Of a stretch of 64,000 nt of DNA, positions 1 to 64,000 are shown in pieces. Source of the DNA: Eubacteriales bacterium (GTDB lineage Bacteria; Bacillota; Clostridia; Oscillospirales; CAG-272); assembly GCA_045632285.1 (NCBI GenBank), contig JAZQWJ010000037.1, positions 22,251-86,250 of the forward strand. Reading direction: 5' to 3'. The number at the start of each line of letters is the position of its first letter. Within the stretch, counting starts at the first letter, position 1. The position numbers and the translations under genes are program-made. Below the pieces are notes generated by a model. That model was given only the letters and a program-made list of their open reading frames with translations. It had not been told where the DNA came from and did no database searches.

Positions 1-64
1 TATCATTTTATGTAGAGGGCTGTAAAAGGTTCGCAAAAACCAAAGAATTTGCCGCGCGGCAAGA

Positions 65-2419
65 TCATGACTTGTCTGCTTCAAACGGGATGCAGAGCTT
101 AGCACCGCGCATCCCCTCGGCATTGGCGTAGACCTCGATCACACTGCTCTCTGCCGTGCGCCTTCCGCGTTCGGTTGCAACGCCAACGGCAACACCGATC
201 GCTCCTGCACGCATACGGCGCTTGGGCTCGGGCAAGGGGTTGTGATCACAAACGTCGGAGCCGGTTCCCAAGATCCTACCCATTTTATTGGTGTGAAATT
301 CTACGTAAGGCGCGGCGTTCGGCACGATCCTGCCCGCGGCATCCACCGCATAGCAGGTAAGAATGGCAACATCGTTTACGTTGTTGACCTTGTTCTCCAG
401 CCTCAGCATCAGCCGCACAGGGGCGTCGGCGGTTTCCTTTACGTCGGTGACAACAGCCTTATTTTCTACGTATCCGATCGCCTCCAGTTTGCCGGGTGCG
501 TAGTCGACCATCCACTCTAAATGTGTGTGTTTCTCGACCCGTTGACGGCCTAAACTGCTTCCGTTCAACAAAAGCTCGACCTCGTCGCAGTTGGTGTAGC
601 ACCACACACGCACAGGCTCGCCATAACACTCTACGTTCCAATGGGGTAGCAGATACACCATCGGCTTTTCGCTCCAATGAGATTGATTTTGATAAAACGC
701 ATCCTTTTTTTGCAGGTACAGGTCGATGGCACCCGCTTGCGAGCAAAGACGAGGCCAGAAGGTCTCGCCGCGATGCTCAAAGCCATCCCACTGATAGCCA
801 CCCATGATCCAAGGGCGAGAGTCGATAAATTTCCATGTGCGCTCTCGACCAAGAAACCAATCGTTGGTATCCTTATCATAAGCTGACATATAGCCGCGCG
901 CGGAGCAATCGGGCTCATACCAACCTCTTGTAGAGCTGGTGGCGGCATTCTCAGAGGAAAAGATCGCCTTTTGCGGATACTTGGCGTGAACGTCATCGAA
1001 AATATGCAGATTGTAATTGATGCCTACCAGATCCTGCTCGTCAAAAACGGGCGCCTTTTCGGGGCTCTTATCCACAGCGCTGGTGATCGGGCGCAGTACA
1101 TCCAAGCGGCGGACCGCCTCCATCAGCGTTTTGGTGATACGCTTGCCCTGCTCCAAACTGCTGTAATACTCCTCGTTGGAAAGTGACCAGAAGAAAACAG
1201 ACGGGCGATTGCGATCGCGTTTCACAAGCGTTTCCAATTGTGCGATGCCCTCTTCGGTGGAGGAAAACCATCTGGCCTCATCCAACACGATAAAGCCAAG
1301 CTCGTCACAAGCATCAAGAATGGCACTGTGCTGCTGATAATGAGAGGTGCGATAGCCGTTTGCACCCATCTCCTTGAGCAAGCCCATTTTATAGCGATGC
1401 ACGTTGGCGGGCACGGCTTTGCCGAGCAGGCCGCAATCCTCGTGGGCGCAAACGCCCTTGATCTTCACACGGCGACCGTTGAGAATAAGCCCCTGCTCGG
1501 GATCACAAGCATAGTGGCGGAAGCCGATACGTACTTCGTTCATATCCACGGGCGCTCCGCCGCACAAAACGGTGGTACGTACGATATAAAGATAAGGGTC
1601 ATCCACATCCCACAAATGTGGGTTTTCGCATACCGTTTGATACTTAATTGTGCTTTTGGCATGAGAATTAACGGTGCCGTTTCCCTTGGCGACAGCAACG
1701 ACATTTCCCACCGCATCCAGAATTTCGGATACGACCTCAAAGTCCTCCGTGGCGCGCTCGATACTGACCACCGTGGCTTCAAGATCCACAGTCCATACAG
1801 TATCGCTCACCTTTTGCGGGCAAGCATAAACGCCGTCGGTATCAATGGCGATCTTATCGGTCTTTAAAAGCCAAACGTCACGGTATATGCCGCCGCCCTC
1901 GTACCACCAACCCTCGTGCTCCTGCAGGTTGGTGTAAACTGCCACCACGTTCTCTCCGCCGATCACCGCAAAGTCGGTGATATCTACCTCAAAGGAGGTG
2001 TAGCCGCAGAAATTGTGCTTCATCAAGCAACCGTTGAGGTATACGGTGGAATTACCCGACACGCCATCAAACAGCAGCACAAGCCGCTTATCTGCATCCT
2101 CTGCGGGAATCACAAACGATTTGCGGTACCACGCATTGTCATACTTCAAATAGCCGTGCGCATTATTTTCCTCGGTGGTGGGCTTTCCTTGCACCACGTA
2201 ATCGTGGGGCAGATGCACGTATTCCCATTTTTCGTTTGGAAACAGCCCCGTCTTATCAAAGGGATCGGGCCTGTCGCTGTATGCAATAGCCGCAGGGCCT
2301 TTACGGTAGCGCTCGGTCTTAGCCTGTACGTACATCGGCCCCTTGTCAAAGGATTTCGGGATCTCGATATCCCCCTGATGAAACTTCCAGCGTTCATTAA
2401 ATAGCTCTTTGGTTCTCAT
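65..2419 (-). CDS. Glycoside hydrolase family 2 (beta-galactosidase/beta-glucuronidase-like)
   Basis: ORF 65..2500. Start trimmed to the ATG at 2419 (MRTKELFNERWKF), which is preceded by GGAGG. Length and motifs (WSLSNEEY acid/base-type region, GGYQWDGFEHRGE) fit GH2. Confidence 0.85.
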   Translation of the reverse strand: MRTKELFNERWKFHQGDIEIPKSFDKGPMYVQAKTERYRKGPAAIAYSDRPDPFDKTGLFPNEKWEYVHLPHDYVVQGKPTTEENNAHGYLKYDNAWYRKSFVIPAEDADKRLVLLFDGVSGNSTVYLNGCLMKHNFCGYTSFEVDITDFAVIGGENVVAVYTNLQEHEGWWYEGGGIYRDVWLLKTDKIAIDTDGVYACPQKVSDTVWTVDLEATVVSIERATEDFEVVSEILDAVGNVVAVAKGNGTVNSHAKSTIKYQTVCENPHLWDVDDPYLYIVRTTVLCGGAPVDMNEVRIGFRHYACDPEQGLILNGRRVKIKGVCAHEDCGLLGKAVPANVHRYKMGLLKEMGANGYRTSHYQQHSAILDACDELGFIVLDEARWFSSTEEGIAQLETLVKRDRNRPSVFFWSLSNEEYYSSLEQGKRITKTLMEAVRRLDVLRPITSAVDKSPEKAPVFDEQDLVGINYNLHIFDDVHAKYPQKAIFSSENAATSSTRGWYEPDCSARGYMSAYDKDTNDWFLGRERTWKFIDSRPWIMGGYQWDGFEHRGETFWPRLCSQAGAIDLYLQKKDAFYQNQSHWSEKPMVYLLPHWNVECYGEPVRVWCYTNCDEVELLLNGSSLGRQRVEKHTHLEWMVDYAPGKLEAIGYVENKAVVTDVKETADAPVRLMLRLENKVNNVNDVAILTCYAVDAAGRIVPNAAPYVEFHTNKMGRILGTGSDVCDHNPLPEPKRRMRAGAIGVAVGVATERGRRTAESSVIEVYANAEGMRGAKLCIPFEADKS

Positions 2420-2552
2420 AACGGCAACCTCCGCATTATATTCTACAGCTTGATTGTAGCACACGCAAAGGAAAACGTCCATATTCTTTTTGAACTGCAT
2501 ATGGACAAAAATGCTTTTTTATGATAAAATGATTTTGTGAGGTGATGAAATA

Positions 2553-3371
2553 ATGCCCTTTTATTTTGGAAAGCAACAAAACAGCTCTGATCAAAGGAGC
2601 GATCAATACGTTCATATCAACAACTGCGGATTTTGCGAAAGGATCACGCAAATGCGCGTTGACCGCCCTGTGGGCAGAGCGGATTATCAGCTGATCTACA
2701 TCAAAAACGGCGAGTTGACATTCGTCCTTGATAATCGCGCCATAACTCTTAGCGAGGGCGAAATTTTCCTTTACCGTCCGCGCGTGCCGCAGCATTATTT
2801 TGTTTCTTCTGCATCTGCATCTTATTTCTGGATCCATTTTACGGGCACAGAAATCCCTCGGATGATCGAATTTTTCGGGGACGTATGCTATAAAATCGGA
2901 CCGCTCCCCGAATTTGAGCGATTTTGCCGCAGCTTTTACGCCGACTTTCAATTGGCTAAGCGCCACAACGAAATGCGCTTTGAAGGCGAGCTGATCGTGC
3001 TGCTGGCTCGACTTTCGGAACTGCTGCACCCCACCGAGATCAGCGAAAAAGACTACTCAAAGATCAGCAAAGCCATCCTTTTTATGCATAACGAATTCCC
3101 GCAACGTGCCGACAACGACACGCTTTCTGCCCTGTGTGGCATGAGCAAATATTATTTCATCAAGCTGTTCAAAAGTGCAACCGGCGCCACACCGCAGCAA
3201 TACTATATGGCCATGCTGATGGACAAAAGTAAGCTATTGCTCTCCAACACAAGCCACACGGTGGGCGAGATCGCTACCCAATGCGGCATTGAGGACGCCC
3301 TTTACTTCAGCCGCTTATTTAAAAAACACGTGGGCTGCTCTCCAAGCGCCTACCGATCTAAAAATTTATAA
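2553..3371 (+). CDS. AraC/XylS family transcriptional regulator
   Basis: 272 aa. Cupin-like N-terminus and a C-terminal double HTH (MSKYYFIKLFK..., DALYFSRLFKKHVGCSPSAYR). GAGGTG RBS. Divergent from the GH2 gene. Confidence 0.85.
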   Translation: MPFYFGKQQNSSDQRSDQYVHINNCGFCERITQMRVDRPVGRADYQLIYIKNGELTFVLDNRAITLSEGEIFLYRPRVPQHYFVSSASASYFWIHFTGTEIPRMIEFFGDVCYKIGPLPEFERFCRSFYADFQLAKRHNEMRFEGELIVLLARLSELLHPTEISEKDYSKISKAILFMHNEFPQRADNDTLSALCGMSKYYFIKLFKSATGATPQQYYMAMLMDKSKLLLSNTSHTVGEIATQCGIEDALYFSRLFKKHVGCSPSAYRSKNL

Positions 3372-3408
3372 AGAAAAAGAACGCAAGACGTCTTGCGTTC
3401 TTTTTCTT
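3371..3408. terminator. Bidirectional intrinsic terminator
   Basis: Perfect palindrome AAGAAAAAGAACGCAAGAC/GTCTTGCGTTCTTTTTCTT between convergent genes. The A/T runs lie within and beside the stem. Confidence 0.7.
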
Positions 3409-3414
3409 TTGTGG

Positions 3415-3681
3415 TTAAAGCATCAGATACACCAACAAAAAGGCAACAGCCAACAGGCCAAGCACCGCCAGCATAGGCAAAAACATCAGCTTGACCGACT
3501 CGATATACGTGCGGAAGATCTCTTTTCCGGACGAGCGTGCCAGCTGCTGTCGGGGCCTTGCCGCGCGTTCCTTTTTGGGCTTATCCTTGGACGAATGCTC
3601 TCCGTTAAGGCCGGACATATCGGCAATGGTAGAACCGTCGTCAACGTATTTGATCTTTTGCTTTTTTTCTTTCTTTCCCAT
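3415..3681 (-). CDS. Small membrane protein, last gene of the peptide ABC block (no family recognised)
   Basis: 88 aa. The ATG lies 3 nt after the upstream stop, with an AGAGG RBS inside the upstream gene. Lys-rich N-terminus and a single C-terminal TM (MFLPMLAVLGLLAVAFLLVYLML). Confidence 0.55.
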   Translation of the reverse strand: MGKKEKKQKIKYVDDGSTIADMSGLNGEHSSKDKPKKERAARPRQQLARSSGKEIFRTYIESVKLMFLPMLAVLGLLAVAFLLVYLML

Positions 3682-3684
3682 ACG

Positions 3685-4782
3685 TCAAGCCTCTTCAAGC
3701 AGGTGGCAGGCAGCAAAATGCCCGGGCTCGTACTCTCTGTATTTGGGCGTGACGTGCTTGCATTTTTCGGTTGCATTGGGGCAACGAGTATGGAAACGGC
3801 AGCCCTTAGGCGGGTTGGTGGGAGACGGAATATCACCGCTAAGCACCACGCGGTTCATCTTAACGTCGGGGTTAGGATTGGGGATCGCCGAAAACAGCGC
3901 CTTGGTGTAAGGGTGCAAGGGATTTGCAAAAATATCCTTTTTAGAGCCAAACTCCATCATAGCGCCCAGGTACATTACGCCAACCTTATCAGAGATGAAT
4001 TTGACCACCGACAGATCGTGAGAAATGAACAGATAGGTCAGATTCATTGACTTTTGCAGATCCTTGAGCAAATTGATGATCTGTGCCTGGATGGATACGT
4101 CCAAAGCCGAAACAGGCTCGTCACAGACCACAAGCTTGGGATTTACAGACAAGGCACGGGCAATGCAGATGCGCTGACGCTGGCCGCCCGAAAACTCATG
4201 AGGATAGCGCTCGTAATAATAATCCCGCAGACCGCACTTCTCCATCAGCTCTAAAACGTACTGCTTGACCTGATCCTTGGGCACCACGTTGTGCACGCGC
4301 ACGGGCTCGGACAAGATCTCGCCCACCGTAGCGCGGGGCGGCAGTGAGGAGTAGGGATCCTGAAAGATGATCTGCATATCGGTGCGCAACGGGCGCATTT
4401 GCGCCTTGTTGAGCTTGGTGATATCCTGCCCCTTAAAAATGATCTGACCGCCGCTGGAGGGATGCAGCTTGAGCACTGTACGTCCCATCGTGGTCTTTCC
4501 GCAACCGGATTCGCCTACGATACCAAGGGTCTCGCCTGCGTTTAGGGTAAAGGACACGTCATCAACAGCCACAAGCTCCTTTTGTACGCGCCCCAAAAGA
4601 TCCTTTTTGATGGGGAAGCATTTGCGCAGATGGCGTACCTCAAGCAGTGCCTCGGGGTCAAAGGGCTTTTGCAGATCTGCCTCGATCGCGGCCTGCTTTT
4701 CAGCGGCCTCGGCGGCAGCAATGGCAGCATCATCATATTCGGATACGGTCTCTACAGACTCCATCACATTTTCCTCTGTCAT
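3685..4782 (-). CDS. Oligopeptide/dipeptide ABC transporter ATP-binding protein (OppF/DppF-like)
   Basis: Walker [10 protein letters not shown], signature FSGGQRQR, Walker [13 protein letters not shown]. Cys-rich C-terminal extension ([13 protein letters not shown]). 4-nt overlap with the upstream ATPase gene. Confidence 0.9.
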
Positions 4783-6002
4783 GCTTGATCACCCTCCTCT
4801 CCGTACAAATGGCACGCAACAAAGTGCGTGGGGCTTACCTGCACCATACCCGGATATTCACCCGAGCATTTTCGGGTGCACCGAGAGCAGCGCTCCTTAA
4901 AATAGCAATGGTTGGGCATATTCACGGGGTTAGGTACATTGCCGGGAATGTTAAACAGTGCATCCGACTCGGAATTCATTGTAGGCTTAGACTGTTGCAG
5001 GCCCATGGTATAGGGATGCTTGGGATCGTGGAAGATCTCGCGCACGGTTCCTTGCTCGATCACGCGGCCGGCGTACATCACCACCACGTAATCTGCCATT
5101 TCGGCCACAACACCAAGGTCGTGGGTGATCAGCAGGATCGAGCCGTTGATCTTAGTTTTCAGATCGCGGAACAGATCCAGGATCTGCGCCTGAATGGTCA
5201 CGTCCAAAGCAGTAGTGGGCTCGTCTGCAATGATCAGACGGGGATTGCAAGCCAACGCCATTGCGATCATCACACGTTGACGCATACCGCCGGACAGCTC
5301 GTGAGGATAGGATCTATACACACGCTCGGGGGCGGCAATGCCTACCAAACGCAGCATCTCCATCGAGGCCTCTTTGGCCTGCTCTTTGGTGGCGCCGGGA
5401 ACGTGGATAAAGGTGACCTCGTCCAGCTGGTTGCCAATGGTAAACACAGGATTCAGCGAGGTCATAGGCTCCTGAAAGATCATAGCGATCTGACGGCCAC
5501 GGATGCGATAGATCTCGTTGATGGGCATATTGGCAATATCAAAGGCCTTATCCTCGATCTCGTAAACGGTCTCTCCGTTTTCTTTGACCGTGGGGATCGG
5601 TCTGCCCTTTTTGTCGCGAACGTAGTCCTGCGAGTTAAAACGGATCTGACCCGACACGATCTGGCCGTGGGGGCCCTGCACCAGCTGCATCACCGACATA
5701 CTGGTGACCGATTTTCCGCAGCCCGACTCGCCCACGATACCCACGGTAGAGTTACGGGGCACGTTAAAGGAAACGCCGTTGACTGCCTTGACCACACCCT
5801 GCTCGGTATAGAAGTAGGTGTGCAGATCCTCGATCTCCAAAATGTTGTTGTCATCCTTCATCTGCGTGACGAATTCGCTTTCGTCAGCCTTGCGATTTTT
5901 ACGTTTTTCCAACGCCTTGGTGATCTTTCGGTTCTCCTTGGCAATGGCACGGATCTCTTTATTGGACAGATAATGGTTATTCTTTTTTGCTTGCTCTGCC
6001 AT
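4779..6002 (-). CDS. Oligopeptide/dipeptide ABC transporter ATP-binding protein (OppD/DppD-like)
   Basis: GESGCGKS, LSGGMRQR, LIIADEPTTALD. Lys-rich ~60-aa N-terminal extension. C-terminal CYFKERCSRCTRKC. AAGGAGG RBS. Confidence 0.9.
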   Translation of the reverse strand: MAEQAKKNNHYLSNKEIRAIAKENRKITKALEKRKNRKADESEFVTQMKDDNNILEIEDLHTYFYTEQGVVKAVNGVSFNVPRNSTVGIVGESGCGKSVTSMSVMQLVQGPHGQIVSGQIRFNSQDYVRDKKGRPIPTVKENGETVYEIEDKAFDIANMPINEIYRIRGRQIAMIFQEPMTSLNPVFTIGNQLDEVTFIHVPGATKEQAKEASMEMLRLVGIAAPERVYRSYPHELSGGMRQRVMIAMALACNPRLIIADEPTTALDVTIQAQILDLFRDLKTKINGSILLITHDLGVVAEMADYVVVMYAGRVIEQGTVREIFHDPKHPYTMGLQQSKPTMNSESDALFNIPGNVPNPVNMPNHCYFKERCSRCTRKCSGEYPGMVQVSPTHFVACHLYGEEGDQA

Positions 6003-6007
6003 TTCCG

Positions 6008-7120
6008 TTACCTCCTTGCCTTGGGATCCAGTGCGTCGCGCAGACCGTCACCTACAAAGTTAAAGCCAAGCACGGCAGCAACGATGCAGAGGCCGGGAGG
6101 CGCCCAGATGTTGATGTGATTGATCAGAATATTGGTATCGCTTGCGGCGTTGATCATCGTTCCCCAAGCTGCATAGGGGGGCTGAACACCCATATTCAGG
6201 AAGGACAGCGATGCCTCGTACAAGATCATACTGCCAAGGCTGAGGGTCATAGAGACGATCAGCTGCGGCATAACGTTGGGAACAAGATGCTTAAAGATCT
6301 TGCGGGGCGTGGAATAGCCCATAGCCTCGGCTGCCACCATATACTCCTGCTCGCGCAGGGACAGGATCTGTCCGCGCACCAAGCGTGCGGTGCCGGGCCA
6401 GGAGAACAGGGTGAGGAAGGCCATCAAAAAGTAAATGCGGTACTTGGGGTCACCCAAAAGCGCCTGTACGGCATTGGGATCCTCCATTTCACCAAAAGCG
6501 GTCAGCACGGTACCGAATACCAGCATAATGGGAAAGCCGGGAATGCACATCAGCACGTCGCATATACGCATAATGATATTATCCACAAGACCACCGAAAT
6601 AACCTGCAAGGCCGCCCATAATAACGCCAAGCACGGTAATGATGAACACCGAGATAAATCCGATGATCAACGAAATGCGGCCGCCGTACATCAATCTTGC
6701 CAACACGTCATAGCCGGTTTTATCGGTGCCAAGAGGATGCTCTGCACTCATGGGAGCCAGCGTATTTTCCTTTTCCACCTTTTCGGTGACCTGATATACG
6801 GTATAGGTCTTGCCTCCCTGTTGATAGGTAAAGCTTTCTGCGGTATACTCGACCATAGGGGAGTTATCGACCTCGATCTCCTCCCACTCGTTGTATACAA
6901 CGGGGCCAAGGAAGCAGAACAAAAACAGTGCCACCAGAATGATCAGACCGACAAGGCTCAGTTTGGATCTGAAGAAACGGCGAAGGATCATTTGCGTTGG
7001 CGACATCAGGCGTACGTTTTGATCCAGCGGGGTCTCCTCCTCTACGGAGCCCGTGATATTTTCTGTGGTCTTGGCGGCAGCTTCCTGCGCCAACGCCTCG
7101 TTTTTCTCAATATCTTTCAT
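6008..7120 (-). CDS. Peptide ABC transporter permease (OppC/DppC-like)
   Basis: 370 aa, multi-TM, with a binding-protein-dependent permease loop (AAEAMGYSTPRKIFKHLVPN). AAGGAG RBS. Confidence 0.88.
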   Translation of the reverse strand: MKDIEKNEALAQEAAAKTTENITGSVEEETPLDQNVRLMSPTQMILRRFFRSKLSLVGLIILVALFLFCFLGPVVYNEWEEIEVDNSPMVEYTAESFTYQQGGKTYTVYQVTEKVEKENTLAPMSAEHPLGTDKTGYDVLARLMYGGRISLIIGFISVFIITVLGVIMGGLAGYFGGLVDNIIMRICDVLMCIPGFPIMLVFGTVLTAFGEMEDPNAVQALLGDPKYRIYFLMAFLTLFSWPGTARLVRGQILSLREQEYMVAAEAMGYSTPRKIFKHLVPNVMPQLIVSMTLSLGSMILYEASLSFLNMGVQPPYAAWGTMINAASDTNILINHINIWAPPGLCIVAAVLGFNFVGDGLRDALDPKARR

Positions 7121-7129
7121 AGGACTCCT

Positions 7130-8092
7130 TTACTGCAGCTTGACGCGGGGGTCAACCACTGCATACATAAGATCTGCCAACAGCACACCGATGATGCTGA
7201 GCAATGCGAGGAACATATTATAGCCCATGATCACAGGGATGTCGCCGCGGATCATTGCCTGATACGCCGTGTTACCGATACCCGGCAGGTCAAAGATCTG
7301 CTCGGTGATAATGGCGCCCGAGAAAAGCGAGGGCAAAAGACCCGCAAGGCTTGTGACCAACGGGATCATCGTATTACGGAAGGCGTGCTTGTAAATAACC
7401 ACGCGCTCCTTCAGGCCCTTGGCACGGGCGGTACGGATATAATCGGAGTTCAACACCTCCAGCATCTCGGTACGGGTCATACGCATACGCCCGCCGATAC
7501 TCAGCACCACCACCGTGACGATAGGAAGCACAAGATACCTGACGTATTCCAGCGCATAGGATAGCCCTGTTGCCGAGCTTGTGGCGTCTCCCAAGCCGTT
7601 TAGCGGTAGCCACCCAAGCCCCGAAGAAAACAGCGCCTGCAACACCTTGCCAAAGAAAAACGCAGGTAAGGAAATGCCGATCATAACCAGAACGGTGACC
7701 AGGTAATCACGGATCGAATACTGATGCTTGGCGGCCGTGATGCCAAGGGGAATGGCGATCATAAATTCAAAGATAGTGGCAATTGCCGCCACCAAAAAGG
7801 ATACGAACATATCACGCTTGATCACGTCCACAACGGGCATCATCTGCGTAAAGCTCTCGCCAAAATCCAACGTAACGATACGGCCCAGCCATTCACCGTA
7901 GCTCATATCATACATTTTCATAATAGCGTCCTTGGTCGCCTGATCCACAATAGCGCCGCCTGCGTTCATTTCGTTGATCTTGTTCTCCGCAAAGCTGGAG
8001 GGCATATTCTGGATCAGAACAAACAGGATCAGCGAAACGCCAAGCAGGATAAACACCGACAGGACCAGTCTTTTCGCTATGTATTTTAACAT
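7130..8092 (-). CDS. Peptide ABC transporter permease (OppB/DppB-like)
   Basis: 320 aa, 6-TM pattern, EAA-type loop RTARAKGLKERVVIYKHAFRN. Confidence 0.88.
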   Translation of the reverse strand: MLKYIAKRLVLSVFILLGVSLILFVLIQNMPSSFAENKINEMNAGGAIVDQATKDAIMKMYDMSYGEWLGRIVTLDFGESFTQMMPVVDVIKRDMFVSFLVAAIATIFEFMIAIPLGITAAKHQYSIRDYLVTVLVMIGISLPAFFFGKVLQALFSSGLGWLPLNGLGDATSSATGLSYALEYVRYLVLPIVTVVVLSIGGRMRMTRTEMLEVLNSDYIRTARAKGLKERVVIYKHAFRNTMIPLVTSLAGLLPSLFSGAIITEQIFDLPGIGNTAYQAMIRGDIPVIMGYNMFLALLSIIGVLLADLMYAVVDPRVKLQ

Positions 8093-8154
8093 AATCTACT
8101 CCAAATCTTTATACCGTTGCGCGGAAACCCGCGCAACGGTTGCTTTTGCCGCGA

Positions 8155-10722
8155 TCAGGCGGCGAACTCAACTTCCCAGATACGATCCAGCGGAGAGGTG
8201 TAAGGATTGATCTCGGAAGGCATAGAAGAGCTGTTGATCACATTAGCATTGAAGGCATACAGCACGTCTCTCTGGTAAACAGGCAGCTCGACAGCAAGAT
8301 CCAGCACGTAACCCATTGCCTCGCGGTAAAGATCGGTACGCTCCTCCTGATCCTCGGTCTCGCGTGCCTCGTCGATCACCTCGCTCAGATCGTTGAGGAT
8401 CTCATTTTCCTCAGGATACAGTGCGGGGGAGGCAAGGATCTCGCGGTAACCCCAAGCAAGCACGCTGGTGGCAGTGGAGTTCTTGTGGTAGACCTGGTAC
8501 ATATCGGGGTCAACGGTAGAGCCCCAAGCAGCAGCCCAAACGGCAAGAGAGCCGGTGGTCAGCTTGGTCAGCGCCTGTGTATCCGGCACCACCTGAATAT
8601 TCCAACCCATTTCGTTCAGCAGGTCGGCAGCGGCGCGGAAGGTCAGGTAGGTGGGGTGATCGGTCAGGTCAGCGCCTGCAATGGTAAACTTAAGGGTCAG
8701 CTTAGAGTCGCCTGCGGAAACGCCTGCTTCCTCCATATAGTAACGGATCTTTTCCTTGGCACTTTCCTTGTTAAACTGTACGGCGGGATAGTCGTGATCG
8801 TTGAGACGGTCGTTGTTGCCAAGCTCATCCTTGGGATATGCCCAGCTGACGGTGGACATAGGCCAGTAGATGTTCTCTGCGGTGCCAACGCTGTAGTAGC
8901 TGAGGGCAAGAGAGGTATCCATAGCGCACATAATAGCCTTGCGGATGTTGATATCCGGCACCTTGCCGGCATTGATGCCGATATAACCGTAGCCAAGCTG
9001 GTCGGTATTCAGCTTTTGAATGCCGGAAGCGGCCAGAGAATTCAGCTTATCAATGTTATACTGGGTATACTGGGGGGAGATGTAGTGGACAGAGCCCTCC
9101 TCCAAAGCGGCAATGGCATTGGAGGTGCTGACCACACGATAGCGGATCTTTTCGATCTTGGGCTGGCCCATCATAAAGTTGTCGTTGCGCTTGAAATAAA
9201 CGACGTTGTTAGAGAAGAAAGCATCCTCGTGAGGATTGTCGCTATTATCGCGGTCGGTAGCCTTGTAGGCGCCGGCGCCCATAGGAACCTTGATGTTTCT
9301 GGTGGACTGGATCACGTTTCTCATATAGTCAAAGGAGCCGTAATCCACGCCGAACTTATTGTTGGCAATGTCAACGGTATAACCCTCGGCATAGTAATGC
9401 TGAGGTGCTACGGCAAAGGCAAAGTTCCAAATGGCCTTGGGGTCAACACCATTGATGGTGATCTCAAGCACGTCATACTCGTTGGCATTGACGGGGGTTC
9501 CGTCGGGGTTGTGCTGCTGTGCAACGGTATAGACGTTGGAGCCGATGGTTACAGAGGGAGTAGCGGTGGTGTGGCCAAGAGAAACGATACCGGAGATGTT
9601 GGGTACCGTCAGACCGCCCTGGGTCTTTTCTTCAAGGATGACCTCCTTGGCCTTTGCGGCATACTCGGTGTGCAGATCGTTTGCGGTCGCCCACATCGTC
9701 AGAATGATATTCAACTCGTTTTCGATCTTATCGTTGTAAACAAAATCGATTGCGGAGGTCTTATCCTTTACAACAGAGGCGCTGTAGTTGGGAGTCAAAG
9801 ACTCGATCTTGGTGGAATCGATCTTGCCGGAGGCGTCTCTTGCGTACTCAACGTCAACATAGCCCTCCATATACATAAAGCAGAACACCTCGTCCTGGAA
9901 CTGCGTGTGAGACTTGTAGGGCTCCTGCGTGAAGGATTCCTTTGCGCCTGCATAGTCGCGCTCAAGCTCCTTTTTGAACATAGACAAAGCCTTTTCATAG
10001 TCTGCCTTCAGCTGCTCGTTGGTGACCGAAGCGATATTGGCAGAAACGGCCTTTTTATAGCCGTTGGACAGCGTGTGCTTCTGGATGGCGTTCAGCATCG
10101 TCTCATAGCTTGCGCTGTACTTGCCGGCAGTTTGCGTGCGGCCGACCTGCTGGTACAGGTTGATCAGCTCGTTCATACGGTCCTTGGCACGGTTTGCGGC
10201 TGCAGTGGTCAGCGCGTCGTCAGCATCAACGGTGCCACCCTGCGTCTGGGTTCTGTAATCCTTCAGGCCCAGAATGTCAGTGGAATACATGGTAGAGGAG
10301 CCGGTGTAAACGGGATCCAGATATACGTACATATTAAACAGCACGTCCTCCATCGTCAGGGGATGGCCGTCGGAGAACTTGATATTGTTCTTCAATACAA
10401 AGGTATACTTGGTGGTGTTGCTTGCATCGTCATGCACGATGGAATAGTCCTTAACAGCAACAGCCTCGCCGTCGCCACAGGCAACGGTGACCTCACCGTT
10501 CTGATAGCCGGTGGTCAGCATACCGATCTGGGTCATAGACACGATGGTGCTGTCATTGCCGCTGGTGGCAAAGAAGGGATTAAACAAACCGTCCAGCTGC
10601 TCGGTCATAATAACAAAGGCGTCGGGTGCGGTGCCGGTAGGCTCATCGGAGCAACCAAACATCGTGAGACACCCTGCCAGCATCGTCAGACAAAGGACGA
10701 CACACAAAATTCTCTTTTTCAT
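8155..10722 (-). CDS. Oversized family-5 (peptide/nickel) ABC substrate-binding lipoprotein
   Basis: Start trimmed to the ATG at 10722 (MKKRILCVVLCLTMLAGC lipobox), after TTGGAGGA. SBP_bac_5-like body, but 855 aa is far longer than the usual 500-600 aa. Confidence 0.8.
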   Translation of the reverse strand: MKKRILCVVLCLTMLAGCLTMFGCSDEPTGTAPDAFVIMTEQLDGLFNPFFATSGNDSTIVSMTQIGMLTTGYQNGEVTVACGDGEAVAVKDYSIVHDDASNTTKYTFVLKNNIKFSDGHPLTMEDVLFNMYVYLDPVYTGSSTMYSTDILGLKDYRTQTQGGTVDADDALTTAAANRAKDRMNELINLYQQVGRTQTAGKYSASYETMLNAIQKHTLSNGYKKAVSANIASVTNEQLKADYEKALSMFKKELERDYAGAKESFTQEPYKSHTQFQDEVFCFMYMEGYVDVEYARDASGKIDSTKIESLTPNYSASVVKDKTSAIDFVYNDKIENELNIILTMWATANDLHTEYAAKAKEVILEEKTQGGLTVPNISGIVSLGHTTATPSVTIGSNVYTVAQQHNPDGTPVNANEYDVLEITINGVDPKAIWNFAFAVAPQHYYAEGYTVDIANNKFGVDYGSFDYMRNVIQSTRNIKVPMGAGAYKATDRDNSDNPHEDAFFSNNVVYFKRNDNFMMGQPKIEKIRYRVVSTSNAIAALEEGSVHYISPQYTQYNIDKLNSLAASGIQKLNTDQLGYGYIGINAGKVPDINIRKAIMCAMDTSLALSYYSVGTAENIYWPMSTVSWAYPKDELGNNDRLNDHDYPAVQFNKESAKEKIRYYMEEAGVSAGDSKLTLKFTIAGADLTDHPTYLTFRAAADLLNEMGWNIQVVPDTQALTKLTTGSLAVWAAAWGSTVDPDMYQVYHKNSTATSVLAWGYREILASPALYPEENEILNDLSEVIDEARETEDQEERTDLYREAMGYVLDLAVELPVYQRDVLYAFNANVINSSSMPSEINPYTSPLDRIWEVEFAA

Positions 10723-10762
10723 AATTTCCTCCAAATTTTATATCGCTCAGCGCAAAAACGCA

Positions 10763-11521
10763 TTAAGCCGTAGCATCGGTCAACGTGATGTAGACCTTGA
10801 TCACAGACTGCGTGGCAGTACCGCTTTCATAATTGACGAACAGACCGTCGCCGTCAATAGCATCGGCAGCGATCCTTTGGGTCAGGGCCTCGTCGAAATA
10901 GGCGGCTTCAAAAACCTTGCCCGCCACCTCGGGGAGATCCTTCATATCCCATTTTTCACGTCTTTCATTCCATTTGGGCATAGTCAGATCGATCTTGCGC
11001 TTGCTGCCGATCTGTTCAAAGGAGCCATCCTCCTTTTGCGCATAAAACTCATAAGTAAAGGAAGGGATCCAGGCAGCATACAGCGTCATTTCGCCGTTTT
11101 CAAGTGTGCTGGGGTCGATCACGTCATTGGCAAAATCCCAAAGCCCGGAATACACGTACTGCCCGGGAGTGACCTCGGTGCGACCGGTATACCAGCCCGC
11201 AGAAAAATACAGGATCCCGTCCTTGGATCTGGAGACTCTGAATACCCCGTCCTCTCCCCTTGCGGGATCCTCGGGGGCAAGCACGCGAATGCCGGTCTTT
11301 CCGTTTGCTGTAACAGTTGCAGAGGCGTCATAGGCCTCTACGACCGTTACGCCCTGGGTATCGTTGACAAGACCGCCGTCTCCCACGTCAAAGCGGACGC
11401 GGACGGCATAACCCTCTTCGGCAAGATCCTCATAGATATTGCCGCTTCCGCAGGCTATCGCGCTCATGGCTAATGCCATGAGCAGGATAGCGCAGATAAT
11501 TTTAATGATCGTCTTTTTCAT
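10763..11521 (-). CDS. Lipoprotein with InlB-B-repeat/Flg_new-like beta modules
   Basis: Start trimmed to the ATG at 11521 (MKKTIIKIICAILLMALAMSAIACGSG lipobox). The 41 upstream codons of the ORF lie inside the protease gene. Motifs FSAGWYTG and TLYAAW. 20-nt out-of-frame overlap with the protease stop. Confidence 0.6.
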   Translation of the reverse strand: MKKTIIKIICAILLMALAMSAIACGSGNIYEDLAEEGYAVRVRFDVGDGGLVNDTQGVTVVEAYDASATVTANGKTGIRVLAPEDPARGEDGVFRVSRSKDGILYFSAGWYTGRTEVTPGQYVYSGLWDFANDVIDPSTLENGEMTLYAAWIPSFTYEFYAQKEDGSFEQIGSKRKIDLTMPKWNERREKWDMKDLPEVAGKVFEAAYFDEALTQRIAADAIDGDGLFVNYESGTATQSVIKVYITLTDATA

Positions 11522-14500
11522 TTGCTTTTTCCTCAACGCTTTCGCCGTTTTCGGTGGTCTCCTTGTCTGCGGGAGCCTCTTCTTCGACCTCGGCGGTCTT
11601 TGTTTCGGCCTCTTCGGTCTTTGCGGTCTCCTCTTCAGACTCAACGCTCTCCTCTACGGCCTCGGCAGCGCCCTCGGCGCTCTCCTCGCTTTGCTCGTCG
11701 GCATGATCTGCCTTTTGGGAGGGCTTTACCTTGATAATGCCCTTTTTCCAAAGCACAAACAGCACAACGGCAGCTGCGGTAGCCAGCACAAACAGACCAA
11801 GCAGGATGCTAAGCACGATGATGGCAACGGTTGCGCCGCTGATGCCCTCCTCCACGGGCTCCTCTGCGGGAGGTGCCTCGGGTGCGGGTGTTTGCTCGTT
11901 TTGGATATATTCAAGGTCGCGGATACGGTTTTCTGCCTTGACCAGCTTATCGTATACACCGTTCTCCTTGACCAGCTGACGCTGACCGTCGGAGGAGATC
12001 CTGTCATAGGCTGCTCTTGCCGCCTCGACCAGGGCCTTATCAGCCAACGTGACCGTATCGGGCAGACCCTTGATAGCCGCAATGGCCTCTAACGTGGTCT
12101 TATCGGCTGCAACAGCGCCCTCTACCGCCAAGGTAAAGTACTGACCGTAAATAAAGGAATCGTAGTACAGGCCGTTAGAAGGCTTGACCATAACGATATT
12201 GTTTTTGATATGTCCGATATAGTCGGAGAAGTTTGCACCGTAGTAGATCACGGAGGGGGTGTCGGTGGCGTTCCACATAAAGTAAGGTACGATGCCAAGG
12301 CCCTTATAGATCAAGGTCTCGCCGGTGTAGCTATCCTGATACTGATAGTCACCCGTAGCAGGCAGGTTTTCTGCAGACAGCCAATAGCTGTAATCATATT
12401 CCTCCTCCAAAGCGGGTGCCTCGTAGCTGGCAAAGGATACCATCGTCAGCTGATCGCAACCGTAGAAGGCCTTGTGGCCAATAGAAATCAGCGTAGAGGG
12501 CAGAACCACCTGCACCACGTCAGAGCCTGCAAAGGCCAGCGCCGTAATGCGCACGGTGCCATCGGCGATCACCACAGTGGTCGCGTCGCCTGCATAGGAG
12601 ATCATCTCCAAGCCGTTGGGCACAACGCGGTACAGCATACCGTTGATGACCTTAACGGTCTCGCTGATATCAAAGGTGCTTGTGATACCGGTAAAGATCT
12701 CGCCGTTAAACTCCTCGGTCACAGTGCTTTCAAAGCGCTGCAGACGGCACATAGCAAAGGGATTTTCGCCAAGCGTCTTCAGCTCCTTGCCAAGCGTTAC
12801 GGCAAAGGGTGTCATAGTCTCCTTCATAAAGGCACCGTCGCCAATGGCGCTTGCACCGGACAGATCCACAGCGGTCAGCGCCGTATAAGCAAAGGCATAT
12901 GCACCCACGTCCGAAAGCTTATTCGAGCCGATAATGGCAGAAAGCTGATCGCAATAAGCGAACGCACCCTCTCCAAGCTGCACGTTATCCGCGCCAAAGG
13001 TCACGGAGGCCAGCTGCTTGTTATATACGAACGCATACTTATCAACGCTTGTTGCCGAGGACAGATCCACAGCAGTAAGAACGGTCTCGCAGAAGGCATT
13101 ATCGCCCACGCTCTTAACACCGGAGAGATCGATATCGGCCAGCTTGACACACAAATTAAAGGCTCTTGCGGGGATCGCGCTCACACCCTCGCCAAGCTTG
13201 ACGCTTGCAAGCTCGCGGCAATATGCAAAGGCATCCTCGCCAATGTAGGTGGCAGCGGACAGATCGATCGCGGTCAGCGCGGGAGCGTAATATCTGTAAA
13301 GATATTCTCTGTCCTGTCCAATGGCAGGTTCTGTCATATTCTGATCGGCAAACTCATACAGCACGTCGCCGGAGAAGGCGCCTGCACCGATCGAGATCAC
13401 CTTGGAAAGATCGATGCTCTTCAGCTTGGGGGTGTTATAGAAGGCACTGTCGCCGATCACAACGCCCGTGCCAAGCGTCACGCTCTCCAATACAGCGGCA
13501 CCCATAAAAGCACCGTTGCCAAGCACAACATCGTTGCCGACGGTCAGAGATTGCAGAGACGAGGTATAAATATAATAGTAAACAAGCTTGCCCTGCTCGT
13601 TGCGGTAGTTACCGGGGATCGCAGTAAAGTTGCTCTCGCGATCCAGGCGGAAGGCGTCTTTGCCGATCACGGCGTTGTCACCGATCACCACAGAGGAGAT
13701 CGCCTTGCACTCGCGGAAAGCACCGTTGCCCACCTTCATACCCGCAGGGATCATGACCTCGGTAATATCGGTATAGGCAAAGGCATATGCGCCGATGGAG
13801 CTGAGGCCTGCAAACGAGGGCGCAGCAACAAGATCTGTGCGATAGAAGGCGTAATCGCCAATCAAGGTCAGGCGGCCAAGCTCTACGGTCTGCAAGGACT
13901 CACAATAAGCAAAAGCGTAGTTGCCAACGCGGGTAACACCGGGCAGGCTGACCGAGGTAATACGCAGATTACCGGAGAAGGCACCGTTTGCAACGGAGGT
14001 GATGTCAGCAGAGCCGACAAAGGAGCCCGACACACCGGGTGCAACCAACAAAAGCTCGTTGCCGGCCTTGTTGGTCAGGTACTTGCCACCGTTTCCGACA
14101 GCAAAATAGGGATTTGCACTATCCACAATAAAGGTGTCAGCCTTGGCGTTACTAAAGGCGTATTCACCGATAACGGCAACGTCCTTGCCCAGCTTGATCG
14201 TGGCAAGCGAGGTGCATTCGTTAAAGGCTGCGGTGGGAATAACGGCAGCATTGATCGCGATCTCGGTCAGTGCCTTGCACTGATCGAAGGCGTACTGACC
14301 GAGCTTGATGATCTCGGCCTTGATGGTAACGCTCTTCAAATCGCTGTTGCCGCTGAAGGCGTACATACCCACAGACTGTACGTCATTGCCAAGCACAACA
14401 CCCTCAAGGCGGCGGTTGCCGGCAAAGGCACGGTCTGCAATGGCTACGACCTTATCCAGCTGAACGGTGCCGCGCAGAGAGCAACCCTCAAACGCGCTGC

Positions 14501-17500
14501 GGTTGATAAACTTGACCTTTTCAATGCCGACGACCTCCATCAAGGAGCTACAGCCGTAGAAGGCACCGAAATCGATGCGCTCCAGCGTAGAAGGCAGCAC
14601 GACCTTAGTCAGTTTGGTCAGATTTGCAAAGGCATAAGAACCAATGGTCTTAACGCCCTCGGGGATCACGACGACCTCGATGGTATCGTCACCGATGAAC
14701 CACTGCTTGGTCGTGGTGGGATCATCCTCGGAGATCTCGTCGTTGGGGCCCTTGTCGATATATTCGAAATTAGAGAACGCAAACTGTCCGATATCCGTAA
14801 TGGCGAGAGATGCGGGGATCTCAACCGTGCCGCCAAGACCATAATAGTGCGTCAGCGACGGGCCGGTGGTAATATAGGGATCCTTGATCTCCACACTGAT
14901 AGACTGAGAATAATAGGTACTTTGGCCATCCAGCAGCACGTTGACCGAAACAGAGGCATAGCCCTCTGCCTTGGCAGTCACGACCCACTCGCCGTTGACC
15001 TTTTCAACGGTCAGCAGATTTTCGTTACCCGATTCGGCCACCACCTCGGTGGCATCGGGGAAATAGGCCTCGAGCTGATAGCGGAGCGTGACCTGCTCAG
15101 AGGGGTACATCGCAAGCGAATAACGGTTGCCGGTAAATTTCATTTCATCACCGATGCTGCCGATATCGCGGTCCTGCGTATTGAGGATGTAATAGGCCTT
15201 GTTGGTCAAATATCCGGTCAGGCGGAAGCTGTCGGCAACAGGCTTGTCGTATCTGACAAAGCCCTCGTCATTCTCGCCAAGCACCGTCAGCGCCATTGTG
15301 GTCTGTCTGTTGGAAACAGGGTCACGGGCAATGATCACCGATTGGCCGGGGGCCACGGCAACGATCTTATTGCCAACGATGCGCGCCACCTTGGTGTTGG
15401 TGGATACGTATTCCAGCAGCTCGGTCCACTGGGTGCCGGGATAAGCCATAGGCTTTAACTCATAGACTTGGTTGGGGCTGAGCTTGACCTCGTCCTCTTC
15501 AAAGTAGAAGGAGGCAAAATCATCCGGCATACGGATCTCATAAGTGGCCGTATTCAGCGCATAGTCATAGGTCGCGACCGTAAAGCTGTTGGTGTTGACC
15601 GCGCCACGCTTGATGTCGTCAACGTAATCGGTCAGTTCATAGATCACGTAGGAGGTGGAATTCTTCTCGGAATAAACAGGGGTCAGGTACTGGTCAAAGG
15701 TCTCCAGCATAAAGCCGTCGGCATCATAACGCACGTAGCCGACCTGCAAAGCCATTGCGTAATGGTTGTCATAAACCGCGATCTTGGCAAACAGACGCGT
15801 CTTTTTGGCGCTGCGGTCATACTCGGTATAAAACTCGCAGCCGGTCACAGCGGGGGCCTGGAAGTCGGTGACCACGGGGAAGGTAAAGGTGTTGTTGAGG
15901 TTGGTTCCCTCTCCGCCGTCCTTGTAATCCAGATAACCGCGGATCTCAACGGTATAGGAGCTGTTGTTCTTCAGATTTGCCTCGTATGCGTCAAAGTCGA
16001 TCTTGATGTCAGCGGGATAAATGGTTCCGCCGTCACCGTAGGACTTGCGTACATCGCTTTGCTCCTTTTCAAACACGACCTCGCCGGTGGCGTCATCGGT
16101 GATCGTGATCACGACCTTGGCCGCGTTACGCAACATACCGGCCCACACGTTGCTAAGCTCGTGAATGGCGCCCTCCTGATTGGAAAGCGAGATATACTTT
16201 CTGTCAGCAGCGATCTGCGTGGTGGAGGGATCCTGCACGAAGTAATAGGAACCCAAATAGCTGACGTAGTCACCCTGCACGGTACCGATGGGACGGGATG
16301 CATAAGCATCAGGCAGAGTCTTGTCAAGCAGGCTGATGGAATCATCCAGCTCATCCTTGTTGGTGGCAAAATAATCCAAGTCGAACAAGGGAGCCTTTGT
16401 CCAATCGCCATAGAAGGCAAGATACGGAACGCTCAGGTCCACAACGCTTGCATCAGCGGCATCCAGCGTAACAAATCCCTCGATATACATACCGTTTTCA
16501 AAGGAGCTGTCCAAATACTGCTTGTCGGCATCCGACAGCGTGATCTTGACCGTCACGTTGGCGGTCTGCCCTGCACCAACAGTAATGCTCATACCGTTGT
16601 GCGTTGCATTTTCAACAGAGGTGATCGACACGTTGGCGCCACCCAGCAGGCATCCAAGCTCGTCTACGGTGGTCTCGCCCTGATTGGTCTTGGTCTCGCT
16701 GACGCCCTCGGTCATAACATAGGCGCCCACGTTATAGGTCAAAGCAGCCGCGCCAAAGTTCTTTACAGCAAAGGACAGGGTGTAAACACCGTTTTTGGCA
16801 GGGTCATCACCAAGCTCAAGCTTGGTCTTATCCATTTCAACGCCGTTGCGGTAGGTCAGGATCACCGCATTGGTCTTTGCCACGTTGGTCAGATTGGCAA
16901 GACCTGCGCCCTGCTTGCGCACGGCATAGGGCAAGCCGTTGGTATTGAATACGATATCGGCGGTGGACATCATCAGCTGATTAACGAATGCCGCCACCTT
17001 GACCGAGTCGTTTGCGATCTCGGGGAAATTCTCCTTGACGTACTGACGGATCAGTGCGGTCACGCCGGCCACGTTGGGGCTTGCCATCGAGGTACCGGAC
17101 TGACGATCGTAACTTTGACCGGGCACGGCAGAATAGATCTCGCCGCCGTGTGCAGTGATCTCGGGCTTGATGCCCAGATCGGGAGTGGGGCCCCAAGAGG
17201 AGAAGTCGGACATAAAGGGGCCGGAGGTTTGAGAACGGCTGAGCTTCAGCGTTCCGGAGGCAGAGGCGGCCAGCAGCTCGCCGTCGTCCTGACCGATCGA
17301 GCATACGCCAAGCGTGGCGTCGCCCACGTTCATTTTGATATCGCCTGATACGTTATTATAAATGATAATACCGGCAGCACCCTTTTGTTGGGCAACGTTT
17401 GCCTTTTCCTCAAAGGTGGTAGAGCCGCGGCGCACCAGTGCGATCTTACCCGTCACGTCCAGGCCGCTGTAATCCGCCGAGCGTCCCGCACCCGGGATCG

Positions 17501-18929
17501 TAACGTATTCGATCTCCATCTCATCCACGCCGTCAGGCAGGATGTCGTCATAGAAGTTCTTTGCCTCTGCCACACGGTCGGTAGACTCGGTAAAGTAAAT
17601 GATAGTGCCGTTGTAGAGCAGATAAGGGGTCTTCTTGCCGCTGATAGAAGCAACCGACATGGCACCCTCATAGGTAGAGGGAGAGCCAACGGTCGCACTG
17701 TCGGGATTGGAGGTAAGACCAAGGTTACCGTTCTTTTCGGAGCCGTAGGTAGAGTTAAAACTGTTGGAGGCAGCAACGACCATGCTGATGCCGGTCGCAC
17801 GGATGCGGTCGTATACGCCGTTCACGGTCTCCTTATCGGTCTCGCGGCTAAAGCCACAGCTGGTACCGATCGACATATTGATCACGTCTACGCCAAGCAC
17901 CACGCAATCCTCAAGCGCGCTGAGGATCCAAGAGGTGCGCGCAGTGGATACAACGTCGGAAAAGATCTTCATGATCGCCAGCTGAGCGTTGGGGGCCACA
18001 CCGGTGATCACGTTATCCTTGCCCGCGATCACGCCTGCCACGTGCGTGCCGTGCTCGCTGGCGGAGGGGGTCATAGGATAAACGTCAGGATCGTAATCGG
18101 CATAGTCAAAGGCAAAGGGCACCTTTTCGTTCAGGTAAACGTCTGCAGCGGTCAGGCCGTTGTGCAGCTTGCTTGCCTTGGTATCGGTGATAAAGCCCTC
18201 GACGTCGGCCAAAGTCATACCCAGCTTGCTGCGGTCTGCCGTAAAGTTGCCGACCGAGAAGGCGGAATGATTATAGTCCAGACCCGTATCAAGCACGGCT
18301 ACCACGGTGCCGGTGCCGTCGTATCCAAAGGAGGAGCTGTTAAAGATACCGGTGCCGTAAACGTTGACCGTATTCTCGACCAGCTTGGTCTCGCTGGGGT
18401 TATACTCCTCGCCAACGATCGCCGTGGCACGGTCGCCCAGTGCCTCGCAAAGAGATTTAAAATCCCCTGCCTTGATCACGACCTCAAAGCCACCGAGGAT
18501 CGCCTTATAGTCTGCACCCAGCGTATAAGAAAAGCTCTTATCCGCAATGGCGCTGATCAGCTCTTCTTTTTCGGCGCGGATCCCCTCGGCCACACGGGCA
18601 GCATCGTCGGTCATCACGTACTCGGTAAAGGGCACGCTTTTGTTGCCGGCCTCGTATGCGTCAAGCAAAGAGGGGGCGCGATGCATCTGCACGATAACCG
18701 AGATCTCATCGGTCTCCTTAACCGTGTCAGGCAGCTTGTACATAACCGCGCTGTTCAAAAATTTGTCGCGATTGGTGTTGATATCCGCATTGCTTTGCCA
18801 AATATGAGAGGCGATCTGCTCGACCGTGTCCTCGATAAACAAAAGCGATGCGGAAAGGATCATAGCAAGCGCCAGTGCGATCGTGATGATGCTGCTGACT
18901 ATCGTGATCCTTTTTTTGCGATTTACCAT
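11502..18929 (-). CDS. Giant cell-envelope S8 (subtilisin-like) serine protease with PA insert, Ig-like domains, BspA-type leucine-rich repeats and a C-terminal TM anchor
   Basis: Start set to ATG 18929 (MVNRKKR), after AAAGGTGA; the GTG at 18941 is an alternative. N-terminal signal anchor. Catalytic triad motifs VLDTGLDYNH, HGTHVAG, SGTSMASPNVAG. PA-like GKIALVRRGSTTFEEKA. About 740 aa of FxxC/YAFxxC-type LRR_5 repeats (roughly nt 12250-14470). TM GATVAIIVLSILLGLFVLATAAAVVLFVLW followed by an acidic tail. No LPXTG. Confidence 0.9.
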   Translation of the reverse strand: MVNRKKRITIVSSIITIALALAMILSASLLFIEDTVEQIASHIWQSNADINTNRDKFLNSAVMYKLPDTVKETDEISVIVQMHRAPSLLDAYEAGNKSVPFTEYVMTDDAARVAEGIRAEKEELISAIADKSFSYTLGADYKAILGGFEVVIKAGDFKSLCEALGDRATAIVGEEYNPSETKLVENTVNVYGTGIFNSSSFGYDGTGTVVAVLDTGLDYNHSAFSVGNFTADRSKLGMTLADVEGFITDTKASKLHNGLTAADVYLNEKVPFAFDYADYDPDVYPMTPSASEHGTHVAGVIAGKDNVITGVAPNAQLAIMKIFSDVVSTARTSWILSALEDCVVLGVDVINMSIGTSCGFSRETDKETVNGVYDRIRATGISMVVAASNSFNSTYGSEKNGNLGLTSNPDSATVGSPSTYEGAMSVASISGKKTPYLLYNGTIIYFTESTDRVAEAKNFYDDILPDGVDEMEIEYVTIPGAGRSADYSGLDVTGKIALVRRGSTTFEEKANVAQQKGAAGIIIYNNVSGDIKMNVGDATLGVCSIGQDDGELLAASASGTLKLSRSQTSGPFMSDFSSWGPTPDLGIKPEITAHGGEIYSAVPGQSYDRQSGTSMASPNVAGVTALIRQYVKENFPEIANDSVKVAAFVNQLMMSTADIVFNTNGLPYAVRKQGAGLANLTNVAKTNAVILTYRNGVEMDKTKLELGDDPAKNGVYTLSFAVKNFGAAALTYNVGAYVMTEGVSETKTNQGETTVDELGCLLGGANVSITSVENATHNGMSITVGAGQTANVTVKITLSDADKQYLDSSFENGMYIEGFVTLDAADASVVDLSVPYLAFYGDWTKAPLFDLDYFATNKDELDDSISLLDKTLPDAYASRPIGTVQGDYVSYLGSYYFVQDPSTTQIAADRKYISLSNQEGAIHELSNVWAGMLRNAAKVVITITDDATGEVVFEKEQSDVRKSYGDGGTIYPADIKIDFDAYEANLKNNSSYTVEIRGYLDYKDGGEGTNLNNTFTFPVVTDFQAPAVTGCEFYTEYDRSAKKTRLFAKIAVYDNHYAMALQVGYVRYDADGFMLETFDQYLTPVYSEKNSTSYVIYELTDYVDDIKRGAVNTNSFTVATYDYALNTATYEIRMPDDFASFYFEEDEVKLSPNQVYELKPMAYPGTQWTELLEYVSTNTKVARIVGNKIVAVAPGQSVIIARDPVSNRQTTMALTVLGENDEGFVRYDKPVADSFRLTGYLTNKAYYILNTQDRDIGSIGDEMKFTGNRYSLAMYPSEQVTLRYQLEAYFPDATEVVAESGNENLLTVEKVNGEWVVTAKAEGYASVSVNVLLDGQSTYYSQSISVEIKDPYITTGPSLTHYYGLGGTVEIPASLAITDIGQFAFSNFEYIDKGPNDEISEDDPTTTKQWFIGDDTIEVVVIPEGVKTIGSYAFANLTKLTKVVLPSTLERIDFGAFYGCSSLMEVVGIEKVKFINRSAFEGCSLRGTVQLDKVVAIADRAFAGNRRLEGVVLGNDVQSVGMYAFSGNSDLKSVTIKAEIIKLGQYAFDQCKALTEIAINAAVIPTAAFNECTSLATIKLGKDVAVIGEYAFSNAKADTFIVDSANPYFAVGNGGKYLTNKAGNELLLVAPGVSGSFVGSADITSVANGAFSGNLRITSVSLPGVTRVGNYAFAYCESLQTVELGRLTLIGDYAFYRTDLVAAPSFAGLSSIGAYAFAYTDITEVMIPAGMKVGNGAFRECKAISSVVIGDNAVIGKDAFRLDRESNFTAIPGNYRNEQGKLVYYYIYTSSLQSLTVGNDVVLGNGAFMGAAVLESVTLGTGVVIGDSAFYNTPKLKSIDLSKVISIGAGAFSGDVLYEFADQNMTEPAIGQDREYLYRYYAPALTAIDLSAATYIGEDAFAYCRELASVKLGEGVSAIPARAFNLCVKLADIDLSGVKSVGDNAFCETVLTAVDLSSATSVDKYAFVYNKQLASVTFGADNVQLGEGAFAYCDQLSAIIGSNKLSDVGAYAFAYTALTAVDLSGASAIGDGAFMKETMTPFAVTLGKELKTLGENPFAMCRLQRFESTVTEEFNGEIFTGITSTFDISETVKVINGMLYRVVPNGLEMISYAGDATTVVIADGTVRITALAFAGSDVVQVVLPSTLISIGHKAFYGCDQLTMVSFASYEAPALEEEYDYSYWLSAENLPATGDYQYQDSYTGETLIYKGLGIVPYFMWNATDTPSVIYYGANFSDYIGHIKNNIVMVKPSNGLYYDSFIYGQYFTLAVEGAVAADKTTLEAIAAIKGLPDTVTLADKALVEAARAAYDRISSDGQRQLVKENGVYDKLVKAENRIRDLEYIQNEQTPAPEAPPAEEPVEEGISGATVAIIVLSILLGLFVLATAAAVVLFVLWKKGIIKVKPSQKADHADEQSEESAEGAAEAVEESVESEEETAKTEEAETKTAEVEEEAPADKETTENGESVEEKANEKDDH

Positions 18930-19215
18930 TGTGTTTTTCACCTTTCGTTATGGATTTTCCACGTGGATAAATATACGATTGTCGCATAGATACTATATTA
19001 TAGCATATTGTAGCATTTTTCGCAATAGGTTTTCGCAAACTGCACTGTAAAAGTTACAATTTTCACATTTATGCAAAAAACACGCGAAAAAGTAAATAAT
19101 TTTGCATAACCCATTGCATTTTTCGCGAATTTATGTTATTCTAAATGTGTATGCCCTTTATCACTTGAATTTGCATCCTTTCGATAGGCAAAAATCAAAA
19201 AACAGGAGAGTTCTT

Positions 19216-22200
19216 ATGAAAAAAATGCTGCGAATCCTTTCTCTGCTGCTGGCGCTTTTGATGGTGCTGACAGCCTTTGGCGCCATGATCGGCTGCGGAG
19301 AAGATCCCGTTCCGCCCCCCGCTCCCGGTCCCGAGGAGCCGGACGGCCCCACTCCCCCCGCACCCGGCCCCGACGGGAAGGCCACTTACACCGTCAGTGT
19401 AAAAAGCATTGGCGGCCGCGCCTTTGCCGATCTGCGCTTTTTCGTTTACGAGGGTGACGCCCTGAAGGGCTACGGCACCACCGATGCAAACGGCATCGGC
19501 ACGGTATCTTTGGTTCCCTCTACCGGCTACACCGTCGAGCTGGACGCCGCCAACCTGGAGGGCTATAACGTCCAAAGCAGATACAGCTTTGTGGGCGCCT
19601 CGGCCGCGATCGTGCTGACCTCCTCCATCATTACCGACAGCGATCTGACCGGCGTGACCTACAAGCTGGGTGATATCATCCGCGACTTCACCGTCACCAC
19701 CACCGACGGCACCCCCTTCACGCTTTCCGAGGCGTTTGAGGATGGCAAAAAGGCCGTGCTGATCAACTTCTGGTTCTCAACCTGCAGCCCCTGCATCAAC
19801 GAGTTCCCCTTTATCCAATCCGCCTACGAGCAATATTCCGATGACATCGAGATCATCGCACTGAACAATTATCCCACGGATAACGAGGCGACCATCTCTG
19901 CCTTTAAGGATCAAATGGGCCTTTCCTTCCCCGTAGCCAAGGATTATACCGGCATTGGCAACGCCTTTGGCATTAACGCATACCCCACCTCTATCATTGT
20001 TGACCGCTATGGCACCATCTGTCTGATCGAGGCAGGCAGCCTGCCCAGCGAACGCCCCCTTGTGGCCGCCTTTGAGCACTTTTCTGCCGACAACTACGTA
20101 CAAAAGCTCTTTACCAACGTGGCCGAGCTGACCCCCACTGAAAAGCCCAATGTTGAGATGCCCTCCTCCGAGGAGATCGGCACCGCCATCAACGGCAACG
20201 GCTTTGCCGCCAGCTACTACCCCGAAACAGAGTCGGCCGACGCCGAGTTCTCCTGGCCCTTCCTGATCGGCACCACGCCCGACGGCAAGAGCTGCATCTA
20301 TCCCGCCAACTCCTTTAAGCCCGAGTCCTTTGCAACGCTGCACGCCGACGTACAGCTGGAGGCCGGTCAGGCACTGGCCGTTGACTGGTTTGCCGACACC
20401 GAAAAGGCCAATGACGTCCTTTACATTCTTGTAAACGGACGCGACATCTACCGCATCTCCGGCACCAGCGAGGATTGGTCGACCTGCTACCCCTACGTTG
20501 CCACCGAGACCGCCACCTACAAGATCAGCTTTATTTATCTCAAGGATGGCGACACCGATGCCGAGACCGACCGCGTGCTGCTCTCTAACCTCCGCACCGT
20601 TTCTGTCAATGACGTCAATACCCCCACCTATATCCCCCGCGAGGCTGCGACCAAGCCCAATGCCAACGGTCTTGGCTTTCAAAATTACGTGACCGTTGTC
20701 TTTAATGAGACTGACGGCTATTGGCACGTCGGTGCAGCCAACGGCCCCATCCTGCTGGTCGATCTGATGGCCGGCACTCAGCTCAGCCCCGACACCTCGC
20801 TGAACGACCTTGGCTACGCCGGTAAGCTGGTAGACACCGACGGCGATATTTACGAAGAGCTTGTCACCTATGCCAATTATGCCATCAACGGCACGCTTTA
20901 CGGCTATTCGCCCGTAACTGCCGAGCTGCGCACCCTGCTTGAGCGCGCCGCCGAGATCGTAGGATTTGAGAGAGGCAATGCGAACCAGTGGCTGCAGGCC
21001 TGCTCTTACTACGATGCCTATGGCACCACCCAGCAGCTGGAGGACCCCGTTAAGGGCGTTGCCTTCTTTGCCGCCTTTGACACCGTTCTCGGTACCAAGG
21101 AAGATCCTTTTTATAACGCCGTAGAATACGACGGCCGCGTGATCATGCCTCGCGGTCTGAAATACAAGTTCGTTCCCGCTCGCTCCGGCGCTTACCTCAT
21201 CAAGTCTCAAAGCACCGACGAGGTCAACGGTTGGATCTTTGACGATGCGTATGAGATCATACACACCGCATCGGTCGTTGACCGCCCCTACGGCAACAAC
21301 GTGATCGACACCACGAATGTGTCTATGCTGGTCTACCTTGAGGCAAACGAGGTCTACTATATCGACATTGCCTATTACGACGTCTACGCCGCAGGCAGCT
21401 TTACCTTTACGGTGGAATATCTGGCAGAATCCTACCGCCACTTCCATCTGGCCTCCCCCGCTTATTTCACCTATATCGAAAGCACCTCCGGCTCGATCAA
21501 CGAGACCATTGCCGGCGGCATTGACGTGGTGCTGGGCGAGGATGGCTATTACCACGAGCTGAAGGCAGACGGATCGATGGGATCGATCCTTTATGCCGAC
21601 TTTATCCTGTCCACCGGTATGTTCTCCACCTCCATTGAGAGCATCATCGCAAACAACGGCTTTAACTTCTCTCTTAGCGAAAGCGACCAGATGGTTCTTT
21701 CCAAGCTGGAAGAACACAACGGCAACGTTGAGAGCTGCCGCGCATACTACAAGGAGCTGTGGGGCGACGCCTATGACGAATGGGCCGAGATCTACAAGCT
21801 GGAGGAGGTATTTGCAGGCAAGTATCACGGCGGCGTTCCGCTGACCGACGAGATCGTTGCCCTGTGCAAGCAGGTGCAGACCAAGCTTGCCGCCCTTTCC
21901 GGAAACGCCGAGGCGTGCCGCACGTATTTCACCACTCTTTGGACCGCCGACGGTGCAAAGATGACCTTTGCCCAGAGCTACGCGCTGGAGCAGGTGCTTG
22001 CAGACGAGTACGAAAACGGCGTGATCGATCTGACCGATGTGATCGAATCCTACAAGGCATACAAGCTCCCCACCTCTGCCGATGCCCCCGAGCTTGAGGG
22101 CTGCGTTGCCGTAGACGAGACCCTGGCACAGCTTTTGCAGGCGCTGATCGACAAGTACTCCTTTACAGGTGTTGACCACGCTTGGACCAAGCTTTGCTAC

Positions 22201-22233
22201 TACTACAAGGATCTGGGCCCCTCTAACCCCTAA
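19216..22233 (+). CDS. Surface lipoprotein: CarboxypepD_reg-like Ig domain + TlpA/ResA-type thioredoxin fold (CSPC) + large uncharacterised C-terminal region
   Basis: Start trimmed to ATG 19216 (MKKMLRILSLLLALLMVLTAFGAMIGCG lipobox), after AGGAGAG. Pro-rich linker. Redoxin motif AVLINFWFSTCSPCINEFP (TGC..TGC at 19783-19794). The C-terminal module is shared with the next gene. Confidence 0.8.
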   Translation: MKKMLRILSLLLALLMVLTAFGAMIGCGEDPVPPPAPGPEEPDGPTPPAPGPDGKATYTVSVKSIGGRAFADLRFFVYEGDALKGYGTTDANGIGTVSLVPSTGYTVELDAANLEGYNVQSRYSFVGASAAIVLTSSIITDSDLTGVTYKLGDIIRDFTVTTTDGTPFTLSEAFEDGKKAVLINFWFSTCSPCINEFPFIQSAYEQYSDDIEIIALNNYPTDNEATISAFKDQMGLSFPVAKDYTGIGNAFGINAYPTSIIVDRYGTICLIEAGSLPSERPLVAAFEHFSADNYVQKLFTNVAELTPTEKPNVEMPSSEEIGTAINGNGFAASYYPETESADAEFSWPFLIGTTPDGKSCIYPANSFKPESFATLHADVQLEAGQALAVDWFADTEKANDVLYILVNGRDIYRISGTSEDWSTCYPYVATETATYKISFIYLKDGDTDAETDRVLLSNLRTVSVNDVNTPTYIPREAATKPNANGLGFQNYVTVVFNETDGYWHVGAANGPILLVDLMAGTQLSPDTSLNDLGYAGKLVDTDGDIYEELVTYANYAINGTLYGYSPVTAELRTLLERAAEIVGFERGNANQWLQACSYYDAYGTTQQLEDPVKGVAFFAAFDTVLGTKEDPFYNAVEYDGRVIMPRGLKYKFVPARSGAYLIKSQSTDEVNGWIFDDAYEIIHTASVVDRPYGNNVIDTTNVSMLVYLEANEVYYIDIAYYDVYAAGSFTFTVEYLAESYRHFHLASPAYFTYIESTSGSINETIAGGIDVVLGEDGYYHELKADGSMGSILYADFILSTGMFSTSIESIIANNGFNFSLSESDQMVLSKLEEHNGNVESCRAYYKELWGDAYDEWAEIYKLEEVFAGKYHGGVPLTDEIVALCKQVQTKLAALSGNAEACRTYFTTLWTADGAKMTFAQSYALEQVLADEYENGVIDLTDVIESYKAYKLPTSADAPELEGCVAVDETLAQLLQALIDKYSFTGVDHAWTKLCYYYKDLGPSNP

Positions 22234-22270
22234 AATACACGTTTTTTCGCCCCGTTTGGGGACTAAATCC

Positions 22271-22306
22271 GCAAACGGACTGTCGCTTACACGACAGCCC
22301 GTTTGC
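22271..22306 (+). terminator. Hairpin between lipoprotein genes 1 and 2 (weak terminator or attenuator)
   Basis: GCAAACGGACTGTCG-CTTACA-CGACAGCCCGTTTGC with one A.C mismatch, followed only by TTTA. The GGAGG RBS of the next gene starts 8 nt later. Confidence 0.4.
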
Positions 22307-22327
22307 TTTACACGGAGGTTTTTTACA

Positions 22328-23605
22328 ATGAAGTACAATAAGCCCTTGGCCTTTTTCTCCCTGTTTATTTTATTGGCGCTTACCCTGTGCGCGGCGATCG
22401 GCTGTAGCACAAACGAGCCGCCCGCACCCGAGCCTCCTGCGCCCACTACCGCCACCTACAGTGTGACGCTTTTGGACGGCAACGACAATCAGATGAACGG
22501 TGTGATCGTCAAGGTCTTGAAGGGTGATGCAGAGCTGAACATGATCGCCTATAAGGGCGAGACCGTTACCTTTGAAGCCGATATCGACACCTACACACTG
22601 TCGCTGGATCTTTCTCAGCTGGCAGAGACCTATACCTATGACACCGCTCTTTGCACCCTGACGCCCGACTCCCCCTCCACCACGATCCGACTGCTACAAA
22701 AAAGCACGGTGAGCGAGTCTGTTTTTGTAGGCGACCCCATTGCCAAGGATTATAACGCACAGCTGATCGGCGTTGGCGCCTATGCCCTGGACCTGACGCC
22801 GGGCGACTACACGTTCCTTATTTTCAAGCCCGATGCACCCGCCGTATATTCCGTGACCTATGAGTGTGCCGGTGCAGAGATCGGCTACCACGGTAGCACG
22901 TTTTTTGTACAAGGACGCGATATTGCTGACGGCTCTGACGACGTGCAGCACATTGAAAACGGTCTGTCGATCAAGTTTTATGCCAGCAACATCGGCAGTG
23001 ATCTTGTCTTTTCCATCAGGTCCGAAGCAGCTGCCACTGCCATCCTCCGCATTCAAGTTACCGGCGCACCTCCCATTAGATTAGAGGATCGCCCCTGGAC
23101 CCCCTTTACCGAGGATGCCGCCAAGGTGCAGCAGCATTTGAACGTGCCCAAGGTCGGTACGTGGAACAAGGTCGACCTCACCGATCTCACGCTGAATGCC
23201 GTGCTGAACGAGACCGATGGGTTTTATCATTTGGGAACGGCCGACGGCCCGATCCTGTTTATTGACTTGACCTCGGATACCCCTTACATCAACAGCGTAC
23301 AGACCATTTGCGCCAATCAACGTATGGGCATTTACGTTTATGACGACGCCGAAAACGTGATCGAAAAGCGCAGCTACAACGAGCTGTTCCACCAATACGG
23401 CATGCCAACAGACACCTCTGCCCCCGAGGGAGGAGCCATCCGTGTGCCTCTGACGGAAAAGCTGGCAGCAGCCATCCGCGAATTTGGCGAAAAGAGTGAA
23501 TGGTGGAAGGCCGGCTCTGAGAAAAACCTCTTTACCCGCGAGATCGCCGACGCCGTCTATAACCAAAGCTTTGCGTGGCTCCTCTTCTGCGGATATTACG
23601 CCTGA
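22328..23605 (+). CDS. Surface lipoprotein, paralogous to the C-terminal region of the preceding gene
   Basis: Start trimmed to ATG 22328 (MKYNKPLAFFSLFILLALTLCAAIGCS lipobox), after GGAGG. Ig-like N-domain (YSVTLLDGNDNQMNGVIVKV). Shared module LNETDGFYHLGTADGPILFIDL, versus FNETDGYWHVGAANGPILLVDL in the upstream protein. Confidence 0.75.
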   Translation: MKYNKPLAFFSLFILLALTLCAAIGCSTNEPPAPEPPAPTTATYSVTLLDGNDNQMNGVIVKVLKGDAELNMIAYKGETVTFEADIDTYTLSLDLSQLAETYTYDTALCTLTPDSPSTTIRLLQKSTVSESVFVGDPIAKDYNAQLIGVGAYALDLTPGDYTFLIFKPDAPAVYSVTYECAGAEIGYHGSTFFVQGRDIADGSDDVQHIENGLSIKFYASNIGSDLVFSIRSEAAATAILRIQVTGAPPIRLEDRPWTPFTEDAAKVQQHLNVPKVGTWNKVDLTDLTLNAVLNETDGFYHLGTADGPILFIDLTSDTPYINSVQTICANQRMGIYVYDDAENVIEKRSYNELFHQYGMPTDTSAPEGGAIRVPLTEKLAAAIREFGEKSEWWKAGSEKNLFTREIADAVYNQSFAWLLFCGYYA

Positions 23606-23657
23606 CCCTGCAAAAGCCCCCTAACGGTATGCGTTTTTCTGTTTTTAAACGAAAGCA

Positions 23658-23686
23658 TTGCCTTTTTTCTTCAAATGTGCTATAAT
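23658..23686 (+). promoter_or_regulatory. Sigma-70/SigA-type promoter for the third lipoprotein gene
   Basis: TTGCCT, 17 nt, then TATAAT with an upstream TGc extended -10. Confidence 0.5.
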
Positions 23687-23727
23687 AAAAGCGCTAACCC
23701 AAATAAACTTTAAACGGAGCAGATCTT

Positions 23728-24996
23728 ATGAAAAGAAATACCCTTCACAAGCTTTTGATCGCCCTTGCCCTGCTGCTGAGCATTGCTCTGCTTGCTTGCG
23801 CTTGCGGCAGCACCCCCGATCCCGTGCCCGCCCCCGATCCCGAGACCCCCGAGGATCCTACCCCCAAGCTGACCTATACCGTGACCGTGACCGATGAGGC
23901 CGGTGCTCCTGTTTCGGATGCCACCGTACGCATCTTCTCCGGCACTGCCGAAAAGGGCACCGCCACCACCAACGCCTCCGGCGTGGCCACCCTTGAGGTC
24001 GAGGAAGGTCTTTACACCTCTGTTAAGGTTTCCAAGACCGGCTACGTTGAGCAAGAGGCCAATATTCCTATGGACGTCAAGAGCGTATCCGTACGCCTTG
24101 CTACAGACAACAATGCCACCTACACCATTACGGTAGAGGACTTTAACGGCAACCGCCTTGCCGGCGTAGCCGTTAAGATGTGCATCGGCGAGCTTTGCCG
24201 CATCCCCGGCGTGACCAACGCTAACGGCGTTTCTGTGCAGACCTGGGAAAAGGGCGATTATAAGGTTGAGGTCATTCTTTCCGGCTACTATACCGAGGAT
24301 CAGTATCACTACTTTGAAAACGGCAGCACGGAAATGACCATTACGATGATCCCCAACCCCGGTTGCGAGGCAAACCCCTTTAGATTTGAAAATTTGGAAA
24401 ACAACAGTATTACCGTCCCTGCCGGCAAGACCGTGTATTACACCGGCCGCGTCATGGGCACGACAATGACGCTGCTGGGCACCGATGTGACCGTTCGTCA
24501 CGACGGTCAGGATCACACCGCCGTGGGTGGCGTTGTCACCATTGAAAGCTGCAAGGGCGATATCTACGCTCCCTCTCTCTTTGCGATCACCAACAACGGC
24601 ACCGCAGAGGCCACCTACACGGTCAGCTTTGCACACCCCGTCGGCTCTATGGAAAACCCCGCCCCCCTGACCATTGGCAGCAACAGCGCCAACACCGGCA
24701 GCAATGGCTATTTTTACACCTACACCGCCACCGAGGCAGGCACGTTGACCATTACGATCGACACAGGTTGCGCTGATTGGAGCTATACGATCAACGTATA
24801 TCCCGTCGGGCACGACGATGACTATGAGGACGAGATCGAGCCCGCTTACGGCAACACCTACACCTCTGCCGATGACACCCCCGTGGCAACCCAATCCGTC
24901 AGTGTTCCGGCCAATGCCGTGGTCGAGATCACCATCGCTGCCGCGGCAGAATCCGCCACCGTTCCCTTTACCGCAAGCTTTGAGCCCAATACTTAA
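23728..24996 (+). CDS. Surface lipoprotein with CarboxypepD_reg-like and pre-peptidase-C-terminal-like beta domains
   Basis: MKRNTLHKLLIALALLLSIALLACACGS lipobox and a Pro-rich linker. TYTVTVTDEAGAPVSDATVRIF..NASGVATLEV pattern, with a second copy YTITVEDFNGNRLAGVAVKM..NANGVSV. Confidence 0.7.
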   Translation: MKRNTLHKLLIALALLLSIALLACACGSTPDPVPAPDPETPEDPTPKLTYTVTVTDEAGAPVSDATVRIFSGTAEKGTATTNASGVATLEVEEGLYTSVKVSKTGYVEQEANIPMDVKSVSVRLATDNNATYTITVEDFNGNRLAGVAVKMCIGELCRIPGVTNANGVSVQTWEKGDYKVEVILSGYYTEDQYHYFENGSTEMTITMIPNPGCEANPFRFENLENNSITVPAGKTVYYTGRVMGTTMTLLGTDVTVRHDGQDHTAVGGVVTIESCKGDIYAPSLFAITNNGTAEATYTVSFAHPVGSMENPAPLTIGSNSANTGSNGYFYTYTATEAGTLTITIDTGCADWSYTINVYPVGHDDDYEDEIEPAYGNTYTSADDTPVATQSVSVPANAVVEITIAAAAESATVPFTASFEPNT

Positions 24997-25010
24997 TGCC
25001 TCTGATTCCC

Positions 25011-25053
25011 GTTGCGGCACCTGCCATATGGTAGGTGCCGCAACGTTTTTTTG
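25011..25053 (+). terminator. Intrinsic terminator
   Basis: CGTTGCGGCACCT-loop-AGGTGCCGCAACG followed by TTTTTTT. Confidence 0.8.
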
Positions 25054-25081
25054 TTTTTAGAGGGCTTTTGCACACTTCCTC

Positions 25082-25110
25082 TTGATTTTGCGGAGATTTT
25101 GCGATATAAT
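25082..25110 (+). promoter_or_regulatory. SigA-type promoter of the CXXC-membrane-protein / NapH-Trx unit
   Basis: TTGATT, 17 nt, then TATAAT. Confidence 0.55.
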
Positions 25111-25169
25111 ATAAGTTGGTTATTTATGCGATACCTTAAATCGCAAATTCAAACGCAAAGGAAAACTGT

Positions 25170-25961
25170 ATGTCACAGACAACCATAAATCGCATCAAGC
25201 TGATCTACGGGATCCTGCTCTCGGCCCTGCTTGTCGTCAGCGGCATATTGCTGATGATCGCCTGTGTCAGCATCTATCGCATTGGCGAAGAACCCTTCAC
25301 CCCCCAAAATATTGCCAATGCATTCAGCAAGGTCTGCATTCCCGTTTACATCACACTAGGATCCGTGGCGGTTGGCCTGATCTTTTGGATCATCTACCCC
25401 AACGAGCAAAAAAAGCCCAAGCCATCGGTTGGCGAGCGGGTGCTACTGGAGCGCCTTGCGCAAAAGCTGAACATTGACGAAAACTGCCCTACCGAGCCCC
25501 AAATGATCATCAAAAAAGAGAAAAAACTGCGCCTTACGCTCCGCATTATCACCTTGGCACTATGCGTGCTGGTTTCGCTGCCGGGCTTGATCTACGCGCT
25601 GAACCTTGGCCACTATCACGGTGCCGAGACCTGTAACAGCGATATCATCGCCGCCTGCCTGTGGCTGCTGCCCTGTGTATTTGTGGCAACCGGCCTTTGT
25701 GTGGCGCTTGTCTATTTAGAGCATGCAAGCCTGCAGCGTGAATTAGAGGCCGTCAAGCGTATTGCAAAGGTCTGCGGTATGCGCCGTACCCAAGAAGAGC
25801 CTGCACCTATCGCCAAAAACGGCCGCGTCATCTTGATCGTTCGCATCGCGCTGGCGGTTGCCGCCGTCGGGCTGATTATTGCCGGTATTGCCAACGGCGG
25901 TATGGCAGACGTGCTGGCAAAGGCCATCAACATCTGCACCGAGTGCATCGGTCTTGGCTAA
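25170..25961 (+). CDS. Polytopic membrane protein ending in a CXXC motif (CTECIGLG)
   Basis: 263 aa with about 5 hydrophobic segments. Last residues are ...GGMADVLAKAINICTECIGLG (TGC..TGC at 25935-25946). The terminal ICxECIGxG signature recalls, from memory, small 'CD1871A family CXXC' proteins found beside 4Fe-4S membrane proteins; this is unverified. The stop overlaps the AAGGAGG RBS of the next gene. Confidence 0.6.
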   Translation: MSQTTINRIKLIYGILLSALLVVSGILLMIACVSIYRIGEEPFTPQNIANAFSKVCIPVYITLGSVAVGLIFWIIYPNEQKKPKPSVGERVLLERLAQKLNIDENCPTEPQMIIKKEKKLRLTLRIITLALCVLVSLPGLIYALNLGHYHGAETCNSDIIAACLWLLPCVFVATGLCVALVYLEHASLQRELEAVKRIAKVCGMRRTQEEPAPIAKNGRVILIVRIALAVAAVGLIIAGIANGGMADVLAKAINICTECIGLG

Positions 25962-25975
25962 GGAGGTGCCGTAAC

Positions 25976-27556
25976 ATGAAAAAATTCATCGCATGGATCA
26001 AAAAGCACCTTCCCTCTAAGCGCAAACTGATCCAGGTCTATGCTGCCCTGCTTTTTAACGCCAATCTCAAGGGCTTTGGTAACGGAAAGATCTATACGGG
26101 TCCCCTAAAAAACATCTGCACCCCCGGTCTCAACTGCTATTCCTGCCCCGGTGCATCAGGTGCCTGCCCCTTGGGCGCGCTGCAAAATTCCTTGGCTTCT
26201 GCCAATAAAAGCGCCCCCTATTATATGTTTGGCATCATCATATTGTACGGTTTTCTGTTTGGCCGTTGGATCTGCGGTTTTCTCTGTCCCTTTGGTCTGA
26301 TCCAGGAGCTACTGCATAAGATCCCCACCCCCAAGCTGAAGAAAAATCGCGTTACCCGTGTGCTTTCTTATTTAAAGTACGTCATACTGGCCTTTTTCGT
26401 GATTCTGGTTCCTCTCGCCTATATGCTGCGCAAATTCCCTCTGCCCGGATTTTGCAAATACATCTGCCCCGCCGGCACGCTGGAGGGCGCTATGGGTCTG
26501 CTATCCAACAAGGTCAACGAAAGCTCGCTGCGTATGCTTGGCCCGCTGTTTACGTGGAAATTCCTGTTAATGGTCTCTATTTTGGTGGCCAGCGTCTTTA
26601 TTTTCCGCTTTTTCTGCCGTTTCCTCTGCCCCCTGGGCGCGCTTTACGGCCTGTTCAACAAGATCTCGCTTGTAGGCGTTAAGGTGGAGCGTGAGGGATG
26701 TACCGACTGCGGCATCTGTGTGGATCATTGCAAAATGGATATCAAGCACGTGGGCGACCAAGAGTGCATCAGCTGCGGTGAATGCATCGGCGTTTGCCCC
26801 ACCAAGGCCATCAGCTGGAAGGGCTCTAAGATCTTCCTCGCCCCCAACGCCATCGACGTGCCTGTGGACGTGGATCAGGAGGCTAAGGCAGAGATCATTG
26901 CATACAACGAGGAGCGCAGCAAGCGAATCGCCAAGCGCAATAAGATCATCAAGATCACCGTGGGTGTGCTGATGATCGCCGTACTGGCCGGTGCGCTGAT
27001 CTACTACAACTTTATCGACGGGCGCGACACGCAAGCACCCGAGATCCCCGAGCCGCCCGCAATTGAGGCGCCGGAGGGCGATACGCCCCCCGAGATCCCC
27101 GTTGGCCCCAACGTCGGCAATCTCTGTCCCGAGATCGCGCTGGACGTGCTGAACAAGGAAAACGACTTTGCCCTCTCCGCCAACCGCGGCAAGGTGACGG
27201 TGCTAAACTTCTGGTACACCACCTGCGGTCCCTGCGTAGAAGAGCTGCCCCACTTTAACAACGCGGCAAACACCTACGGCGACAAGCTGTCATTGATCGC
27301 CCTGCACATTCAGTTCCCGGGCATGACTGCGGCAGACGTCCCGGTTTGGGTATCCGAAAATCACCCCGAATGGAGCAGCGGCAATATGCTGATTGCTTGG
27401 GATACCGACGGTACCTATCAAAAGTATTTCGGCATTCAAGCCTGCCCCGTAACCATCGTGATCGATGGCAACGGCATCATTTCCGACAAGTTTGTCGGAA
27501 AGGTCAGTGAAGAAAAGCTGATCGAGGCTGTTGAAAAGGCGTTGGGCGAGCAATAA
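25976..27556 (+). CDS. NapH/MauN-like membrane 4Fe-4S protein fused to a C-terminal TlpA/thioredoxin-fold domain (CGPC)
   Basis: Start trimmed to ATG 25976 (MKKFIAWIKK). CYSCPGASGACPLG. Cys/Pro TM motifs ICGFLCPFGLIQE and FCRFLCPLGALYG. Two ferredoxin motifs, CTDCGICVDHC and CISCGECIGVCP. Then TM IIKITVGVLMIAVLAGALIYYNFI, a Pro-rich linker, and VTVLNFWYTTCGPCVEELP (27224-27235). Confidence 0.8.
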   Translation: MKKFIAWIKKHLPSKRKLIQVYAALLFNANLKGFGNGKIYTGPLKNICTPGLNCYSCPGASGACPLGALQNSLASANKSAPYYMFGIIILYGFLFGRWICGFLCPFGLIQELLHKIPTPKLKKNRVTRVLSYLKYVILAFFVILVPLAYMLRKFPLPGFCKYICPAGTLEGAMGLLSNKVNESSLRMLGPLFTWKFLLMVSILVASVFIFRFFCRFLCPLGALYGLFNKISLVGVKVEREGCTDCGICVDHCKMDIKHVGDQECISCGECIGVCPTKAISWKGSKIFLAPNAIDVPVDVDQEAKAEIIAYNEERSKRIAKRNKIIKITVGVLMIAVLAGALIYYNFIDGRDTQAPEIPEPPAIEAPEGDTPPEIPVGPNVGNLCPEIALDVLNKENDFALSANRGKVTVLNFWYTTCGPCVEELPHFNNAANTYGDKLSLIALHIQFPGMTAADVPVWVSENHPEWSSGNMLIAWDTDGTYQKYFGIQACPVTIVIDGNGIISDKFVGKVSEEKLIEAVEKALGEQ

Positions 27557-27564
27557 AATCAAAA

Positions 27565-27592
27565 GGGACGAGCGCTTGCTCGTCCCTTTTTT
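27565..27592 (+). terminator. Intrinsic terminator
   Basis: GGGACGAGC-GCTT-GCTCGTCCC followed by TTTTTT. Confidence 0.85.
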
Positions 27593-27653
27593 ACGCCTTT
27601 GCGATGGCACACAGTAGCCACCGACGCACTTCTATTCCTCTCAAACGCAAAAA

Positions 27654-27675
27654 GGGCACGGCGTTTGCCGTGCCC
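27654..27675 (-). terminator. Terminator hairpin downstream of tRNA-Ser
   Basis: GGGCACGGC-GTTT-GCCGTGCCC flanked by an A-run and T-run; usable on both strands. Confidence 0.7.
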
Positions 27676-27680
27676 TTTTC

Positions 27681-27774
27681 TGGCGGAGAAGGAGAGACTC
27701 GAACTCTCGCGCCGGGTTTAATCCGACCTACGCCCTTAGCAGGGGCGCCTCGTCACCAACTTGAGTACTTCTCC
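27681..27774 (-). tRNA. tRNA-Ser (anticodon GCT), long variable arm, CCA encoded
   Basis: The reverse complement reads GGAGAAG..TCAAGTTGGTGA..CGCCC-CTGCTAA-GGGCG..long arm..GAGTTCGAGTCTCTC-CTTCTCC-G-CCA. The acceptor stem is fully complementary. Confidence 0.9.
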
Positions 27775-27839
27775 ATACCAATTATGTAGGTGGGATCTTT
27801 CCCACGTTATAATGCGGCTTTTTATAAAACCGCTTTATT

Positions 27840-27868
27840 ATTATATCTCAATTGCCACGCTTTGTCAA
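27840..27868 (-). promoter_or_regulatory. Consensus SigA-type promoter for tRNA-Ser
   Basis: Minus strand reads TTGACA, 17 nt, then TATAAT. Confidence 0.6.
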
Positions 27869-27949
27869 GCCCCTTTTCAATAAAAAAACACAAAATTTAT
27901 CCGCCTTTTTTTGCTTTCAAAATTTTTTAAGGAAAATTGTCAAAAGTAG

Positions 27950-27978
27950 TTGACATTCCAAGTACATCGTGGTAAATT
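27950..27978 (+). promoter_or_regulatory. SigA-type promoter for the ABC exporter / DUF1854 pair
   Basis: TTGACA, 17 nt, then TAAATT with a TGg extended -10. It lies inside the 5' end of the computed ORF 27969.., which argues against that GTG start. Confidence 0.55.
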
Positions 27979-28037
27979 GTAGGCACAACCGGAAAGGAGA
28001 GTCGTTTCCCTTTCATGGGAACGGCGCCAAATGGCAA

Positions 28038-30311
28038 ATGGAACTGAACTTTTTGACCAACCAGAAATTGGACGAGAAGCAGAGCTTGGCCTTGCTGGCC
28101 GAAAGCCACAAGGACGATCCGATCTTGTTTGCGATCATTGGTGAGATCTCAAAGGACGACCAATACCGCACCACTGCGCTGGCGGTGACGGCACGCTGTC
28201 TTTTCACCCTTGATTTTGAAACAGGACAAGCATCCAAACGGATCGCCTTTTCCGACATGGCCGATATTTTTACAAAAAGAATGTACGGCAACGGCCTCTT
28301 GCGTGTCAAAATGCAGGATGGCAACATTTGTGACGTTTTTCGCTTCACCTTTACCGTAGCGGGTCTTTGCGATGCCGCCATTGCCTTTGTGCAGGGCGTA
28401 CGCAAGGGCTCTCCCATTGCCGAGGAGATGGAGTCTATCGAGGGCGCTTATGAAAAGCTACTTTCGGTCTGCCCCAAGTGCGGACGCACCCTTTCCTCGC
28501 CCGGTGCACCCTGTATTGGCTGTATGAACAAGGGTAAGCTGTTTAAAAAGCTGGGCGCTTATCTCAAGACCGAAAAGACCATTTTGATCATATCGGTGCT
28601 TGTTTCGATCATCACAACGGCGCTGGCTCTGGTGCCACCGTTCCTAACGCAAACGCTGGTGGATGATATTTTGCCCAACAAGCAGCGAACGATGCTTCTG
28701 ATCGTTTCACTTTCGCTAATCGGCGTGCACGTGATCCGCTGGGCCCTGGCCGGCATCCGCGGCTATATGCTGCGTATCTCGGGCAACCGCATCGTGGCCA
28801 ATATCCGCCGCGACGTGTATGAAAAAGCACAGCATCTTCCTATGCGCTTTTACGATAAGACCTCTACGGGTGCCGTGATCAACCGCATCAGCGGTGACAC
28901 CGCCACCCTACAGGCCTTTATGCTCCGCGTGACGCAAGAAGTGGTGGTGCAGGCCTTTAAGCTGGTAGGCATCATTGTTGTTATGATGTGTATGAACCCC
29001 AAGCTCACGCTCCTGTCACTGATCCCGGTGCCCATCGTCGTCATCGGTTCCCGCATCTTTCGCAAAAAGATCGCACCCTTTTACCGCCGCATCTGGCGGC
29101 GCTCGTCGTCGGTCACTTCGGTGCTGACTGACACGATTCCGGGCATACGTGTGATCAAATCCTTTACCAACGAGAAAAATACCACCGACCGCTTTGCCGC
29201 CAGCGTAGAGGAATGGCGTATGACCGACACCAAGGCCGGAAAGATCTTAAACGCTTATCCCGCCATTGTCAACTGTCTGATCGCCTGCGGCTCTGTGGTC
29301 ATTTGGAGCTTTGGAGGCAATCTGGTCATTGACGCCATTGCAAGTGGCAACGTTGGCAGCCTTTCCATCGGTCTGCTGGTCTCGTTTATCTCCTACGCCT
29401 CGATGTTCTATGAGCCGGTCAACTTCTTTGCCAATTTTTCTGACTCTACCCAAAGCGCCATGGCCTCGGCCGAGCGCATTATGGACATCCTTGATGCCGA
29501 GCCCGAGCACGATTTCGGCAAGGGAAACACCAACGTCAATATGGGCGGCCGCATAGAGTTTAAGCACGTCAATTTCTCCTTTGACCGCACCAAAAAGGTG
29601 CTAAAGGACATCAATCTTGTCATCGAGCCCGGCGACATCGTCGGCATTGTCGGAACAACGGGCTCGGGCAAATCCACGCTGATCAATCTATTACTTCGTT
29701 ATTACGACCATTACAACGGCGAGATCACCATTGACGGCGTGAATATCCGCGATATTGACATGCAATTCTATCGCTCTCGCATCGGATACGTGCAGCAAGA
29801 GCCGATGATGTTCCACGACACCATCTACAACAACATTTCCTACGGTGACGATAGCTTTTCGGTGGATGAGGTCATCAACGCCGCCGATATTGCCAACGCC
29901 CACGAATTTATCGTCCGTCAGCCCGACGGCTATGATTCGATGCTGGGTGAACGCGGCGTCGGCCTTTCGGGCGGCGAGCGTCAGCGCATCTCCATTGCCC
30001 GCGCTATGCTCCGCAACCCCTCTATGCTGGTATTTGACGAGGCAACAGCCTCGGTAGACTCGGAGACCGAGCATCTCATTCAGGACGCCATCGAGCACTT
30101 GATTACCGGGCGCACCACCATTATGATCGCCCACCGCCTTTCTACCCTTTCCAAGGCCAATAAGATCGTGGTGGTAGACAACGGCAGCATCATCGAATGC
30201 GGCACGCCGCAGGAGCTGATGGAGTTGAAGGGCAAATACTATCGCCTGGTCGAGATCCAATCCATGTCGGACAAGGCGGCCGAGATCCGCCGCGCCGAGC
30301 GCTTTGAATAA
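28038..30311 (+). CDS. ABC exporter (fused TMD-NBD, MsbA/type-I fold) with extra N-terminal PH-like domain and zinc ribbon
   Basis: Start set to ATG 28038 (MELNFLTNQ). About 140-aa soluble N-domain, then CPKCGRTLSSPGAPCIGC, then a 6-TM domain. Walker A GTTGSGKST, signature LSGGERQR, Walker B MLVFDEATASVD. Confidence 0.85.
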   Translation: MELNFLTNQKLDEKQSLALLAESHKDDPILFAIIGEISKDDQYRTTALAVTARCLFTLDFETGQASKRIAFSDMADIFTKRMYGNGLLRVKMQDGNICDVFRFTFTVAGLCDAAIAFVQGVRKGSPIAEEMESIEGAYEKLLSVCPKCGRTLSSPGAPCIGCMNKGKLFKKLGAYLKTEKTILIISVLVSIITTALALVPPFLTQTLVDDILPNKQRTMLLIVSLSLIGVHVIRWALAGIRGYMLRISGNRIVANIRRDVYEKAQHLPMRFYDKTSTGAVINRISGDTATLQAFMLRVTQEVVVQAFKLVGIIVVMMCMNPKLTLLSLIPVPIVVIGSRIFRKKIAPFYRRIWRRSSSVTSVLTDTIPGIRVIKSFTNEKNTTDRFAASVEEWRMTDTKAGKILNAYPAIVNCLIACGSVVIWSFGGNLVIDAIASGNVGSLSIGLLVSFISYASMFYEPVNFFANFSDSTQSAMASAERIMDILDAEPEHDFGKGNTNVNMGGRIEFKHVNFSFDRTKKVLKDINLVIEPGDIVGIVGTTGSGKSTLINLLLRYYDHYNGEITIDGVNIRDIDMQFYRSRIGYVQQEPMMFHDTIYNNISYGDDSFSVDEVINAADIANAHEFIVRQPDGYDSMLGERGVGLSGGERQRISIARAMLRNPSMLVFDEATASVDSETEHLIQDAIEHLITGRTTIMIAHRLSTLSKANKIVVVDNGSIIECGTPQELMELKGKYYRLVEIQSMSDKAAEIRRAERFE

Positions 30312-30321
30312 GGGGGTTGCT

Positions 30322-30810
30322 ATGGGACGTATATACATTGACCAATACACCGGCCGCATCAAGCGCAGTGACATTTATTTGGTGACCTTGACGCTAAAAG
30401 ACGGTACCGTTATTGAGAATTTGGAACCAAGGCGCCTTTTTCCCGTAACCAACGCCGATATGTTTATCACGCTTTTGGATCATGATGAAAAGGAAGTCGC
30501 CTTTGTCCGCGACCTTGCAGAACTGGACGAAGGCTCTGCCAACGAGCTGCGCCAATGCTTTAAGGAATACTACCGCATCCCACACATTTTCAAGCTGCTT
30601 GAAAGCGACGAAAAGTTTGGATCTTTGACGTGGAAGGTAGAGACCGACCGCGGCACCGTATCCTTCCGTATCCGCAACCGCCACAGCGACATCAAATGTA
30701 TGAACGGAAAGCGCGTGCTGATCCGTGACACCAACGACAACCGCTATGAGATCCCGGACTATACCGCACTGGATCCGCACAGTCGCAGGCTGCTGTTTTC
30801 TTATCTGTAA
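30322..30810 (+). CDS. DUF1854-like protein (ABC-exporter-associated, function unknown)
   Basis: Start trimmed to ATG 30322 (MGRIYIDQYTG), after GGGGG. 162 aa. The sequence resembles the DUF1854 family as I remember it, which is typically adjacent to ABC ATPase/permease genes. Confidence 0.6.
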   Translation: MGRIYIDQYTGRIKRSDIYLVTLTLKDGTVIENLEPRRLFPVTNADMFITLLDHDEKEVAFVRDLAELDEGSANELRQCFKEYYRIPHIFKLLESDEKFGSLTWKVETDRGTVSFRIRNRHSDIKCMNGKRVLIRDTNDNRYEIPDYTALDPHSRRLLFSYL

Positions 30811-30818
30811 AGCAGCCC

Positions 30819-30858
30819 AAAGGCGTGCAAGCCCCGATGGGCTTGCACGCCTTTTGCT
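30819..30858 (+). terminator. Intrinsic terminator
   Basis: AAAGGCGTGCAAGCCC-CGAT-GGGCTTGCACGCCTTT followed by TGCTTT. Confidence 0.75.
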
Positions 30859-30903
30859 TTGGGACATTATAGCACAAATCCAATCATTTTCTCGGTGAAA
30901 GTC

Positions 30904-30932
30904 TTGCGTTTTGCACAAAAGCGTGCTATACT
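30904..30932 (+). promoter_or_regulatory. SigA-type promoter
   Basis: TTGCGT, 17 nt, then TATACT with a TGc extended -10. GAGGAGG RBS before ATG 30962. Confidence 0.45.
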
Positions 30933-30961
30933 AAGGGAGATCCCACATTGAGGAGGACACT

Positions 30962-33900
30962 ATGAAACGCTTTTTTGCCTTGCTGCTTTCATGCTGCTTG
31001 TTGCTCCCACTGCTTGCCGTTGCACTCCCCGCCTCGGCTGCGGCGGCGCCTGTGTTGCCCGTTACGCTCTCACTTGGCTTCCCCGCCATCAAGGCCGATG
31101 CGGGTGACACGGTGGATCTTTCAATTTACAGCGTGACCGCCGACGACGGCAGCGTAATGCCTGCCTCCTCTATTACTTGGCAGTCAAGCGAGCTTGCGAT
31201 ATCGGATAACAAGGTAGCCCCTGCAAGCAAGGGCGTGTACCGCCTGACCGCCACGGCAAGCGAAAAGACCAAAACCGTCTATCTGCTGGTCAAGGACCTC
31301 ACCGATACCGAATACGTGCTGTTTGACGAGGATTTTGAGGACGTGACCTCTGTCGATCAGCTGCTGGATGCCGGCTATACCGTTGCGTACAAGTCCGATG
31401 CCGCCTCCATTTCGCTCTCCGACGGCAAGCTTGTGCTGTCGGGTCAGTCCCATAATGACTGCTATATCCGTTTACTGCTCCCTGCTTGGCTGGGCGACCT
31501 TGGCGACTATCGCATCGAGGTCAACGCCGCCATGACGGCACGCATTAAGGACACCCATTGGATGGGTATTATGTACCGTGTCCAAAACAGCGACTATCCC
31601 TACTATCAAAACACCTTCCGCGCTATTACCACCGCATATAACGGTACCGAGGTCGCCGAGCGCAATGCCTCCGATGCGTGGAACGTGATACACACCAATT
31701 CCTACACCACCGATATCAACAGCGGCAGCAGCACACCTGCCTATCGCAATTTTGCCGTAGAGGCCTTTGGCGACCGTGTCAATTCGATCATCGACGGCAC
31801 CGTTGTGGCCTCTGATATCCGCATTTCCAAATACGACCGCGGCCGTTTGGGCTTGCAGGTTCGTGCAAGTGAGCTCTCCGTCGAGCGCTACCGTGTGGTC
31901 ATCCCTGCCGAAACCGGGATCATTGAGGTAAACGACCCTCACTCCGACGTAGTCAATGCCCCCTCGATCATCACCGAGATCAACAGCGCATCCGCACTTT
32001 CCGCCCTCGCCGAAGGCGGCGTACTCCCCGCTACCGCTATTTTCCACGTAAACGGTGACGGCAACGTTACCACCCCCACGGGCGATGCCATTTGCTCACT
32101 TGACAACGCAATGGCGCTATTGCAAAATCGCGCGATCCCCGCCTTTTACGTCAGGGATACAAAAGCCGCAGATACGCTTGGCACGTGGTTGAAGGATAAG
32201 GGCCTAAAGGATGCCTTTGTGGTGTCAAATGTCGCAAATTTGATACAACGTGTGCGGAATTTCGCAACGATCTGCCGTGGCGTGCTGGATCTCTCCGGTC
32301 GTGATCTCACAGGCATCAGCGCCGCTTCCCTGCGTGCAGAGGTCAATAACTGCGGGGCTCGTGTGGCCCTGCTCCCCTCCAACTACGCCGCCCGCGATAC
32401 CGTCACCGCTCTGCACGATCTGGCAGTGGCTGTATGGACAAGAGAGGCCGCCGACAGCGATGTTGCCCGCATGAGCGCAGTTCTTTCGGGGGCGAACGGT
32501 GTTGTGACAAGCGATCCTCAGGCTCTGGCCGCCTGCTATACCGCATATTTTATGCCAAGCACGCTGATCGCCTCCCCCGGCATCATCGGTCACCGCGGTT
32601 CCCCCATCCACGCCCAAGAAAACACAGTGGAGGGTGCGCTGCTTGCCATAGAGCTTGGCGCCACCCTGATCGAGGCCGATTTTTATTTGACAAAGGATAA
32701 CTTTGTTGTCACCATGCACGATGCCGACATTTCCAGAACCACCAACGGCTCGGGCAACGTGAGCAGCTTTACCTACGCAGAGCTGTCTGCCTTTCTTGTA
32801 GATGACAACGCCGACGTTGCGCCCAAGCCCATCCCCCTGCTGTCCGATTATTGCGCCGCGCTAAAGGGCAAGGACGTCCGCCTGGTGATCGAGATCAAGG
32901 ACGGCAACACGGCCATCTGCCAAAAGATCGTAGATGTCATCGACAGCTACGGCATGCGAGATCAAGTGGTCATCATCTCGTTTGACACGAAAATCCTGAC
33001 CGAGTGCAAGACAGTTTGTCCCGAGCTTTCCGTGGGCTGGCTCGGCAACCTCTCCATGAGCTATGCTGCGGCTGAAAGCGATCCCGAAAAAGCACTTGCC
33101 GAGATCCTGCCCATCGTGCAGCAATACGAGTCCACCTACAACCCCAAATACAACAGTATCGGCCTCAATCTTGTCAGGGCCGCCAACCACCGCGGCGTGC
33201 TGATCCTGCCTTGGACCATCAACAGCAAAGCCGATTTTGACAAGATGTTCCGCTATGGCACTCATGCCTTTACCACCGACTATCTCAACTGGATATCAAG
33301 CTATATAAAGGACCTGAAGACCGATCAAAAAACCTATATAACCAATACCGTTGGCGGGGATATTCCCTTGTCGCTTCACGCCGAGGCCTATAACGGTGCA
33401 GTGACAGCGCCCGCCCGCGCCACACTGACCGTAGTGGAGCAAAGCGGCACGCTTTCTCTCTCCTATGAAAACGGAAAGCTGACTACAAGCGGCACGGGCA
33501 GTGCCACCTGCCTGCTGTCGGCATCCTTCTTCACCGCATCGGGCAGTATGTACAGCAAATGCACCGAGCTGTTCACCGTTACGGTAGACCCCCATTACGC
33601 ACCGCCCCTTGCCGCAGGCCGCTGGCATCTCGGCAACGGTGCGCCCACCACCCCTGCCGAGGACGATGCGCTGTATCTGGATCTTGACAGCGGCAACGTC
33701 TATGCCTTTGACGGCACGTGGCAGCTGACGGGCTCGCTGAAAAGCGAGGCGCCTACCGTGGAGATCGTGGGCGAGTTTTGGTACATCAATGGTGTCAATA
33801 CGAGCATCAAGGCCAAGGGGGAGGATGGCAAGGACGGTGCCGCAGGCACCATTGATGCCACGCTTTCCATCGGACAAAACGGGAACTGGATGATCGACGG

Positions 33901-34213
33901 AGCCGATACCGGCGTTGCCGCCACCGGTCCCAAAGGCGATACCGGTGCAACAGGCCCACAGGGTCCTGCCGGTAAAGACGGCAAGGACGGTGCCAACGGT
34001 CTACCCGGCAAGAAGGGCGAGAACGGTGCCAACGGTCTGGATGGCATTGACGGAAAGGACGGCGCAGACGGCAAAGATGCCACCGCAGACACCGCCGCAC
34101 TGGAAAGCGCCACAACCACAGCCGCCATCGCCATTGTGATCGCCTGCGTGCTGCTGGTGATCAACATCACGCTGATCATCTTTTGGCTGATCCGCAGAAG
34201 GCGACATTTTTGA
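30962..34213 (+). CDS. Secreted, membrane-anchored multidomain protein with a glycerophosphodiester phosphodiesterase (GDPD) domain and a collagen-like GXY tract
   Basis: Signal peptide MKRFFALLLSCCLLLPLLAVALPASAAAAP. GDPD motifs IIGHRGSPIHAQENT, EADFYLTKDNFVVTMHD. 17 uninterrupted GXY triplets (GPKGDTGATGPQGPAGKDG..., nt 33926-34078). C-terminal TM AIAIVIACVLLVINITLIIFWLI followed by RRRRHF. Confidence 0.8.
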   Translation: MKRFFALLLSCCLLLPLLAVALPASAAAAPVLPVTLSLGFPAIKADAGDTVDLSIYSVTADDGSVMPASSITWQSSELAISDNKVAPASKGVYRLTATASEKTKTVYLLVKDLTDTEYVLFDEDFEDVTSVDQLLDAGYTVAYKSDAASISLSDGKLVLSGQSHNDCYIRLLLPAWLGDLGDYRIEVNAAMTARIKDTHWMGIMYRVQNSDYPYYQNTFRAITTAYNGTEVAERNASDAWNVIHTNSYTTDINSGSSTPAYRNFAVEAFGDRVNSIIDGTVVASDIRISKYDRGRLGLQVRASELSVERYRVVIPAETGIIEVNDPHSDVVNAPSIITEINSASALSALAEGGVLPATAIFHVNGDGNVTTPTGDAICSLDNAMALLQNRAIPAFYVRDTKAADTLGTWLKDKGLKDAFVVSNVANLIQRVRNFATICRGVLDLSGRDLTGISAASLRAEVNNCGARVALLPSNYAARDTVTALHDLAVAVWTREAADSDVARMSAVLSGANGVVTSDPQALAACYTAYFMPSTLIASPGIIGHRGSPIHAQENTVEGALLAIELGATLIEADFYLTKDNFVVTMHDADISRTTNGSGNVSSFTYAELSAFLVDDNADVAPKPIPLLSDYCAALKGKDVRLVIEIKDGNTAICQKIVDVIDSYGMRDQVVIISFDTKILTECKTVCPELSVGWLGNLSMSYAAAESDPEKALAEILPIVQQYESTYNPKYNSIGLNLVRAANHRGVLILPWTINSKADFDKMFRYGTHAFTTDYLNWISSYIKDLKTDQKTYITNTVGGDIPLSLHAEAYNGAVTAPARATLTVVEQSGTLSLSYENGKLTTSGTGSATCLLSASFFTASGSMYSKCTELFTVTVDPHYAPPLAAGRWHLGNGAPTTPAEDDALYLDLDSGNVYAFDGTWQLTGSLKSEAPTVEIVGEFWYINGVNTSIKAKGEDGKDGAAGTIDATLSIGQNGNWMIDGADTGVAATGPKGDTGATGPQGPAGKDGKDGANGLPGKKGENGANGLDGIDGKDGADGKDATADTAALESATTTAAIAIVIACVLLVINITLIIFWLIRRRRHF

Positions 34214-34240
34214 TCTACAAAAAGCTGATAGGCAACTATA

Positions 34241-34274
34241 AAAACAGGCACAAGTAACAACTTGTGCCTGTTTT
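34241..34274. terminator. Bidirectional terminator between convergent genes
   Basis: AAAACAGGCACAAGT-AACA-ACTTGTGCCTGTTTT. Confidence 0.75.
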
Positions 34275-34291
34275 CTCATACCAATATAGGG

Positions 34292-35149
34292 TTAATTGCC
34301 TTTTGCGGCAAGATAAGCACGGTGCATGGCCAGCGCGTCCTCACTTTGCGTCCCTGCCGATTCGCTGATAATGCGGGGGCACAGACTGTCTATGACCAAA
34401 GCCTCGGCCAAGGGATCGAAATCAGGGCCGTAAACCGTATCGGCAAGGGTCAGATGGCGCTTTTCGCCCGCATCGGTATATTCGATCTTGGAAAAATGGC
34501 AATGCATATAGCGCGCCTTGTCATCACCAAGGCCGTTTGCCACGGCATCGAAAATGCGGCGGTAGCTATCACGGTTGGGGAAAAGGCCACCCCGTTCGCG
34601 GGCATTCAGATGTCCAAAATCCACAACGGGATAAAGATGCGGATCGATCTTGCAGATCTCAATGACCTCCTCCAGCGTGCCCAACTGATTGACCTTACCC
34701 ATGGTTTCGATACCAAGATGAATGGGGGTATCGCCTACGGCCTCGATGGTTTTAAGCAGTGTATCCTTAGCCAGCTCCACGGCCTCGGCACGGGAGATCT
34801 TAGAGGCACTGCCACAATGGATCACAATGGTGTCTGCGCCAAGTGCCTCGGCAGCCTCCAGAGATCTTTGAATATACTCCACGCTTTTCAAACGCTTTTC
34901 GGGGTCAACGCCCGAAAGCGAGATATAATAAGGGGCGTGCAGCGACATTTCGATGCCGTGCTCTCTTGCTTTTTCACCGATCTTGGTGAGCGTGGGAATT
35001 CCCGCTGTCAAGCCGTTTCCCGCCTCAAATTCATAGGCTCCGAGCCCAAGCCCGGCCACAAAGCCCGGGGCCTGTACCGTGGCCTTGCAGCCCGCATCGT
35101 AAAAGCTTTGGCTGTTGCCACCGGGGCCAAAAATTGCCGTTTTTCTCAT
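34292..35149 (-). CDS. TIM-barrel protein of the xylose isomerase-like / AP endonuclease 2 (endonuclease IV-like) superfamily
   Basis: 285 aa. Pattern HAPYYISL..., TIVIHCGS..., IHLGIETMG..., VDFGHLNA is typical of this fold. The exact activity cannot be determined from sequence alone. Confidence 0.55.
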   Translation of the reverse strand: MRKTAIFGPGGNSQSFYDAGCKATVQAPGFVAGLGLGAYEFEAGNGLTAGIPTLTKIGEKAREHGIEMSLHAPYYISLSGVDPEKRLKSVEYIQRSLEAAEALGADTIVIHCGSASKISRAEAVELAKDTLLKTIEAVGDTPIHLGIETMGKVNQLGTLEEVIEICKIDPHLYPVVDFGHLNARERGGLFPNRDSYRRIFDAVANGLGDDKARYMHCHFSKIEYTDAGEKRHLTLADTVYGPDFDPLAEALVIDSLCPRIISESAGTQSEDALAMHRAYLAAKGN

Positions 35150-35697
35150 ACCGTTTTATGCTCCTTTGTAAGAGGGCTGCCCGCTCTGATATCGGGGGCA
35201 GTCGGGTTCTTTTTGTAATATCGCTTTAGCCGCCCCTTTTCCAAGCGGCGCTTAAAGCGCGTGATCTTATTGGTCTTGTCTACGATGGGGGGTACCAAAA
35301 TGGCGCGAATGCCCGCCATATGCGCACACAGCACGTCAGTAAAGATCTGATCACCGATCAACGCTGTGCTTTGCTTGCTTCCACCAAGGCTTTTCATCAT
35401 TTTCTTTGCATTTTTTGAAAGAGGCTTATGTGCATCATAGCGTACGGGAAGCCCCAGAGATCTGTTGAATAACTCGACCCGTTCGGCGTGATTATTAGAA
35501 AGGAACGCCACCTTGACCCCTGCATTTTTCAGTGACTCAAGCCATGTAACGATGTTTGCATCGGGCTCAGGCTGCTCGTAGGGGGCAAGCGTATTATCGA
35601 TATCGGAAAGCAACACCTTGATGCCCGCTTTCAACAAAAATTCGGGGCTGACGTCCCGATAGGACAAAAATGTATAGTCCGGCTGAAGCAATGCCAC
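35146..35697 (-). CDS. yqeG: YqeG-family HAD-IIIA phosphatase
   Basis: Start set to GTG 35697 (VALLQPDY), after AAGGGGGGAG. HAD motifs LLSDIDNTL, AFLSNN, LIGDQIFTDV. The 79 upstream codons of the ORF are AT-rich promoter DNA. Confidence 0.7.
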   Translation of the reverse strand: MALLQPDYTFLSYRDVSPEFLLKAGIKVLLSDIDNTLAPYEQPEPDANIVTWLESLKNAGVKVAFLSNNHAERVELFNRSLGLPVRYDAHKPLSKNAKKMMKSLGGSKQSTALIGDQIFTDVLCAHMAGIRAILVPPIVDKTNKITRFKRRLEKGRLKRYYKKNPTAPDIRAGSPLTKEHKTV

Positions 35698-35841
35698 GCG
35701 TCTCCCCCCTTTTTTGCTGTATTTTATATGATTATTGTACCATATTTTCAAAAAAAAGACAAGCCTTCGCCATTTAAAAATGTATTTTCTATGATTTTTT
35801 CGTTTCTTGCGAAAAAAACTTAATTTTTTTCGTTTTTTCTC

Positions 35842-35870
35842 TTGACAATATCGTTTGAATGTGGTATTAT
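35842..35870 (+). promoter_or_regulatory. SigA-type promoter of the tRNA cluster
   Basis: TTGACA, 17 nt, then TATTAT with a TGg extended -10, about 28 nt upstream of tRNA-Gly. Confidence 0.55.
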
Positions 35871-35897
35871 AGTAAGGCAGTTTTGAAGTCACCGCAT

Positions 35898-35971
<74 letters not shown>

Positions 35972-35977
35972 TTGTAC

Positions 35978-36054
35978 GCGCCTTTAGCTCAGCTGGATAG
36001 AGCAACTGCCTTCTAAGCAGTAGGTCGGGGGTTCGAGCCCCTCAAGGCGCGCCA
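35978..36054 (+). tRNA. tRNA-Arg (anticodon TCT), CCA encoded
   Basis: GCGCCTT paired with AAGGCGC. D-arm GCTCAGCTGGATAGAGC. Anticodon arm ACTGC-CTTCTAA-GCAGT. T-loop GGTTCGAGCC. Confidence 0.9.
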
Positions 36055-36071
36055 CTGCAAAAACTTTATAT

Positions 36072-36149
36072 GGTGAGTGTAGCTCAGTTGGTTAGAGCGC
36101 CAGGTTGTGGCCCTGGAGGTCGTGGGTTCGACTCCCATCACCCACCCCA
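36072..36149 (+). tRNA. tRNA-His (anticodon GTG) with G-1, CCA encoded
   Basis: G-GTGAGTG..GCTCAGTTGGTTAGAGC..CCAGG-TTGTGGC-CCTGG..GGGTTCGACTCCC..CACCCAC-C-CCA. There is one A.C mismatch (4:69) in the acceptor stem. Confidence 0.85.
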
Positions 36150-36482
36150 ATGCAAAAAGGCACCCAAACGGGTGTCTTTTTTTGCATTGGGAGGCGTGGT
36201 GCGGAGGAGAACCCCGAAAGCTCGCGGGGGATGCACATCCCTGCTTTTCCTTTCTTTGGACGGAGCTTTCTGCTTCGCCTTGGCGAAGCGAATCGACATC
36301 CCATCACCCACCCCAATGCAAAAAGGCACCCAAACGGGTGTCTTTTTTTGCATTGGGAGGCGTGGTGCGGAGGAGAACCCCGAAAGCTCGCGAGGAATGC
36401 ACATCCCTGCTTTTCCTTTCTTTGGACGGAGCTTTCTATTTCGCCACAGGCGAAATGAGACAACATCCCATCACCCACCCCA
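36150..36482 (+). repeat. Two tandem 166/167-bp units, each ending in a copy of the tRNA-His 3' end
   Basis: CCCATCACCCACCCCA occurs at 36134-36149 (in the tRNA), 36300-36315 and 36467-36482. Each unit starts with the hairpin AATGCAAAAAGGCACCC-AAAC-GGGTGTCTTTTTTTGCATT and carries an 82-nt core (36189-36270, 36355-36436). Confidence 0.9.
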
Positions 36483-36537
36483 AAATGAAAAACCACCCCA
36501 AAAGGCTTCTTCTCATAAGGAATTTTGATTTTGTTTT

Positions 36538-36585
36538 GTAGGGGTGTTCAATGAACGCCTGCGGGCGACCGATGGTCGCCCCTAC
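36538..36585. repeat. REP/REPIN-like GTAG-headed palindrome pair
   Basis: GTAGGGGTGTTCA-A-TGAACGCC on the plus strand and GTAGGGGCGACC-ATC-GGTCGCCC on the minus strand, back to back. Confidence 0.5.
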
Positions 36586-36661
36586 GGACAATCAAAATTT
36601 GATACGCAGAAAACAAAGAGGTAACCCCGACAGATCTTCAAAAATCTGTCGGGGTTCGCTG

Positions 36662-36919
36662 TTATTGATGATTATTTTCTTTCCATTTGAACATTTCTTT
36701 GAAATCATCGTAACAAGTCGGACATATCCAATAGTAATTATCTTCTGTTGTATATCCCTCGTGTAGCGTATTGGGATAATCGGAAAATTTCTCCCAACAA
36801 AATTCGCAATGATCGTGATCCCATTCTTTCTTTGGTGCTTTCCATTTGCGAAAATATAATGCTTTGCCTGATAAATAATCTTCTTGACCTCTTAATCTCC
36901 AATCATCTTTATCTATCAT
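36662..36919 (-). CDS. Small Cys/His-rich protein (putative zinc-binding), function unknown
   Basis: Start trimmed to ATG 36919 (MIDKDDWRLRGQ), after AAGGAG. 85 aa. Motifs WDHDHCEFCW and YWICPTCYDDF. AT-rich relative to its surroundings. Confidence 0.6.
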   Translation of the reverse strand: MIDKDDWRLRGQEDYLSGKALYFRKWKAPKKEWDHDHCEFCWEKFSDYPNTLHEGYTTEDNYYWICPTCYDDFKEMFKWKENNHQ

Positions 36920-36958
36920 GAATATATCTCCTTGGGTTTTATCACAAGTTTCGTCTTT

Positions 36959-37033
36959 GTAGGGCGGGGGTTTACTCCCGCCGTTGCCTAAAAAAAGACC
37001 TTTCGTCACGGCGGGAGCAAGCCCCCGCCCTAC
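36959..37033. repeat. REPIN-like doublet: two inverted GTAG-headed palindromes
   Basis: GTAGGGCGGGGG-TTTA-CTCCCGCCG (36959-36983) and, on the minus strand, GTAGGGCGGGGG-CTTG-CTCCCGCCG (37009-37033), separated by 25 nt. Confidence 0.55.
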
Positions 37034-37102
37034 GATGTAACCCCATTATAACACAAATCGGCATAGCAGGCAATATCTCTGCTGAAATTTATTGGTATAT
37101 CT

Positions 37103-37129
37103 GTAGGGGAGGGGAGACCCCTCCCCTAC
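37103..37129. repeat. REP-like perfect palindrome
   Basis: GTAGGGGAGGGG-AGA-CCCCTCCCCTAC, a 12-bp perfect stem. Confidence 0.55.
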
Positions 37130-37188
37130 GATTGAATACGAGAACATCCTTATGAGAACCAGCCTAAACGGGGTGGTTTTTTCGTTTT

Positions 37189-37298
37189 GGGAGGCGTGGT
37201 GCGGAGAAGAACCCCGAAAGCTCGCGGGGAATGCACATCCCTGCTTTTCCTTTCTTTGGACGGAGCTTTCCGCTTCGCCTTGGCGATCCTATCACCAC
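37189..37298 (+). repeat. Third copy of the 82-nt repeat core plus a degenerate tRNA-His 3'-end copy
   Basis: 37189-37270 nearly matches 36189-36270. It is followed by GCTTCGCCTTGGCGA and ATCCTATCACCAC (37286-37298), versus ATCCCATCACCCAC in the other units. Confidence 0.8.
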
Positions 37299-37302
37299 TT
37301 AT

Positions 37303-37342
37303 GTCACGAAAAAAGCACCCACGTGGGTGCTTTTTTCGTGAC
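37303..37342. terminator. Bidirectional terminator
   Basis: Perfect 20-bp palindrome GTCACGAAAAAAGCACCCAC/GTGGGTGCTTTTTTCGTGAC just downstream of the convergent gene that ends at 37352. Confidence 0.75.
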
Positions 37343-37351
37343 ATCATCTTT

Positions 37352-38311
37352 TTAATCCGCAAAAAAGGACTTGACAAATTCCTCTTGCGTGCCGTCATAT
37401 TCGGCGAGCGCCAGGAACTCTTTTCCGTATTGATTTCCCCAGCTGTAGGTGATCACGGTCTTGCCATCATAGTCGCACATATCAAAGTCGCTGTTGTTGC
37501 AGTTGACTGCCTTGGAAAGATACTCCAGCTGCTCCGCGGTGAAGCGCTCGGGGTGGATCACCTTTTTATCATCGTTGTCAAACCACATCACGGGGTTGAT
37601 CACGCCAAGCTCAAAGTCGCGCAGATCGCGGCTTCTTGCAATGTAGGGGATCCAGCGATGGAAGGGGGCGGACTCCAGGCAGATAATGTAAAAATACCCA
37701 TCATAATATCGCAAGCAGGGGCAGGCGGTATAGCGGTCGCGGCAATAGGAATATTCCATCATATCCAGCATATCCCAATGCACAAGATCCTTTGATTCGG
37801 CAAACACACAGGTATAGGGCCTGCCCACAGCAGGGTCGTCACCGCCAATCTCAATGGCCATAACATAGCGGTCACCCGCTTTGCAAACAGAGGTGTTGTA
37901 GATTTGAATCTGCTCGGGCAGCACCAGCGCAGTGCTTTGCTCCCAGTGCTTCAGGTCGGAGGAAACAAAGGTGTTGATCACGTTGCCGCCGCCGTTGCCC
38001 GCAACGCCGTGGACATACATCCTCCCGTTTTCGGTGTAGCAGCAGCCGAAGGCGTGACCTTCCGCGAACTCGCTGACGATCTCCTCAGTTTCCATATCAA
38101 TCAAATAATAGCAGCCCGTCTTGCGCACCACGCCGCCGGGCTTGCCCCATTCGCTATTGCGGGACCACTCAAAGCGCAGAAGCCTTTCCTTCCACACCAC
38201 GGGCGTGGCCTCCACGGCGGAAATCTTGACGGTTCCAAGCTTGTGCAGCGTTTTTCTTATCGAGATCTCGGCGTTTTTCAGCTGCTCTCTGTAGCTTTTC
38301 AGTACACTCAT
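37352..38311 (-). CDS. Beta-propeller-like protein, possibly a glycoside-hydrolase fold (family uncertain)
   Basis: Start trimmed to ATG 38311 (MSVLKSY), after GAGGAGGGG. 319 aa with repeated blade-like segments (GRMYVHG.., GDRYVMAIEIGG.., YFYIICLES.., KTVITYSWGN). No family could be assigned by eye. Confidence 0.4.
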   Translation of the reverse strand: MSVLKSYREQLKNAEISIRKTLHKLGTVKISAVEATPVVWKERLLRFEWSRNSEWGKPGGVVRKTGCYYLIDMETEEIVSEFAEGHAFGCCYTENGRMYVHGVAGNGGGNVINTFVSSDLKHWEQSTALVLPEQIQIYNTSVCKAGDRYVMAIEIGGDDPAVGRPYTCVFAESKDLVHWDMLDMMEYSYCRDRYTACPCLRYYDGYFYIICLESAPFHRWIPYIARSRDLRDFELGVINPVMWFDNDDKKVIHPERFTAEQLEYLSKAVNCNNSDFDMCDYDGKTVITYSWGNQYGKEFLALAEYDGTQEEFVKSFFAD

Positions 38312-38322
38312 GGTTCCCCTCC

Positions 38323-39108
38323 TCAAACCTCCAAGTCAACGTAAACAGGCGAGTGATCGGTAGCATCCAGCGCCGCCTGATCGGTAACAACGCAATAGTC
38401 AAGAACCCTATAATCCCCTTCCGTGCCAACGATGTGATCCAGTGACATAGCATAAGGATTCTGCGTTGTCTTGCCGTGGTAGCGACCGTCCTCGCCGCGT
38501 ACAGGATAGCCGTGATAGGTGCTAAAAGCGGGATACGTAGGCGCCAAATCCGCCATCTGCTTCATACCGCGCTTCTCGTAGACCTTGAAAATAGAGGAAG
38601 AAAGGCCTGCGTTCATATCTCCCATACCAAAGGCCGCCACGCATCCATAGTGATGCATCATATAGCGCATACGCCACACCATTTGTTCGGCATTGAACTC
38701 GCGTGCCTCGTCATACTGCGGGCCGCCGCGATATTCAAAATGCGCAGTGCAAACAGCGATCCTTTTCTCGCTCTCCTTGTCGATAAGCACAGCCCATTGG
38801 ATGTTTTTGGAGCCATCCTCGGTGTGAGTCAGCTGCTCAAAGCCGCTTCTGTGTACGGTGAAGCGATCCGCCTTCACAAACATCACATTATAGCCGGAAA
38901 ACTCAGTGGGGGCGTTGTTCAAAACCAGATAACCCGCAGCCCTCATATTGGTCATCAAGGTCGACCGATGCCAGCCGGGCGTGACCTCTTGAATGCCGAT
39001 CACGTCACAGGCATACTTTTGATACACCTCGAAAAGCTGATCCTCGCGAACCTGTACCTCGTTGCCGAAATAGTCACCCCAAATGTTGGATGTCATAATT
39101 CTGATCAT
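38323..39108 (-). CDS. Endonuclease/exonuclease/phosphatase (EEP) family protein
   Basis: Start trimmed to ATG 39108 (MIRIMTSNIWGDYFGN), after AGAGGGA. Motifs IGIQEV, GDMNA, SLDHI and DHSPVYVDL are typical of EEP. Confidence 0.7.
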   Translation of the reverse strand: MIRIMTSNIWGDYFGNEVQVREDQLFEVYQKYACDVIGIQEVTPGWHRSTLMTNMRAAGYLVLNNAPTEFSGYNVMFVKADRFTVHRSGFEQLTHTEDGSKNIQWAVLIDKESEKRIAVCTAHFEYRGGPQYDEAREFNAEQMVWRMRYMMHHYGCVAAFGMGDMNAGLSSSIFKVYEKRGMKQMADLAPTYPAFSTYHGYPVRGEDGRYHGKTTQNPYAMSLDHIVGTEGDYRVLDYCVVTDQAALDATDHSPVYVDLEV

Positions 39109-39284
39109 AGCAAGATCCCTCTTATAATGCGTTTTTTGATTTATTATAAATGAAAAAGCCGCAAATGTAAATGACATTTTTGATTTTTTTTGCGACAATA
39201 TTGACTTTAACACACCAACACGCTTGCCTTTTGGTAGCTTGTGTGCTATAATCAAGCAAAGAACGATCAGAACAGGAGGCGACC

Positions 39285-40202
39285 ATGCTGACCGCACCCT
39301 ATCTCCCGCCCGAGACCATACGCAAATACAACTCCAGGCTAATGGATATCTTTAGCCTTTATATGAATCTGTTTCCCACCGCGATCGATGCCAAAACCGT
39401 AACCGAGCTGGCTGCCGATTGCAATATTCCGCTGGCCGAGGCCTTTGCACACTATCTGGCCGCGCTGATGGATCTGGATGCAGGCGGCGCCGACCGCTTG
39501 TTTTTTCAGTATTGGCTGCTTCCTTCGATCCGCGAATTGGAACCAAGCGCCTACACGGCAGACGACTATTTTCAAAAAATCAAAATCCCCGCTGATCTGC
39601 GCGGCAAATGGCAGTTGAAGACCGAGCGCCTTGCCCCCTTTGAGGCCTTTGTTTGCAACGATATTGTGGTCACCGAGGATCGACGTATGATCCCGCAGAT
39701 CGGTTTTTTCAAAGAAGAGTATACCTTCCCCGCCGTTTTGGAAAATGGGAGAGAGTGGATGACTCTGCTCCCCAACGAGATGGTGACCTCTTATCCCGCC
39801 ATCAACGCAGCAAACGGCCGCGTACTGACCTTTGGCCTGGGGCTTGGCTTTTTTGCCTATCACGCCAGCCAAAAAGAGAACGTAAGATCGGTCACGGTGG
39901 TGGACATCAGTGACGATGTGATCGACCTTTTCCAAACCCACATCCTCCCCCAATTTCCCCACAAAGAAAAGATCAAGATCGTGAAAATGGATGCCTTTGA
40001 GTTTGCCAAAACGCAAATGGCAGGCAATTTTGATTTTGTGTTTGCCGACATCTGGCACGATGCAGGAGACGGCTGCGAGCCCTATTTAAAAATGAAAGAA
40101 TGGGAAAAGCAATTCCCCGACATCACCTTTACCTATTGGCTGGAGGACACCCTCAAATGCTATCTTGAGAAGGATCTTTGGGACATACCCACAACCAAAT
40201 AA
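39285..40202 (+). CDS. Class I SAM-dependent methyltransferase / spermidine synthase-like fold protein
   Basis: 305 aa. Gly-rich motif VLTFGLGLGFFAY, then VTVVDISDDVI and FVFADIWHD, in the order expected for a Rossmann MTase/SpeE fold. AGGAGG RBS. Confidence 0.5.
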   Translation: MLTAPYLPPETIRKYNSRLMDIFSLYMNLFPTAIDAKTVTELAADCNIPLAEAFAHYLAALMDLDAGGADRLFFQYWLLPSIRELEPSAYTADDYFQKIKIPADLRGKWQLKTERLAPFEAFVCNDIVVTEDRRMIPQIGFFKEEYTFPAVLENGREWMTLLPNEMVTSYPAINAANGRVLTFGLGLGFFAYHASQKENVRSVTVVDISDDVIDLFQTHILPQFPHKEKIKIVKMDAFEFAKTQMAGNFDFVFADIWHDAGDGCEPYLKMKEWEKQFPDITFTYWLEDTLKCYLEKDLWDIPTTK

Positions 40203-40209
40203 AAAAAAA

Positions 40210-40247
40210 CAAGAAAAGCTCTGCCAAGCAGAGCTTTTCTTGTTTTT
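40210..40247. terminator. Bidirectional intrinsic terminator
   Basis: CAAGAAAAGCTCTGC-CAA-GCAGAGCTTTTCTTG with an A-run before and TTTTT after. Confidence 0.8.
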
Positions 40248-40315
40248 GCTTCATATTTTCCAATTTTACAAATTTGTTTTCCACAAATGACCGTATTTTA
40301 TATTACAAATTCCAA

Positions 40316-41554
40316 TTACTGCACTTTTGCGGCATTTTTCCTGTTTTCGCACACCCAATACCAGCCTAAAAGCAAGGTTGCAAAAAAGCGCACGGCGTTG
40401 GCTGCCACAGCCGCTAAAGCAAAGCCCCACAGTCCACCAAGCACCGTGGCAGGGATCCCTGCGCCAAAAAAGCAGAGTGCAAAAAGGCCATTGATATACA
40501 GCTGATACGTTTTTTTGGCAAATCGCAACAGAACCACGGCCAACGTTCCCGTGACAAAATAGATCACCTGTGCCAAGCTGCCCACCCACAAAAAAGGCAG
40601 CACCGCATCATATTCCGCAGGATACAGCCACAACATCACCAACCATCCGCCAAACACGCAAGCGACCTCAAACACACCAACGGCAGCAAAGCTCCCTACG
40701 GTCATCCATTTCATGCCGCGGCGGTCAAGCGCGCCGTGAAAGCGCGCCAGATGGCCCAAGAGCACACCGTTGAGAGGAAGTGTCAACAAGGACATCATTT
40801 TACCAACCAAGGTAGCCAGATAATAAGCCGTAACTGCAGTGGGGCCTATCAAAAGCTTGATGATCAATCGGTCGGCATTCAAAATTAAATTGGCAAAGCC
40901 CTCGGTAAGACATAGTAGCAACACAGCGCGTGTCACGCGCCCAAACCCGGGAGACGGCCGCAAAAATCCTTTGCGCAGCGTTCCATCCCCCAAATAGGCA
41001 TATAGAACCCCGCTAAGCTCTCCTATCAAAATACCAAGCGGCCATATTCCCGTCAGATAAAACAGCCACGTACCCACGGCATATCCAACGCCGATCAGGG
41101 CATAGTATAAAAAGTAGCGTCGATATCGCAGCGTCAGCTTATAGGAAACGTCGGCATAATAGCGAAGGATCATTGCCACAAATAACAGGTAGTAGCAGAT
41201 CTTATCTGCCCTACTCATCTCCACGCCGCCAAAGCGGCCGATCAACAAAACAAAGGGGACGCCCAGCACAGCTGCAGCCAGTAGGATCAGGTGATAGTCA
41301 CCGTTGTTTTCCAAGCGATCTGCAGCAGGCGCGGTCATACGCGCCATATTGGCGGCACATCCAACAGAAACCGTAATGATATTGATATACGCCATCAGGT
41401 ATTGCAGCTCGCCATAAGCGTAACCTCCCATACGGGAGGCCAACAACGGATACAGCACCAGCTGCGCCACAACGTTCATCAGCACAAGGCCCGCAATGCT
41501 CCAGATAGAATCTCCCAGCTGAAGACGGTAGCGCTTGATCCTCTCCCAAATCAT
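40316..41554 (-). CDS. Polysaccharide/oligosaccharide flippase-like membrane protein (MOP/PST superfamily)
   Basis: Start trimmed to ATG 41554 (MIWERIKRYRLQ), in a 4-nt ATGA overlap with the upstream gene. About 12 hydrophobic segments, with the length and pattern of Wzx/PST-type exporters. Confidence 0.6.
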   Translation of the reverse strand: MIWERIKRYRLQLGDSIWSIAGLVLMNVVAQLVLYPLLASRMGGYAYGELQYLMAYINIITVSVGCAANMARMTAPAADRLENNGDYHLILLAAAVLGVPFVLLIGRFGGVEMSRADKICYYLLFVAMILRYYADVSYKLTLRYRRYFLYYALIGVGYAVGTWLFYLTGIWPLGILIGELSGVLYAYLGDGTLRKGFLRPSPGFGRVTRAVLLLCLTEGFANLILNADRLIIKLLIGPTAVTAYYLATLVGKMMSLLTLPLNGVLLGHLARFHGALDRRGMKWMTVGSFAAVGVFEVACVFGGWLVMLWLYPAEYDAVLPFLWVGSLAQVIYFVTGTLAVVLLRFAKKTYQLYINGLFALCFFGAGIPATVLGGLWGFALAAVAANAVRFFATLLLGWYWVCENRKNAAKVQ

Positions 41555-42237
41555 ACTATCCCCCGCTGTAGCAGAGCCTCGGCTACAGTTTCCGTCAAGC
41601 ACACATCATTGGTCAACAAAGCATCGCCAAGGAGATGTGAAATAAATGCATCACGCGTGAGGAGAGCGCCGCAAGGAGGCTCCTTGCACAAAGCGTAAGC
41701 GCTCCAATCACCAAGGGTTCCAACGCAATATTTTTTGCCGTCGATCAGATATTCAGCATCCCGAGACTCTCCTACGATCTCCAGCATCCAGAGATCGTAT
41801 TTGTTGCAAAAATTACGCACCGTTGGTGCGTTTTTGATGCACGCAGCTGTATGATCAAGCAAAACGGCACGTGTGGAAAGCGATAAACTTTCTTCCAGCG
41901 CGGCGCTTGTCACAACGCGTTCTTCGGGCGAGATACGAAGCCAAGCAGCGCATCCGCCAAGAGCGGAAATGATTTCCGGCAATCGCGATTCGCCGGCAGT
42001 GATCACAATAATCTCGTCCCCCTTGACAGCCGCTTTTTCCCCTAATTCAGGCGAGAACAGCACCTGCACGGTGCTATGTTCTGCTGCCATCGGCGTTTTA
42101 GCAAGCCCGCAATGAGAAATGTGGAGATTTCTTGCCGTCCGTGTAGCCAAGCGCGCAAGCGCAGTCATCTGATCGGTTTCGTGTGGCATCGTGTCTTCGC
42201 TTTCGTGATCGTGCCGATGCTCATACCATTCCATCAC
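41551..42237 (-). CDS. Short DegT/DnrJ/EryC1-like (PLP fold) protein, divergent or truncated
   Basis: 228 aa. The segment STRAVLLDH..NFCNKYDLWMLEIVGES..VGTLGDWSAYALCKEPPCGALLT parallels the DegT core (..VH..IEDaAqa..GslGd..fSF...K..GEGG..T). The protein is about 140 aa shorter than usual and has an acidic/His-rich N-terminus. Confidence 0.35.
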   Translation of the reverse strand: MMEWYEHRHDHESEDTMPHETDQMTALARLATRTARNLHISHCGLAKTPMAAEHSTVQVLFSPELGEKAAVKGDEIIVITAGESRLPEIISALGGCAAWLRISPEERVVTSAALEESLSLSTRAVLLDHTAACIKNAPTVRNFCNKYDLWMLEIVGESRDAEYLIDGKKYCVGTLGDWSAYALCKEPPCGALLTRDAFISHLLGDALLTNDVCLTETVAEALLQRGIV

Positions 42238-42356
42238 ATCTCCCCCTTTCCTTTACTACTTTTGTCATTATATCATAACAAGCGCATTTTTGCAAGGTGT
42301 TTGCACGCTCTCAAGCAATCGGAAACGTATTTAGCACAGGTTTTTTGCATAATCTA

Positions 42357-42385
42357 TTGACAAACTACATCTTTTGTGCTAAAAT
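42357..42385 (+). promoter_or_regulatory. SigA-type promoter for tRNA-Pro
   Basis: TTGACA, 17 nt, then TAAAAT with a TGc extended -10, about 18 nt upstream of the tRNA. Confidence 0.55.
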
Positions 42386-42403
42386 AATTAAGTATGGATT
42401 CAT

Positions 42404-42480
<77 letters not shown>

Positions 42481-42517
42481 CAAAGAAAAGACCGCCCTTG
42501 TGGCGGTCTTTTCTTTG
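42481..42517 (+). terminator. Terminator hairpin directly after tRNA-Pro
   Basis: CAAAGAAAAGACCGCC-CTTGT-GGCGGTCTTTTCTTTG. Confidence 0.7.
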
Positions 42518-42635
42518 TGCTTGTGTGTGGCGAGCAGACGAAATTGCGCAGCCGTAGGCGGCGCAAGACAAGTTTGCTTGCAAACTTGAGCGCAAGTCCA
42601 CAGGACTTGGCGCAACGAATAGGCGCTCCGCGCCG

Positions 42636-42652
42636 TCTTGTCACCTCGACCA
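42636..42652 (+). repeat. Direct repeat of the last 17 nt of tRNA-Pro
   Basis: TCTTGTCACCTCGACCA at 42464-42480 and again at 42636-42652, a spacing of 172 bp. Confidence 0.9.
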
Positions 42653-42659
42653 GAAAAAA

Positions 42660-42690
42660 CCTTGGAAACACTAGGTTTCCAAGGGTTTTT
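42660..42690 (+). terminator. Terminator hairpin after the repeated tRNA-Pro 3' end
   Basis: CCTTGGAAAC-ACTAG-GTTTCCAAGG followed by GTTTTT. Confidence 0.7.
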
Positions 42691-42774
42691 GATTTGCTTG
42701 TTGTGTGGTTTTTCTTTTAAGTTCAAAACGTTATTGTGCGGCCCTATACACAGCTTTTCCCGGACCGCAAAAGG

Positions 42775-44472
42775 CTAAAAATATTGCTCCATACCGCAGG
42801 GCAGGGCTTTTTGTGCCAAAGCCTGCTCTCTCACTACGGTCGCATAAAAGCGGTAACCGCCCGAGAAATTATAGGCGGTAAAGCCGTTCCCTTCTAAGAT
42901 GCGTGTGGCAATATAGCTCCGCAAGCCGCTTTGGCATATCACGTAAACGGGCTTTCCCTGCGGCACTTCGCTAATGCGATCGCGCAGCTCATCAACGGGG
43001 ATATTCAAAAAGCCCTTGATGTGCCCCGCAGCATATTCGCCGCGTGTGCGCGTATCCAGCAGGGTCACGTCTGTTCTTTGCAAAAGTGCAGAAATCTCCT
43101 CTACGTGCCACTGTTTTAGCGTACCGTTGGTCAAATTTTCGATCATAAAGCCCACCATGTTAACAGGATCCTTGGCCGAGGAATAGGGGGGCGCATAGGC
43201 AAGCTCCAGGTCCTTTAGCGCGGTTGCCTTCAGCCCCGCGTGGATGGCGGTAGCCAACACGTCGATGCGCTTGTCCACACCTTCACTTCCTACGATCTGC
43301 GCACCAAGCAAACGAAGCGTGTTTTTTTCAAAGATCACCTTTATCGTCATCACACCACCGCCGGGATAATATCCGGCGTGACTCATGGGAGAAAGGATGA
43401 CCTTATCCGTCAAAAACTCACCCCGTTGGGCGGCTTTTTCGTTCAGACCCGTCGTTGCGGCAGTCAATCCAAACACCTTAACGATCGCGCTGCCCATCGC
43501 CCCGCGATAGTGGCTTTCTTTGCCGCAGATGTTATCTGCGGCAATGCGTCCCTGCTTATTGGCAGGCCCCGCCAAGGGCATCAGCGTATCCTCGCCCGAT
43601 ACGGCGTGCTTGATTTGAACGGCATCGCCAACCGCATAGATATCCGGCACGGAGGTCTCCATTTTATCGCTTACAAGAATGCTCCCCTTGGTGCCAAGGG
43701 CAAGCCCGGCGCTGCTTGCAAGGGCAGTATCCGGCACAACGCCAAGCGACAGGATCACCATGTCCGCGTGCAGCATATCGCCGCATTCCAGCCTTACGCC
43801 GATCCCGGCCTCAGTCCTATCAAGTCCCGTAACACTGTGACCCAGCAACAGATCAACGCCGTTTTTGCGCATTTCTGCGTGAATAAACGCCGCCATATCC
43901 GCGTCAAACGGCAACAGCAACTGCTCCTGCCGTTGCACAACAGTTACCGCCAAGCCCAGTCTGCGCAGGTTTTCTGCCAGCTCTACACCAATAAAGCCGC
44001 CACCCGCAAGCACGACCGAGCGCGGACGGTGCTGTTTGACATATGCCTTGATGCGTTGCGTATCCTCTACGGTACGGAGGGTAAACACGCCCTCTTGCGT
44101 TGCACCGTCAATGGGCAAAAGCAGCGGCTTGGCTCCCGGTGCCAGAAGCAGTTTGTCGTAAAATTCAAAAAACTCGATACCGTTGGTCAGATTTTTGACC
44201 AAAACCCTTTTTTGGACGGGGTCTACGGACAACACCTCGTGCCTTGTTTTTGCCGTAATACGAAACCGCGCAAAAAAGCTTTCCGGCGTTTGCAGGGTCA
44301 GCTCCTCTTCGTCGGTGATCACGTCACCGACATAATAAGGCAACCCGCAATTGGCATAAGAGATATATCCCGAACGCTCGAACACAAGGATCTCCGCCCT
44401 TTCATCCAAGCGGCGGATGCGCGCCGCTGCAGTAGCGCCACCGGCCACACCTCCAACGATCACAACCTTCAT
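42775..44472 (-). CDS. CoA-disulfide reductase-type FAD/NAD(P)H oxidoreductase fused to a C-terminal rhodanese domain
   Basis: Start trimmed to ATG 44472 (MKVVIVGGVAGGATAA), after AAGGGGAG. Redox Cys in SYANCGLPYY. Second dinucleotide fold VVLAGGGFIGVE. Rhodanese active-site loop VYVICQSGLRS. Confidence 0.85.
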   Translation of the reverse strand: MKVVIVGGVAGGATAAARIRRLDERAEILVFERSGYISYANCGLPYYVGDVITDEEELTLQTPESFFARFRITAKTRHEVLSVDPVQKRVLVKNLTNGIEFFEFYDKLLLAPGAKPLLLPIDGATQEGVFTLRTVEDTQRIKAYVKQHRPRSVVLAGGGFIGVELAENLRRLGLAVTVVQRQEQLLLPFDADMAAFIHAEMRKNGVDLLLGHSVTGLDRTEAGIGVRLECGDMLHADMVILSLGVVPDTALASSAGLALGTKGSILVSDKMETSVPDIYAVGDAVQIKHAVSGEDTLMPLAGPANKQGRIAADNICGKESHYRGAMGSAIVKVFGLTAATTGLNEKAAQRGEFLTDKVILSPMSHAGYYPGGGVMTIKVIFEKNTLRLLGAQIVGSEGVDKRIDVLATAIHAGLKATALKDLELAYAPPYSSAKDPVNMVGFMIENLTNGTLKQWHVEEISALLQRTDVTLLDTRTRGEYAAGHIKGFLNIPVDELRDRISEVPQGKPVYVICQSGLRSYIATRILEGNGFTAYNFSGGYRFYATVVREQALAQKALPCGMEQYF

Positions 44473-44543
44473 TTCGTTCTCCCCTTTTCTGTTGCTTCTT
44501 CTATTATACACCGTCAGGATCGATTTAAAACGAAAATCGCGTT

Positions 44544-45983
44544 TTATGCCTCGATATCGGCCGCGGCAACGGCCTTGCTAATGCTATCCTTAGAGGAATC
44601 CTTGCCGTATTTATCCACCTCGGTCTTGTTTTTCTCACCGTGAGTTAGGCACCCGGCACCGCCAATACAGCCGCCAATGCACGCCATTCCCTCGATAAAA
44701 TTGCCGTCAAGAACGCCCTTGTTCAGCTTCAGCAACGCCATACGGCAAGCCTCGATGCCGTCACAGACAACGGGCTTTACTTCAAAGTTGATCCCCTGCT
44801 CTTTCATTGCCTGTGCGGCTGCCTCGGTTAGGCCTCCGCTTCTTGCGAAAATACGACCGAAATAAGAGGCGTTGTCCAGTTCACTCTCTTCCAACGCAGC
44901 AATGTCGATCTCCCGGCTATCAAACAGCGCCTGCAGCTCTTCAAAGGTCAAAACGGCATCTACAAAAGGCTTGACCTCCTCGCGCTGCGCCTCGGCCTTT
45001 TTGGCGGTACAAGGGCCTATAAAAATGACTCTGGCGTTGGAGACCTTCTCCTTAATATATTTGGCAAGCACGGCCATAGGAGACATATTATGCGAAATAT
45101 GCTCGACCAGATTGGGGAACGCAGACTTGACGTACTTGACAAACGCAGGGCAACAGGAGCTTGTCAAAACGCCCTTTTCAGAAAGTTCTTTGGCCTCTGC
45201 CATAGCCACCATATCCGCGCCTAAGGCGGCCTCGATCACGTTGCTAAAGCCCAAGCGCTTTAATCCTGCCACGACCTGCCCCAGTTTGGCATAAGAAAAC
45301 TGACTGGCGATAGAGGGCGCCACAATGGCGTAAATGGGATAAGCACACGCGCCTGTTTTGTCAACGCTATGCTTCAAAAGATCGATGGCATTGACGATAA
45401 AGGATTTATCTGTGATGGCTCCAAAGGGGCACTGGTATACACAGGCACCGCAGCTGATGCACTTGTTATTGTCAATAGAAGCCGCCTTCAGGCCGTTGGC
45501 AGAGATCGCCTTGACCTTACAAGCGCGTTGGCAAGGGCGCTTGCGACTGACGATAGCTGTATAGGGGCAGACCTTGGCGCAAGCGCCGCACTCCTTGCAT
45601 TTGGATTTGTCGATGTGCGCTACGTGATCCTTGTCAAAGGAGAGCGCCCCAAATTTGCAAACGTCCTCACAGCGGTGCGCCAGACAGCCACGACAAGCAT
45701 TGGTTACCTCAAAGCCGCCTACCGGGCACTCGTCGCAGGCGATGTCGATCACCTCGATCACGTTGGGGTTTTCCCTGTCACCTCCCATAGCACACTTGAC
45801 GCGCTCGGCCAAAATTGCGCGCTCCTTATACACACAGCAACGCATTGTGGGCTCGTTGCCTGGCACAAGTGTTTTGGGAATGTCGATCACATTTTCCAAA
45901 AGCCTATCATCCCAAGCAAGGCGCGCTACCTCCCGCAAAACCTTGTATTTTAAATGTTGCACCTTAGTGTCAAATTTACGCAT
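44544..45983 (-). CDS. [FeFe] hydrogenase, monomeric group-B-like
   Basis: Start trimmed to ATG 45983 (MRKFDTKVQHL), after GGAGGA. Ferredoxin motifs CKECGACAKVCP and CISCGACVYQCP. H-cluster motifs TSSCCPAFV, GPCTAKKAEA, EGMACIGGCIGG. Confidence 0.8.
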   Translation of the reverse strand: MRKFDTKVQHLKYKVLREVARLAWDDRLLENVIDIPKTLVPGNEPTMRCCVYKERAILAERVKCAMGGDRENPNVIEVIDIACDECPVGGFEVTNACRGCLAHRCEDVCKFGALSFDKDHVAHIDKSKCKECGACAKVCPYTAIVSRKRPCQRACKVKAISANGLKAASIDNNKCISCGACVYQCPFGAITDKSFIVNAIDLLKHSVDKTGACAYPIYAIVAPSIASQFSYAKLGQVVAGLKRLGFSNVIEAALGADMVAMAEAKELSEKGVLTSSCCPAFVKYVKSAFPNLVEHISHNMSPMAVLAKYIKEKVSNARVIFIGPCTAKKAEAQREEVKPFVDAVLTFEELQALFDSREIDIAALEESELDNASYFGRIFARSGGLTEAAAQAMKEQGINFEVKPVVCDGIEACRMALLKLNKGVLDGNFIEGMACIGGCIGGAGCLTHGEKNKTEVDKYGKDSSKDSISKAVAAADIEA

Positions 45984-46057
45984 ACCGTCCTCCATAAAAT
46001 ATTGCTCGTACAAAGCGGCGGATAAAACAAGTTTATCCGCCGCGTCAAAAAATTCAA

Positions 46058-47746
46058 TTAGTGCTTTTTGGTGTAGTGCACGTGAAGCAGCTCGTGCGCG
46101 CGATCCTTAATGATCTTTTTGTAAACCGAGTTGACGATGGGATTCTCCTCTGCACGGCGAATGCTAAGCATTCTGTCAGTATCGTAAAGGCCCTTGCTTC
46201 TGGCCGCCTTAGCGTCTCCCGCATAGGGCTGACCGCCACCGTTGATACAGCCGCCGGGGCAGGCCATGACCTCAATAAAGTCAAAATGCTCGCCGGCAGA
46301 CACACGCTCCAGCACGCTTTCTGCATTGCCAAGGCCGCTAACGACCGCGATGTGCAGCTTGCTCTCGCCATAATTGAGGTAGAACTCCTTCACGCCCTCC
46401 ATACCACGCTGCCCTGCGTTTGCAACCTCAAGCAGAGCGGCACGGGACTTGTTTTCGGAAACACGGCGCAGCACAGCCTCGGTCACACCACCGGTCACGC
46501 CAAAGATCATACCTGCACCGGAAACGGTGCCAAAGGGCATATCCACTGCTTCGGGCTCCAGCTCGTCAAACAGCAGACCGGATTCCTTGATCATCAGGAT
46601 CAGCTCCTGAGTTGTGATAACTGCATCCACGTCAGGCTCGCCATCCTTTCTGAACTCGGGGCGATCGGCCTCGAACTTCTTGGCGGTACAGGGCATAATA
46701 GCCACGTGGAACATCTTCTTTTCGGCACCCTTGTTCTGGTCCTTCAGCAGCGAGCCGGTCATCTGCATAGGAGAGCGGCAGGTGGAGATGTTTTCCAGGA
46801 ACTCGGGATGCTTCTTTTCGGCAAATTGGATCCAGCCGGGGCAGCAGGAGGTGATCAGGGGCAGCTTGCCGCCCTTTTCCAAGCGCTCGATAAACTCGTT
46901 GGTCTCCTCGATCACGGTGATATCGGCGCCAAGGGTAGTATCGTAAACCTCGTCAAAGCCCATGCGGCGCAGTGCGGCCACGATCTTGCCCATCACGTTC
47001 TCGCCCTCAGCACACTTCAGCTCCTTGCCGATTGCAACGCGGACAGCGGGTGCGATCTGCACGGTGGTCTTGACCTCGGGGTTGTCCAATGCAGCCCAAA
47101 CGCGCTTGATATGGTTTTTCACCACGATGGCGCCGGTGGGGCAAACGGCAGCACACTGACCGCAGCCAACGCAAGGAGACTCTGCCAAAGGCATACCAAA
47201 CGCGGTGCTGATGGTCATATTAGAGCCGCGGTGTGCAAAGTCGATGGCACCGACGTGCTGGATCTCGTTACAAACACGCACGCAGTCGCCGCACAGGATG
47301 CACTTGCCTGCATCGCGGGTGATACAAACAGAGGATTCGTCCTCTCCCTTGGTGGACTTGGCGCGGTTGGGGAAACGAACGCCCTCGATGTTAAAGCGCA
47401 TAGCCAGATCCTGCAGCTTGCACTTGTTGTTGTTCTCACAAACGGTACAGTCGCGGCAATGGTTGGCCAGCAGCAGCTCCAAAATGTTTTTACGGTAGCG
47501 GCGCAGACGCTCGGTATTGGTCTTGACCGATGCGCCGGGCTTGGGGGGTGTAGAGCAGGCAGCATCCAGGCTTCCCCACTCGTTTTCTACCATACACATA
47601 CGGCAAGCACCGTAAACCGAAAGCTCGGAGTGATAGCAGAAGGTAGGCATCTTGATGCCGATCTTGCGGCACAGCTCCAGTATGTTTTTCTCGCCCTCGA
47701 TCTCAACGGGAATGCCGTCGATGGTCATATATTTCTTTTCGCTCAT
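46058..47746 (-). CDS. hydA: [FeFe] hydrogenase catalytic subunit of a HydABC-type (NADH/ferredoxin, bifurcating-type) complex
   Basis: Start trimmed to ATG 47746 (MSEKKYMTIDGIPV), after AAGGAGGG. 2Fe-2S N-domain (CYHSELSVYGACRMC), HCRDCTVCENNNKC, and two 4Fe-4S motifs. H-cluster motifs TSCCPGW, MPCTAKKFEA, MACPGGCINGGGQP. Confidence 0.88.
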   Translation of the reverse strand: MSEKKYMTIDGIPVEIEGEKNILELCRKIGIKMPTFCYHSELSVYGACRMCMVENEWGSLDAACSTPPKPGASVKTNTERLRRYRKNILELLLANHCRDCTVCENNNKCKLQDLAMRFNIEGVRFPNRAKSTKGEDESSVCITRDAGKCILCGDCVRVCNEIQHVGAIDFAHRGSNMTISTAFGMPLAESPCVGCGQCAAVCPTGAIVVKNHIKRVWAALDNPEVKTTVQIAPAVRVAIGKELKCAEGENVMGKIVAALRRMGFDEVYDTTLGADITVIEETNEFIERLEKGGKLPLITSCCPGWIQFAEKKHPEFLENISTCRSPMQMTGSLLKDQNKGAEKKMFHVAIMPCTAKKFEADRPEFRKDGEPDVDAVITTQELILMIKESGLLFDELEPEAVDMPFGTVSGAGMIFGVTGGVTEAVLRRVSENKSRAALLEVANAGQRGMEGVKEFYLNYGESKLHIAVVSGLGNAESVLERVSAGEHFDFIEVMACPGGCINGGGQPYAGDAKAARSKGLYDTDRMLSIRRAEENPIVNSVYKKIIKDRAHELLHVHYTKKH

Positions 47747-47748
47747 GA

Positions 47749-49644
47749 TTAACCCTCCTTGATGGCCTTGAACTTGCAGGTTGCGACACAGGCGCCGCAC
47801 TTGATGCACTTGGCGGGATCGATCGCAAACGCGGCCAGCTTTTTGCCGGGTGCAATATAATCGGTGCGCTGGATAGCACTGACGGGACACTGTCTTGCAC
47901 AAGCGCCGCAGCCAATGCACGCATCGCGCTCGATATAGATCTTCTTCAGCTTCTGGCAAGCACCTGCGGGGCAACGCTTTTCATAAATGTGCGCCTCGTA
48001 CTCGTGGCGGAAGTTTTTGATGGTGCTGACAACGGGAGAAGAAGCGGATTTACCAAGACCGCAAAGAGCGGTGGCGGAAATGGTCTCGGCAAGCTCAAGC
48101 AAAAGCTCGATATCGCCGTCCTGACCCTCGCCTGCAACGATGCGCTCCAGGATCTCAAGCATACGCTTGGTACCCTCGCGGCAGGGCACGCACTTACCGC
48201 AGGACTCGTTTTGAGTAAAGTTCATAAAGAAGCGGGCAACCTCGACCATACAGCTCTTGGAGTCCATGACCACAAGACCGCCGGAGCCGATCATAGCACC
48301 GACCTTTTTCAGCGTATCAAAATCAAGGGGCAGATCCAAATGCTCCTTGGTCAGGCACGCGCCGGAGGGACCGCCGATCTGCACGGCCTTAAATTCGCCG
48401 TCGCCGCGCATACCGCCGCCGATGTCAAAAATGATCTTGCGCAGGGTGGTACCCATCGGGACCTCGATCAGGCCCGTGTTACGGATGTTACCGGTCAGGG
48501 CAAATGCCTTGGTACCGGGGCTCTTTTCGGTGCCGCAGCCGCGGAACCATTCTGCACCGTTGGTGATGATCGAGGCCACGTTGGCATAGGTCTCGACATT
48601 GTTCAGACAAGTGGGCTTATCAAAAAGTCCCTGCTCTACGGTACGGGGGGGCTTAACACGAGGGAAGCCGCGCTTACCCTCGATAGAAGCGGTCAGAGCC
48701 GATCCCTCGCCGCAAACAAAGGCGCCGGCACCGCAGTTGATATGCATATGGAAGGAGAAGTCGGTTCCCAGAATGTTGTCACCCAAAATACCAAGCTCCT
48801 CGGCCTGCTTAATGGCGGTTCTCAGACGTCTGACAGCAAGAGGATACTCTGCACGCACGTAGATATATCCCTCGCTTGCGCCGCAAGCGATGCCCGCAAC
48901 GATCATACCCTCCAGCATTCTGTGGGGATCGCCCTCCATGATCGAACGGTCCATAAAGGCACCGGGGCCGCCCCCGTCACCGTTACAAACCACGTACTTG
49001 GGCGTTACCTTCTGGCGCTTGACCTGCTCCCACTTTCTGCCTGCGGGGAAACCACCGCCGCCACGACCACGCAGACCGGATTCAGAAACCTCGGAAACGA
49101 TCTGGTCGGCATCCATATCAAACAGCGCCTTTTCCAAAGCACTGTAGCCGCCGATGGCAATATACTCGCGGATAGAGTCGGCATCGATCTTACCGCAATG
49201 CTCCAATACCATACGGGTCTGCTGACGGTAGAAGGGGATCTCAGATTGCTCGCGGTAGATCTCGCCATCGCGCTTATAGACCAAGCGGTCGATGCACTCG
49301 CCCTGCTCAATGGTCTTTTCCACGATCTCGGTGCAGTCCTCTGCCGTTACCTTGGTATACAACCAGCCCTGAGGCTCGATACGGACCAACGGGCCCATCT
49401 CACAAAAGCCGTGGCAACCGCTCTTCTTCAAGCCGATACCGGGAGAATGAGGATCCTCTGCAAGGCCGATTTCAACGGGAAGTCCCTTTTCCTTGATGAG
49501 GGTGTTCAGTGTATCAAAAATATGCAACGAGCCGCCTGCAACGCAGCCGGTACCCGCGCAAACGATGATCTTCTTTTCCTGGGCAACGTAGTCCTTTTGG
49601 GCCTGCGCTCTGTATGCCGCCAGCTCTGCTCTGTTATTCAGCAT
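47749..49644 (-). CDS. hydB: NuoF-like flavoprotein subunit (HydB/HndC type) with N-terminal thioredoxin-like 2Fe-2S and C-terminal ferredoxin domains
   Basis: GLRGRGGGGFPAG, ESCGKCVPCREG, and C-terminal CIGCGACARQCP / CIKCGACVATC. The usual CNADEGDPGAF motif reads CNGDGGGPGAF here. Confidence 0.85.
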   Translation of the reverse strand: MLNNRAELAAYRAQAQKDYVAQEKKIIVCAGTGCVAGGSLHIFDTLNTLIKEKGLPVEIGLAEDPHSPGIGLKKSGCHGFCEMGPLVRIEPQGWLYTKVTAEDCTEIVEKTIEQGECIDRLVYKRDGEIYREQSEIPFYRQQTRMVLEHCGKIDADSIREYIAIGGYSALEKALFDMDADQIVSEVSESGLRGRGGGGFPAGRKWEQVKRQKVTPKYVVCNGDGGGPGAFMDRSIMEGDPHRMLEGMIVAGIACGASEGYIYVRAEYPLAVRRLRTAIKQAEELGILGDNILGTDFSFHMHINCGAGAFVCGEGSALTASIEGKRGFPRVKPPRTVEQGLFDKPTCLNNVETYANVASIITNGAEWFRGCGTEKSPGTKAFALTGNIRNTGLIEVPMGTTLRKIIFDIGGGMRGDGEFKAVQIGGPSGACLTKEHLDLPLDFDTLKKVGAMIGSGGLVVMDSKSCMVEVARFFMNFTQNESCGKCVPCREGTKRMLEILERIVAGEGQDGDIELLLELAETISATALCGLGKSASSPVVSTIKNFRHEYEAHIYEKRCPAGACQKLKKIYIERDACIGCGACARQCPVSAIQRTDYIAPGKKLAAFAIDPAKCIKCGACVATCKFKAIKEG

Positions 49645-50122
49645 TTGCGATCTCCTCCTTCAGCTTGTTTAAAAGTGCAACCACCTTGTCGGGATTCATT
49701 TCGGGATGCACGACGTCGTTAACGGTGATAACGGGAGCAAGGCCGCAAGCGCCCAAGCAAGAAACCGTTTCTACCGTAAAATTTTGATCATCCGTTGTCT
49801 TTTTGCTTTCGGAAAGGCCAAGCTCGCTGCGCAGCTTTTCCAGGATCGGAATAGATCTTCTGACATGGCAAGCAGTACCGTCACAGACCTTGATCACGTA
49901 TTTTCCCTTGGGCTCCAAGGAAAAGTTTTCATAAAAGGTCGCAATGCTGTAGATCTGAGCCTCACCCATCTTCAGCTCCTTGGACAAAATGGTAAATACC
50001 TCACGCGGAAGGTAGCGATAAACCTCTTGGATCTCCTGCAGGATAGAAATGATATCCACCTGCTTATAGTCATGCCTTTTGAGGATCTCGGTCACTGCGT
50101 TGAAATCAAGCTTCACTGCCAT
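49634..50122 (-). CDS. hydC: NuoE-like 2Fe-2S subunit (HydC/HndA type)
   Basis: Start trimmed to ATG 50122 (MAVKLDFNAV), after AAGGAG. CDGTACHVRRS...CLGACGLAPV. 11-nt overlap with hydB. Confidence 0.85.
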   Translation of the reverse strand: MAVKLDFNAVTEILKRHDYKQVDIISILQEIQEVYRYLPREVFTILSKELKMGEAQIYSIATFYENFSLEPKGKYVIKVCDGTACHVRRSIPILEKLRSELGLSESKKTTDDQNFTVETVSCLGACGLAPVITVNDVVHPEMNPDKVVALLNKLKEEIANAE

Positions 50123-50242
50123 TACTTTATCTCCTTTGCTTTTGATAACGATAATTTTGGCAAAATCCCCTGCAGCACTGCTGCGATGGAATTTTTGCAT
50201 TAAAGTGTATAAACACACACTTCCCTATTTTAATTACCTATT

Positions 50243-50271
50243 ATTATATCACAAAAAGAAAATATTTTCAA
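50243..50271 (-). promoter_or_regulatory. SigA-type promoter of hydCBA
   Basis: Minus strand reads TTGAAA, 17 nt, then TATAAT with a TGa extended -10. The leader is about 120 nt. Confidence 0.5.
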
Positions 50272-50298
50272 TAATAAATTCGCAAAAAACTAAAAAAA

Positions 50299-50339
50299 GG
50301 CATAGAAAAAGAGGGTATGACACCCTCTTTTTCTATGCC
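50299..50339 (-). terminator. Intrinsic terminator after nfnB
   Basis: GGCATAGAAAAAGAGGGT-ATGAC-ACCCTCTTTTTCTATGCC. On the minus strand it is followed by TTTTTTT. Confidence 0.85.
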
Positions 50340-50367
50340 TGCATAAAGCCGGCATAAATTTGTATGC

Positions 50368-51777
50368 TTACTTGCTCAAAGCCTCGATAATAGCCTTTGC
50401 AGCGGTCTTGCCTGCACCCATCGCAGAAATAACAGTTGCCGCACCGGTAACGGCGTCGCCACCTGCGTAAACTGCGTCACGGGAGGTCAAGCCGTCCTCG
50501 TTGACAACGATGCCACCCCAACGGTTAACCTCAAGGCCCTTGGTGGTAGACTTGATCAGAGGATTGGGAGAGGTACCGATGGACATGACCACGGTATCGA
50601 CCTCAAGCTCAAACTCGCTGCCTTCAACAACGACAGGACGACGTCTGCCCTTTTCGTCGGGCTCGCCAAGCTCCATCTTAACACACTTCATGCCGGTTAC
50701 AAAACCGTTCTTGGGATCGCGGGGATCCTCGGGATTGTTATAGCCAATGATCTCGGTGGGGTTGCAAAGCAGCTGGAATTGGATGCCCTCCTCCTCTGCG
50801 TGCTCGACCTCCTCGCGTCTTGCGGGAAGCTCCTCCATAGAACGGCGGTATACGATATAAACGGTCTCTGCGCCGAGACGGAGAGCGGTACGAGCAGCGT
50901 CCATAGCCACGTTACCGCCGCCGACAACGGCAACCTTGCCACCCTTCATAATGGGGGTGTCGGGATCATCCAGATAAGCCTTCATCAGGTTGCTTCTGGT
51001 CAGGAATTCATTGGCGGAGTAAACACCCTTATAAGCCTCGCCGGGGATGCCCATAAAGTTGGGGAGGCCTGCGCCGGAGCCAACAAATACAGCCTCGTAG
51101 CCCATCTCAAACAGCTCGTCAATGGTCAGGGTCTTGCCAATGACCACGTTGGTCTCGATCTTAACGCCCAGAGCCTTCAGACCCTCAACCTCCTTGGCAA
51201 CGATGGCCTTGGGAAGACGGAACTCGGGAATACCGTAGACCAGCACGCCGCCTGCGGTGTGCGGAGCCTCGAAAACAGTAACCTCAAAGCCGGCCTTGGC
51301 AAGGTCGCCTGCGCAGGTCAGGCCGGAGGGGCCGGAGCCAACGATAGCAACTCTGTGACCGTTGGACTCGGGACGAACGGGAGCCTCGGTGCAGAAGGTG
51401 TTGTGCCAGTCAGCAACAAAACGCTCCAAACGGCCGATGCCAACGCTCTCGCCCTTGATGCCGCGTACGCACTTAGACTCGCACTGGGTCTCCTGAGGGC
51501 AAACACGGCCGCAAACTGCAGGCAGAGAGGAGGACTTGGTGATGATCTGATAAGCACCCTCGAAATCACCCTCCTTGATCTTGGTGATGAACTCGGGGAT
51601 GTGGATCTTTACGGGGCAGCCCTGTACGCAAGGCATATTCTTGCAGTTCAGGCAACGGTTTGCCTCGTCAATAGCGGTAGCCTCGGTATAACCAAGAGCG
51701 ACCTCGTCAAAGTTGTGTGCGCGCACCTGGGGATCCTGGGTGGGCATTTCATTGCGCTTAAGAGCCATATTTGCCAT
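50368..51777 (-). CDS. nfnB: NfnB / GltD-like NADPH-dependent oxidoreductase (glutamate synthase small-chain family)
   Basis: Start trimmed to ATG 51777 (MANMALKRNEMP), after GAAGGAGG. CLNCKNMPCVQGCPV, CGRVCPQETQCESKC, VAIVGSGPSGLTCA, VAVVGGGNVAMD. Confidence 0.85.
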   Translation of the reverse strand: MANMALKRNEMPTQDPQVRAHNFDEVALGYTEATAIDEANRCLNCKNMPCVQGCPVKIHIPEFITKIKEGDFEGAYQIITKSSSLPAVCGRVCPQETQCESKCVRGIKGESVGIGRLERFVADWHNTFCTEAPVRPESNGHRVAIVGSGPSGLTCAGDLAKAGFEVTVFEAPHTAGGVLVYGIPEFRLPKAIVAKEVEGLKALGVKIETNVVIGKTLTIDELFEMGYEAVFVGSGAGLPNFMGIPGEAYKGVYSANEFLTRSNLMKAYLDDPDTPIMKGGKVAVVGGGNVAMDAARTALRLGAETVYIVYRRSMEELPARREEVEHAEEEGIQFQLLCNPTEIIGYNNPEDPRDPKNGFVTGMKCVKMELGEPDEKGRRRPVVVEGSEFELEVDTVVMSIGTSPNPLIKSTTKGLEVNRWGGIVVNEDGLTSRDAVYAGGDAVTGAATVISAMGAGKTAAKAIIEALSK

Positions 51778-51778
51778 A

Positions 51779-52633
51779 TCAGCGCACCTCCTTCTTAAAC
51801 AGATTGCAGGCGGCATCGTGTGCGTGACGCTCAAAGTCTGCGTACATTCTGCCTCTGGACATAGCTTCGTCAAAATCGACCTCGTAGCCGTTGAAGTCAG
51901 GGCCGTCAACACAAGCGAACTTGGTAACCTTCTTGCCGTCAACGTTCAGGGTCAGGCGGCAACCGCCGCACATACCGGTGCCATCGATCATAACAGGGTT
52001 CATAGAAACGGTAACGGGGGTGCCGAAGGGCTTAGCCGTTGCCACAACAAACTTCATCATGATCAGGGGGCCGATGGTGATGATCATATCAAACTTCTCG
52101 CCGGCCTCCAGCATTTCCTTCAGGGGAATGGTCACGTTGCCGTGCTCACCGTAGGAGCCGTCATCGGTCATAACGCGAAGTCTGTCAGAGCAAGCATTGA
52201 ACTCGTCCTCAAGGATCAGCAGATCCTTGTTACGGAAGCCGATGATGCTGGTGACCTCTGCGCCCATTGCGTGCAGAGCCTCTGCAATAGGCATTGCGAT
52301 GGCACAGCCTACGCCGCCACCAACGATGCAGACCTTCTTCAGCCCATCCAGATGAGTGGGCTCGCCAAGGGGACCTACAAAGTCCTGAATGTACTCGCCC
52401 TCTTCCTTGTGTGCCAGCTTTTCGGTGGTTCCGCCAACGACCTGGAAGATGATCTTAACGCCGCCCTTAACGGGATCTACGCCGGCAACGGTCAGAGGAA
52501 TTCTCTCGCCGTTTTCATCCACACGCAAAATGATAAACTGGCCGGGCTTGGCCTTTTTGGCAACCAGAGGTGCCTCGATCCACAGCTGGATCACAGTGGG
52601 ATTCAGAACCTTTTTCTCTAAAATTTTGTACAT
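51779..52633 (-). CDS. nfnA: NfnA / sulfide dehydrogenase-like FAD/NAD-binding subunit with C-terminal 2Fe-2S
   Basis: Start trimmed to ATG 52633 (MYKILEKKVLNP), after TGGAGG. ERIPLTVAG, IVGGGVGCA, MIDGTGMCGGCR. Confidence 0.85.
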   Translation of the reverse strand: MYKILEKKVLNPTVIQLWIEAPLVAKKAKPGQFIILRVDENGERIPLTVAGVDPVKGGVKIIFQVVGGTTEKLAHKEEGEYIQDFVGPLGEPTHLDGLKKVCIVGGGVGCAIAMPIAEALHAMGAEVTSIIGFRNKDLLILEDEFNACSDRLRVMTDDGSYGEHGNVTIPLKEMLEAGEKFDMIITIGPLIMMKFVVATAKPFGTPVTVSMNPVMIDGTGMCGGCRLTLNVDGKKVTKFACVDGPDFNGYEVDFDEAMSRGRMYADFERHAHDAACNLFKKEVR

Positions 52634-52726
52634 GCTTGCCTCCATTATAAAATTAATTAAAATGTTTTGTTTTTGATCGGCTGTCTGTCCCATTCAGCCA
52701 ATGGGCTTGCAGCACTATTATAGCAC

Positions 52727-52755
52727 ACCCGTGTGCAAATCTCAAGCACTAAGCA
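52727..52755 (-). promoter_or_regulatory. SigA-type promoter of nfnAB
   Basis: Minus strand reads TTGAGA, 17 nt, then TATAAT with a TGc extended -10. Confidence 0.5.
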
Positions 52756-52765
52756 AAAAACAGCT

Positions 52766-53260
52766 TTAAAATTTCCAGCGCTCCATACGCTTGACCATAA
52801 TCCCCGCCAACAACCCGATCAGGGTGCCGGCCACCGTGCCGCTGATCAGCAGCACCGGCAGATAAAAGGCGATCTCGGCAGTCTGCGTCCACAGGCACGC
52901 GGCAATGATCTGTCCGATGTTGTGCAGAATACCGCCCGTGATGCTGACCGCAATGCAGGAAAACCATTTCGTCTTTTTCAACAGGATCATGCCAAGCAGG
53001 CTTAAAGCAGCGCCCGCCAGACTAAAGGTCATTGTTTGAATGTTGCCAAACAGCATTGAAACCAAAATAATGCGGATAATGCTGACAATGACCGTTTCTT
53101 TCCACCCAACGCGATAAAGCAAAAAAACCATCACGATGTTGGGCAATCCCACCTTGATGCCGGGAACGGCGACCAGCGCGGGGATCTGGCTTTCAACAAA
53201 GGAAAGTATCATGGCCAGGGCAATGGAAAGCCCCAAAAAGGTCACTCTTTTTGTTTTCAT
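52766..53260 (-). CDS. Gx transporter family membrane protein (formerly 'heptaprenyl diphosphate synthase component I')
   Basis: 164 aa, 5 TM. LSFVESQIP..PGIKVGLPNIV pattern as I remember it for this family. Confidence 0.65.
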   Translation of the reverse strand: MKTKRVTFLGLSIALAMILSFVESQIPALVAVPGIKVGLPNIVMVFLLYRVGWKETVIVSIIRIILVSMLFGNIQTMTFSLAGAALSLLGMILLKKTKWFSCIAVSITGGILHNIGQIIAACLWTQTAEIAFYLPVLLISGTVAGTLIGLLAGIMVKRMERWKF

Positions 53261-53282
53261 GATACTTCCCTTTCTTTTTGGA

Positions 53283-53636
53283 TTAACCGATCAGCTCGAC
53301 CTCCGTGTCCTGCGCACCGTAGACCGTAACAGTCAAGCGGTTGGGCAAGCACGTAATGGTCTCTCCGCTCTCGTCGATCTTGCCTTGATTGACACAAAGC
53401 AGATCGGGACAATCGGCAGAGATCAGATAGGCCTTGCCGGCCTCGATACGCAAAACGTTCGTTCCGCCGTTCAGCGCATATTCTCCGTCCTGAGACAGCT
53501 CATATCTGGCAACCGCCTCACCGTCTACACGGACGATAACGTAGGCGCCCTCCTCCTTGACAAGAGCGATCACCAAAAACGCGATCAGGATCATAGCAAG
53601 GATAACGCCAACAAGGATAAGATCCTTTTTCTTCAT
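53283..53636 (-). CDS. NusG domain II-containing (DUF1312-like) membrane-anchored protein
   Basis: 117 aa. N-terminal TM, then a beta-rich domain with CPDLLCVNQG...ITCLPNRL. 1-nt overlap with the rnfA stop. Confidence 0.65.
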   Translation of the reverse strand: MKKKDLILVGVILAMILIAFLVIALVKEEGAYVIVRVDGEAVARYELSQDGEYALNGGTNVLRIEAGKAYLISADCPDLLCVNQGKIDESGETITCLPNRLTVTVYGAQDTEVELIG

Positions 53637-54190
53637 CAGAAGTTAAACTGCAGGGCCATCATTGCCAGTGCGATCATGCCGGCAGTCAGCAAGGCGATGG
53701 GAAGACCGCGGAAGGAAGAGGGGATGGCCTCCTCGTCAACGTAGTCGTCCTTCAGCTTTGCGTACAGGGTCATGGTCAGCATAAAGCCAATACCAATGGC
53801 CACAGCGGTCACAACTGCCTCGCCAAAGGTCTTGTGCGTGTTATGGATGCACAGGCCAAGCACGGCGCCGTTGATGGCAAACTTTACGAAATCTGCGCGG
53901 CAGTAATTGTCAAGCAGGTTGCGGGCCACAAGGTGAAGCACCTCGACAACAGCCAGCACCACAAGAACAAAGACCATCGTCTGCAGATAAGGAACCTTTT
54001 CCAAAAGGAAGTGGTTAATGGGCCAGGTGATCAGCGTGGAGATCAACATCACCACGGTGGTGCCAAGACCCAGAGTCAGAGATTTCTTGGTAGAACGCTC
54101 GTTTTCCAACACAGCGCCGGTACCAAGGAACTCAAGCAAAGCAATGTTTTCAGACAGGATACCTGCAAGAAGAATACCCAAGATCCACAT
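53636..54190 (-). CDS. rnfA: Rnf complex subunit A
   Basis: 184 aa, 6-TM RnfA/NqrE pattern (ENIALLEFLGTG, GLGTTVVM). Confidence 0.85.
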   Translation of the reverse strand: MWILGILLAGILSENIALLEFLGTGAVLENERSTKKSLTLGLGTTVVMLISTLITWPINHFLLEKVPYLQTMVFVLVVLAVVEVLHLVARNLLDNYCRADFVKFAINGAVLGLCIHNTHKTFGEAVVTAVAIGIGFMLTMTLYAKLKDDYVDEEAIPSSFRGLPIALLTAGMIALAMMALQFNF

Positions 54191-54192
54191 AA

Positions 54193-54813
54193 TCAGTTAT
54201 CCTCCTTTTCTTCGTTCTCGTCAAGATGGTGATGCAGACCCGTGATCTTGTTGATCACAGCCATCACGATAGCCAACACCAGATAACCGCCAAAGGCACC
54301 TGCAAGAGCAGAGATCTTGTAATCCTGCAGGAACTCGATCTTCATACCCCAGAAGGAAGCGTTGCCCAGCACCTCGCGGATCAGGGCGCAAACCACCATC
54401 ACAACGGTAAAGAACGCACCGGTCACAAGAGAGGTCATAATGGTGGTGATCTCACCGTTGCAATCGGCGACCTCCTCGCAGTCGCGGTAGAGCACTGCAC
54501 TGACCGCAAGGGTTGCCAGGTGCACGCCAAGCATATCCACCACAATGGGGAACCAAGCCTGCATCAGCATAGAGATCAAGGAAACGAAGCCGGTGATGAT
54601 CATCAGATATACGGGGGTCTTTGCATAAGCGGGAATGACCTTGTGCAGTGCAGAGATCACAACAGCGCTCAGCAGCATCGAAAGGATGACGGCGGCACCC
54701 ATACCGAGTGCTGCGCGGATGTCGGCGCTGGAGGCCATTACAAAGCCTGCACCCAGCACCAGCAGAATCGAGGGCGTACCTCTGAGGAGATACGAAATCT
54801 TGGTCGTTTTCAT
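54193..54813 (-). CDS. rnfE: Rnf complex subunit E
   Basis: 206 aa, RnfE/NqrD-type membrane protein. Position between rnfG and rnfA. Confidence 0.85.
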   Translation of the reverse strand: MKTTKISYLLRGTPSILLVLGAGFVMASSADIRAALGMGAAVILSMLLSAVVISALHKVIPAYAKTPVYLMIITGFVSLISMLMQAWFPIVVDMLGVHLATLAVSAVLYRDCEEVADCNGEITTIMTSLVTGAFFTVVMVVCALIREVLGNASFWGMKIEFLQDYKISALAGAFGGYLVLAIVMAVINKITGLHHHLDENEEKEDN

Positions 54814-56105
54814 TACTGTTCTCCTCCCTTGTTGATCGTTTTAAATGCCGCAAAGGCATCGGTGGTGGACTGCTTGATCGCATTGGAGGACATGGTAGCG
54901 CCTGCGATCACAGGTGTATCACTACCCTGCGTGATGCCAACGAAGCTTTCAAGATAATTGCCGGGAACGCCTGCAAATCCACCGTATTCCTCAAACTCGT
55001 GCTCTTCAAACACAAACTCGGTCATCGTGGTCTTGGCAATAGCGCCGTTCTCGTCAATGATCACAAAGATGTTCATAATGCGAGAATCCCAGCCGATGCT
55101 TCTGGAGTAGAAGCCATAGTAGGTGGTACCCTCCACCGTAAAGGAGGCTGCAACGGCAACAGTATTAAAGCTTTCAAGCTCAAGCAGCGTGATGTCGGCT
55201 GCACCGCTCATCATTTCTGCAAGCTTGGTGCTCAGCTTATCGCCAAAGGCGGTCTGCTTGCCGGCAGCGTGTGCCTTGGCCTCGGTGGCCAGTGCTGCGT
55301 GATCGGCAGTGACGTCAGCACCCTCAACGTTATAGATCTTGCAAACGCCCATAGCATTTACAACCGCAAGATAGGACGCCTCGCCCTCGGTCATGATATA
55401 GGCAAAGCCGACCTCGTTCTCAGCCTTCAGTGCCTTTTGGATGTTGCCGGAGACTTCAACCTCTGCAAGCTTGCCATAGCCGGTGGTAACGGCAGGGATC
55501 AGCTCCTCCAGGATCTGTGCATCGCTCTTAACACCTGCGGTGACAAGATTGTTACGGATCAGCACGTCAAATGCGTGTGCAACAGCAGAACGGAAGGCGG
55601 TAGAGGAATGCGTGCTTCCGCTGACGGTCTCTACGCCTGCCAAAGCGGAATCCTTACCAACAAAGGTAGCGGGATAGTTGGGATCCTTGTTGAAGATATT
55701 GTAGCTGTCAGTATCGTGATAAGCCTCGTTGTTGACCTTGATGATCTTGCCGTCGGTGGAGATACCCACAAGAACACGGTTGGGCTCGTTACCGTGGCTA
55801 TCCTCGCTGGTCCAATCAACCTCAACAACGTAGCCAAGGCCGCCCTGCTCCTTGTGAACAGCAACGATCTTTGCCGTTCTCTTGGCGTTTTCAATGCTGA
55901 CAAGCTGCTCGGGCAGCGTCAAGGTATCGGTAATATTCTCATAGCTCTTATTGCCGTCGGGCATAACGGCATCCAAACGCTCGTTAGCAGCACCGGCACT
56001 GTTTGCCTCGATCAGAGGACCGGTGTAAAGGTTCAAAGCGAACATCGCACCACTGAAAACGGCAACGACGATCAAAAGCATGCCAAATGTCTTTAAAACC
56101 TTCAT
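54813..56105 (-). CDS. rnfG: Rnf complex subunit G, double-length with two FMN_bind-type domains
   Basis: 430 aa with an N-terminal TM. Two flavinylation-type motifs, ETVSGSTHSS (T165) and VIAGATMSS (T404). Confidence 0.8.
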   Translation of the reverse strand: MKVLKTFGMLLIVVAVFSGAMFALNLYTGPLIEANSAGAANERLDAVMPDGNKSYENITDTLTLPEQLVSIENAKRTAKIVAVHKEQGGLGYVVEVDWTSEDSHGNEPNRVLVGISTDGKIIKVNNEAYHDTDSYNIFNKDPNYPATFVGKDSALAGVETVSGSTHSSTAFRSAVAHAFDVLIRNNLVTAGVKSDAQILEELIPAVTTGYGKLAEVEVSGNIQKALKAENEVGFAYIMTEGEASYLAVVNAMGVCKIYNVEGADVTADHAALATEAKAHAAGKQTAFGDKLSTKLAEMMSGAADITLLELESFNTVAVAASFTVEGTTYYGFYSRSIGWDSRIMNIFVIIDENGAIAKTTMTEFVFEEHEFEEYGGFAGVPGNYLESFVGITQGSDTPVIAGATMSSNAIKQSTTDAFAAFKTINKGGEQ

Positions 56106-57049
56106 TACTTAACACCTCCCAGCGTTTTCTTCTTGGTGAAGTCATTGATGAAGGGGGTTACAAGGTTCATCGTCAGGATTGCGATGGACACGCCTTCGGG
56201 ATAAGAAGCGAACTGTCTGATCAGGAAGGTCAGAAGGCCCGCACCAATGCCAAACACCACGCGGCCCTTGTTGGTGGTGGGCGTGGTCACGTAGTCGGTA
56301 GCCATAAAGATGGCGCCCAGCAGCAGACCGCCTGCCAGCACGTGCTGAAGCGAGAAGACAAAGTCAAAGCCGCAGAACAGGAAGTAGCAGACAAAGGTGG
56401 TTGCGATAAAGGAAACGGGTACGTACCACTTGATCACCTTGCGGACTACAAGGTAAATGCCGCCGATGAGCAGTGCAAGCGCACAGGTCTCACCAATAGC
56501 ACCGCCGTGCAGACCCAGGAACAGATCCAGAACAGAGGGAGCAGTCTTAGCGGCAACCTCTGCACCCTGATTAAGGGCAGCAAGAGGGGTGGCAGTTGCG
56601 GTCAGATCCACCACAGTGGGCAGAGCAACGGCACCGACAGCGCCAAAGGTCAACAGCATAAACACACGCGCAGTAATAGCAGGGTTTACAATGTTTTTAC
56701 CAAGACCGCCAAACAGGCACTTGACAACAACAATGGCAAAAACAGAGCCGAGTGCGCACTGCCAAAGCGGAACAGCGGTGCTGAGGTTCAGCGCCAGCAA
56801 AAGGCCGGTCACAACGGCGGAAAGATCGCCAACGGTCTGCTTTTTGTGTACGCAAAGGTTAAACAAATACTCGGCGGCAACAGCACTTGCCACGCAGACA
56901 AGCACCGTCCAAAGGGCATTGATGCCAAAGATCACGATGCCTGCCACGGTCGCGGGCAGCATAGCGATCACCACGTCAAGCATAATGTTGCGTGTAGAGG
57001 AGCCCTTCTGGTGAATATGAGGGGTGGAGGAGATGTGCAGAGAACCCAT
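56105..57049 (-). CDS. rnfD: Rnf complex subunit D
   Basis: 314 aa polytopic protein. RnfD/NqrB pattern, including the C-terminal region FMATDYVTTP. Confidence 0.88.
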   Translation of the reverse strand: MGSLHISSTPHIHQKGSSTRNIMLDVVIAMLPATVAGIVIFGINALWTVLVCVASAVAAEYLFNLCVHKKQTVGDLSAVVTGLLLALNLSTAVPLWQCALGSVFAIVVVKCLFGGLGKNIVNPAITARVFMLLTFGAVGAVALPTVVDLTATATPLAALNQGAEVAAKTAPSVLDLFLGLHGGAIGETCALALLIGGIYLVVRKVIKWYVPVSFIATTFVCYFLFCGFDFVFSLQHVLAGGLLLGAIFMATDYVTTPTTNKGRVVFGIGAGLLTFLIRQFASYPEGVSIAILTMNLVTPFINDFTKKKTLGGVK

Positions 57050-58404
57050 TATTTGTTACCTCCTTCTTTTTCTTTTTGTGCAGCGGCATACTGCTTGAGG
57101 AACGCCTTAGCTGCCCAGTTGTTCTGCAGCAAGGGGCGGTTTGCGGGGCAAACGTAAGAGCAGCAAGCACAGTCTACGCACTGGCGAACGCCGGACTCGA
57201 TCAGGCGCTTAGCCTTCAGATCATCGTTCTTTACTCTCATAGCGCGGCCAACCTCGGCAACGGAAATGCCCACAGGGCACTTTTCCATGCAACGGCCACA
57301 GTTGATGCACGCAGAGGGCTCGGGCAGAACGGCGCTTTTCTCATCAAACACCAGCACGGCGTTGGAGACCTTAACGATAGGATCGTCCACAGAGTAGATC
57401 GCAGTACCGTTCATAGGACCGCCAACGATCACCTTGCCGGGCTCAGCCTTGAGGCCGGTGATCTTCAGCAGCTCGCTGATACGCGTGCCAATGGGGGCGA
57501 TCAGGTTCATGGGCTTGTCCACAGCGGGGCCGTCTACGGTCACGATACGCTCTACCAAGGGCATACCCGTATTGAGGTATTCGGCCATCTTGGCAAGAGA
57601 GGAGACGTTGATGATCAATGCGCCAAAGGAGGGGAAGCGCTTACCTGCAACGGCAACACGACCCGTAGCATTGTAAAGCATGACCTGCTTTGCACCCTGA
57701 GGATAAATGGTCTTAAGCTCGTGGATCACCACGTAATCCTTACCCTCAAAGGTCTTTTTCAGCACCTCGATGGCATCGGCCTTATTGGTCTCGATGCAGA
57801 TCTTGAACACAGCATCACCAAGGTACTCGCTCATATACTTGCGGAGATACTCGATACCGTCTGCGATCAACTCGGGATGTGCCAGCATCATACGGTGGTC
57901 ACTGGTGATATAAGGCTCACATTCTGCAGCGTTGATCAGAACGGTGTCCACCTTATAGTCGGGGTTCTTGGCCTCGTTAAACTTTGCCCAAGTGGGGAAA
58001 GCCGCACCGCCAAGACCAACGATACCGCCATCGCGCACAGCCTGCAAAAAGCTGTCACAATCCGTGATCACGGGGGGCGTTACCGTTTCTGCGGGCTCCA
58101 TTTTGCCATCGCTTTCAATGCGGATGGCCACGGTCTCCTTGCCGCTTGCGGTAGGCATGGGAGCGATCTCTACGACCGTACCCGAAACCGTTGCGTGTAC
58201 AGGGGAGGAGAATCTTCCCTCCTCTCTTGCAATCAGCTGGCCGACCTTAACGTGGTCGCCAACGCTGACGATAGGCTCGGCATCGTGACCCGAATGCATA
58301 TTCATCGGCAAAATGACCTCTGCCGGTGTTTCAATGCGAACAGGGACACATTCTGCCGTGTGCTTGTTGTGGGGCACATGCAAAGATGAAATATCCTTTT
58401 TCAA
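57049..58404 (-). CDS. rnfC: Rnf complex subunit C
   Basis: TTG start at 58404, after AGGAGG. GLGGAAFPT, and two 4Fe-4S motifs CINCGRCMEKCP and CVDCACCSYVCP. Confidence 0.88.
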   Translation of the reverse strand: MKKDISSLHVPHNKHTAECVPVRIETPAEVILPMNMHSGHDAEPIVSVGDHVKVGQLIAREEGRFSSPVHATVSGTVVEIAPMPTASGKETVAIRIESDGKMEPAETVTPPVITDCDSFLQAVRDGGIVGLGGAAFPTWAKFNEAKNPDYKVDTVLINAAECEPYITSDHRMMLAHPELIADGIEYLRKYMSEYLGDAVFKICIETNKADAIEVLKKTFEGKDYVVIHELKTIYPQGAKQVMLYNATGRVAVAGKRFPSFGALIINVSSLAKMAEYLNTGMPLVERIVTVDGPAVDKPMNLIAPIGTRISELLKITGLKAEPGKVIVGGPMNGTAIYSVDDPIVKVSNAVLVFDEKSAVLPEPSACINCGRCMEKCPVGISVAEVGRAMRVKNDDLKAKRLIESGVRQCVDCACCSYVCPANRPLLQNNWAAKAFLKQYAAAQKEKEGGNK

Positions 58405-58463
58405 AACCGTTTTCCTCCTGTCTGGTTTTTATATTTTCAATAATTGCTTTCAAAATCAATCGG

Positions 58464-59516
58464 TTACTGCATGATCAACGCAGAAAATCCGGGGGTGTGA
58501 TACTGCGTTCCATCCGGTGTGATCCAAAGGACCTCTACACCGCTTAGCTGACTGACAAGTGCAAGCCCTTCCTCATAGCTCATCGTAAACAGAGCCGTGG
58601 ACAGTGCATCCGCAAATCCGCTGTTTTCGGTAATGATCGTCACAGAACTGAAATAGGTCGAGGGCATCAGCGTATCCTTATCAATGACGTGATGATACTT
58701 GACACCGTCAACGTAGAAATATCTTTCATAATCGCCTGACGTCACGCAGGACGTATCGGCAAGGGTGATGCGCATAGCGTATTGCGAGGTGTCGGCCGGA
58801 TCCTTGATGCCGGTTCCCCAACCGGAGCCATCGGGCTTGTGCCCAACAATGCGGATATTACCGCCAATGTTTAACACATAGCTGCTGATGCCCTTGTCGC
58901 GCAGATACGCTGCTGCTTTTTCGGTGGCATAGCCCTTTCCAAGCGCACCAACGTCAATGCGGGCGCCGGGATCGGTGATTCGAACAGTTTGGTTTTCTTG
59001 GTCGATCTCAAGCAAAGAGATATCTGTGTGAAGCGCGGCCTCATCAAGTTCCTCGCGCGCGGGCACGCGCGCGCTTGAAGCGTTGCCGCTTGCCTCCTCA
59101 CGGCAATCGTGCCAAAGCGAGAGTACAGCACCCATCATCACGTTCATTTCACCGTTCGTGATCTCGTGCAGCTCTTTGGCATAAAGCAGAAAGTCGATCA
59201 ATTTTTGGTCGACCTTAATGGGGGCTCCTCCGGCATTGAGGTTGATCGTTTTAAGATTGTTGATGCCGGAATGCTCATAATAAACGTCAAAAAGGCTGTG
59301 ATATTCCTCCAAGATCGCGGCTATCGCTTCACAGTTTGCGTCAAAATCCTCTTGAGAATCCCCCGCGTAGCTGTAAATATAGGATACCGTGTCAAAAAAA
59401 GTGAAATATGCCTTGCCTTTTGGCTCCTCCTTATGAGCAGAATTAGGGCAGCCCGTCAAAACGACGAGCAGCCCCAAAACTGCGCAAAGGCAGGTGAGAG
59501 ATTTGAAAAGTTTCAA
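58464..59516 (-). CDS. apbE: FAD:protein FMN transferase (ApbE family) lipoprotein
   Basis: TTG start at 59516, after AAGGGAG. Lipobox LVVLTGC. ApbE motifs DVGALGKGYA, LNIGGNI, VTSGDYERYF. Confidence 0.85.
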   Translation of the reverse strand: MKLFKSLTCLCAVLGLLVVLTGCPNSAHKEEPKGKAYFTFFDTVSYIYSYAGDSQEDFDANCEAIAAILEEYHSLFDVYYEHSGINNLKTINLNAGGAPIKVDQKLIDFLLYAKELHEITNGEMNVMMGAVLSLWHDCREEASGNASSARVPAREELDEAALHTDISLLEIDQENQTVRITDPGARIDVGALGKGYATEKAAAYLRDKGISSYVLNIGGNIRIVGHKPDGSGWGTGIKDPADTSQYAMRITLADTSCVTSGDYERYFYVDGVKYHHVIDKDTLMPSTYFSSVTIITENSGFADALSTALFTMSYEEGLALVSQLSGVEVLWITPDGTQYHTPGFSALIMQ

Positions 59517-59543
59517 ATTTCTACTCCCTTGCTTTGTATAAAA

Positions 59544-60611
59544 TTAGCGAGCGTTGGTAGCGGACTGAGCAACAACTGCGCAGATACCGGTGATCTGCAT
59601 GGTGCAGCCGGCGTCAAGCAGAGCCTGCTCGGTAGAGATGTGGTGCTCGTTAACAACCTTGGTCTGCATACCGGCGATCTCAGCAGCGGTCTTGCCAACC
59701 ACGTACTTGGAGAAGGCCTCGGACTGGATATACCACTCCTTAACAGTGCCGCCCTCAACGTTGGGCTTGCCAAACTTAGCCATGTTGTAAGCTTCCTTCA
59801 GCTCACGCTTGGTGTCTACAAAGGTCTTGCCGGTGATCTCGCCTGCAGCGTTTGCATTGATCTTGGGCTGGATAGCGTCGTTCAGAGTAGCAACGACCTT
59901 GCCGTCAACAACAACGGAGGCAGCGAAATCGGAGTACATAGCAACGAGAGCATCCTTAGCCTCATTAGCCTCGGTCTCAGCATTGTCAGCAACAACTGCG
60001 GTGGAATCTGCAGCGGTGGTCTTAGCAGCTACGCCAAGGGTAAAGGTGCCGGCAACAGCCTTAAAGCTCATACCCTGAGTATCGTTGCAAGCCTTAACCA
60101 CGGCATCCTTGAACTCGGTGATCTGCATGGTGCAGCCGGCGTTCAGAAGAGCCTCGTCAACGGGAATGTTGTGCTCGTTAACGACCTTGGTCTCGATAGC
60201 CTTGACCTCGTCAGCGGTCTTGCCGACAACGTACTCTTCGAAGGCCTTGGTCTGAACGTACCATTCCTTAACGGTGCCGCCCTCAACGTTGGGCTTGCCG
60301 AACTTAGCCATATTGTAGTCATCGCCAAGCTCCATCTTGGTCTTGAAGGTCTTTGCAGCCTCGGTTGCGAAGTCCTTGGTCAGATCGAACTTGCTCTGAG
60401 CAACGTCGATACGGCAAAGAACGATCTTGCCCTCAGCGTCGGTCACAACAGTAGCAACGGTTGCGTCAACCTGAGCGAGGCCGGTCTTGGAGCTCTCCAT
60501 GCTAACAACAACGCCCATACCAAGCTTGTAGTCAGCCTCGGAAGCGCCACAGGAAACGAGAACGGTCAGCAGCGTGCAAATGCACAGAACGATTGCGAAA
60601 AGTTTTTTCAT
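59544..60611 (-). CDS. Lipoprotein made of two tandem ~176-aa modules; first gene of the apbE-rnf operon; function unknown
   Basis: Start trimmed to ATG 60611 (MKKLFAIVLCICTLLTVLVSCG lipobox). Internal duplication: YNMAKFGKPNVEGGTVKEWY and AGCTMQIT each occur twice. The DNA string GGTGATCTGCATGGTGCAGCCGGCGT occurs at 59589 and 60117, a 528-bp spacing. Confidence 0.75.
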   Translation of the reverse strand: MKKLFAIVLCICTLLTVLVSCGASEADYKLGMGVVVSMESSKTGLAQVDATVATVVTDAEGKIVLCRIDVAQSKFDLTKDFATEAAKTFKTKMELGDDYNMAKFGKPNVEGGTVKEWYVQTKAFEEYVVGKTADEVKAIETKVVNEHNIPVDEALLNAGCTMQITEFKDAVVKACNDTQGMSFKAVAGTFTLGVAAKTTAADSTAVVADNAETEANEAKDALVAMYSDFAASVVVDGKVVATLNDAIQPKINANAAGEITGKTFVDTKRELKEAYNMAKFGKPNVEGGTVKEWYIQSEAFSKYVVGKTAAEIAGMQTKVVNEHHISTEQALLDAGCTMQITGICAVVAQSATNAR

Positions 60612-60735
60612 AATCCTTTTCCTTCCTTTAATGTCTTGATATGCGTTACGGTCATATGCTTTTTTGCGCACAAAAAAGCGGTTACTCGCCTTGTTCGCAC
60701 CTTAAACACACGTATCGTATCCGCATTCGTCACCA

Positions 60736-60764
60736 ATTATACTATAAACGGTTGGGTTTGTCAA
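60736..60764 (-). promoter_or_regulatory. Consensus SigA-type promoter of the lipoprotein-apbE-rnf operon
   Basis: Minus strand reads TTGACA, 17 nt, then TATAAT. The leader of ~120 nt contains the hairpin GCTTTTTTG-TGCG-CAAAAAAGC. Confidence 0.6.
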
Positions 60765-60885
60765 TGCTTTTTTTGATTTTGTCAAAATTTTCACACATTT
60801 CTTCAAAAAGCATCTTTTTCCTGCTGCTTTTTAGTGACAACTGCCATTTTCTGCGCGCGGGCGCGCTCGTATGCTGTACGCGGGG

Positions 60886-62163
60886 TCAAATATCGGTAAA
60901 GATCTCGGCATCCTCGCTGTTGTGATGATGCTCGCGCTGCTTGAATTCGTCGTTGCGCAGCACCCAGTTGCACTCGTAGCCTTTCTGGTAGCCCAGCATA
61001 CGGGCATCGGTGTGAAAACGCCAAGCATCGATGGGCCACAGACAGATATCGGGGTCAATGACCCTGTTCAGATCGGTGGTGCCGCCGTTGGCGCCGTGGT
61101 GGGTGGGCTGGAGAATATCGCTTTGCAGATACTTGCCGTATTTATAGCAAAGCTGATGGCAAATGTCGCTTTCGCAATCGCCAAGCACCATAAAGGTCTT
61201 GCCCTTAAATTTAAAGCGGAAGGCCGAGCTGGTGTGGTTGCCCCACGCATAAGACTTGGGGAAATAATCCTCGTGGGTGTGCAGCACCTCTACCTCGCAA
61301 CCGGGAAAGCTCATCCGCTGACCGGTATGCACGTCCCAATGGGTGGCACCCACCAGTTCAAAGCCCTTGACGATGTGCTGAAGGGTGACGTGCAGGATCT
61401 CGCTGGGCTCGTTTTTGATGGGATGCTTTAAGGGATCGGGCAGATTATACGCGGCAATACGCACCTCCACCTTATCCTTGTATTTGCGCAAAAAGTCGCC
61501 TGCAAGGTCGGTGTGGTCACTGTGACCGTGGGTAATGAACCAAGCGGAGATCACAGGCTTTTGCCCCTCGGGAGTGCGCTCGCAAAGCAAGCGATAGAGC
61601 TTGTCGCAATCGTTTTCCTCGGTGGGAACAGAATCCACCCACTCGCCGTCAACAAACGCCTTGGTAAAGTGCTGCTCGCGCTGGCGAGGGCCGCCGTCCA
61701 ACAAAATAAAGCTGCCGTCGGACAAGGTGATGATGTACGCCATACCGGGCGCACCGGTGGCGGGTTGGCTGTTGTAAACGCCATTTCTGGCATACTGCAA
61801 CACAGAGGTGCGATGCTCGCCGCTTGCAAACACGGCTTCATCCACCACAGGCAAAAAACCCTTTTTGCCCCACACGATGCGAGCGCAACCGCGAATGGGA
61901 TAATACATCAGATGCACGGCATATTCCGCGCCGTCATCGACCGTGATCAAAAAGGTGTAAAAGTGATTTCCTTCCACCTCCCTTTTGCTGTAAAGCTTGG
62001 CGTTTGTCGCAGAAATCGAGGATACGTATGCCAAAAATTCTGCCAATGTGGTGGCCACGATCGCAACGGCGGTGTTGCCTGCCTCGCAATCGTAGGGTGC
62101 GGAGATCTCACCGATCCTTGCGCTGTAAGCGGGCAGAAATTCACAAATATCATAGGTCTTCAT
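60886..62163 (-). CDS. MBL-fold metallo-hydrolase with an N-terminal extra domain
   Basis: 425 aa. HxHxDH motif ITHGHSDH, plus downstream His/Asp ligand candidates (LGDCESD, PTHHG). Confidence 0.7.
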   Translation of the reverse strand: MKTYDICEFLPAYSARIGEISAPYDCEAGNTAVAIVATTLAEFLAYVSSISATNAKLYSKREVEGNHFYTFLITVDDGAEYAVHLMYYPIRGCARIVWGKKGFLPVVDEAVFASGEHRTSVLQYARNGVYNSQPATGAPGMAYIITLSDGSFILLDGGPRQREQHFTKAFVDGEWVDSVPTEENDCDKLYRLLCERTPEGQKPVISAWFITHGHSDHTDLAGDFLRKYKDKVEVRIAAYNLPDPLKHPIKNEPSEILHVTLQHIVKGFELVGATHWDVHTGQRMSFPGCEVEVLHTHEDYFPKSYAWGNHTSSAFRFKFKGKTFMVLGDCESDICHQLCYKYGKYLQSDILQPTHHGANGGTTDLNRVIDPDICLWPIDAWRFHTDARMLGYQKGYECNWVLRNDEFKQREHHHNSEDAEIFTDI

Positions 62164-62164
62164 A

Positions 62165-62965
62165 TTAGTCTCTTACCCCCAATTTCTTTAAGATCTCAAC
62201 GGCCTTTGCAGGGTCGTCACTGGTAAACATCTTGCAGCCAAGCTCAATGGCCTTTTTGTAATGTGCGGGATCATCGGGCACCAGAATGCAGGTGGGCAGA
62301 CCGCGGCGGGCGGCATATTCATAGTCGGCCGCAAAGCCCGACAGGTGCTCCGCATCCTTGCGCCAGATGGCGATCCAGTCGCTAAAGCTATCCAGCGGTT
62401 TTTTAGATACATCAAACTTGATGTAATCGGGATAGCTGTGGATCTGGAACTTGCCGGGCCACTTGTCGTTTACGTATTCCAGCAGCTTTTGCGAGAAAGA
62501 ATTGATCAGACTGCGCTCGGCCACGCCATAGCGGTCGATCAGTTCCACCAGCTTATCCACGCATTCATAGGCGCGCTCGCCGTGATCGCGGGGGTATTCC
62601 TTCAGCTCCCAGTTGATGATGATATTGGTGGGGGCGATCAGCTCCAAAAACTCCTCCACGGTGGGGATGCGCTCACCCACGTGCTCGGGGCCCTTCCAAA
62701 AGCCCGCGTCAAGGGCGCGCAGCTCCTCAAGGGTCATCAGATCGACACTGCCCTCACCGTTGGTGGTGCGGGTCACGCTGCGATCGTGGATCAGCACCAA
62801 ATGGCCGTCCTTGGTCATACGCACGTCGGTCTCAATAGCATCCAACCCCAGCTCCACGCAGGCGCGGAAGGCCGACATGGTGTTTTCGGGGAAATGCTTA
62901 CGGTCACCGCGATGGCTGCCAAGCAAAATGCGGCTACCGTCCATAAATCTGTTATACGTTCTCAT
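62165..62965 (-). CDS. Glycerophosphodiester phosphodiesterase (GDPD family), cytoplasmic
   Basis: Start trimmed to ATG 62965 (MRTYNRFMDG), after TGGAGGA. LGSHRGDRKHFPENT, IETDVRMTKDGHLVLIHD. Confidence 0.8.
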   Translation of the reverse strand: MRTYNRFMDGSRILLGSHRGDRKHFPENTMSAFRACVELGLDAIETDVRMTKDGHLVLIHDRSVTRTTNGEGSVDLMTLEELRALDAGFWKGPEHVGERIPTVEEFLELIAPTNIIINWELKEYPRDHGERAYECVDKLVELIDRYGVAERSLINSFSQKLLEYVNDKWPGKFQIHSYPDYIKFDVSKKPLDSFSDWIAIWRKDAEHLSGFAADYEYAARRGLPTCILVPDDPAHYKKAIELGCKMFTSDDPAKAVEILKKLGVRD

Positions 62966-62979
62966 AAATTCCTCCAAAT

Positions 62980-64000
62980 TCAATGTTCGCATTGTGCGAT
63001 CAGCATATCCTGCCACTGCTTATCAAGTGTGATAAAACGAGCGTTCCAGCCGGACACGCGCACAGAGAGCGTGCTGTACTCCTCCGGATTTTCCTGCGCC
63101 GCGCGCAGCACAGAGGCATCCACCACGTCGGGCTGCATAAAGAACCCGCCCAACGATACAAAGCCGCGTATCAAGGCAACAAGGGCATCGAGCCCCTCCT
63201 CGCCCGAAACGGCAGAGGGCAACAGCTTCAGATCCAATGCGGCCCCCGTCGCCATCTGTGTAAGATCGGCCTTGCAATAGGAGCGGATCACCGCGGTCGC
63301 GCCAAGCGTATCCGTGCCCGGCGTTGGAGAAAGATTTGGAGCCAAAACAGCACCGGCACGCTTTCCGTTTGGCGTGGCCAGGCGGTTAGGCGCCCACTCG
63401 ATCTGTCTGCCAAAGGTGCTGACTCCGGGTGGGAAGCGATAACCGCAGCGCCCCTCCAAGGTCTTGCAGGCGTCGGCGAAATCCGCAAGGATCCGTGCCG
63501 CAAGCAGATCGACCTCGTCATTGTCATTTCCGTAATATTTGTAAGCGTGCAGCACGTATTGGCGCAGTACCTCCTCGCCCTCCCAGTTATTATGCAAAAT
63601 TTGCATCAATGCGGGCAGGGTCACACGCTTTTCTTCATACACCAATTTTCGAATGGCATAAAGACTGTTGGCAGCGTCGGGCAGACCGCCGATATGAGGT
63701 GAGCAAACGTTGTAAACAGGGCCGCCCTCTAAGTACGAGCGTCCCTTTTCGATACACCCTTGCTCAAACAAGGATACTGCCGTACAAGGCGTGCGTTCGC
63801 GCCACGTATCCGACAGAACACCGTCCGCAAACAGCTTGGCTTGCTTTTGCAGGATCTGCTCTACGCACACCCTCAGATCCTTGATATACTGCGCGTAAAG
63901 CGCTTCAAAATTCGAAAAACTCACCCCGTCTGCGTACTTTTGTAACGTATGCTCCTGCAGCAAGCGCAAAGCGTCAAAGGGGATATAGCAGAAAAACGTC
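62980..64000 (-). CDS. Glycyl radical enzyme (PFL2/glycerol dehydratase-like family), C-terminal part; 5' end lies outside the window
   Basis: The frame stays open to the window edge. Glycyl radical loop STLSVRVSGWNARF close to the C-terminus. The upstream region is typical of PFL-like barrels. Confidence 0.75.
   Translation of the reverse strand, partial: TFFCYIPFDALRLLQEHTLQKYADGVSFSNFEALYAQYIKDLRVCVEQILQKQAKLFADGVLSDTWRERTPCTAVSLFEQGCIEKGRSYLEGGPVYNVCSPHIGGLPDAANSLYAIRKLVYEEKRVTLPALMQILHNNWEGEEVLRQYVLHAYKYYGNDNDEVDLLAARILADFADACKTLEGRCGYRFPPGVSTFGRQIEWAPNRLATPNGKRAGAVLAPNLSPTPGTDTLGATAVIRSYCKADLTQMATGAALDLKLLPSAVSGEEGLDALVALIRGFVSLGGFFMQPDVVDASVLRAAQENPEEYSTLSVRVSGWNARFITLDKQWQDMLIAQCEH

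Follow-up and report, generated by a model that had tools for sequence, protein, structure and literature searches.

What does a thioredoxin do when it is built into a large surface lipoprotein, and with which partners? This question is raised by three consecutive lipoprotein genes (P1, P2 and P3) in the window, the term used here for the whole 64-kb stretch of DNA analysed. The answer we put forward, to which we give an even chance, is that P1-P2-P3 form a surface thiol-reducing machine belonging to an extracellular proteolysis and peptide-uptake locus of an uncultured, strictly anaerobic gut bacterium of the Oscillospirales. This functional reading is a computational one, drawing on sequence, models and gene neighbourhood. 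The open reading frames each have a plausible ribosome-binding site, and products identical to these (1005, 425 and 422 aa) are recorded at NCBI from a contig 108,684 bp long:

19216 to 22233, plus strand: P1, lipoprotein of 1005 aa
22328 to 23605, plus strand: P2, lipoprotein of 425 aa with 108 homologues
23728 to 24996, plus strand: P3, lipoprotein of 422 aa with a Pfam CarboxypepD_reg domain

All three N-termini match the Gram-positive lipobox pattern (...GAMIGC, ...CAAIGC and ...ALLAC), and Pro-rich linkers are visible in all three translations, as the sequence-only reading had noted. The AlphaFold model of P1 (mean pLDDT 87.6) was used together with sequence comparisons to divide the protein, from N- to C-terminus, into the following parts:

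19216 to 19377, plus strand: signal peptide, lipobox (MIGC, Cys27; pattern match) and Pro-rich linker
19378 to 19626, plus strand: Ig-like (CarboxypepD_reg-like) beta-sandwich without cysteines (BLASTP against P3, Ig HMM, model)
19663 to 20085, plus strand: thioredoxin domain of the ResA/TlpA type, active site WFSTCSPC (Pfam Redoxin, Foldseek, conserved Cys pair)
20203 to 20610, plus strand: jelly-roll beta-sandwich, directly 3' of the thioredoxin (model strands 332-463)
20623 to 21030, plus strand: alpha/beta module A (..NETDGYWHVG..GPILLVDL ... WLQACSYY; hhalign against the P2 module)
21109 to 21456, plus strand: beta-sandwich, PPC/GLEYA/PA14-like by pattern only (model strands 634-745)
21463 to 22230, plus strand: alpha/beta module B (..GEDGYYHE..ILYADF ... 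WTKLCYYY; hhalign against module A)

P1 is a lipoprotein that combines a ResA/TlpA-class thioredoxin, in a permanent fusion, with a jelly-roll, two alpha/beta modules and a beta-sandwich. The lipobox Cys27 is conserved in at least 90% of orthologues; residues 23-44 have a pLDDT below 50, corresponding to a disordered linker, and the strands of the Ig-like domain follow at residues 56-136. As first read, P1 alone of the three carries a redoxin fold (Pfam Redoxin over residues 151-277, 55.8 bits, cutoff 26.6). The CSPC motif lies at nt 19783-19794; C190 and C193 are invariant across 61 sequences, and the WxxCxxC site and YPT cis-Pro loop are both invariant in the orthologue alignments. Some TlpA-fold proteins act as oxidases, and the P1 thioredoxin may likewise oxidise rather than reduce. 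However, its nearest sequences in the PDB are the reductases ResA and StoA along with the pneumococcal Etrx lipoproteins, and it superposes on ResA with a TM of 0.85-0.90 and an rmsd of 1.6-2.2 Å (Foldseek), which argues for a reductase.

When the whole P1 model was submitted to Foldseek, the top matches were the C-terminal domains of DipZ (5cyy/2hyx, E 8e-12, ~360 aligned columns), whose ectodomain joins a thioredoxin to a carbohydrate-binding-like jelly-roll, a tandem also present in P1. The rest of the model matches only generic beta-sandwich receptor-binding proteins. In line with the earlier reading, searches of Pfam, NCBIfam and PDB sequences could not assign the large C-terminal regions (~700 residues in P1) to any named family. 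These residues may be enzymatic; the fold matches suggest instead that the P1 domains beyond the thioredoxin are of a binding type. A resemblance of P1 and P3 to pre-peptidase C-terminal (PPC) domains had also been proposed and was not confirmed in sequence searches, leaving a likeness of fold at most: neither has a Pfam PPC match, and residues 630-750 of P1 reach only sub-threshold scores for GLEYA (E 2.8e-4, 21.6 bits against a 26.2 cutoff) and PA14 (E 0.11). The sole PPC-like fold match is the middle domain of P2 (5sv5, TM 0.55).

P2 (AlphaFold pLDDT 90.1) consists of an Ig-like domain (beta-sandwich at residues 41-94), this PPC-like beta-sandwich and a single copy of the alpha/beta module (nt 23180-23602); no Pfam domain was found among its 108 homologues. 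The C-terminal module reported earlier as common to P1 and P2 is borne out by BLASTP (53% identity over 30 residues, E 6e-8) and by profile-profile hhalign of module A against the P2 copy (98% probability, E 2e-13, 104 columns), the alignment reaching the W..C.YY end. Module B, the other copy in P1, has diverged further and contains a helical insert (hhalign against module A 80%, E 1.4e-5) as well as a duplication of ~60 aa (aa 836-872 and 896-935) that is specific to the P1 of the window when compared with 19 orthologues. Neither Pfam, NCBIfam nor the PDB yielded a match to the alpha/beta module, and the structural comparison of P2 likewise returned nothing for it; far from being an already annotated domain, it appears to be undescribed.

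An Ig domain of the CarboxypepD_reg kind had been claimed for all three proteins. Pfam CarboxypepD_reg is above threshold only in P3 (35.3 against 32.3 bits), but an HMM built on the P3-type Ig domain picks up the corresponding regions of P1 (24.4 bits) and P2 (19.8 bits) as well, both modelled as beta-sandwiches, and BLASTP aligns P1 with P3 over linker and Ig domain (E 4e-13). Beyond this N-terminal architecture, BLASTP and hhalign found nothing in common between P2 and P3 or between P1 and P3. To call the three lipoproteins paralogous would therefore seem an overstatement, since domains are common to them and the whole length is not.

P3 continues after its first Ig domain with a second one and two beta-rich segments that have no Pfam match and are uncharacterised:

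24109 to 24342, plus strand: second Ig domain of P3, with Cys152-IGEL-Cys157 at nt 24181-24198 (motif conservation)

Among 46 orthologous small lipoproteins, 45 carry the motif VQxC-x4-C..P..T[DN]A.G, and the domain is the conserved core of the operon's third gene. PDB structural homologues of the domain are without the C-x4-C cysteines. These cysteines, and the pairs C553/C596 and C963/C994 in the P1 modules, might form structural disulfides or bind metal instead of acting in a relay. The P1 of the window has Ala in place of C553, which disfavours an essential role for C553/C596.

The P1 family comprises 1318 homologues at 90% clustering, of ~940 aa and with the architecture of P1, and 570 clusters at 50% identity. 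It was found in at least 182 species genomes, all of them gut Oscillospirales-type MAGs (named Oscillospiraceae, Eubacteriales, Faecousia or Ca. Fimenecus), which agrees with the lineage-specific surface module envisaged at first. Among 50%-identity representatives, the thioredoxin fusion is kept in 130 of 131 full-length proteins and the Cys pair is intact in 134 of 135 thioredoxin domains (130 from full-length and 5 from shorter representatives); the CSPC motif is thus conserved in its cysteines, though the residues between them vary (CGPC, CTYC, CSWC, CSAC, CSPC). Read from these two counts, the fusion to the C-terminal region appears to be under selection. Of 47 complete loci in which each flank of P1 extends for 8 kb or more, 42 have P2 adjoining P1, and the P3-type Ig domain with its Cys pair is found in 54 of the 62 loci with at least 5 kb downstream. 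By these comparisons the P1-P2-P3 gene set is lineage-specific, and its three genes are conserved together.

The most constant neighbour of P1, overlooked in the sequence-only reading, is a giant S8 protease with its Opp operon:

3685 to 10734, minus strand: Opp-type peptide ABC importer downstream of the protease (Pfam: 859-aa SBP_bac_5, OppB, OppC, OppD, OppF)
11502 to 18941, minus strand: cell-envelope protease of 2479 aa (Pfam: Peptidase_S8, PA, fn3_5, five LRR_5 blocks) with a C-terminal transmembrane anchor
18942 to 19215, no strand: divergent intergenic region of 274 bp between protease and P1, with promoter-like sites at 19025-18997 (minus strand) and 19032-19060 (plus strand)

The S8/PA/LRR_5 protease is present in 41 of the 47 loci, immediately upstream of P1 and divergent in 34. 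SBP_bac_5 adjoins it in loci L001 and L003 too, and loci without the protease still have an 857-aa SBP_bac_5 protein or a PepF peptidase. Thirteen Cys columns of the protease are at least 80% conserved, with C346 and C362 of the catalytic domain invariant. P1-P3 may maintain or mature the protease rather than reduce its substrates; the gene neighbourhood is compatible with both.

Downstream of P3, the following features were identified:

25010 to 25045, plus strand: intrinsic terminator closing the P1-P2-P3 unit (16-bp stem, 11 GC pairs, then a T run)
25082 to 25110, plus strand: promoter-like site after the terminator and before P4 (sequence pattern)
25170 to 25961, plus strand: P4, membrane protein with five predicted helices and a C-terminal tail GG..DV..KA..ICTECIGLG with a CD1871A-type CXXC (nt 25848-25958)
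25976 to 27556, plus strand: P5, NapH-like polyferredoxin membrane protein fused to a TlpA-type thioredoxin (Pfam Fer4_5 72.9 bits, Redoxin 55.2 bits)

The tail of P4 matches NCBIfam NF040920 (36.7 bits, cutoff 32), and 39 of 40 sequences retain its C32, C256 and C259. P4 is always immediately upstream of P5 in the loci compared, the pair being inseparable. P5 has an N-terminal four-Cys motif, three CX3CP motifs, two [4Fe-4S] motifs and one more transmembrane helix before its thioredoxin (WYTTCGPC, nt 27113-27514); none of the 38 sequences compared has lost any of the 18 N-terminal cysteines or the CxxC. The positive-inside rule predicts a cytoplasmic ferredoxin part, with the P5 thioredoxin and the P4 tail outside. 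NapH-like proteins are documented as modular conduits that carry electrons across the membrane to extracytosolic redox domains (PMC8238504), and in pneumococcus surface thioredoxin lipoproteins are fed from the membrane (PMC3914529).

The proposal that this NapH::Trx unit is a client or partner of P1 stood in part. In 30 of the 47 loci it lies no more than 10 kb from P1, but it is absent from these flanks in 17, is often inverted relative to P1 and is also found without P1 nearby (locus L084); the strong terminator and its own promoter-like site set it apart as an independent transcription unit in the window. Stronger partners, which the earlier reading had not recognised as such, are the divergent protease with its Opp importer, P2 itself and the C-x4-C pair of P3. 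Given these observations, a partnership is something we infer, and NapH::Trx may be a general source of reductant or unrelated to P1. Neither CcdA/DsbD nor ResBC is encoded within the 64-kb window; CcdA/DsbD may lie elsewhere in the genome. The window also encodes Rnf, ApbE, a bifurcating [FeFe]-hydrogenase and Nfn-like genes, by which a ferredoxin-based metabolism is predicted.

In the proposed thiol-reducing machine, P1-P2-P3 probably supply reducing power for extracellular protein digestion. Electrons from ferredoxin, the cytoplasmic low-potential pool, would pass to the cytoplasmic Fe-S clusters of P5, cross the membrane via the P5 CX3CP motifs and the P4 cysteine motifs, and reduce the external P5 thioredoxin, which would in turn reduce the P1 thioredoxin by thiol-disulfide exchange. 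By analogy with the alpha domain of DsbD, which has an Ig fold, the P3 Ig C-x4-C domain may serve as a shuttle. With its binding domains holding it in place, and probably in a complex with P2 via the common module, P1 would then reduce cell-surface disulfide bonds. Its likeliest targets would be disulfide-stabilised extracellular protein substrates or protease inhibitors, to be cut by the S8 protease and imported as peptides by Opp; a second possible role would be to keep the conserved protease cysteines reduced.

Variants of the gene set were also seen. Several genomes have, as their third gene, another Ig and thioredoxin fusion with a P3-like C-terminus, and long P2 variants carry extracytoplasmic Cys3His repeats. 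These variants suggest a modular arrangement, possibly serving several targets.

The three neighbouring plus-strand genes at positions 19216-24996, together with the site that follows them, are laid out as follows:

19216-22233, plus strand: P1, 1005 aa, open reading frame with a purine-rich site before the ATG
22328-23605, plus strand: P2, 425 aa, open reading frame with a purine-rich site before the ATG
23728-24996, plus strand: P3, 422 aa, open reading frame with a purine-rich site before the ATG
25010-25045, downstream of P3: terminator with a 16-bp stem, followed by a promoter-like site before the P4-P5 genes

Identical products for P1, P2 and P3 are already on record at NCBI, and the only label given to them by other database sources is "hypothetical protein". 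Each N-terminus consists of a basic n-region, a hydrophobic stretch and a lipobox-type Cys. The lipoboxes proposed for all three in the sequence-only reading fit the Gram-positive pattern (…GAMIGC in P1, …CAAIGC in P2 and …ALLAC in P3), and the translations bear out the Pro-rich linker after the lipobox Cys in each case. A G+LPP-type pattern search matched P1, P2 and P3 as well as 99 of 131 full-length family representatives, and the lipobox Cys of P1 is kept in at least 90% of the proteins in a 61-sequence comparison. P1-P3 are hence predicted bacterial lipoproteins, with the thioredoxin (Trx) of P1 predicted to be extracytoplasmic via the membrane anchor.

AlphaFold models (mean pLDDT of 87.6 for P1; pLDDT of 90.1 for P2) reveal the following domain order:

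P1 residues 1-24: signal helix
P1 residues ~23-44: disordered linker, pLDDT <50
P1 residues 56-136: Ig sandwich
P1 residues 150-290: thioredoxin
P1 residues 330-465: jelly-roll
P1 residues 470-605: module A, 5-6 short strands, helices and a last strand bearing C596-YY
P1 residues 634-745: beta-sandwich
P1 residues 750-1005: module B, same plan as module A plus a long helical insert
P2: Ig domain, then a sandwich at ~125-250, then the module at 285-425

CarboxypepD_reg-like Ig domains had been read into all three proteins. Only P3 reaches the Pfam CarboxypepD_reg threshold (35.3 vs 32.3 bits), with P1 and P2 falling below Pfam detection; the models nevertheless place seven-stranded sandwiches at the Ig positions of P1 and P2. 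P1 and P3 align across linker and Ig domain (BLASTP E 4e-13), and an HMM of the P3-type Ig domain matches the Ig regions of P1 (24.4 bits) and P2 (19.8 bits) in addition to the first Ig of P3. The proteins had also been described as paralogous. Domain types are indeed common to P1-P3, but neither BLASTP nor profile comparison supports paralogy over the full length. As pairwise and profile matches are confined to domains, we consider P1-P3 a lipoprotein set assembled from common domain types, rather than full-length paralogues.

A redoxin fold was confirmed for P1 only: Pfam Redoxin (PF08534) matches residues 151-277 with 55.8 bits against a cutoff of 26.6, and no match is found in P2 or P3. 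AhpC-TSA (PF00578) matches the same residues (55.6 vs 26 bits), but a peroxiredoxin reading was rejected because WxxCxxC occupies the thioredoxin position. The active site reads WFSTCSPC, with CSPC encoded by nt 19783-19794. Both C190 and C193, as well as the YPT cis-Pro loop (Y256, P257 and T258), are invariant in 61 sequences. Further invariant cysteines of these closer P1 sequences are C269, C596, C963 and C994, and C553 is present in at least 90%; P1 of the window has Ala at position 553. The Cys pair is conserved more widely among orthologues, CxxC being found in 134 of the 135 Trx domains of 50%-identity representatives. The inner dipeptide is very variable (CGPC 21, CTYC 18, CSWC 17, CSAC 13, CTWC 13, CSPC 10, and others), and the redox potential can therefore not be read from the motif.

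The Trx region of the P1 model (pLDDT ~90) matches ResA (1st9/1su9/2h1b) and 4nmu with a target TM of 0.85-0.90 and an rmsd of 1.6-2.2 Å over ~140 residues, as determined by Foldseek. The top match in the PDB is the DipZ ectodomain (~360 columns, E 8e-12), followed by ResA, then 4nmu, Geobacter and Chlorobium TlpA-like proteins, StoA and pneumococcal Etrx (target TM ~0.65-0.90). Among NCBIfam models, ResA (NF002854) fits best, but its 80.6 bits fall far short of the cutoff of 170. Fold, motif and score place the P1 Trx in the TlpA/ResA/DsbE class. Assignment of P1 as a ResA orthologue in cytochrome c maturation was rejected on the shortfall in bits and on genomic context, with ResB/CcsA-type neighbours not found in the window or in three loci from other genomes (L001-L003).

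The segment reported as common to P1 and P2 was recovered by BLASTP at 53% identity over 30 residues (P1 492-521 vs P2 289-318), with a second, weaker copy at P1 769-830. Comparison of family profiles aligns the P2 module with P1 module A up to the W..C.YY end (98% probability, E 2e-13, 104 columns), and module A with module B (80% probability, E 1.4e-5). The BLASTP and profile matches together indicate two module copies in P1 and one in P2. Within the module B insert of the window P1, a helical segment has an internal duplication of ~60 residues (aa 836-935, nt 21721-22020; NVESCRAYYKELWGD...KYHGG vs NAEACRTYFTTLWTA...EYENG), a duplication not found in 19 aligned orthologues.

The large C-terminal regions had been said to match no nameable family, and this holds for Pfam, NCBIfam and PDB sequences. 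Searches of Pfam and NCBIfam with the whole proteins and eight excised sub-domains at E <=10 yielded nothing but a sub-threshold GLEYA/PA14 match. A profile search of PDB sequences returned only thioredoxin matches for the P1 family and noise for the P2 family. Thioredoxin dominates the Foldseek output for the full P1 model against the PDB; the P2 model, which contains the module and no Trx, gave no match for the module and only tandem-sandwich proteins at low TM. Against viral structures, P1 yielded only low-TM generic multi-beta-sandwich tail or receptor-binding proteins. The earlier likening of P1 and P3 segments to pre-peptidase C-terminal (PPC) domains was not upheld. There is no PF04151 match for P1 630-750, P3 205-310 or P3 305-422, nor for P2 125-262, even at E 10; the GLEYA/PA14 match falls on P1 630-750, and the P3 segments have none in Pfam. 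The sole PPC likeness at fold level is that of the P2 middle domain to collagenase PPC 5sv5 (TM 0.55), and this P2 domain displays no significant profile similarity to the jelly-roll or beta-sandwich of P1.

A search with the C-terminal 705 residues of P1 yields 1318 proteins (90% clustering), nearly all ~940 aa long with a precomputed Redoxin domain. Their database names are "redoxin domain-containing" or "TlpA family protein disulfide reductase", and they derive from Clostridia/Ruminococcaceae MAGs. At the level of 50%-cluster representatives, 570 matches are found at E <=1e-3 and 249 at E <=1e-30, the match starting nearly always near residue 300-350, and 130 of 131 full-length representatives possess the Trx domain. 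The family occurs in 182 species-representative genomes, all of them gut MAGs (goat, sheep, deer, buffalo and other faecal sources) bearing the names Oscillospiraceae, Eubacteriales, Faecousia or Ca. Fimenecus. P1 exemplifies a ResA/TlpA-class Trx, predicted to be exported and lipid-anchored, that is permanently fused to binding-type domains; the finding on P1-P3 is real, conserved and widespread. Two partner lipoproteins accompany P1: P2, with its copy of the module, and P3, whose Ig fold bears a conserved Cys pair.

P2 has 108 homologues in two size classes, and no Pfam domain is found in any of them. The long homologues (650-740 aa, for example P0157, P0160 and P0204) make up approximately two thirds, and contain six to eight N-terminal repeats of the form H…(A/P)(S/T)C(T/S)..G……C..C, a zinc-ribbon-like Cys3His pattern predicted to be extracytoplasmic. 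The P2 of the window is without these repeats.

In most genomes, the third gene product is a lipoprotein 141-170 aa in length; it can be aligned to the second Ig domain of the window P3, and its Ig domain has the motif G.P..G..VQxC-x4-C..P..T(D/N)A.G. Among 46 of these small lipoproteins, the spacing is C-x4-C in 38, C-x5-C in 5 and C-x3-C in 2, with the pair lacking in 1. In the window P3 the pair is C152-IGEL-C157 (nt 24181-24198). An Ig HMM match with the Cys pair required was found in 54 of 62 loci extending at least 5 kb downstream of P1. The P3-type domain has an ordinary Big_1/CarboxypepD_reg fold (among 13 such domains, 12 match Big_1 and 9 CarboxypepD_reg), and solved relatives are without cysteines in the loop concerned. 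The C-x4-C pair may serve in redox shuttling, in metal binding or as a structural staple. The place of the third gene is taken in several genomes by a second Ig+Trx fusion (CNPC, CQPC or CAPC). Such second fusions, of up to ~1000 aa, are encoded in L060, L066, L075, L078, L079 and L081 (CNPC, CQPC, CAPC or CGPC), and the operon of L081 contains a third; the C-terminus of the extra fusions mostly resembles the C-terminal half of the window P3.

Upstream of P1, the genes run in the opposite direction, starting with a giant protease:

11502-18941, minus strand: protease, 2479 aa, with Peptidase_S8, PA, fn3_5, five LRR_5 blocks and a C-terminal membrane anchor

According to Pfam, the minus-strand operon comprises in order the protease, a small ORF, an 859-aa SBP_bac_5 protein, OppB, OppC, OppD and OppF, the latter forming the Opp peptide importer. 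The protease operon and P1 diverge across 274 bp, with promoter-like sites on both strands. The small ORF (10763-11644, minus strand) is conserved and belongs to no Pfam family; its true start is probably further downstream, as the listed ORF overlaps the 3' end of the protease. The same ORF is present elsewhere (L001 1195-2310; L003 1023-2387), with a length of 371-454 aa in other loci.

Conservation of gene order was assessed by searching 83 loci of other genomes, covering up to 10 kb per side, by tblastn with the proteins of the window, and counts were restricted to the 47 loci in which P1 is flanked by at least 8 kb in either direction. The best 80 of 182 make up the related loci, which are not phylogenetically independent; on that footing, the protease is present in 41 of the 47 and lies immediately upstream and divergent in 34, and P2 is found in 42. 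The lipoproteins had been proposed as clients or partners of the NapH-like Fe-S::Trx protein P5. Its NapH-like part is encoded in 30 of the 47 loci, and the CXXC-tailed membrane protein P4 in 29; absence of the former from the other 17 makes this linkage less tight. The linkage of P1-P3 is conserved with protease and Opp, and looser with the NapH-like Fe-S::Trx protein and the CXXC-tailed P4. Annotated example loci agree with these counts and frequently show P4-P5 in inverted orientation; in L084 the pair stands alone. The protease is missing within 10 kb of P1 in 6 of the 47 loci, and P1 also occurs without it in L002, L058 and L070; neighbours in protease-less loci are mixed, and a peptide theme is fitted only by an 857-aa SBP_bac_5 protein (L058) and a PepF peptidase (L078).

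We favour disulfide-stabilised substrates or inhibitors of the protease as the clients of P1. This preference is based on the position of the Trx on large, variable binding domains, its duplication into different fusions in some genomes, and the persistence of a peptide-utilisation theme where the protease gene is not adjacent. Thioredoxin is able to inactivate Kunitz and Bowman-Birk inhibitors, and renders disulfide proteins protease-sensitive.

A close rival is maintenance or maturation of the protease itself, whereby P1-P3 would be folding or maintenance factors for the S8/LRR_5 enzyme, with the Trx keeping its cysteines reduced or isomerised both in the course of export and afterwards, and the binding domains docking on it instead of on substrates. 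The frequent divergent adjacency is in line with such a role, as is the cysteine content of the protease: 13 Cys columns are at least 80% conserved across 41 orthologues, invariant C346 and C362 of the catalytic domain flank the ..VINMSIG.. substrate-binding strand of the subtilase fold, and the LRR_5 region contains one Cys per repeat. The partners would also be close together, as all are predicted to be membrane-anchored. In lactococci, the gene for the lipoprotein PrtM is transcribed divergently from the proteinase gene prtP, and the arrangement here is analogous: an S8 proteinase with PA and fn3_5 domains, an Opp importer and divergent lipoprotein genes. PrtM is, however, a PrsA-type peptidyl-prolyl isomerase, whereas P1-P3 consist of thiol-redox modules; Pfam and NCBIfam scans found no PPIase/PrsA (rotamase) domain in P1-P3, and homology to PrtM/PrsA was rejected. 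The protease differs from PrtP in its long LRR_5 region and transmembrane anchor. Persistence of the P1 family in the loci with no protease within 10 kb also argues against maintenance, and two or three different Trx fusions per locus, with ~1800 residues of diverse binding domains, seem more than a single client would require. Furthermore, a single Cys per LRR_5 repeat is a general trait of this repeat family, and need not be redox-sensitive. On balance, maintenance of the protease is possible, if doubtful.

A mainly adhesive role was also considered, in which P1-P3 are Ig/beta-sandwich adhesins or scaffolds within a surface-protein island, and the Trx serves a local or self-protective purpose, for instance against oxidative stress as in pneumococcal Etrx-MsrAB. 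The protease and the NapH-like::Trx protein would then be neighbours through the island and not through a joint pathway. The non-Trx parts match only generic binding folds (pilins, CUB, PPC and phage receptor-binding proteins), Etrx lipoproteins are among the structural neighbours of P1, and other large surface proteins are encoded nearby, such as a 1083-aa exported protein (30962-34213) with a GDPD phosphodiesterase domain, a C-terminal collagen-like G-x-y repeat and a membrane anchor. Set against this, the window and three annotated P1 neighbourhoods yielded no Msr gene, and the Cys pair is strictly conserved. The order P1-P2-Ig(CxxxxC) with the divergent protease is moreover kept down to ~39% identity and across 182 species, which exceeds an island effect. 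We therefore regard a mainly adhesive role as less likely than maintenance, and indeed quite improbable.

The two membrane proteins downstream of the terminator are:

25170-25961, plus strand: P4, CXXC-tailed membrane protein
25976-27556, plus strand: P5, NapH-like Fe-S::Trx membrane protein

P4 and P5 occur together in every locus examined. P4 has five predicted helices and a match to the CD1871A CXXC model (NF040920; 36.7 vs 32 bits, residues 227-263). Its tail, ICTECIGLG, is conserved in 39 of 40 sequences, as is one Cys ending the first membrane helix. The CD1871A model spans 38 residues; in P4 the motif ends a 263-aa membrane protein, as opposed to forming a free 38-aa peptide. No mention of CD1871A was found in the searchable literature. 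P5 matches Fer4_5 (PF12801) in three stretches (72.9 vs 22 bits), and misses the NapH/MauN subfamily cutoff (78.6 vs 213), hence our description of it as NapH-like. All cysteines of its four-Cys motif, three CX3CP motifs, two ferredoxin motifs and Trx CxxC are kept in 38 of 38 sequences, with 18 counted in the Fer4_5/ferredoxin part. Translation likely starts at ATG 25976 rather than GTG 25943, as sequence conservation begins near Met12. Database cluster names for P1 and P5 are limited to "hypothetical protein" and "ferredoxin". By the positive-inside rule, the ferredoxin part of P5 is predicted to be cytoplasmic and its Trx external, as the chain runs from a Lys/Arg-rich segment through the last membrane helix into an acidic Pro-rich linker. 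Two Lys/Arg-rich loops similarly place the CXXC tail of P4 outside. The DsbD/CcdA family has no match among the scanned proteins of the 64-kb window, and neither P4 nor P5 matches PF02683.

The minus-strand block at 42775-59516 encodes energy metabolism as is usual in ferredoxin-based anaerobes, with a CoA-disulfide-reductase-like Pyr_redox_2+rhodanese protein, two [FeFe]-hydrogenase-type proteins, a NuoF-like subunit, an Nfn-like pair, RnfC/RnfD with an FMN_bind protein, and ApbE. The Rnf, ApbE, bifurcating [FeFe]-hydrogenase and Nfn-like genes point to a ferredoxin-based anaerobe, in which low-potential electrons would be available for an outward reducing flow.

This setting bears on the direction of electron transfer. 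Were the Trx domains of P1 and P5 to act as oxidants, like DsbA/BdbD or VKOR-Trx, they would add disulfides to secreted proteins while P5 removed the electrons. VKOR-Trx consists of a membrane redox protein fused to an external Trx, and P5 has the same layout. The variable CxxC dipeptide, from which no redox potential follows, is compatible with an oxidising direction. The exported partners contain many conserved Cys pairs, and candidates to receive disulfides are the protease, the module Cys pairs and the Cys-rich repeats of long P2 homologues. However, the nearest sequence and structure relatives are the reductases ResA, StoA, Etrx, CcmG/DsbE and TlpA, and P5 is of NapH type with cytoplasmic low-potential [4Fe-4S] motifs, in the genome of what appears to be a strict, ferredoxin-based anaerobe. 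Transfer from thiols at about -0.2 V to low-potential clusters would be uphill, and no quinone-linked oxidase context was seen in the window. Oxidative folding likewise ranks below maintenance of the protease, and has little probability.

We infer the functions of P1-P5 throughout. In a reductive pathway, electrons from ferredoxin would enter the Fe-S and CX3CP motifs of P5, acting with P4, and pass to the external P5 Trx. From here they may travel, possibly by way of the P3 Ig C-x4-C pair, to the P1 Trx, which would reduce disulfides at the cell surface. NapH-like modules serve as modular conduits to external redox domains (PMC8238504), and pneumococcal surface Trx lipoproteins are fed from the membrane (PMC3914529). 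Taken whole, the scheme would constitute a DsbD-independent export of reducing power, from ferredoxin through NapH-like P5 and P4 and the P3 shuttle to P1/P2, unlocking disulfide proteins and inhibitors for the protease; such 'reductive extracellular proteolysis' as a nutritional strategy of uncultured gut Oscillospirales is speculative, and in its entirety unlikely.

A comparison with established systems reveals both precedents and departures. ResA, StoA, TlpA and CcmG (DsbE) share with P1 a membrane-anchored, outward-facing Trx fold with WxxCxxC and a cis-Pro loop, and provide the best sequence and structure matches. Each of them consists of a single domain of ~140-190 residues, acts on defined clients (apocytochrome c, spore cortex proteins, CuA/Sco) and is fed by CcdA/DsbD. 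P1, in contrast, has 1005 aa with ~700 residues of extra domains, no cytochrome-maturation neighbours, and a NapH-like::Trx protein in place of CcdA beside it. The DipZ protein of M. tuberculosis (Rv2874; 5cyy/2hyx) similarly combines a TlpA-like Trx with a following carbohydrate-binding-like jelly-roll. The ~360 aligned columns span both domains. DipZ carries a CcdA/DsbD-type membrane domain within its own polypeptide and lacks any domain beyond the jelly-roll, whereas P1 is a lipoprotein that continues into two more modules and a beta-sandwich; the low overall TM (0.35 on the target) indicates that relative domain placement differs.

The DsbD cascade offers a likeness in functional logic only, with a membrane conduit (P5+P4), a fused Trx, an Ig domain with a close Cys pair (P3) and a terminal ResA/CcmG-like Trx (P1). 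None of these parts is homologous to its DsbD counterpart: P5 is a NapH-type Fer4_5 protein, the P3 Ig is of CarboxypepD_reg/Big_1 type, the components are separate proteins, and the relay itself is putative. In S. pneumoniae, CcdA feeds Etrx1/Etrx2 and these in turn MsrAB2 (PMC3914529). The Etrx proteins (2yp6, 4hqz and 4hqs among the structural neighbours of P1) are likewise Gram-positive lipoproteins with a surface TlpA-type Trx and a membrane electron donor encoded nearby, a putative one in the case of P1. They are small, single-domain and have methionine sulfoxide reductase as client, whereas P1 has large binding domains, no Msr, and protease/Opp and NapH-like neighbours. NapH-like flavinylated systems of the PceC and NosR type (PMC8238504) resemble P5 in that a NapH-like PF12801 module joins cytosolic or membrane electron pools to an extracytosolic redox domain; theirs is an ApbE-flavinylated FMN-binding domain, that of P5 a C-terminal TlpA-type Trx, with the CXXC-tailed P4 in addition. 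No description of a NapH-like::Trx variant with a CXXC-tailed partner was found in the searchable literature.

The closest precedents are thus the DipZ ectodomain for architecture, Etrx and the DsbD cascade for function, and prtP/prtM with opp for genomic arrangement. The C-terminal modules, the P2 family, the Ig C-x4-C lipoprotein and the NapH-like::Trx partner are absent from all of these; no description of the first three was found in the searchable literature, nor any paper tying a cell-envelope proteinase to a thioredoxin lipoprotein in Oscillospiraceae.

The exported thioredoxins described to date are small reductases with one purpose each, which receive their electrons from CcdA/DsbD, and P1 departs from this picture. 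It is a predicted reductase fused to ~700 residues of binding-type domains, including a repeated module with no relative in Pfam, NCBIfam or the PDB, and is tied by gene order to a protease and peptide uptake in at least 182 uncultured gut species. The NapH-like Fe-S::Trx protein could represent an unrecognised electron route to external thiols in ferredoxin-based anaerobes. If correct, the reductive scheme would explain how abundant uncultured Clostridia of the herbivore and human gut attack disulfide-rich dietary or host proteins. Should it prove wrong, three unannotated families are still defined: the P1 C-terminal region, the P2 family and the Ig C-x4-C lipoprotein, at present labelled "hypothetical" or "redoxin domain-containing".

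Two minor observations concern the surroundings of P5. In the window, positions 27969-30810 contain the gene for a 780-aa ABC exporter with an N-terminal extension of ~190 residues bearing CPKCGRTLSSPGAPCIGC (zinc-ribbon-like), which overlaps the gene for a DUF1854 protein by a few bases; this exporter/DUF1854 pair beside P5 is absent from all related loci. In L001, the gene directly after P5 encodes an additional TlpA-like thioredoxin of 201 aa.

Follow-up and report, generated by a model that had tools for sequence, protein, structure and literature searches.

Two adjacent genes in the window analysed here (the whole stretch of 64,000 nucleotides) appear from their sequences to be the fused form of a three-module system that is common in Clostridia. 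The first module would be a four-helix membrane protein of NapH type whose 2x[4Fe-4S] ferredoxin domain faces the cytoplasm, the second a CD1871A-type unit of one transmembrane helix with an invariant C-terminal CxxCxGxG tail, and the third a thioredoxin of TlpA/ResA type exposed on the outside of the membrane. We lean towards reading the three as an envelope redox system in which electrons would pass from cytoplasmic Fe-S centres to the outer thioredoxin. Every motif cysteine is conserved, the two genes are obligately paired, and the association of the three modules recurs in fused and split forms. The relevant features are as follows.

19216-22233, + strand: 1005-residue lipoprotein linked to the pair and its likely client or partner; lipobox, Pro-rich linker, short segment without a Pfam match, Redoxin domain (WFSTCSPCINEFP) and an unassigned domain of about 690 residues
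22328-24996, + strand: two further lipoprotein genes (22328-23605 and 23728-24996) between the thioredoxin lipoprotein and the pair, with lipobox and Pro-rich linker
25010-25045, + strand: terminator-like hairpin of the upstream lipoprotein gene; 16-bp stem with 11 GC pairs, then a T-run
25082-25110, + strand: promoter-like site, TTGATT-17-TATAAT, 10 of 12 consensus matches; a consensus match only, which says nothing on function
25170-25961, + strand: gene 1, 263 residues, five transmembrane helices, N-terminus predicted inside and C-terminal tail predicted outside
25848-25958, + strand: CD1871A-type module of gene 1 (residues 227-263), last transmembrane helix plus tail GGMADVLAKAINICTECIGLG-COOH; NF040920 match
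25961-25966, + strand: ribosome-binding site of gene 2, AGGAGG, overlapping the gene 1 stop; read directly from the sequence
25976-27556, + strand: gene 2, 526 residues; NapH-like Fer4_5 membrane core, 2x[4Fe-4S] ferredoxin domain, one transmembrane helix, linker and TlpA/ResA-like thioredoxin
26117-26176, + strand: four-cysteine motif in predicted outer loop A (C48, C54, C57, C64; ICTPGLNCYSCPGASGACPLG), invariant in 64 homologues
26273-26296, + strand: CX3CP motif 1 (C100, C104), predicted inner end of TM1; invariant, a canonical NapH motif, also in NapH and YccM
26453-26476, + strand: CX3CP motif 2 (C160, C164; FCKYICPAG), predicted outer loop C; invariant, subfamily-specific, absent from NapH and YccM
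26615-26638, + strand: CX3CP motif 3 (C214, C218), predicted inner end of TM3; invariant, canonical NapH motif
26678-26824, + strand: ferredoxin domain with two CX2CX2CX3C motifs, predicted cytoplasmic; Fer4 family matches at residues 235-300, all eight cysteines invariant
26945-27001, + strand: extra transmembrane helix (residues 324-342) predicted to return the chain across the membrane; Kyte-Doolittle 2.55, preceded by a K/R-rich stretch
27002-27112, + strand: acidic Pro/Glu-rich linker (residues 343-379), family-averaged net charge -6.2
27113-27514, + strand: TlpA/ResA/DsbE-like thioredoxin domain, PF08534 match; active site WYTTC417GPC420VEE423LP at 27224-27235 and just beyond
27561-27590, + strand: terminator-like hairpin 3' of gene 2; called on the - strand by the scan, with the T-run after the hairpin on the + strand

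Gene 1, whose product ends in ...NICTECIGLG, stops with a TAA at 25959-25961, 14 nt before the ATG of gene 2 at 25976. The hairpin at 25010-25045 is predicted to isolate the two-gene unit on its 5' side. The preliminary description had drawn the pair as a unit with its own promoter-like site, a terminator-like hairpin on either flank, the 14-nt gap and the overlap of ribosome-binding site and stop, and all of these are present where it placed them.

The membrane core of gene 2 matches the Fer4_5 family (PF12801) in three stretches with 73.1 bits against a cut-off of 22, and it carries the motifs ICGFLCPFG and FCRFLCPLG. In the ferredoxin domain the cysteines are spaced C242-x2-C-x2-C-x3-C252 and C264-x2-C-x2-C-x3-C274. 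All 20 listed motif cysteines of gene 2 are invariant across the 64 homologues. Six of the invariant cysteines lie in two predicted outer loops, and a NapH from Sulfuricurvum and E. coli YccM are without them; the four-cysteine motif of loop A, part of which is CYSCPGASGACPLG (residues 54-67), is likewise missing from these two proteins and is found in each of the ten Fer4_5 proteins read that are encoded beside short CD1871A genes. Each gene 2 motif listed earlier was found at its given position. Additional to that list are FCKYICPAG, the invariant C48 and a weak first transmembrane helix at residues 17-35. A sequence search of the PDB gave no solved relative for the Fer4_5 membrane part, and in an AF2 model built with the 64 homologues the membrane core is of low confidence (pLDDT 50-60) and the thioredoxin domain has a pLDDT above 90.

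The C-terminal domain of gene 2 matches Redoxin (PF08534) with 55.3 bits against a cut-off of 26.6 and has the W-x3-C-x2-C active site; C417, C420, E423 and P425 are invariant in the 64 homologues, and the CxxC dipeptide varies (GP, TP, SS, SA). Its best PDB matches are extracytoplasmic thioredoxin-fold proteins named TlpA, ResA, DsbE or StoA, and the W..C..C..E.P context is common to gene 2, the TlpA/ResA/DsbE-type PDB relatives compared and all the split-form lipoproteins read. The orthologue models for ResA (NF002854; 58.9 against 170), StoA (41.2 against 210) and DsbE (37.3 against 123) all scored below cut-off. A Sco-like copper chaperone was rejected, the active site being a WxxxCxxC of TlpA type and not CxxxC plus His.

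The thioredoxin domain is predicted, with good support, to lie outside the cytoplasm. The prediction draws on the split form, in which each of the eight Redoxin partners read in sequence is a lipoprotein, on the need of the fused form for exactly one extra transmembrane helix after the ferredoxin domain (unfused Fer4_5 homologues end before it), and on the strongly acidic character of linker and thioredoxin. Some homologues carry BspA-type LRR or Ig-like inserts in the linker, or a second thioredoxin; the presence of an LRR insert or second thioredoxin at this same place also argues for an outside location. Averaged over both families, the positive-inside rule puts the gene 1 tail, loops A and C and the thioredoxin on the same predicted outer side. 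The earlier proposal that the extra helix brings the CGPC domain outside thus agrees with topology prediction, split-form lipoproteins, charge and inserts.

Gene 1 is evidently a long form of the CD1871A family. Residues 227-263 match NF040920 over model positions 2-38 of 38, scoring 36.7 bits where the cut-off is 32, and the protein ends in CxxCxGxG at its extreme C-terminus after a transmembrane helix, as the family requires. Like other members it has the ...KAINIC-x-EC-IG-x-G end and sits directly upstream of a Fer4_5 gene, a context that emerged from the loci compared here and is no part of NCBI's definition of the family. Typical members, however, are short stand-alone proteins of 44-60 residues with one transmembrane helix; gene 1, with 263 residues and five helices, departs from the small-protein description of the family (about 45 residues, one helix) by adding four poorly conserved N-terminal helices. 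Averaged over the gene 1 family, the N-terminus and loops 2 and 4 carry a net positive charge, and loop 3 and the tail are net negative. The last 25 or so residues are the most conserved part of the protein and are invariant in 37 of 37 aligned homologues, so the CXXC tail, on whose conservation the preliminary description had staked its case, is indeed conserved. Its view of gene 1 as the partner needs narrowing: the four N-terminal helices are a lineage-specific addition, and the conserved partner is only the last transmembrane helix and tail, a CD1871A module of about 45 residues. A literature search found no published function for the family and no papers on 'CD1871A'; the CD1871 of C. difficile papers refers to unrelated loci. 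A RiPP precursor with its maturase was considered and rejected, since the Fer4_5 protein does not belong to the radical-SAM enzymes and the long form spans the membrane several times.

Full-length homologues of the fusion occur in more than 120 protein clusters from at least 559 species genomes, comprising gut Oscillospiraceae and other Eubacteriales, and the fusion is real and widespread. In all 78 loci with upstream sequence, the gene immediately before the fusion is gene 1, and no short CD1871A form is present in 80 loci related to the fusion. The conservation of the motif cysteines and the pairing of the genes in every testable locus are, on this sequence evidence, more than chance.

Nor is the system peculiar to the fusion from which the preliminary description set out: a split version, with the same three modules as separate genes, is common in other Clostridia, and NCBI already names the pieces separately. 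The split loci were reached by a tblastn search of plasmids with the NapH-like part; a search of this kind with the tail gave one match. In all 13 split loci a short CD1871A gene (about 45 residues) is followed directly by a Fer4_5 gene (270-310 residues, typically about 285), with an 8-nt overlap in most and the genes abutting or at most 4 nt apart in three. Ten split-form Fer4_5 sequences were read and have the cysteine motifs of the fused form. Eleven of the 13 loci have a Redoxin gene within 6 kb, in nine of them directly upstream, and no Redoxin gene was found within that distance in the other two. The recurrence of fusion and gene neighbourhood in different lineages makes a shared function of the three modules well supported. 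Some subfamily members carry multi-transmembrane extensions in place of the thioredoxin, and the core pair may therefore serve other outputs as well.

Around the pair lie genes for lipoproteins, a tRNA and an ABC transporter. In at least 39 of 80 loci, and in two gene arrangements, a homologue of the CSPC lipoprotein at 19216 is encoded within 6 kb of the pair; this lipoprotein, put forward earlier as a likely downstream partner, is thus genomically linked. Its C-terminal region of about 690 residues has no Pfam, NCBIfam or PDB match. The lipoproteins encoded at 22328-23605 and 23728-24996, the latter also with a CarboxypepD_reg-like domain, are found again in about 28 loci. Large secreted lipoproteins abound in the neighbourhood, which also encodes a giant surface protease; these proteins contain cysteines. 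DsbD/CcdA (PF02683) has no match in gene 1, in gene 2 or in three multi-transmembrane ORFs of the window (40319-41554, 52769-53260 and 53639-54190, with five or seven predicted helices), and the earlier statement that the window lacks ccdA and dsbD holds for those three ORFs, which are what the scan of the window covered. No DsbD/CcdA gene adjoins any fused or split version examined. Among the other genes of the window are those for Rnf subunits and an [FeFe] hydrogenase, indicating that ferredoxin is a central carrier in the host organism.

The output of the pair resembles that of DsbD/CcdA with TlpA, ResA, CcmG, StoA or Etrx, namely a thioredoxin of TlpA/ResA type, tethered to the membrane or made as a lipoprotein and here predicted to face outward, and the thioredoxin module likely delivers reducing power to envelope proteins. 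The membrane part differs, being a NapH-like Fe-S protein with a CXXC micro-module, and the presumed donor is Fe-S/ferredoxin and not cytoplasmic thioredoxin. A low-potential Fe-S centre reducing a disulfide recalls ferredoxin:thioredoxin reductase (FTR) and heterodisulfide reductase (Hdr) in proposed logic only: these enzymes are soluble or active at the cytoplasmic face, and a profile search detected no sequence relationship. With NapH, NosR, RdhC (PceC), MauN, CcoG and YccM (Fer4_5, COG0348), gene 2 shares the four-helix core, two inner-end CX3CP motifs and C-terminal 2x[4Fe-4S] domain, but it has six extra invariant outer-loop cysteines, an obligate CD1871A partner and a thioredoxin output. 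Its scores fall far short of the cut-offs of the NapH/MauN model TIGR02163 (78.8 against 213.05) and the NosR model (38 bits against 1000) and below that of the NapH equivalog NF007013 (57.6 against 234), and it has no match to FMN_bind, the extracytoplasmic domain that marks the N-terminus of NosR and RdhC. No nap context (adjacent napA and napG) and no nap, nos or rdh genes were found nearby, in contrast to a true nap operon used for comparison. Flavinylation-associated NapH-like systems (Meheust et al. 2021, PMC8238504) likewise have a membrane protein proposed to carry electrons to an outer redox domain, and NapH-like proteins are proposed there as transmembrane electron-transfer modules for extracytosolic flavoproteins; the outer domain in those systems is an ApbE-flavinylated FMN-binding domain, whereas here it is a CxxC thioredoxin with a CXXC peptide. 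That paper, which describes no thioredoxin fusion, was the only one found on NapH-like or PF12801 proteins with thioredoxin, and the search found no literature describing the fused or split three-module system.

We infer a scheme in which the Fe-S clusters would be the source of electrons, flow would be outward and the tail would act as a relay. A low-potential cytoplasmic donor, likely reduced ferredoxin given the Rnf and [FeFe] hydrogenase genes in the window, would reduce the cytoplasmic ferredoxin domain, and the two inner CX3CP cysteine pairs would receive the electrons from there. The next step would be transfer across the membrane to centres formed by the six subfamily-specific outer-loop cysteines and the two CD1871A tail cysteines; these centres may be additional Fe-S clusters or may work by dithiol/disulfide relay. 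The terminal acceptor would be the CGPC disulfide of the tethered thioredoxin, which would in turn reduce surface clients such as the co-located Redoxin-domain lipoprotein. Several points count against this scheme. Assembling Fe-S clusters on the outer face would be difficult, and a one-electron Fe-S centre feeding a two-electron disulfide would need FTR- or Hdr-like chemistry, to whose enzymes no homology is seen. The two split loci of 13 without a Redoxin gene within 6 kb also weigh against it, as does the iron count of NosR, for which work cited in PMC5928378 reports only about 8 Fe per protein, leaving none for the CX3CP motifs.

A frameshift or misassembly joining 4Fe-4S and redoxin genes is refuted by the identical architecture in so many independent clusters and genomes, and with a tail that is invariant and matches a curated NCBI family, artefact or a chance CXXC tail has a vanishingly small probability. 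A rival reading reverses the direction of flow. The outer thioredoxin may instead take electrons from the cysteines of exported proteins, the NapH-like core passing them inward to quinone or a cytoplasmic Fe-S acceptor. Such a thiol oxidase would resemble DsbB and those bacterial VKOR proteins in which an extra transmembrane helix connects the core to a periplasmic thioredoxin-like domain; gene 2 mirrors their layout of four-helix membrane redox core, extra helix and outer thioredoxin-like domain. VKOR itself is quinone-dependent, has no Fe-S clusters, works in the oxidising direction and is unrelated in sequence to gene 2. Flow from thioredoxin to quinone would be thermodynamically downhill, cysteine-containing lipoproteins and the surface protease are encoded nearby, and NapH has been described as a quinol dehydrogenase (PMC5928378; PMC3475470). 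We nevertheless consider this direction unlikely: the thioredoxin is of the TlpA/ResA/DsbE class and not DsbA-like, with a conserved reductase-type C..C..E.P context and a CxxC dipeptide that varies as it does in reductases, the hosts are gut bacteria that live strictly anaerobically on a metabolism built around ferredoxin, and a low-potential cytoplasmic ferredoxin domain would be a poor electron sink.

The thioredoxin might also be an accessory, keeping the outer cysteines reduced or aiding assembly and itself reduced by a CcdA encoded elsewhere, with the NapH-like/CD1871A pair having a non-thiol task such as delivery to a metal or other extracellular acceptor, as for CcoG, or to an unknown reductase. 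The split loci without a nearby Redoxin gene and the members whose thioredoxin is replaced by multi-transmembrane extensions would fit this arrangement, as would the varied outputs of other Fer4_5 proteins (PMC8238504). It is nonetheless improbable, because the fusion of thioredoxin and core is kept across hundreds of species, with the thioredoxin sometimes duplicated, no gene for a non-thiol acceptor or reductase recurs beside the pair in the loci examined, and no ccdA adjoins any Redoxin gene. Outward transfer to the thioredoxin remains the reading we prefer.

Envelope thioredoxins have roles in the maturation of cytochromes, the synthesis of spore cortex, the repair of methionine sulfoxide and the defence against oxidative stress, and are thought to depend on DsbD/CcdA, which itself draws on cytoplasmic thioredoxin. 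A broader proposition, to which we would give a little less than an even chance, is that many Clostridia, including abundant gut Oscillospiraceae, have a second and hitherto unnoticed route for supplying the cell surface with reductant, in which the NapH-like protein and the CXXC micro-protein would couple the cytoplasmic ferredoxin pool to envelope thioredoxins, replacing or bypassing DsbD/CcdA, perhaps via Fe-S or cysteine centres on the outer face. If true, it would provide a testable role for the CX3CP motifs of the NapH/NosR/RdhC family, still called unknown (PMC5928378), and would give the CD1871A micro-proteins a function, along with hundreds of proteins whose only annotation is '4Fe-4S binding protein'. 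The idea is directly testable, since the split version is present in cultured strains (Peptoclostridium acidaminophilum, Vallitalea pronyensis and Clostridium spp.). The hosts are dominant gut commensals, so the system could bear on oxygen tolerance and surface-protein repair; a link to the thiol-based extracellular electron shuttling reported for Faecalibacterium (PMC4010535) is speculative. A ferredoxin-fed Fe-S route of this kind would revise the view of surface redox homeostasis in strict anaerobes.

Gene 1 and gene 2 form a two-gene unit that is preceded by a sigma-70-like site and flanked by hairpins with T-runs:

25010-25045 and 27561-27590, hairpin and T-run sites on both sides of the unit
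25082-25110, sigma-70-like site TTGATT-17-TATAAT upstream of the pair
25170-25961 (+), gene 1, 263 aa, C-terminal end ...KAINICTECIGLG
25959-25961 (+), TAA stop of gene 1, overlapped by an AGGAGG ribosome-binding site
25976-27556 (+), gene 2, 526 aa, starting 14 bases beyond gene 1

Profile searches bear out how the preliminary description had read both genes. PF12801 (Fer4_5) matches gene 2 in three stretches (73.1 bits against a cut-off of 22), aa 235-300 correspond to a double [4Fe-4S] ferredoxin region, and aa 380-513 to a Redoxin/AhpC-TSA domain (55.3 bits against 26.6). The final 37 residues of gene 1 match NF040920, the 'CD1871A family CXXC motif-containing protein' (36.7 bits against 32). 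The parts come from known families, namely the Fer4_5 domain, a TlpA-like Redoxin and the CD1871A family. Gene 2 scores far under the cut-offs of true NapH/MauN (78.8 against 213), NosR and ResA; it is related to these families without belonging to any of them.

A protein search returned more than 120 clusters of full-length gene 2 homologues with 57-79% identity and an identical Fer4_5 and Redoxin architecture, and scanning a single genome for each species gave relatives in at least 559 species. The fusion is therefore genuine beyond one assembly, and its reading as an artefact is excluded. Among the best 80 of these, the only ones given by name, nearly all are gut or rumen metagenome-assembled genomes with the labels Oscillospiraceae, Eubacteriales, Clostridia, Faecousia or 'Faecalibacterium sp. 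CAG:74'. Of the 80 loci retrieved, 78 have upstream sequence, and in every one of these gene 1 directly precedes gene 2, with a spacing of mostly -4 to about 25 nt. Twenty Cys are invariant across 64 gene 2 homologues: C48, C54, C57 and C64; the three CX3CP pairs C100/104, C160/164 and C214/218; the eight ferredoxin Cys; and C417 and C420 of the thioredoxin. Gene 1 is more variable, and its 37 homologues (36-53% identity) share just two conserved parts. These are the end of TM1 together with loop 1 (C32, Y36, G39, PFT) and the final ~25 residues (GGMADVLxKAINICTECIGLG), so the CXXC tail is kept.

The same components also occur as three separate genes. The NapH-like part matches an 809-kb replicon of Peptoclostridium acidaminophilum DSM 3953 (47% identity; tblastn against plasmids), where RefSeq annotates a 45-aa 'CD1871A family CXXC motif-containing protein' whose gene is overlapped by 8 nt by that of a 280-aa '4Fe-4S binding protein'. 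The latter has all the core Cys motifs of gene 2 and ends right behind the ferredoxin domain, and a gene for a 'TlpA disulfide reductase family' lipoprotein lies 1.5 kb upstream of the pair. With the 45-aa peptide as query, twelve further short forms from Vallitalea, Haloimpatiens, Clostridium, Lutispora, Caloramator and metagenome-assembled genomes were looked up, which with the Peptoclostridium locus gives 13 split loci. A Fer4_5 protein of 270-310 aa is encoded immediately downstream of the short CD1871A gene in all 13 split loci. Eleven of the 13 have a Redoxin/AhpC-TSA gene no farther than 6 kb from the pair, one of them with an IS66 insertion in between, and in nine this gene is immediately upstream on the same strand. 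A lipobox and a W..C..C..E.P active site are present in all eight Redoxin partners read in sequence. A fusion in one lineage, combined with conserved operon linkage elsewhere, is a classic signature of components that work jointly.

Several features of individual split loci deserve mention. In Clostridium argentinense (L084, 2223-4602) the operon is apparently split by the IS66 element (TnpB and transposase), which parts the Redoxin lipoprotein gene from the CD1871A-Fer4_5 pair. In another locus (L087, 5078-8819) the Redoxin lipoprotein carries a fused rhodanese domain, and the Fer4_5 gene is followed by genes for an Rrf2 protein as a possible regulator and for a Pyr_redox_2 disulfide oxidoreductase as a possible cytoplasmic electron source. 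Some 45-aa CD1871A peptides (P0326, P0327) carry the UniRef name 'Thioredoxin', probably a naming error because they consist of a single TM helix and a CxxC motif without a thioredoxin fold.

Gene 2 and four unfused partners were aligned with NapH of Sulfuricurvum (within a napAGH operon) and E. coli YccM. Common to all are just two canonical CX3CP motifs and the ferredoxin Cys. NapH and YccM lack the four-Cys motif found between helices 1 and 2 as well as the third CX3CP, which is located between helices 3 and 4, so the CD1871A-partnered subfamily is defined by six extra Cys. The idea of NapH-like proteins carrying electrons to extracytosolic domains has already been published for flavinylated systems (PMC8238504). 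In the searchable literature we found no description of a thioredoxin output, of an obligate CXXC micro-module, or of the outer-loop Cys signature or the three-gene operon, in keeping with the earlier remark that no characterised system with such logic was known.

Hydropathy gives gene 2 four strong helices (aa 85-103, 133-151, 196-214 and 324-342) and a weak but conserved one at aa 17-35. Family-averaged net charge is +6.5 for the N-terminus (17 aa) and +5.1 for loop B (29 aa), +2.8 and +2.2 for loops A (49 aa) and C (44 aa), -6.2 for the linker behind TM4 (38 aa) and -14.4 for the thioredoxin domain (145 aa). This pattern fits the four-helix N-in/C-in topology of E. coli NapH, reportedly determined experimentally by Brondijk et al. 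in 2004. The split form points the same way: its thioredoxin is a lipoprotein and hence outside, and in the fused form exactly one TM helix separates the ferredoxin domain from the thioredoxin, which places the ferredoxin domain inside. The thioredoxin is therefore predicted to lie outside by virtue of the extra helix, as first proposed. In one homologue the linker contains a BspA-type LRR segment, a type typical of surface proteins. A contrary placement, with periplasmic clusters, is given in PMC3475470. A PDB sequence search found no solved homologue of the gene 2 membrane core.

In gene 1 the positive segments are the N-terminus (+2.6), loop 2 (+5.4) and loop 4 (+2.6), loop 1 is about neutral (+0.4), and loop 3 (-1.5) and the tail (-1.0) are negative. 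This pattern predicts that the CXXC tail is outside, as would be loop 1 adjoining the invariant C32. The four helices that gene 1 has in addition are even in number and so leave the orientation as it is in the short form with one helix. The outer face is thus predicted to hold the CXXC tail, the six subfamily-specific Cys and the thioredoxin, and the inner face both canonical CX3CP pairs as well as all eight ferredoxin Cys.

The best-supported reading, which we favour by a little over even confidence, is that the gene 1-gene 2 system is a transmembrane reductant conduit. A cytoplasmic donor would reduce the ferredoxin domain, which would pass electrons to the inner CX3CP pairs and on to outer Cys centres completed by the CD1871A tail; these would in turn reduce the thioredoxin CGPC and, through it, surface clients. 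We infer the donor, the clients and the way in which electrons flow. Cys counts are suggestive of three further four-Cys sites: the four inner CX3CP Cys, the four of loop A, and two of loop C with two of the tail. NosR, however, is reported with only about 8 Fe, the role of CX3CP motifs being described as unresolved (PMC5928378), and assembling clusters on the outer face would be difficult. This makes a dithiol/disulfide relay as possible as clusters at the outer centres.

Electrons might instead run in the oxidising, DsbB/VKOR-like direction, which we regard as improbable; as judged from its sequence, the gene 2 thioredoxin is of the reductase class, its best PDB matches being thioredoxin-fold proteins named TlpA, ResA, DsbE or StoA and its C..C..E.P being invariant in the 64 homologues. 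It is similarly doubtful that the thioredoxin is only an accessory, with CcdA encoded elsewhere. The flanks of the 80 loci share no recurrent membrane ORF of CcdA-like size, and none of ten flank membrane-ORF representatives scanned is DsbD-like. Among the split loci, Pfam finds no DsbD/CcdA-domain neighbour in the 12 looked up, and none is so annotated in the Peptoclostridium record.

Around the pair, the window encodes lipoproteins and other surface or secreted proteins, an ABC exporter and tRNAs:

11502-18941 (-), giant 2479-aa surface S8 subtilase with a PA domain, an Fn3-like domain and seven BspA-type LRR_5 stretches
19216-22233 (+), 1005-aa lipoprotein upstream of the pair, with a Redoxin domain (WFSTCSPCINEFP)
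22328-23605 and 23728-24996 (+), two more lipoproteins, between the Redoxin lipoprotein and the pair
27681-27774 (-), tRNA-Ser(GCT), convergent to gene 2 and right behind its terminator
27969-30810 (+), ABC exporter (ABC_membrane and ABC_tran) paired with a DUF1854 protein behind it
30962-34213 (+), 1083-aa secreted protein with a glycerophosphodiester phosphodiesterase domain and collagen triple-helix repeats
35898-36149 (+), tRNA-Gly/Arg/His cluster, farther downstream

The three tandem lipoproteins (19216-24996) each have a lipobox and a Pro-rich linker, and the third has a CarboxypepD_reg/Ig-like domain. In at least 39 of the 80 loci the Redoxin lipoprotein has a homologue no farther than 6 kb from the pair, on the same strand where it is upstream and convergent where it is downstream, which supports its earlier nomination as a partner. 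Its C-terminal region, a domain of ~690 aa, has no match in Pfam, NCBIfam or PDB. About 20 related loci have a homologue of the S8 subtilase next to the pair, often with divergent transcription. The ABC exporter has an N-terminal extension of ~200 aa with CPKC and CIGC, possibly a zinc ribbon, and the exporter-DUF1854 pair is likewise downstream of gene 2 in one related locus (L011, 79% identity).

A block of ferredoxin-linked energy metabolism genes occupies 42778-58305 (-):

57052-58305 (-), RnfC-like protein
54816-56105 (-), FMN_bind protein
53639-54190 (-), Rnf-Nqr membrane subunit
46061-47746 (-), [FeFe] hydrogenase large subunit, with NuoF/NuoE-like neighbours identified by reading only
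42778-44472 (-), Pyr_redox_2 and rhodanese protein resembling CoA-disulfide reductase

The Rnf subunits, the hydrogenase and the Pyr_redox_2-rhodanese protein indicate a ferredoxin-centred metabolism. Beside the Rnf genes, 52769-53260 (-) encodes a protein with five TM helices that matches PF07456 ('heptaprenyl diphosphate synthase component I').

A search of 1.84 billion representatives returned 446 clusters (50% identity) at E <= 1e-30. Long proteins of 490-820 aa make up the closest ~50, with a C-terminal thioredoxin-type W..C..C motif in all five sequences read, and unfused proteins of 270-310 aa start at about 49% identity and lower. Variants include tandem thioredoxins and LRR or Ig-like inserts in the linker. 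Four loci (L038, L042, L045 and L048; matches at ~6001-8000) encode two tandem thioredoxin domains, the second in L048 without CxxC, and in L062 (6001-7875) the inserted BspA-type LRR segment follows the extra TM helix and precedes the thioredoxin. Others have C- or N-terminal multi-TM extensions in place of, or added to, the thioredoxin (P0433, P0435, P0436, P0443, P0381, P0382 and P0395), which suggests that the Cys-rich Fer4_5 core may also serve outputs besides thioredoxin. There is a realistic chance that the gene 1-gene 2 system is a true alternative to DsbD/CcdA.

Follow-up and report, generated by a model that had tools for sequence, protein, structure and literature searches.

Tandem units behind the tRNA-His gene

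Within the window, which is the whole stretch of 64,000 nucleotides that was analyzed, a tRNA-Gly/Arg/His operon is followed by three tandem units of about 166 nt, and the 3' end of tRNA-His is copied at the close of each (Table 1). The promoter-like site of the operon, which was rated strong, is the sole such site on the plus strand upstream of the units, and none was found on the plus strand within the units. Positions ~49-76 of tRNA-His are the template for both arms of all units. In units 1 and 2, the 17 nt from T60 to A76 are identical to tRNA-His, with the T-loop copy ahead of them. Tandem Repeats Finder reported a period of 166 with 2.1 copies and 93% matches. The covariance model described below matched unit 2 at 36354-36482 with 112 bits and the degenerate unit 3 at 37188-37306 with 59.5 bits.

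Table 1. Positions of the features in the window
Feature	Position	Strand	Remarks
Promoter-like site of the tRNA-Gly/Arg/His operon	35842-35870	+	TTGACA-17-TATTAT with TG
tRNA-Gly	35898-35971		ARAGORN
tRNA-Arg	35978-36054		ARAGORN
tRNA-His(GTG)	36073-36149	+	CCA encoded; A4.C69 mismatch; ARAGORN and sequence reading
Unit 1, leading terminator hairpin	36150-36187	+	ATGCAAAAAGGCACCC-AAAC-GGGTGTCTTTTTTTGCAT
Unit 1, antisense arm	36188-36215	+	TGGGAGGCGTGGTGCGGAGGAGAACCCC; imperfect reverse complement of tRNA-His 76 to 49; 5' strand of P1
Unit 1, helix P2	36217-36270	+	GAAAGCTC ... GAGCTTTC; interior variable
Unit 1, hairpin P3	36272-36289	+	GCTTCGCC-TT-GGCGAAGC
Unit 1, sense arm	36293-36315	+	TCGAC (T-loop 55-59), one extra A, positions 60-76 with CCA; 3' strand of P1
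Unit 2	36316-36482	+	Parts as in unit 1; hairpin 36316-36353; P3 is ATTTCGCC-ACA-GGCGAAAT; T-loop copy degenerate
Unit 3, leading hairpin, left half	36483-36503	+	AAATGAAAAACCACCCC plus part of the loop; sequence reading
661-bp insert	36504-37164	.	Splits the loop of the unit 3 leading hairpin; outside the module
Unit 3, remainder	37165-37298	+	Hairpin right half 37165-37188, antisense arm, P2, truncated P3, degenerate sense arm 37286-37298
Array-closing terminator hairpin	37301-37344	+	Also serves the convergent gene 37352-38326
tRNA-Pro(CGG)	42404-42480	+	ARAGORN
Second-scaffold-family module	42481-42652	+	Terminator hairpin 42481-42518, gapped antisense arm ~42523-42547, four hairpins

The original prediction, which had been made from the letters of the DNA alone, held that the tRNA's 3' end is reiterated downstream. 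The 16-mer in question, CCCATCACCCACCCCA at 36134-36149, was indeed found again at 36300-36315 (+166) and 36467-36482 (+333), and the degenerate copy, CCTATCACCAC, is located where it had been placed. The 82-nt core that it described is present in three copies with 97.6-100% identity, and the 36-mer with which the core starts occurs three times (36189, 36355 and 37189) when none is expected from shuffles. The closing stem of the core (P2 in Table 1) and the paired changes in the short hairpin between units (GCTTCGCC/GGCGAAGC versus ATTTCGCC/GGCGAAAT) were confirmed, as was the A4.C69 mismatch by direct sequence reading; this mismatch is common to all related tRNA-His genes whose full sequence was examined. 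The long hairpin said to open every unit does so in units 1 and 2 but not in unit 3, which has another hairpin (AAATGAAAAACCACCCC ... GGGGTGGTTTTTTCGTTTT) with a loop split by the insert. What had been overlooked is that each core opens with the tRNA 3' end in antisense. The insert itself has 18-bp terminal inverted repeats, GGCTTCTTCTCATAAGGA and TCCTTATGAGAACCAGCC, with 16 of 18 positions matching. It encodes on the minus strand an 85-aa Cys-rich ORF (36662-36919) that lies between REP-like hairpins, which the genus has in large numbers.

We explored the possibility that the tandem units are an artefact of assembly. The genome is a MAG of 76 contigs assembled from short reads, by which near-identical 165-bp repeats, five of them in the related locus L031, are hard to count. 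However, 7% of the positions differ between units 1 and 2, and the differences are structured and compensatory. Moreover, one to five units are found at the same place in independent assemblies of about 17 other species. An artefact is thus very improbable, although the copy numbers, resting on a short-read MAG, may be inexact.

A covarying fold closed by the two arms

Each module opens with a terminator hairpin, which is followed by tRNA positions ~49-76 in antisense, the helices P2 and P3, and a sense copy running from the T-loop to the CCA. The antisense and sense arms pair as P1, which closes a three-helix fold (P1, P2 and P3) on the strand of the tRNA. A covariance model, R1, was built from 11 units, and a search with it found 40 units behind tRNA-His of related species. 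In this His set, 92% of cells were paired and 19 of the 26 pairs had changed on both sides, while slid controls paired at 42-51%. In the set from other targets, 94% of cells were paired, double changes were seen in 26 of 26 pairs and P2 was 99.7% paired. All helices covaried strongly, which the original prediction had singled out as a check. The observed values, including the pairing of the His set, were reached in none of 500 shuffles, a statistic that overstates significance, since the units share ancestry and were aligned so as to fit the model. G·U pairs outnumbered A·C by 42 to 15 and by 37 to 8, for a total of 79 to 23. As this excess exists despite a C-rich sense arm, it indicates that the folded strand is that of the tRNA. 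A folded intermediate of single-stranded DNA would account for covariation and the tolerance of G·T as well.

Two features of the arms bear on how the fold relates to the tRNA. The CCA end is included in P1, where TGGG pairs with CCCA; the 3' end of a unit therefore differs from the free NCCA tail of a tRNA. In addition, the antisense arm copies the 5' strand of the T-stem (positions 49-53), which is partnerless inside the subtype-a module. As read from the sequences, these positions seem to have been copied from a template and not kept by selection for the internal fold. In the minimum-energy fold of the tRNA plus a unit, the antisense arm is predicted to pair with the 3' third of the real tRNA.

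Two candidate motifs were discarded. A tandem G·A motif opposite G57/A58 was dropped since it is true of just about one third of the units. The sequence GnGAACC after the antisense arm, considered as a shared scaffold signal, is the complement of the universal T-arm GGTTC.

Replication errors at terminator hairpins could conceivably have left the arms and arrays behind as neutral by-products, through fold-back or template switching that lengthens a palindrome outward into the tRNA end and then through slippage between the repeats so formed, with no function or dedicated machinery. The tRNA end, the terminator and the antisense arm do form one long palindrome. Three further tRNA genes of this genome, Gln-TTG, Ser-GGA and Glu-TTC, have an antisense arm but no sense arm, and distal units decay, as seen for unit 3 here and for unit 5 of the related locus L007. 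Against such an origin, P2 and P3 are kept by compensatory changes across species and targets, and G·U pairs are in excess over A·C. Conservation extends to the scaffold, to the order of the helices and to the type of junction. Neutral debris would be expected to show none of these features. We consider it improbable that the units arose as such by-products.

Modules at other tRNA and tmRNA genes

At least nine tRNA genes of this genome carry both arms, and each arm fits its own tRNA. The module behind tRNA-Pro at 42404 has the same architecture, as had been claimed, but its scaffold belongs to a different family. Its sense arm, TCTTGTCACCTCGACCA at 42636-42652, has 17 nt identical to the tRNA. 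Homologues of this second-family scaffold follow tRNA-Leu(TAG), Pro(TGG) and Arg(ACG), and there are two more on contig C61. Across the genus, the targets of the R1 scaffold are His, Arg-ACG, Glu-TTC, Glu-CTC, Ser-TGA, Leu-CAA, Leu-TAG, Val-CAC and tmRNA. All copies with an identifiable neighbor follow a tRNA or tmRNA gene, and all are oriented along the strand of the tRNA.

The occupancy of the tRNA-His site varies. Of 36 species in which tRNA-His is identical, about 17 are occupied and about 12 are empty with a plain terminator; related species carry one to five units per locus behind tRNA-His. Some arrays are of mixed subtypes, ordered b, a, b behind tRNA-Arg in locus L076, b, a behind tRNA-His in L004, and short, long behind tRNA-His in L008. 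These mixtures suggest that arrays grow by serial acquisition plus tandem duplication. The junction of the T-loop copy is specific to the subtype, with the extra nucleotide lying at either 59/60 or 56/57. In a tree of the cores, grouping is mainly by target tRNA across species, with few well-supported target switches such as a His module with an Arg-type scaffold. This grouping suggests that movement is rare and that most copies are vertically inherited.

A scan of 301 genomes of the order with R1 gave a single weak match outside the genus, indicating that the scaffold is genus-restricted. An exact 35-mer of the core had no match in a collection of genome contigs, and exact-protein look-ups for strain-level variants returned no record. 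A metagenome scan with the downstream protein found two close but very short contigs from which the array is absent.

Search for integrases and known RNA families

Two readings had been offered in the original prediction. The first regards the repeats as attL/attR-type footprints of tyrosine-integrase islands or prophages, that is, scars or gene-less remnants of serial integrations at tRNA-His. Direct repeats from the T-loop to the CCA are the classic sublocation of integrases, and the most distal repeat is often degenerate, like a displaced original tRNA end. There is also foreign DNA in the arrays: the 661 bp here and, in the related locus L034, 2.6 kb with genes for AraC-type and beta-lactamase-fold proteins. 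However, no integrase was found in the window or on the contig, where the neighbors are housekeeping or accessory genes. The genome has just two tyrosine-recombinase genes (PF00589), on contigs C4 and C21 and neither near a module, as opposed to at least nine tRNA loci with the same two-arm design. An attP carrying the 16-mer was sought, and CCCATCACCCACCCCA is absent from the rest of the genome. Instead of decaying, unrelated island DNA, the repeats enclose a conserved 130-nt fold in which the target is also present in inverted form, and the foreign inserts sit in hairpin loops rather than at the repeats. Searches of phage and plasmid collections gave zero matches. The integrase reading is thereby largely refuted, and we give it very little credence; what survives of it is serial acquisition, to which the mixed scaffold subtypes in the arrays of relatives point.

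The core does not behave as a known IS or MITE either. It is restricted to this locus in the genome, without dispersed copies, and what would be its inverted "ends" reproduce the target itself. The second reading, a structured and possibly transcribed tRNA-linked family, is supported by the conserved covarying fold, by the many co-oriented tRNA and tmRNA loci and by the architecture of the E. coli TLRs (tRNA-linked repeats; see below). The interpretation in the original prediction was thus partly supported.

Among the covariance models of Rfam 15, only tRNAs passed, and the rest scored far below their gathering scores. The units do not belong to the RtT model (RF00391), for which there was no match in 30000-46000 at E<=1. 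Conversely, R1 gave at most 4 bits on the RtT repeats of E. coli (689-993 of locus L057) and at most 9.6 bits anywhere in that locus.

Comparison with the tRNA-linked repeats of E. coli

The 178-bp distal repeats of tyrT/tyrV and the RtT (rttR) RNA of E. coli were reportedly described by Egan and Landy in 1978 and by Rudd in 1999. To our knowledge, the function of the tRNA-linked TLRs of E. coli, first seen in 1978, is still not known. In the literature, we found TLRs described just for E. coli and related enterobacteria, and no general account beyond E. coli. In E. coli there are 22 TLRs at 10 loci with one to five per locus, and in each the 3' end repeats 18-19 bp of the tRNA or 5S gene that precedes it (PMC8144298). 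A TLR is defined as being transcribed together with its upstream gene and yielding a discrete RNA upon processing, which has been shown for RtT and for rrA/B/F (PMC8144298).

The units described here closely resemble the RtT TLRs in design. Both lie directly behind a tRNA on the same strand, here from 36150 behind tRNA-His and from 42481 behind tRNA-Pro, and both occur as one to five tandem copies at several loci, each matched to its tRNA. The numbers here are three units at this locus, one to five in relatives and nine two-arm tRNA loci. In both, a copy of the tRNA end including the CCA closes each repeat; it comprises the last ~19 nt in the RtT repeats and 17 identical nucleotides in tRNA-His units 1 and 2 and at tRNA-Pro. 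From our own reading of the E. coli tyrV-rttR sequence, that repeat contains an antisense copy of the 3' strand of the T-arm and acceptor, GGGGAAGGATGAGAAGCTTCGA, followed by hairpins and the sense end, as here. It even has the same TCGAA to GAGAA swap in the antisense T-loop copy, opposite G57/A58. The two are nevertheless without similarity in sequence or by covariance model. The RtT unit opens with a ~58-nt spacer and holds the tpr ORF, whereas the units here open with an intrinsic terminator and have no such ORF; the hosts, an enterobacterium and a ruminant-gut Clostridia MAG, differ as well.

The 5S-linked rrA/B/F provide a second comparison. They lie between the terminators T1 and T2, are transcribed via read-through of T1 and have both ends made at 5S processing sites (PMC8144298). 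Their layout of a stable-RNA 3' end, T1, a structured element of ~150 nt, a 3'-end copy and T2 is shared with the array here, and their route of expression is the mechanism that we propose below. They differ in that they are linked to 5S rRNA and not to tRNA. They bind Hfq and CsrA via GGA loops, which are not evident in the units here, and they are processed by RNase E, which many Clostridia do not have. Despite the layout of terminator, core, repeat and terminator in rrB, no clear antisense arm was seen in our reading of it, which suggests that this arm is not universal among TLRs.

The design can also be set beside other RNAs that carry a tRNA-like end. As in the tRNA-like domain of tmRNA and the Y RNA YrlA, a helix containing the 3' strand of the acceptor and T-stem with the CCA closes a larger RNA. 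Unlike in those, there is no mimic of the T-loop or D-loop, the CCA is paired, there is no Rfam match and the unit is always linked to the tRNA that it copies.

Proposed origin of the units

We propose, with somewhat better than even confidence, that the units are TLR modules which most likely give rise to a structured RNA transcribed by read-through, with ends set by the machinery that processes tRNA 3' ends. Under this proposal, polymerase starting at the strong promoter of the tRNA operon would read through the leading terminator and transcribe the unit. When the tRNA or unit lying upstream is cleaved to mature its 3' end, the same cut would leave the 5' end of the next unit. Since a unit closes in the tRNA's own helix plus CCA, the same machinery may set its 3' end too. 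The product would be a stable structured RNA of ~130-166 nt in amounts that track transcription of the tRNA operon, and it may titrate tRNA-end-binding factors as a decoy or sponge. Because a strong intrinsic terminator opens each unit, most transcription may stop ahead of it. Unequal recombination at the repeated 3' ends, together with occasional acquisition of another module, would produce the arrays. Over evolution, a scaffold would now and then have moved to a different tRNA or tmRNA gene, its arms being adjusted to match that gene.

The TLR design is now seen in a distant, uncultured genus of Clostridia, with several scaffold families, covariation and arms matched to at least nine tRNAs and to tmRNA. 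Its strong covariation and matched arms at this distance suggest that it is selected and not an enterobacterial oddity. The conserved helices, the junction rules and the antisense arm supply comparative data for experiments on the role of the RNA and on the matching of the arms. In annotation, arrays of this kind should not be labeled integration scars or islands.

The modules might alternatively be miniature, gene-less mobile elements whose targets are tRNA and tmRNA genes, at their 3' end or T-loop, an explanation that is compatible with transcription and that we regard as less probable. The arms would then be target guides or copies templated at insertion, and the hairpins would be for mobilization as single-stranded DNA or RNA instead of a host function. 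Mobility is suggested by one scaffold family at nine or more targets with matched arms and a second at Pro, Leu and Arg, by the mixed arrays, by variable presence among species and by target switches in which the arms were exchanged. The subtype-specific T-loop junctions, and the copying of positions 49-53 though the internal fold does not need them, point the same way. On the other hand, a search of the genome for tyrosine recombinases gave no candidate enzyme, the two that it has being away from the modules. The grouping of cores by target speaks for mainly vertical inheritance, the scaffold is limited to one genus and the orientation is invariably that of the tRNA. Zero copies lie off tRNA or tmRNA ends and zero in phages or plasmids. 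Moreover, the 5S-linked TLRs of E. coli are demonstrably transcribed and processed (PMC8144298).

A broader and rather unlikely possibility is that TLR-type modules in general are retargetable elements, in which a scaffold gains antisense and sense copies of the adjoining tRNA or tmRNA 3' end. The fixed T-loop junctions (59/60 or 56/57, with one extra nucleotide), taken together with the copying of 49-53, the mixed arrays and the arm-swapped switches, would point to templated insertion at the universal T-loop. This would proceed by copy-choice, reverse transcription or recombination. If true, TLRs would represent a new class of nucleic-acid-directed mobile elements extending from E. coli to Clostridia.

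Known mobile elements offer partial parallels. The att repeats of tyrosine-integrase islands, prophages and cis-mobilisable elements likewise run directly from T-loop to 3' end, accrete in tandem, use tmRNA as a target and have foreign genes inside their arrays. The present arrays differ from them in having no integrase and in showing the conserved 130-nt fold, the inverted target copy and the re-matching of arms to many targets on one scaffold. Guide-bearing elements, among them group II introns with EBS/IBS, IS110/IS1111 with bridge RNA, and IS200/IS605 with their ORF-less derivatives, bear a resemblance in that they also combine a constant structured scaffold with short target-matching segments and have hairpin-rich non-coding ends. 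Unlike in those, there is no enzyme encoded or nearby, the arms are much longer (16-28 nt), copies are not dispersed and inheritance is mostly vertical. For the tyrT-rttR region of E. coli, a 2024 preprint reports raised coverage in the "mobilome" under stress, without giving a mechanism (10.1101/2024.07.17.603846).

The repeat array behind tRNA-His

The last 16 nt of tRNA-His (CCCATCACCCACCCCA) recur at the ends of units 1 and 2, and a degenerate copy lies further downstream, in agreement with the original prediction. Tandem Repeats Finder reported 2.1 copies with a period of 166 and 93% matches. Three matches were obtained for the first part of the core, where none is expected by chance, and the three 82-nt cores are 97.6–100% identical to one another; no further copy of the core was found elsewhere in the 2.2-Mb genome of the window organism. 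The compensatory difference between units in the short hairpin (P3) and the A4.C69 mismatch of tRNA-His were likewise as described. The same type of leading hairpin had been assigned to every unit, which is correct for units 1 and 2 but not for unit 3, where the hairpin is different and its loop is interrupted by an insert of 661 bp bounded by 18-bp terminal inverted repeats. The core of every unit opens with the tRNA 3' end in imperfect reverse complement, a feature overlooked previously.

Coordinates of features in the window and, where a contig or locus is named, elsewhere
Feature	Position	Strand	Remark
1083-aa ORF	30962-34213		GDPD phosphodiesterase domain and collagen triple-helix repeats
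tRNA-Gly	35898-35971	+	ARAGORN; clustered with tRNA-Arg and tRNA-His
tRNA-Arg	35978-36054	+	ARAGORN; same cluster
tRNA-His	36073-36149	+	ARAGORN; same cluster
16-nt 3' end of tRNA-His	36134-36149		in the tRNA gene
16-nt repeat, unit 1	36300-36315
16-nt repeat, unit 2	36467-36482
Insert, 661 bp	36504-37164		exactly in the unit 3 terminator-hairpin loop
GC-rich hairpin repeats	36530-36660, 36955-37130		flank the 85-aa ORF
85-aa Cys-rich ORF	36662-36919	-	within the insert
Degenerate 3'-end copy	37286-37298
tRNA-Pro	42404-42480	+	ARAGORN
Rfam match, Vibrio antisense RNA AS7	44285-44453		44.9 bits, below the gathering score of 90
tRNA-Gln(TTG), antisense only	C65 31929-32003
tRNA-Ser(GGA), antisense only	C64 23063-23154		truncated by contig end
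tRNA-Glu(TTC), antisense only	C64 20542-20616
Split tRNA-His array	L034 388-3050		genus genome G025
tmRNA module	L071 1501-2028		genus genome G008
tRNA, anticodon TTA	C51 6540-6624		85 nt; ARAGORN

Anatomy of the module

Each unit consists of a terminator hairpin, an antisense arm complementary to tRNA positions 76 back to about 49, the helix P2 (GAAAGC...GCTTTC) with the hairpin P3, and a sense arm that copies T-loop positions 55–59, one extra nucleotide and positions 60–76 including CCA. In the minimum-energy folds of 18 of 18 units from 11 genomes, the two arms pair with each other (P1) and enclose P2 and P3, and the RNAalifold consensus agrees. The GnGAACC sequence found 3' of the acceptor complement is not a special motif; it is the complement of the universal T-arm GGTTC.

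Two subtypes have P2 and P3 in common and differ in the sense arm. In subtype (a) this arm reads TCGA-N59, one extra C or A, and T60 to A76, and the targets are His, Arg, Glu and tmRNA, with Val ambiguous. In subtype (b) it reads GGTTC, one extra A, and G57 to A76, and the targets are Leu-CAA, Leu-TAG, Arg and His. N59 and the T-stem agree with the local tRNA. The antisense arm tracks its target out to positions 49–53, which have no partner inside subtype (a) modules. Opposite G57/A58, the faithful TC occurs in just 2 of 67 cases, compared with 20 for GA, 13 for GC and 10 for CC.

When tRNA-His and unit 1 (36073-36315) were folded as one RNA, the predicted minimum-energy structure had an alternative pairing: the antisense arm, beyond the terminator, pairs with the tRNA T-arm and acceptor 3' strand, and the downstream sense arm pairs with the 5' acceptor strand of the tRNA. 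Read-through transcripts may adopt this conformation as an alternative.

Evidence for a selected fold

Pairing was evaluated separately for units behind tRNA-His and for those behind other targets, with the reservation that the sequences are related and were aligned by fitting to the model.

Pairing statistics of the units (related sequences; alignments fitted to the model)
Measure	His set	Other targets
Cells paired	92%	94%
P2 paired		99.7%
Pairs changed on both sides	19/26	26/26
Shuffles attaining observed values	0/500	0/500
Pairing once partners slid	42-51%	40-47%
G·U : A·C	42:15	37:8

The C-rich sense arm gives A·C more chances, and G·U is still in excess; therefore the folded strand is the tRNA strand. 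Together, these data point to a selected fold on that strand, although G·T pairs are tolerated in single-stranded DNA too. That the units are neutral debris of template switching appears improbable beside these figures.

Modules behind other genes and in other genomes

Modules with both arms, each matched to its own tRNA, lie behind nine tRNA genes of the window organism: His, Pro-CGG, Pro-TGG, Leu-TAG, Leu-GAG, Arg-ACG, Thr-GGT, Gly-GCC and Gly-CCC. Three more (Gln-TTG, Ser-GGA and Glu-TTC) are followed by an antisense arm without a sense arm; here a perfect antisense copy of 13-16 nt makes a single long palindrome with the terminator and the tRNA 3' end. These loci may be half-modules or precursors. 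The tRNA-Pro unit of the window does share the architecture, as had been proposed, but it belongs to a second scaffold family with four covarying hairpins (also found behind Leu-TAG, Pro-TGG and Arg-ACG, with two additional members on contig C61).

One genome per species was scanned, and 36 species proved to have the identical tRNA-His 3' half. All are represented by ruminant-gut Clostridia/Oscillospiraceae MAGs, and one bears the name Candidatus Flemingiibacterium. About 17 of the 36 have units of 165–225 nt behind tRNA-His, 1-5 each as counted in short-read MAGs, and about 12 have a plain terminator only. That the arrays are artefacts of assembly we regard as having a negligible probability. 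R1, the covariance model of the His unit, matched 40 units behind tRNA-His, with E-values that are rough owing to a shortened calibration. Further copies in 40 genus genomes follow Arg(ACG), Glu(TTC), Glu(CTC), Ser(TGA), Leu(CAA), Leu(TAG), Val(CAC) and tmRNA; all of these non-His copies are on the tRNA strand, with arms fitting each target. Behind the tmRNA gene (tag ADENVALAA), the arms reproduce the tmRNA 3' end, and the T-loop copy again contains the one-nucleotide insertion. Among 301 genomes of the order, the scaffold was detected in two, including the window's own, and it is essentially absent outside the genus.

Evolution of the arrays

Some arrays consist of nearly identical units (the five in locus L031, for example), which fits unequal recombination between repeated 3' ends plus terminators. 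Other arrays mix subtypes (Arg b, a, b in L076; His b, a in L004) or contain short and long His units (L008 and L047). Of the window units, 1 and 3 cluster with the only unit of a sister species and 2 does not. In the tree of 83 core columns, grouping is mainly by target across species, with 11 target changes versus 37 genome-label changes. Supported switches include one His module with Arg-type P2/P3 (SH-aLRT 98), a tmRNA module placed among Glu modules (97) and one His unit with Leu-CAA units (91). By this tree, inheritance is mostly vertical, and the rare transfers involve re-matching of both arms. A mobile mini-element bearing a guide or template is an explanation to which we give a minor share of our confidence; it and transcription of a structured RNA by read-through are not mutually exclusive.

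An unlikely reading: integration scars

The original prediction had read the repeated 3' ends either as integration scars or as a structured tRNA-linked element. Against scars, the array lies among ordinary genes (GDPD/collagen-repeat protein, GH43-like, EEP-family, methyltransferase and CoA-disulfide-reductase-like), and both tyrosine-recombinase genes of the genome are on other contigs. The 16-mer is found nowhere in the genome outside this locus, and no phage or plasmid similarity of the units was found. Moreover, a conserved fold carrying an inverted copy of the target fills the interval, and foreign DNA in the arrays sits in the leading-hairpin loop of a unit, not at the repeats. Scars left by an integrase are thus very unlikely, whereas the selected fold, the linkage to tRNA and tmRNA ends and the co-orientation support the structured element.

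Relation to E. coli tRNA-linked repeats

No Rfam family matches the units, and membership in the RtT sequence family (RF00391) was rejected for want of a match. The window units do have all the structural features of the "tRNA-linked repeats" (TLRs) named by Stenum et al. (2021; PMC8144298), of which E. coli has 22 at ten loci, one to five per locus. In the 178-nt E. coli tyrV unit, the antisense segment is GGGGAAGGATGAGAAGCTTCGA where the faithful complement would be GGGGAAGGATTCGAACCTTCGA, and it is followed by a sense copy of the T-arm 5' half, hairpins and then AATCCTTCCCCCACCACCA. The window units follow this plan, down to the change of TCGAA to GAGAA. The E. coli rrnB trailer resembles them as well in its order of terminator, core, repeat and terminator. 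The window units are a new member of the TLR class, already known from E. coli but unexplained. They place the class in a phylum distant from E. coli, with unusually clear comparative evidence.

The tRNA-linked TLRs of E. coli have no known function, and a claim made for RtT in 1991 was retracted in 1994 (PMC8144298). The rrA/B/F repeats are located between terminators T1 and T2, are transcribed by T1 read-through and have both ends generated at the 5S-processing sites; Stenum et al. proposed that the repeat recruits 5S-type processing (PMC8144298). In the window, no promoter-like site was found on the + strand inside the units, and a strong one lies upstream of the operon. The architecture, the tRNA/tmRNA 3'-end linkage, the co-orientation with the tRNA, the selected fold on its strand and this distribution of promoter-like sites are what the analysis shows. 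By analogy with rrA/B/F and RtT, the units would be transcribed by terminator read-through, their ends may be made by the tRNA 3'-end machinery, and the product would be a stable RNA whose level is tied to the activity of the tRNA operon. We lean, with some reserve, towards this read-through explanation.

Inserts and other features

The ORF in the unit 3 insert has no Pfam match, and the insert's gene part shares 84-92% identity with loci in two further genus genomes. The flanking short repeats (e.g. GTAGGGG...CCCCTAC) occur in 10-29 copies per genome in many genus genomes and resemble a hairpin family of the REP or MITE type. A second tRNA-His array (L034) is split in the leading-hairpin loop of a unit by 2.6 kb that encode an AraC-family regulator and a PF00144 protein of beta-lactamase fold and contain no mobility gene. 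The hairpin loops of units may be insertion hot spots. The AS7 match, inside or antisense to a pyridine-nucleotide-disulfide oxidoreductase gene, is probably due to chance. The TTA-anticodon tRNA on contig C51 would read the UAA stop; it may represent a suppressor tRNA, or ARAGORN may have called it falsely.
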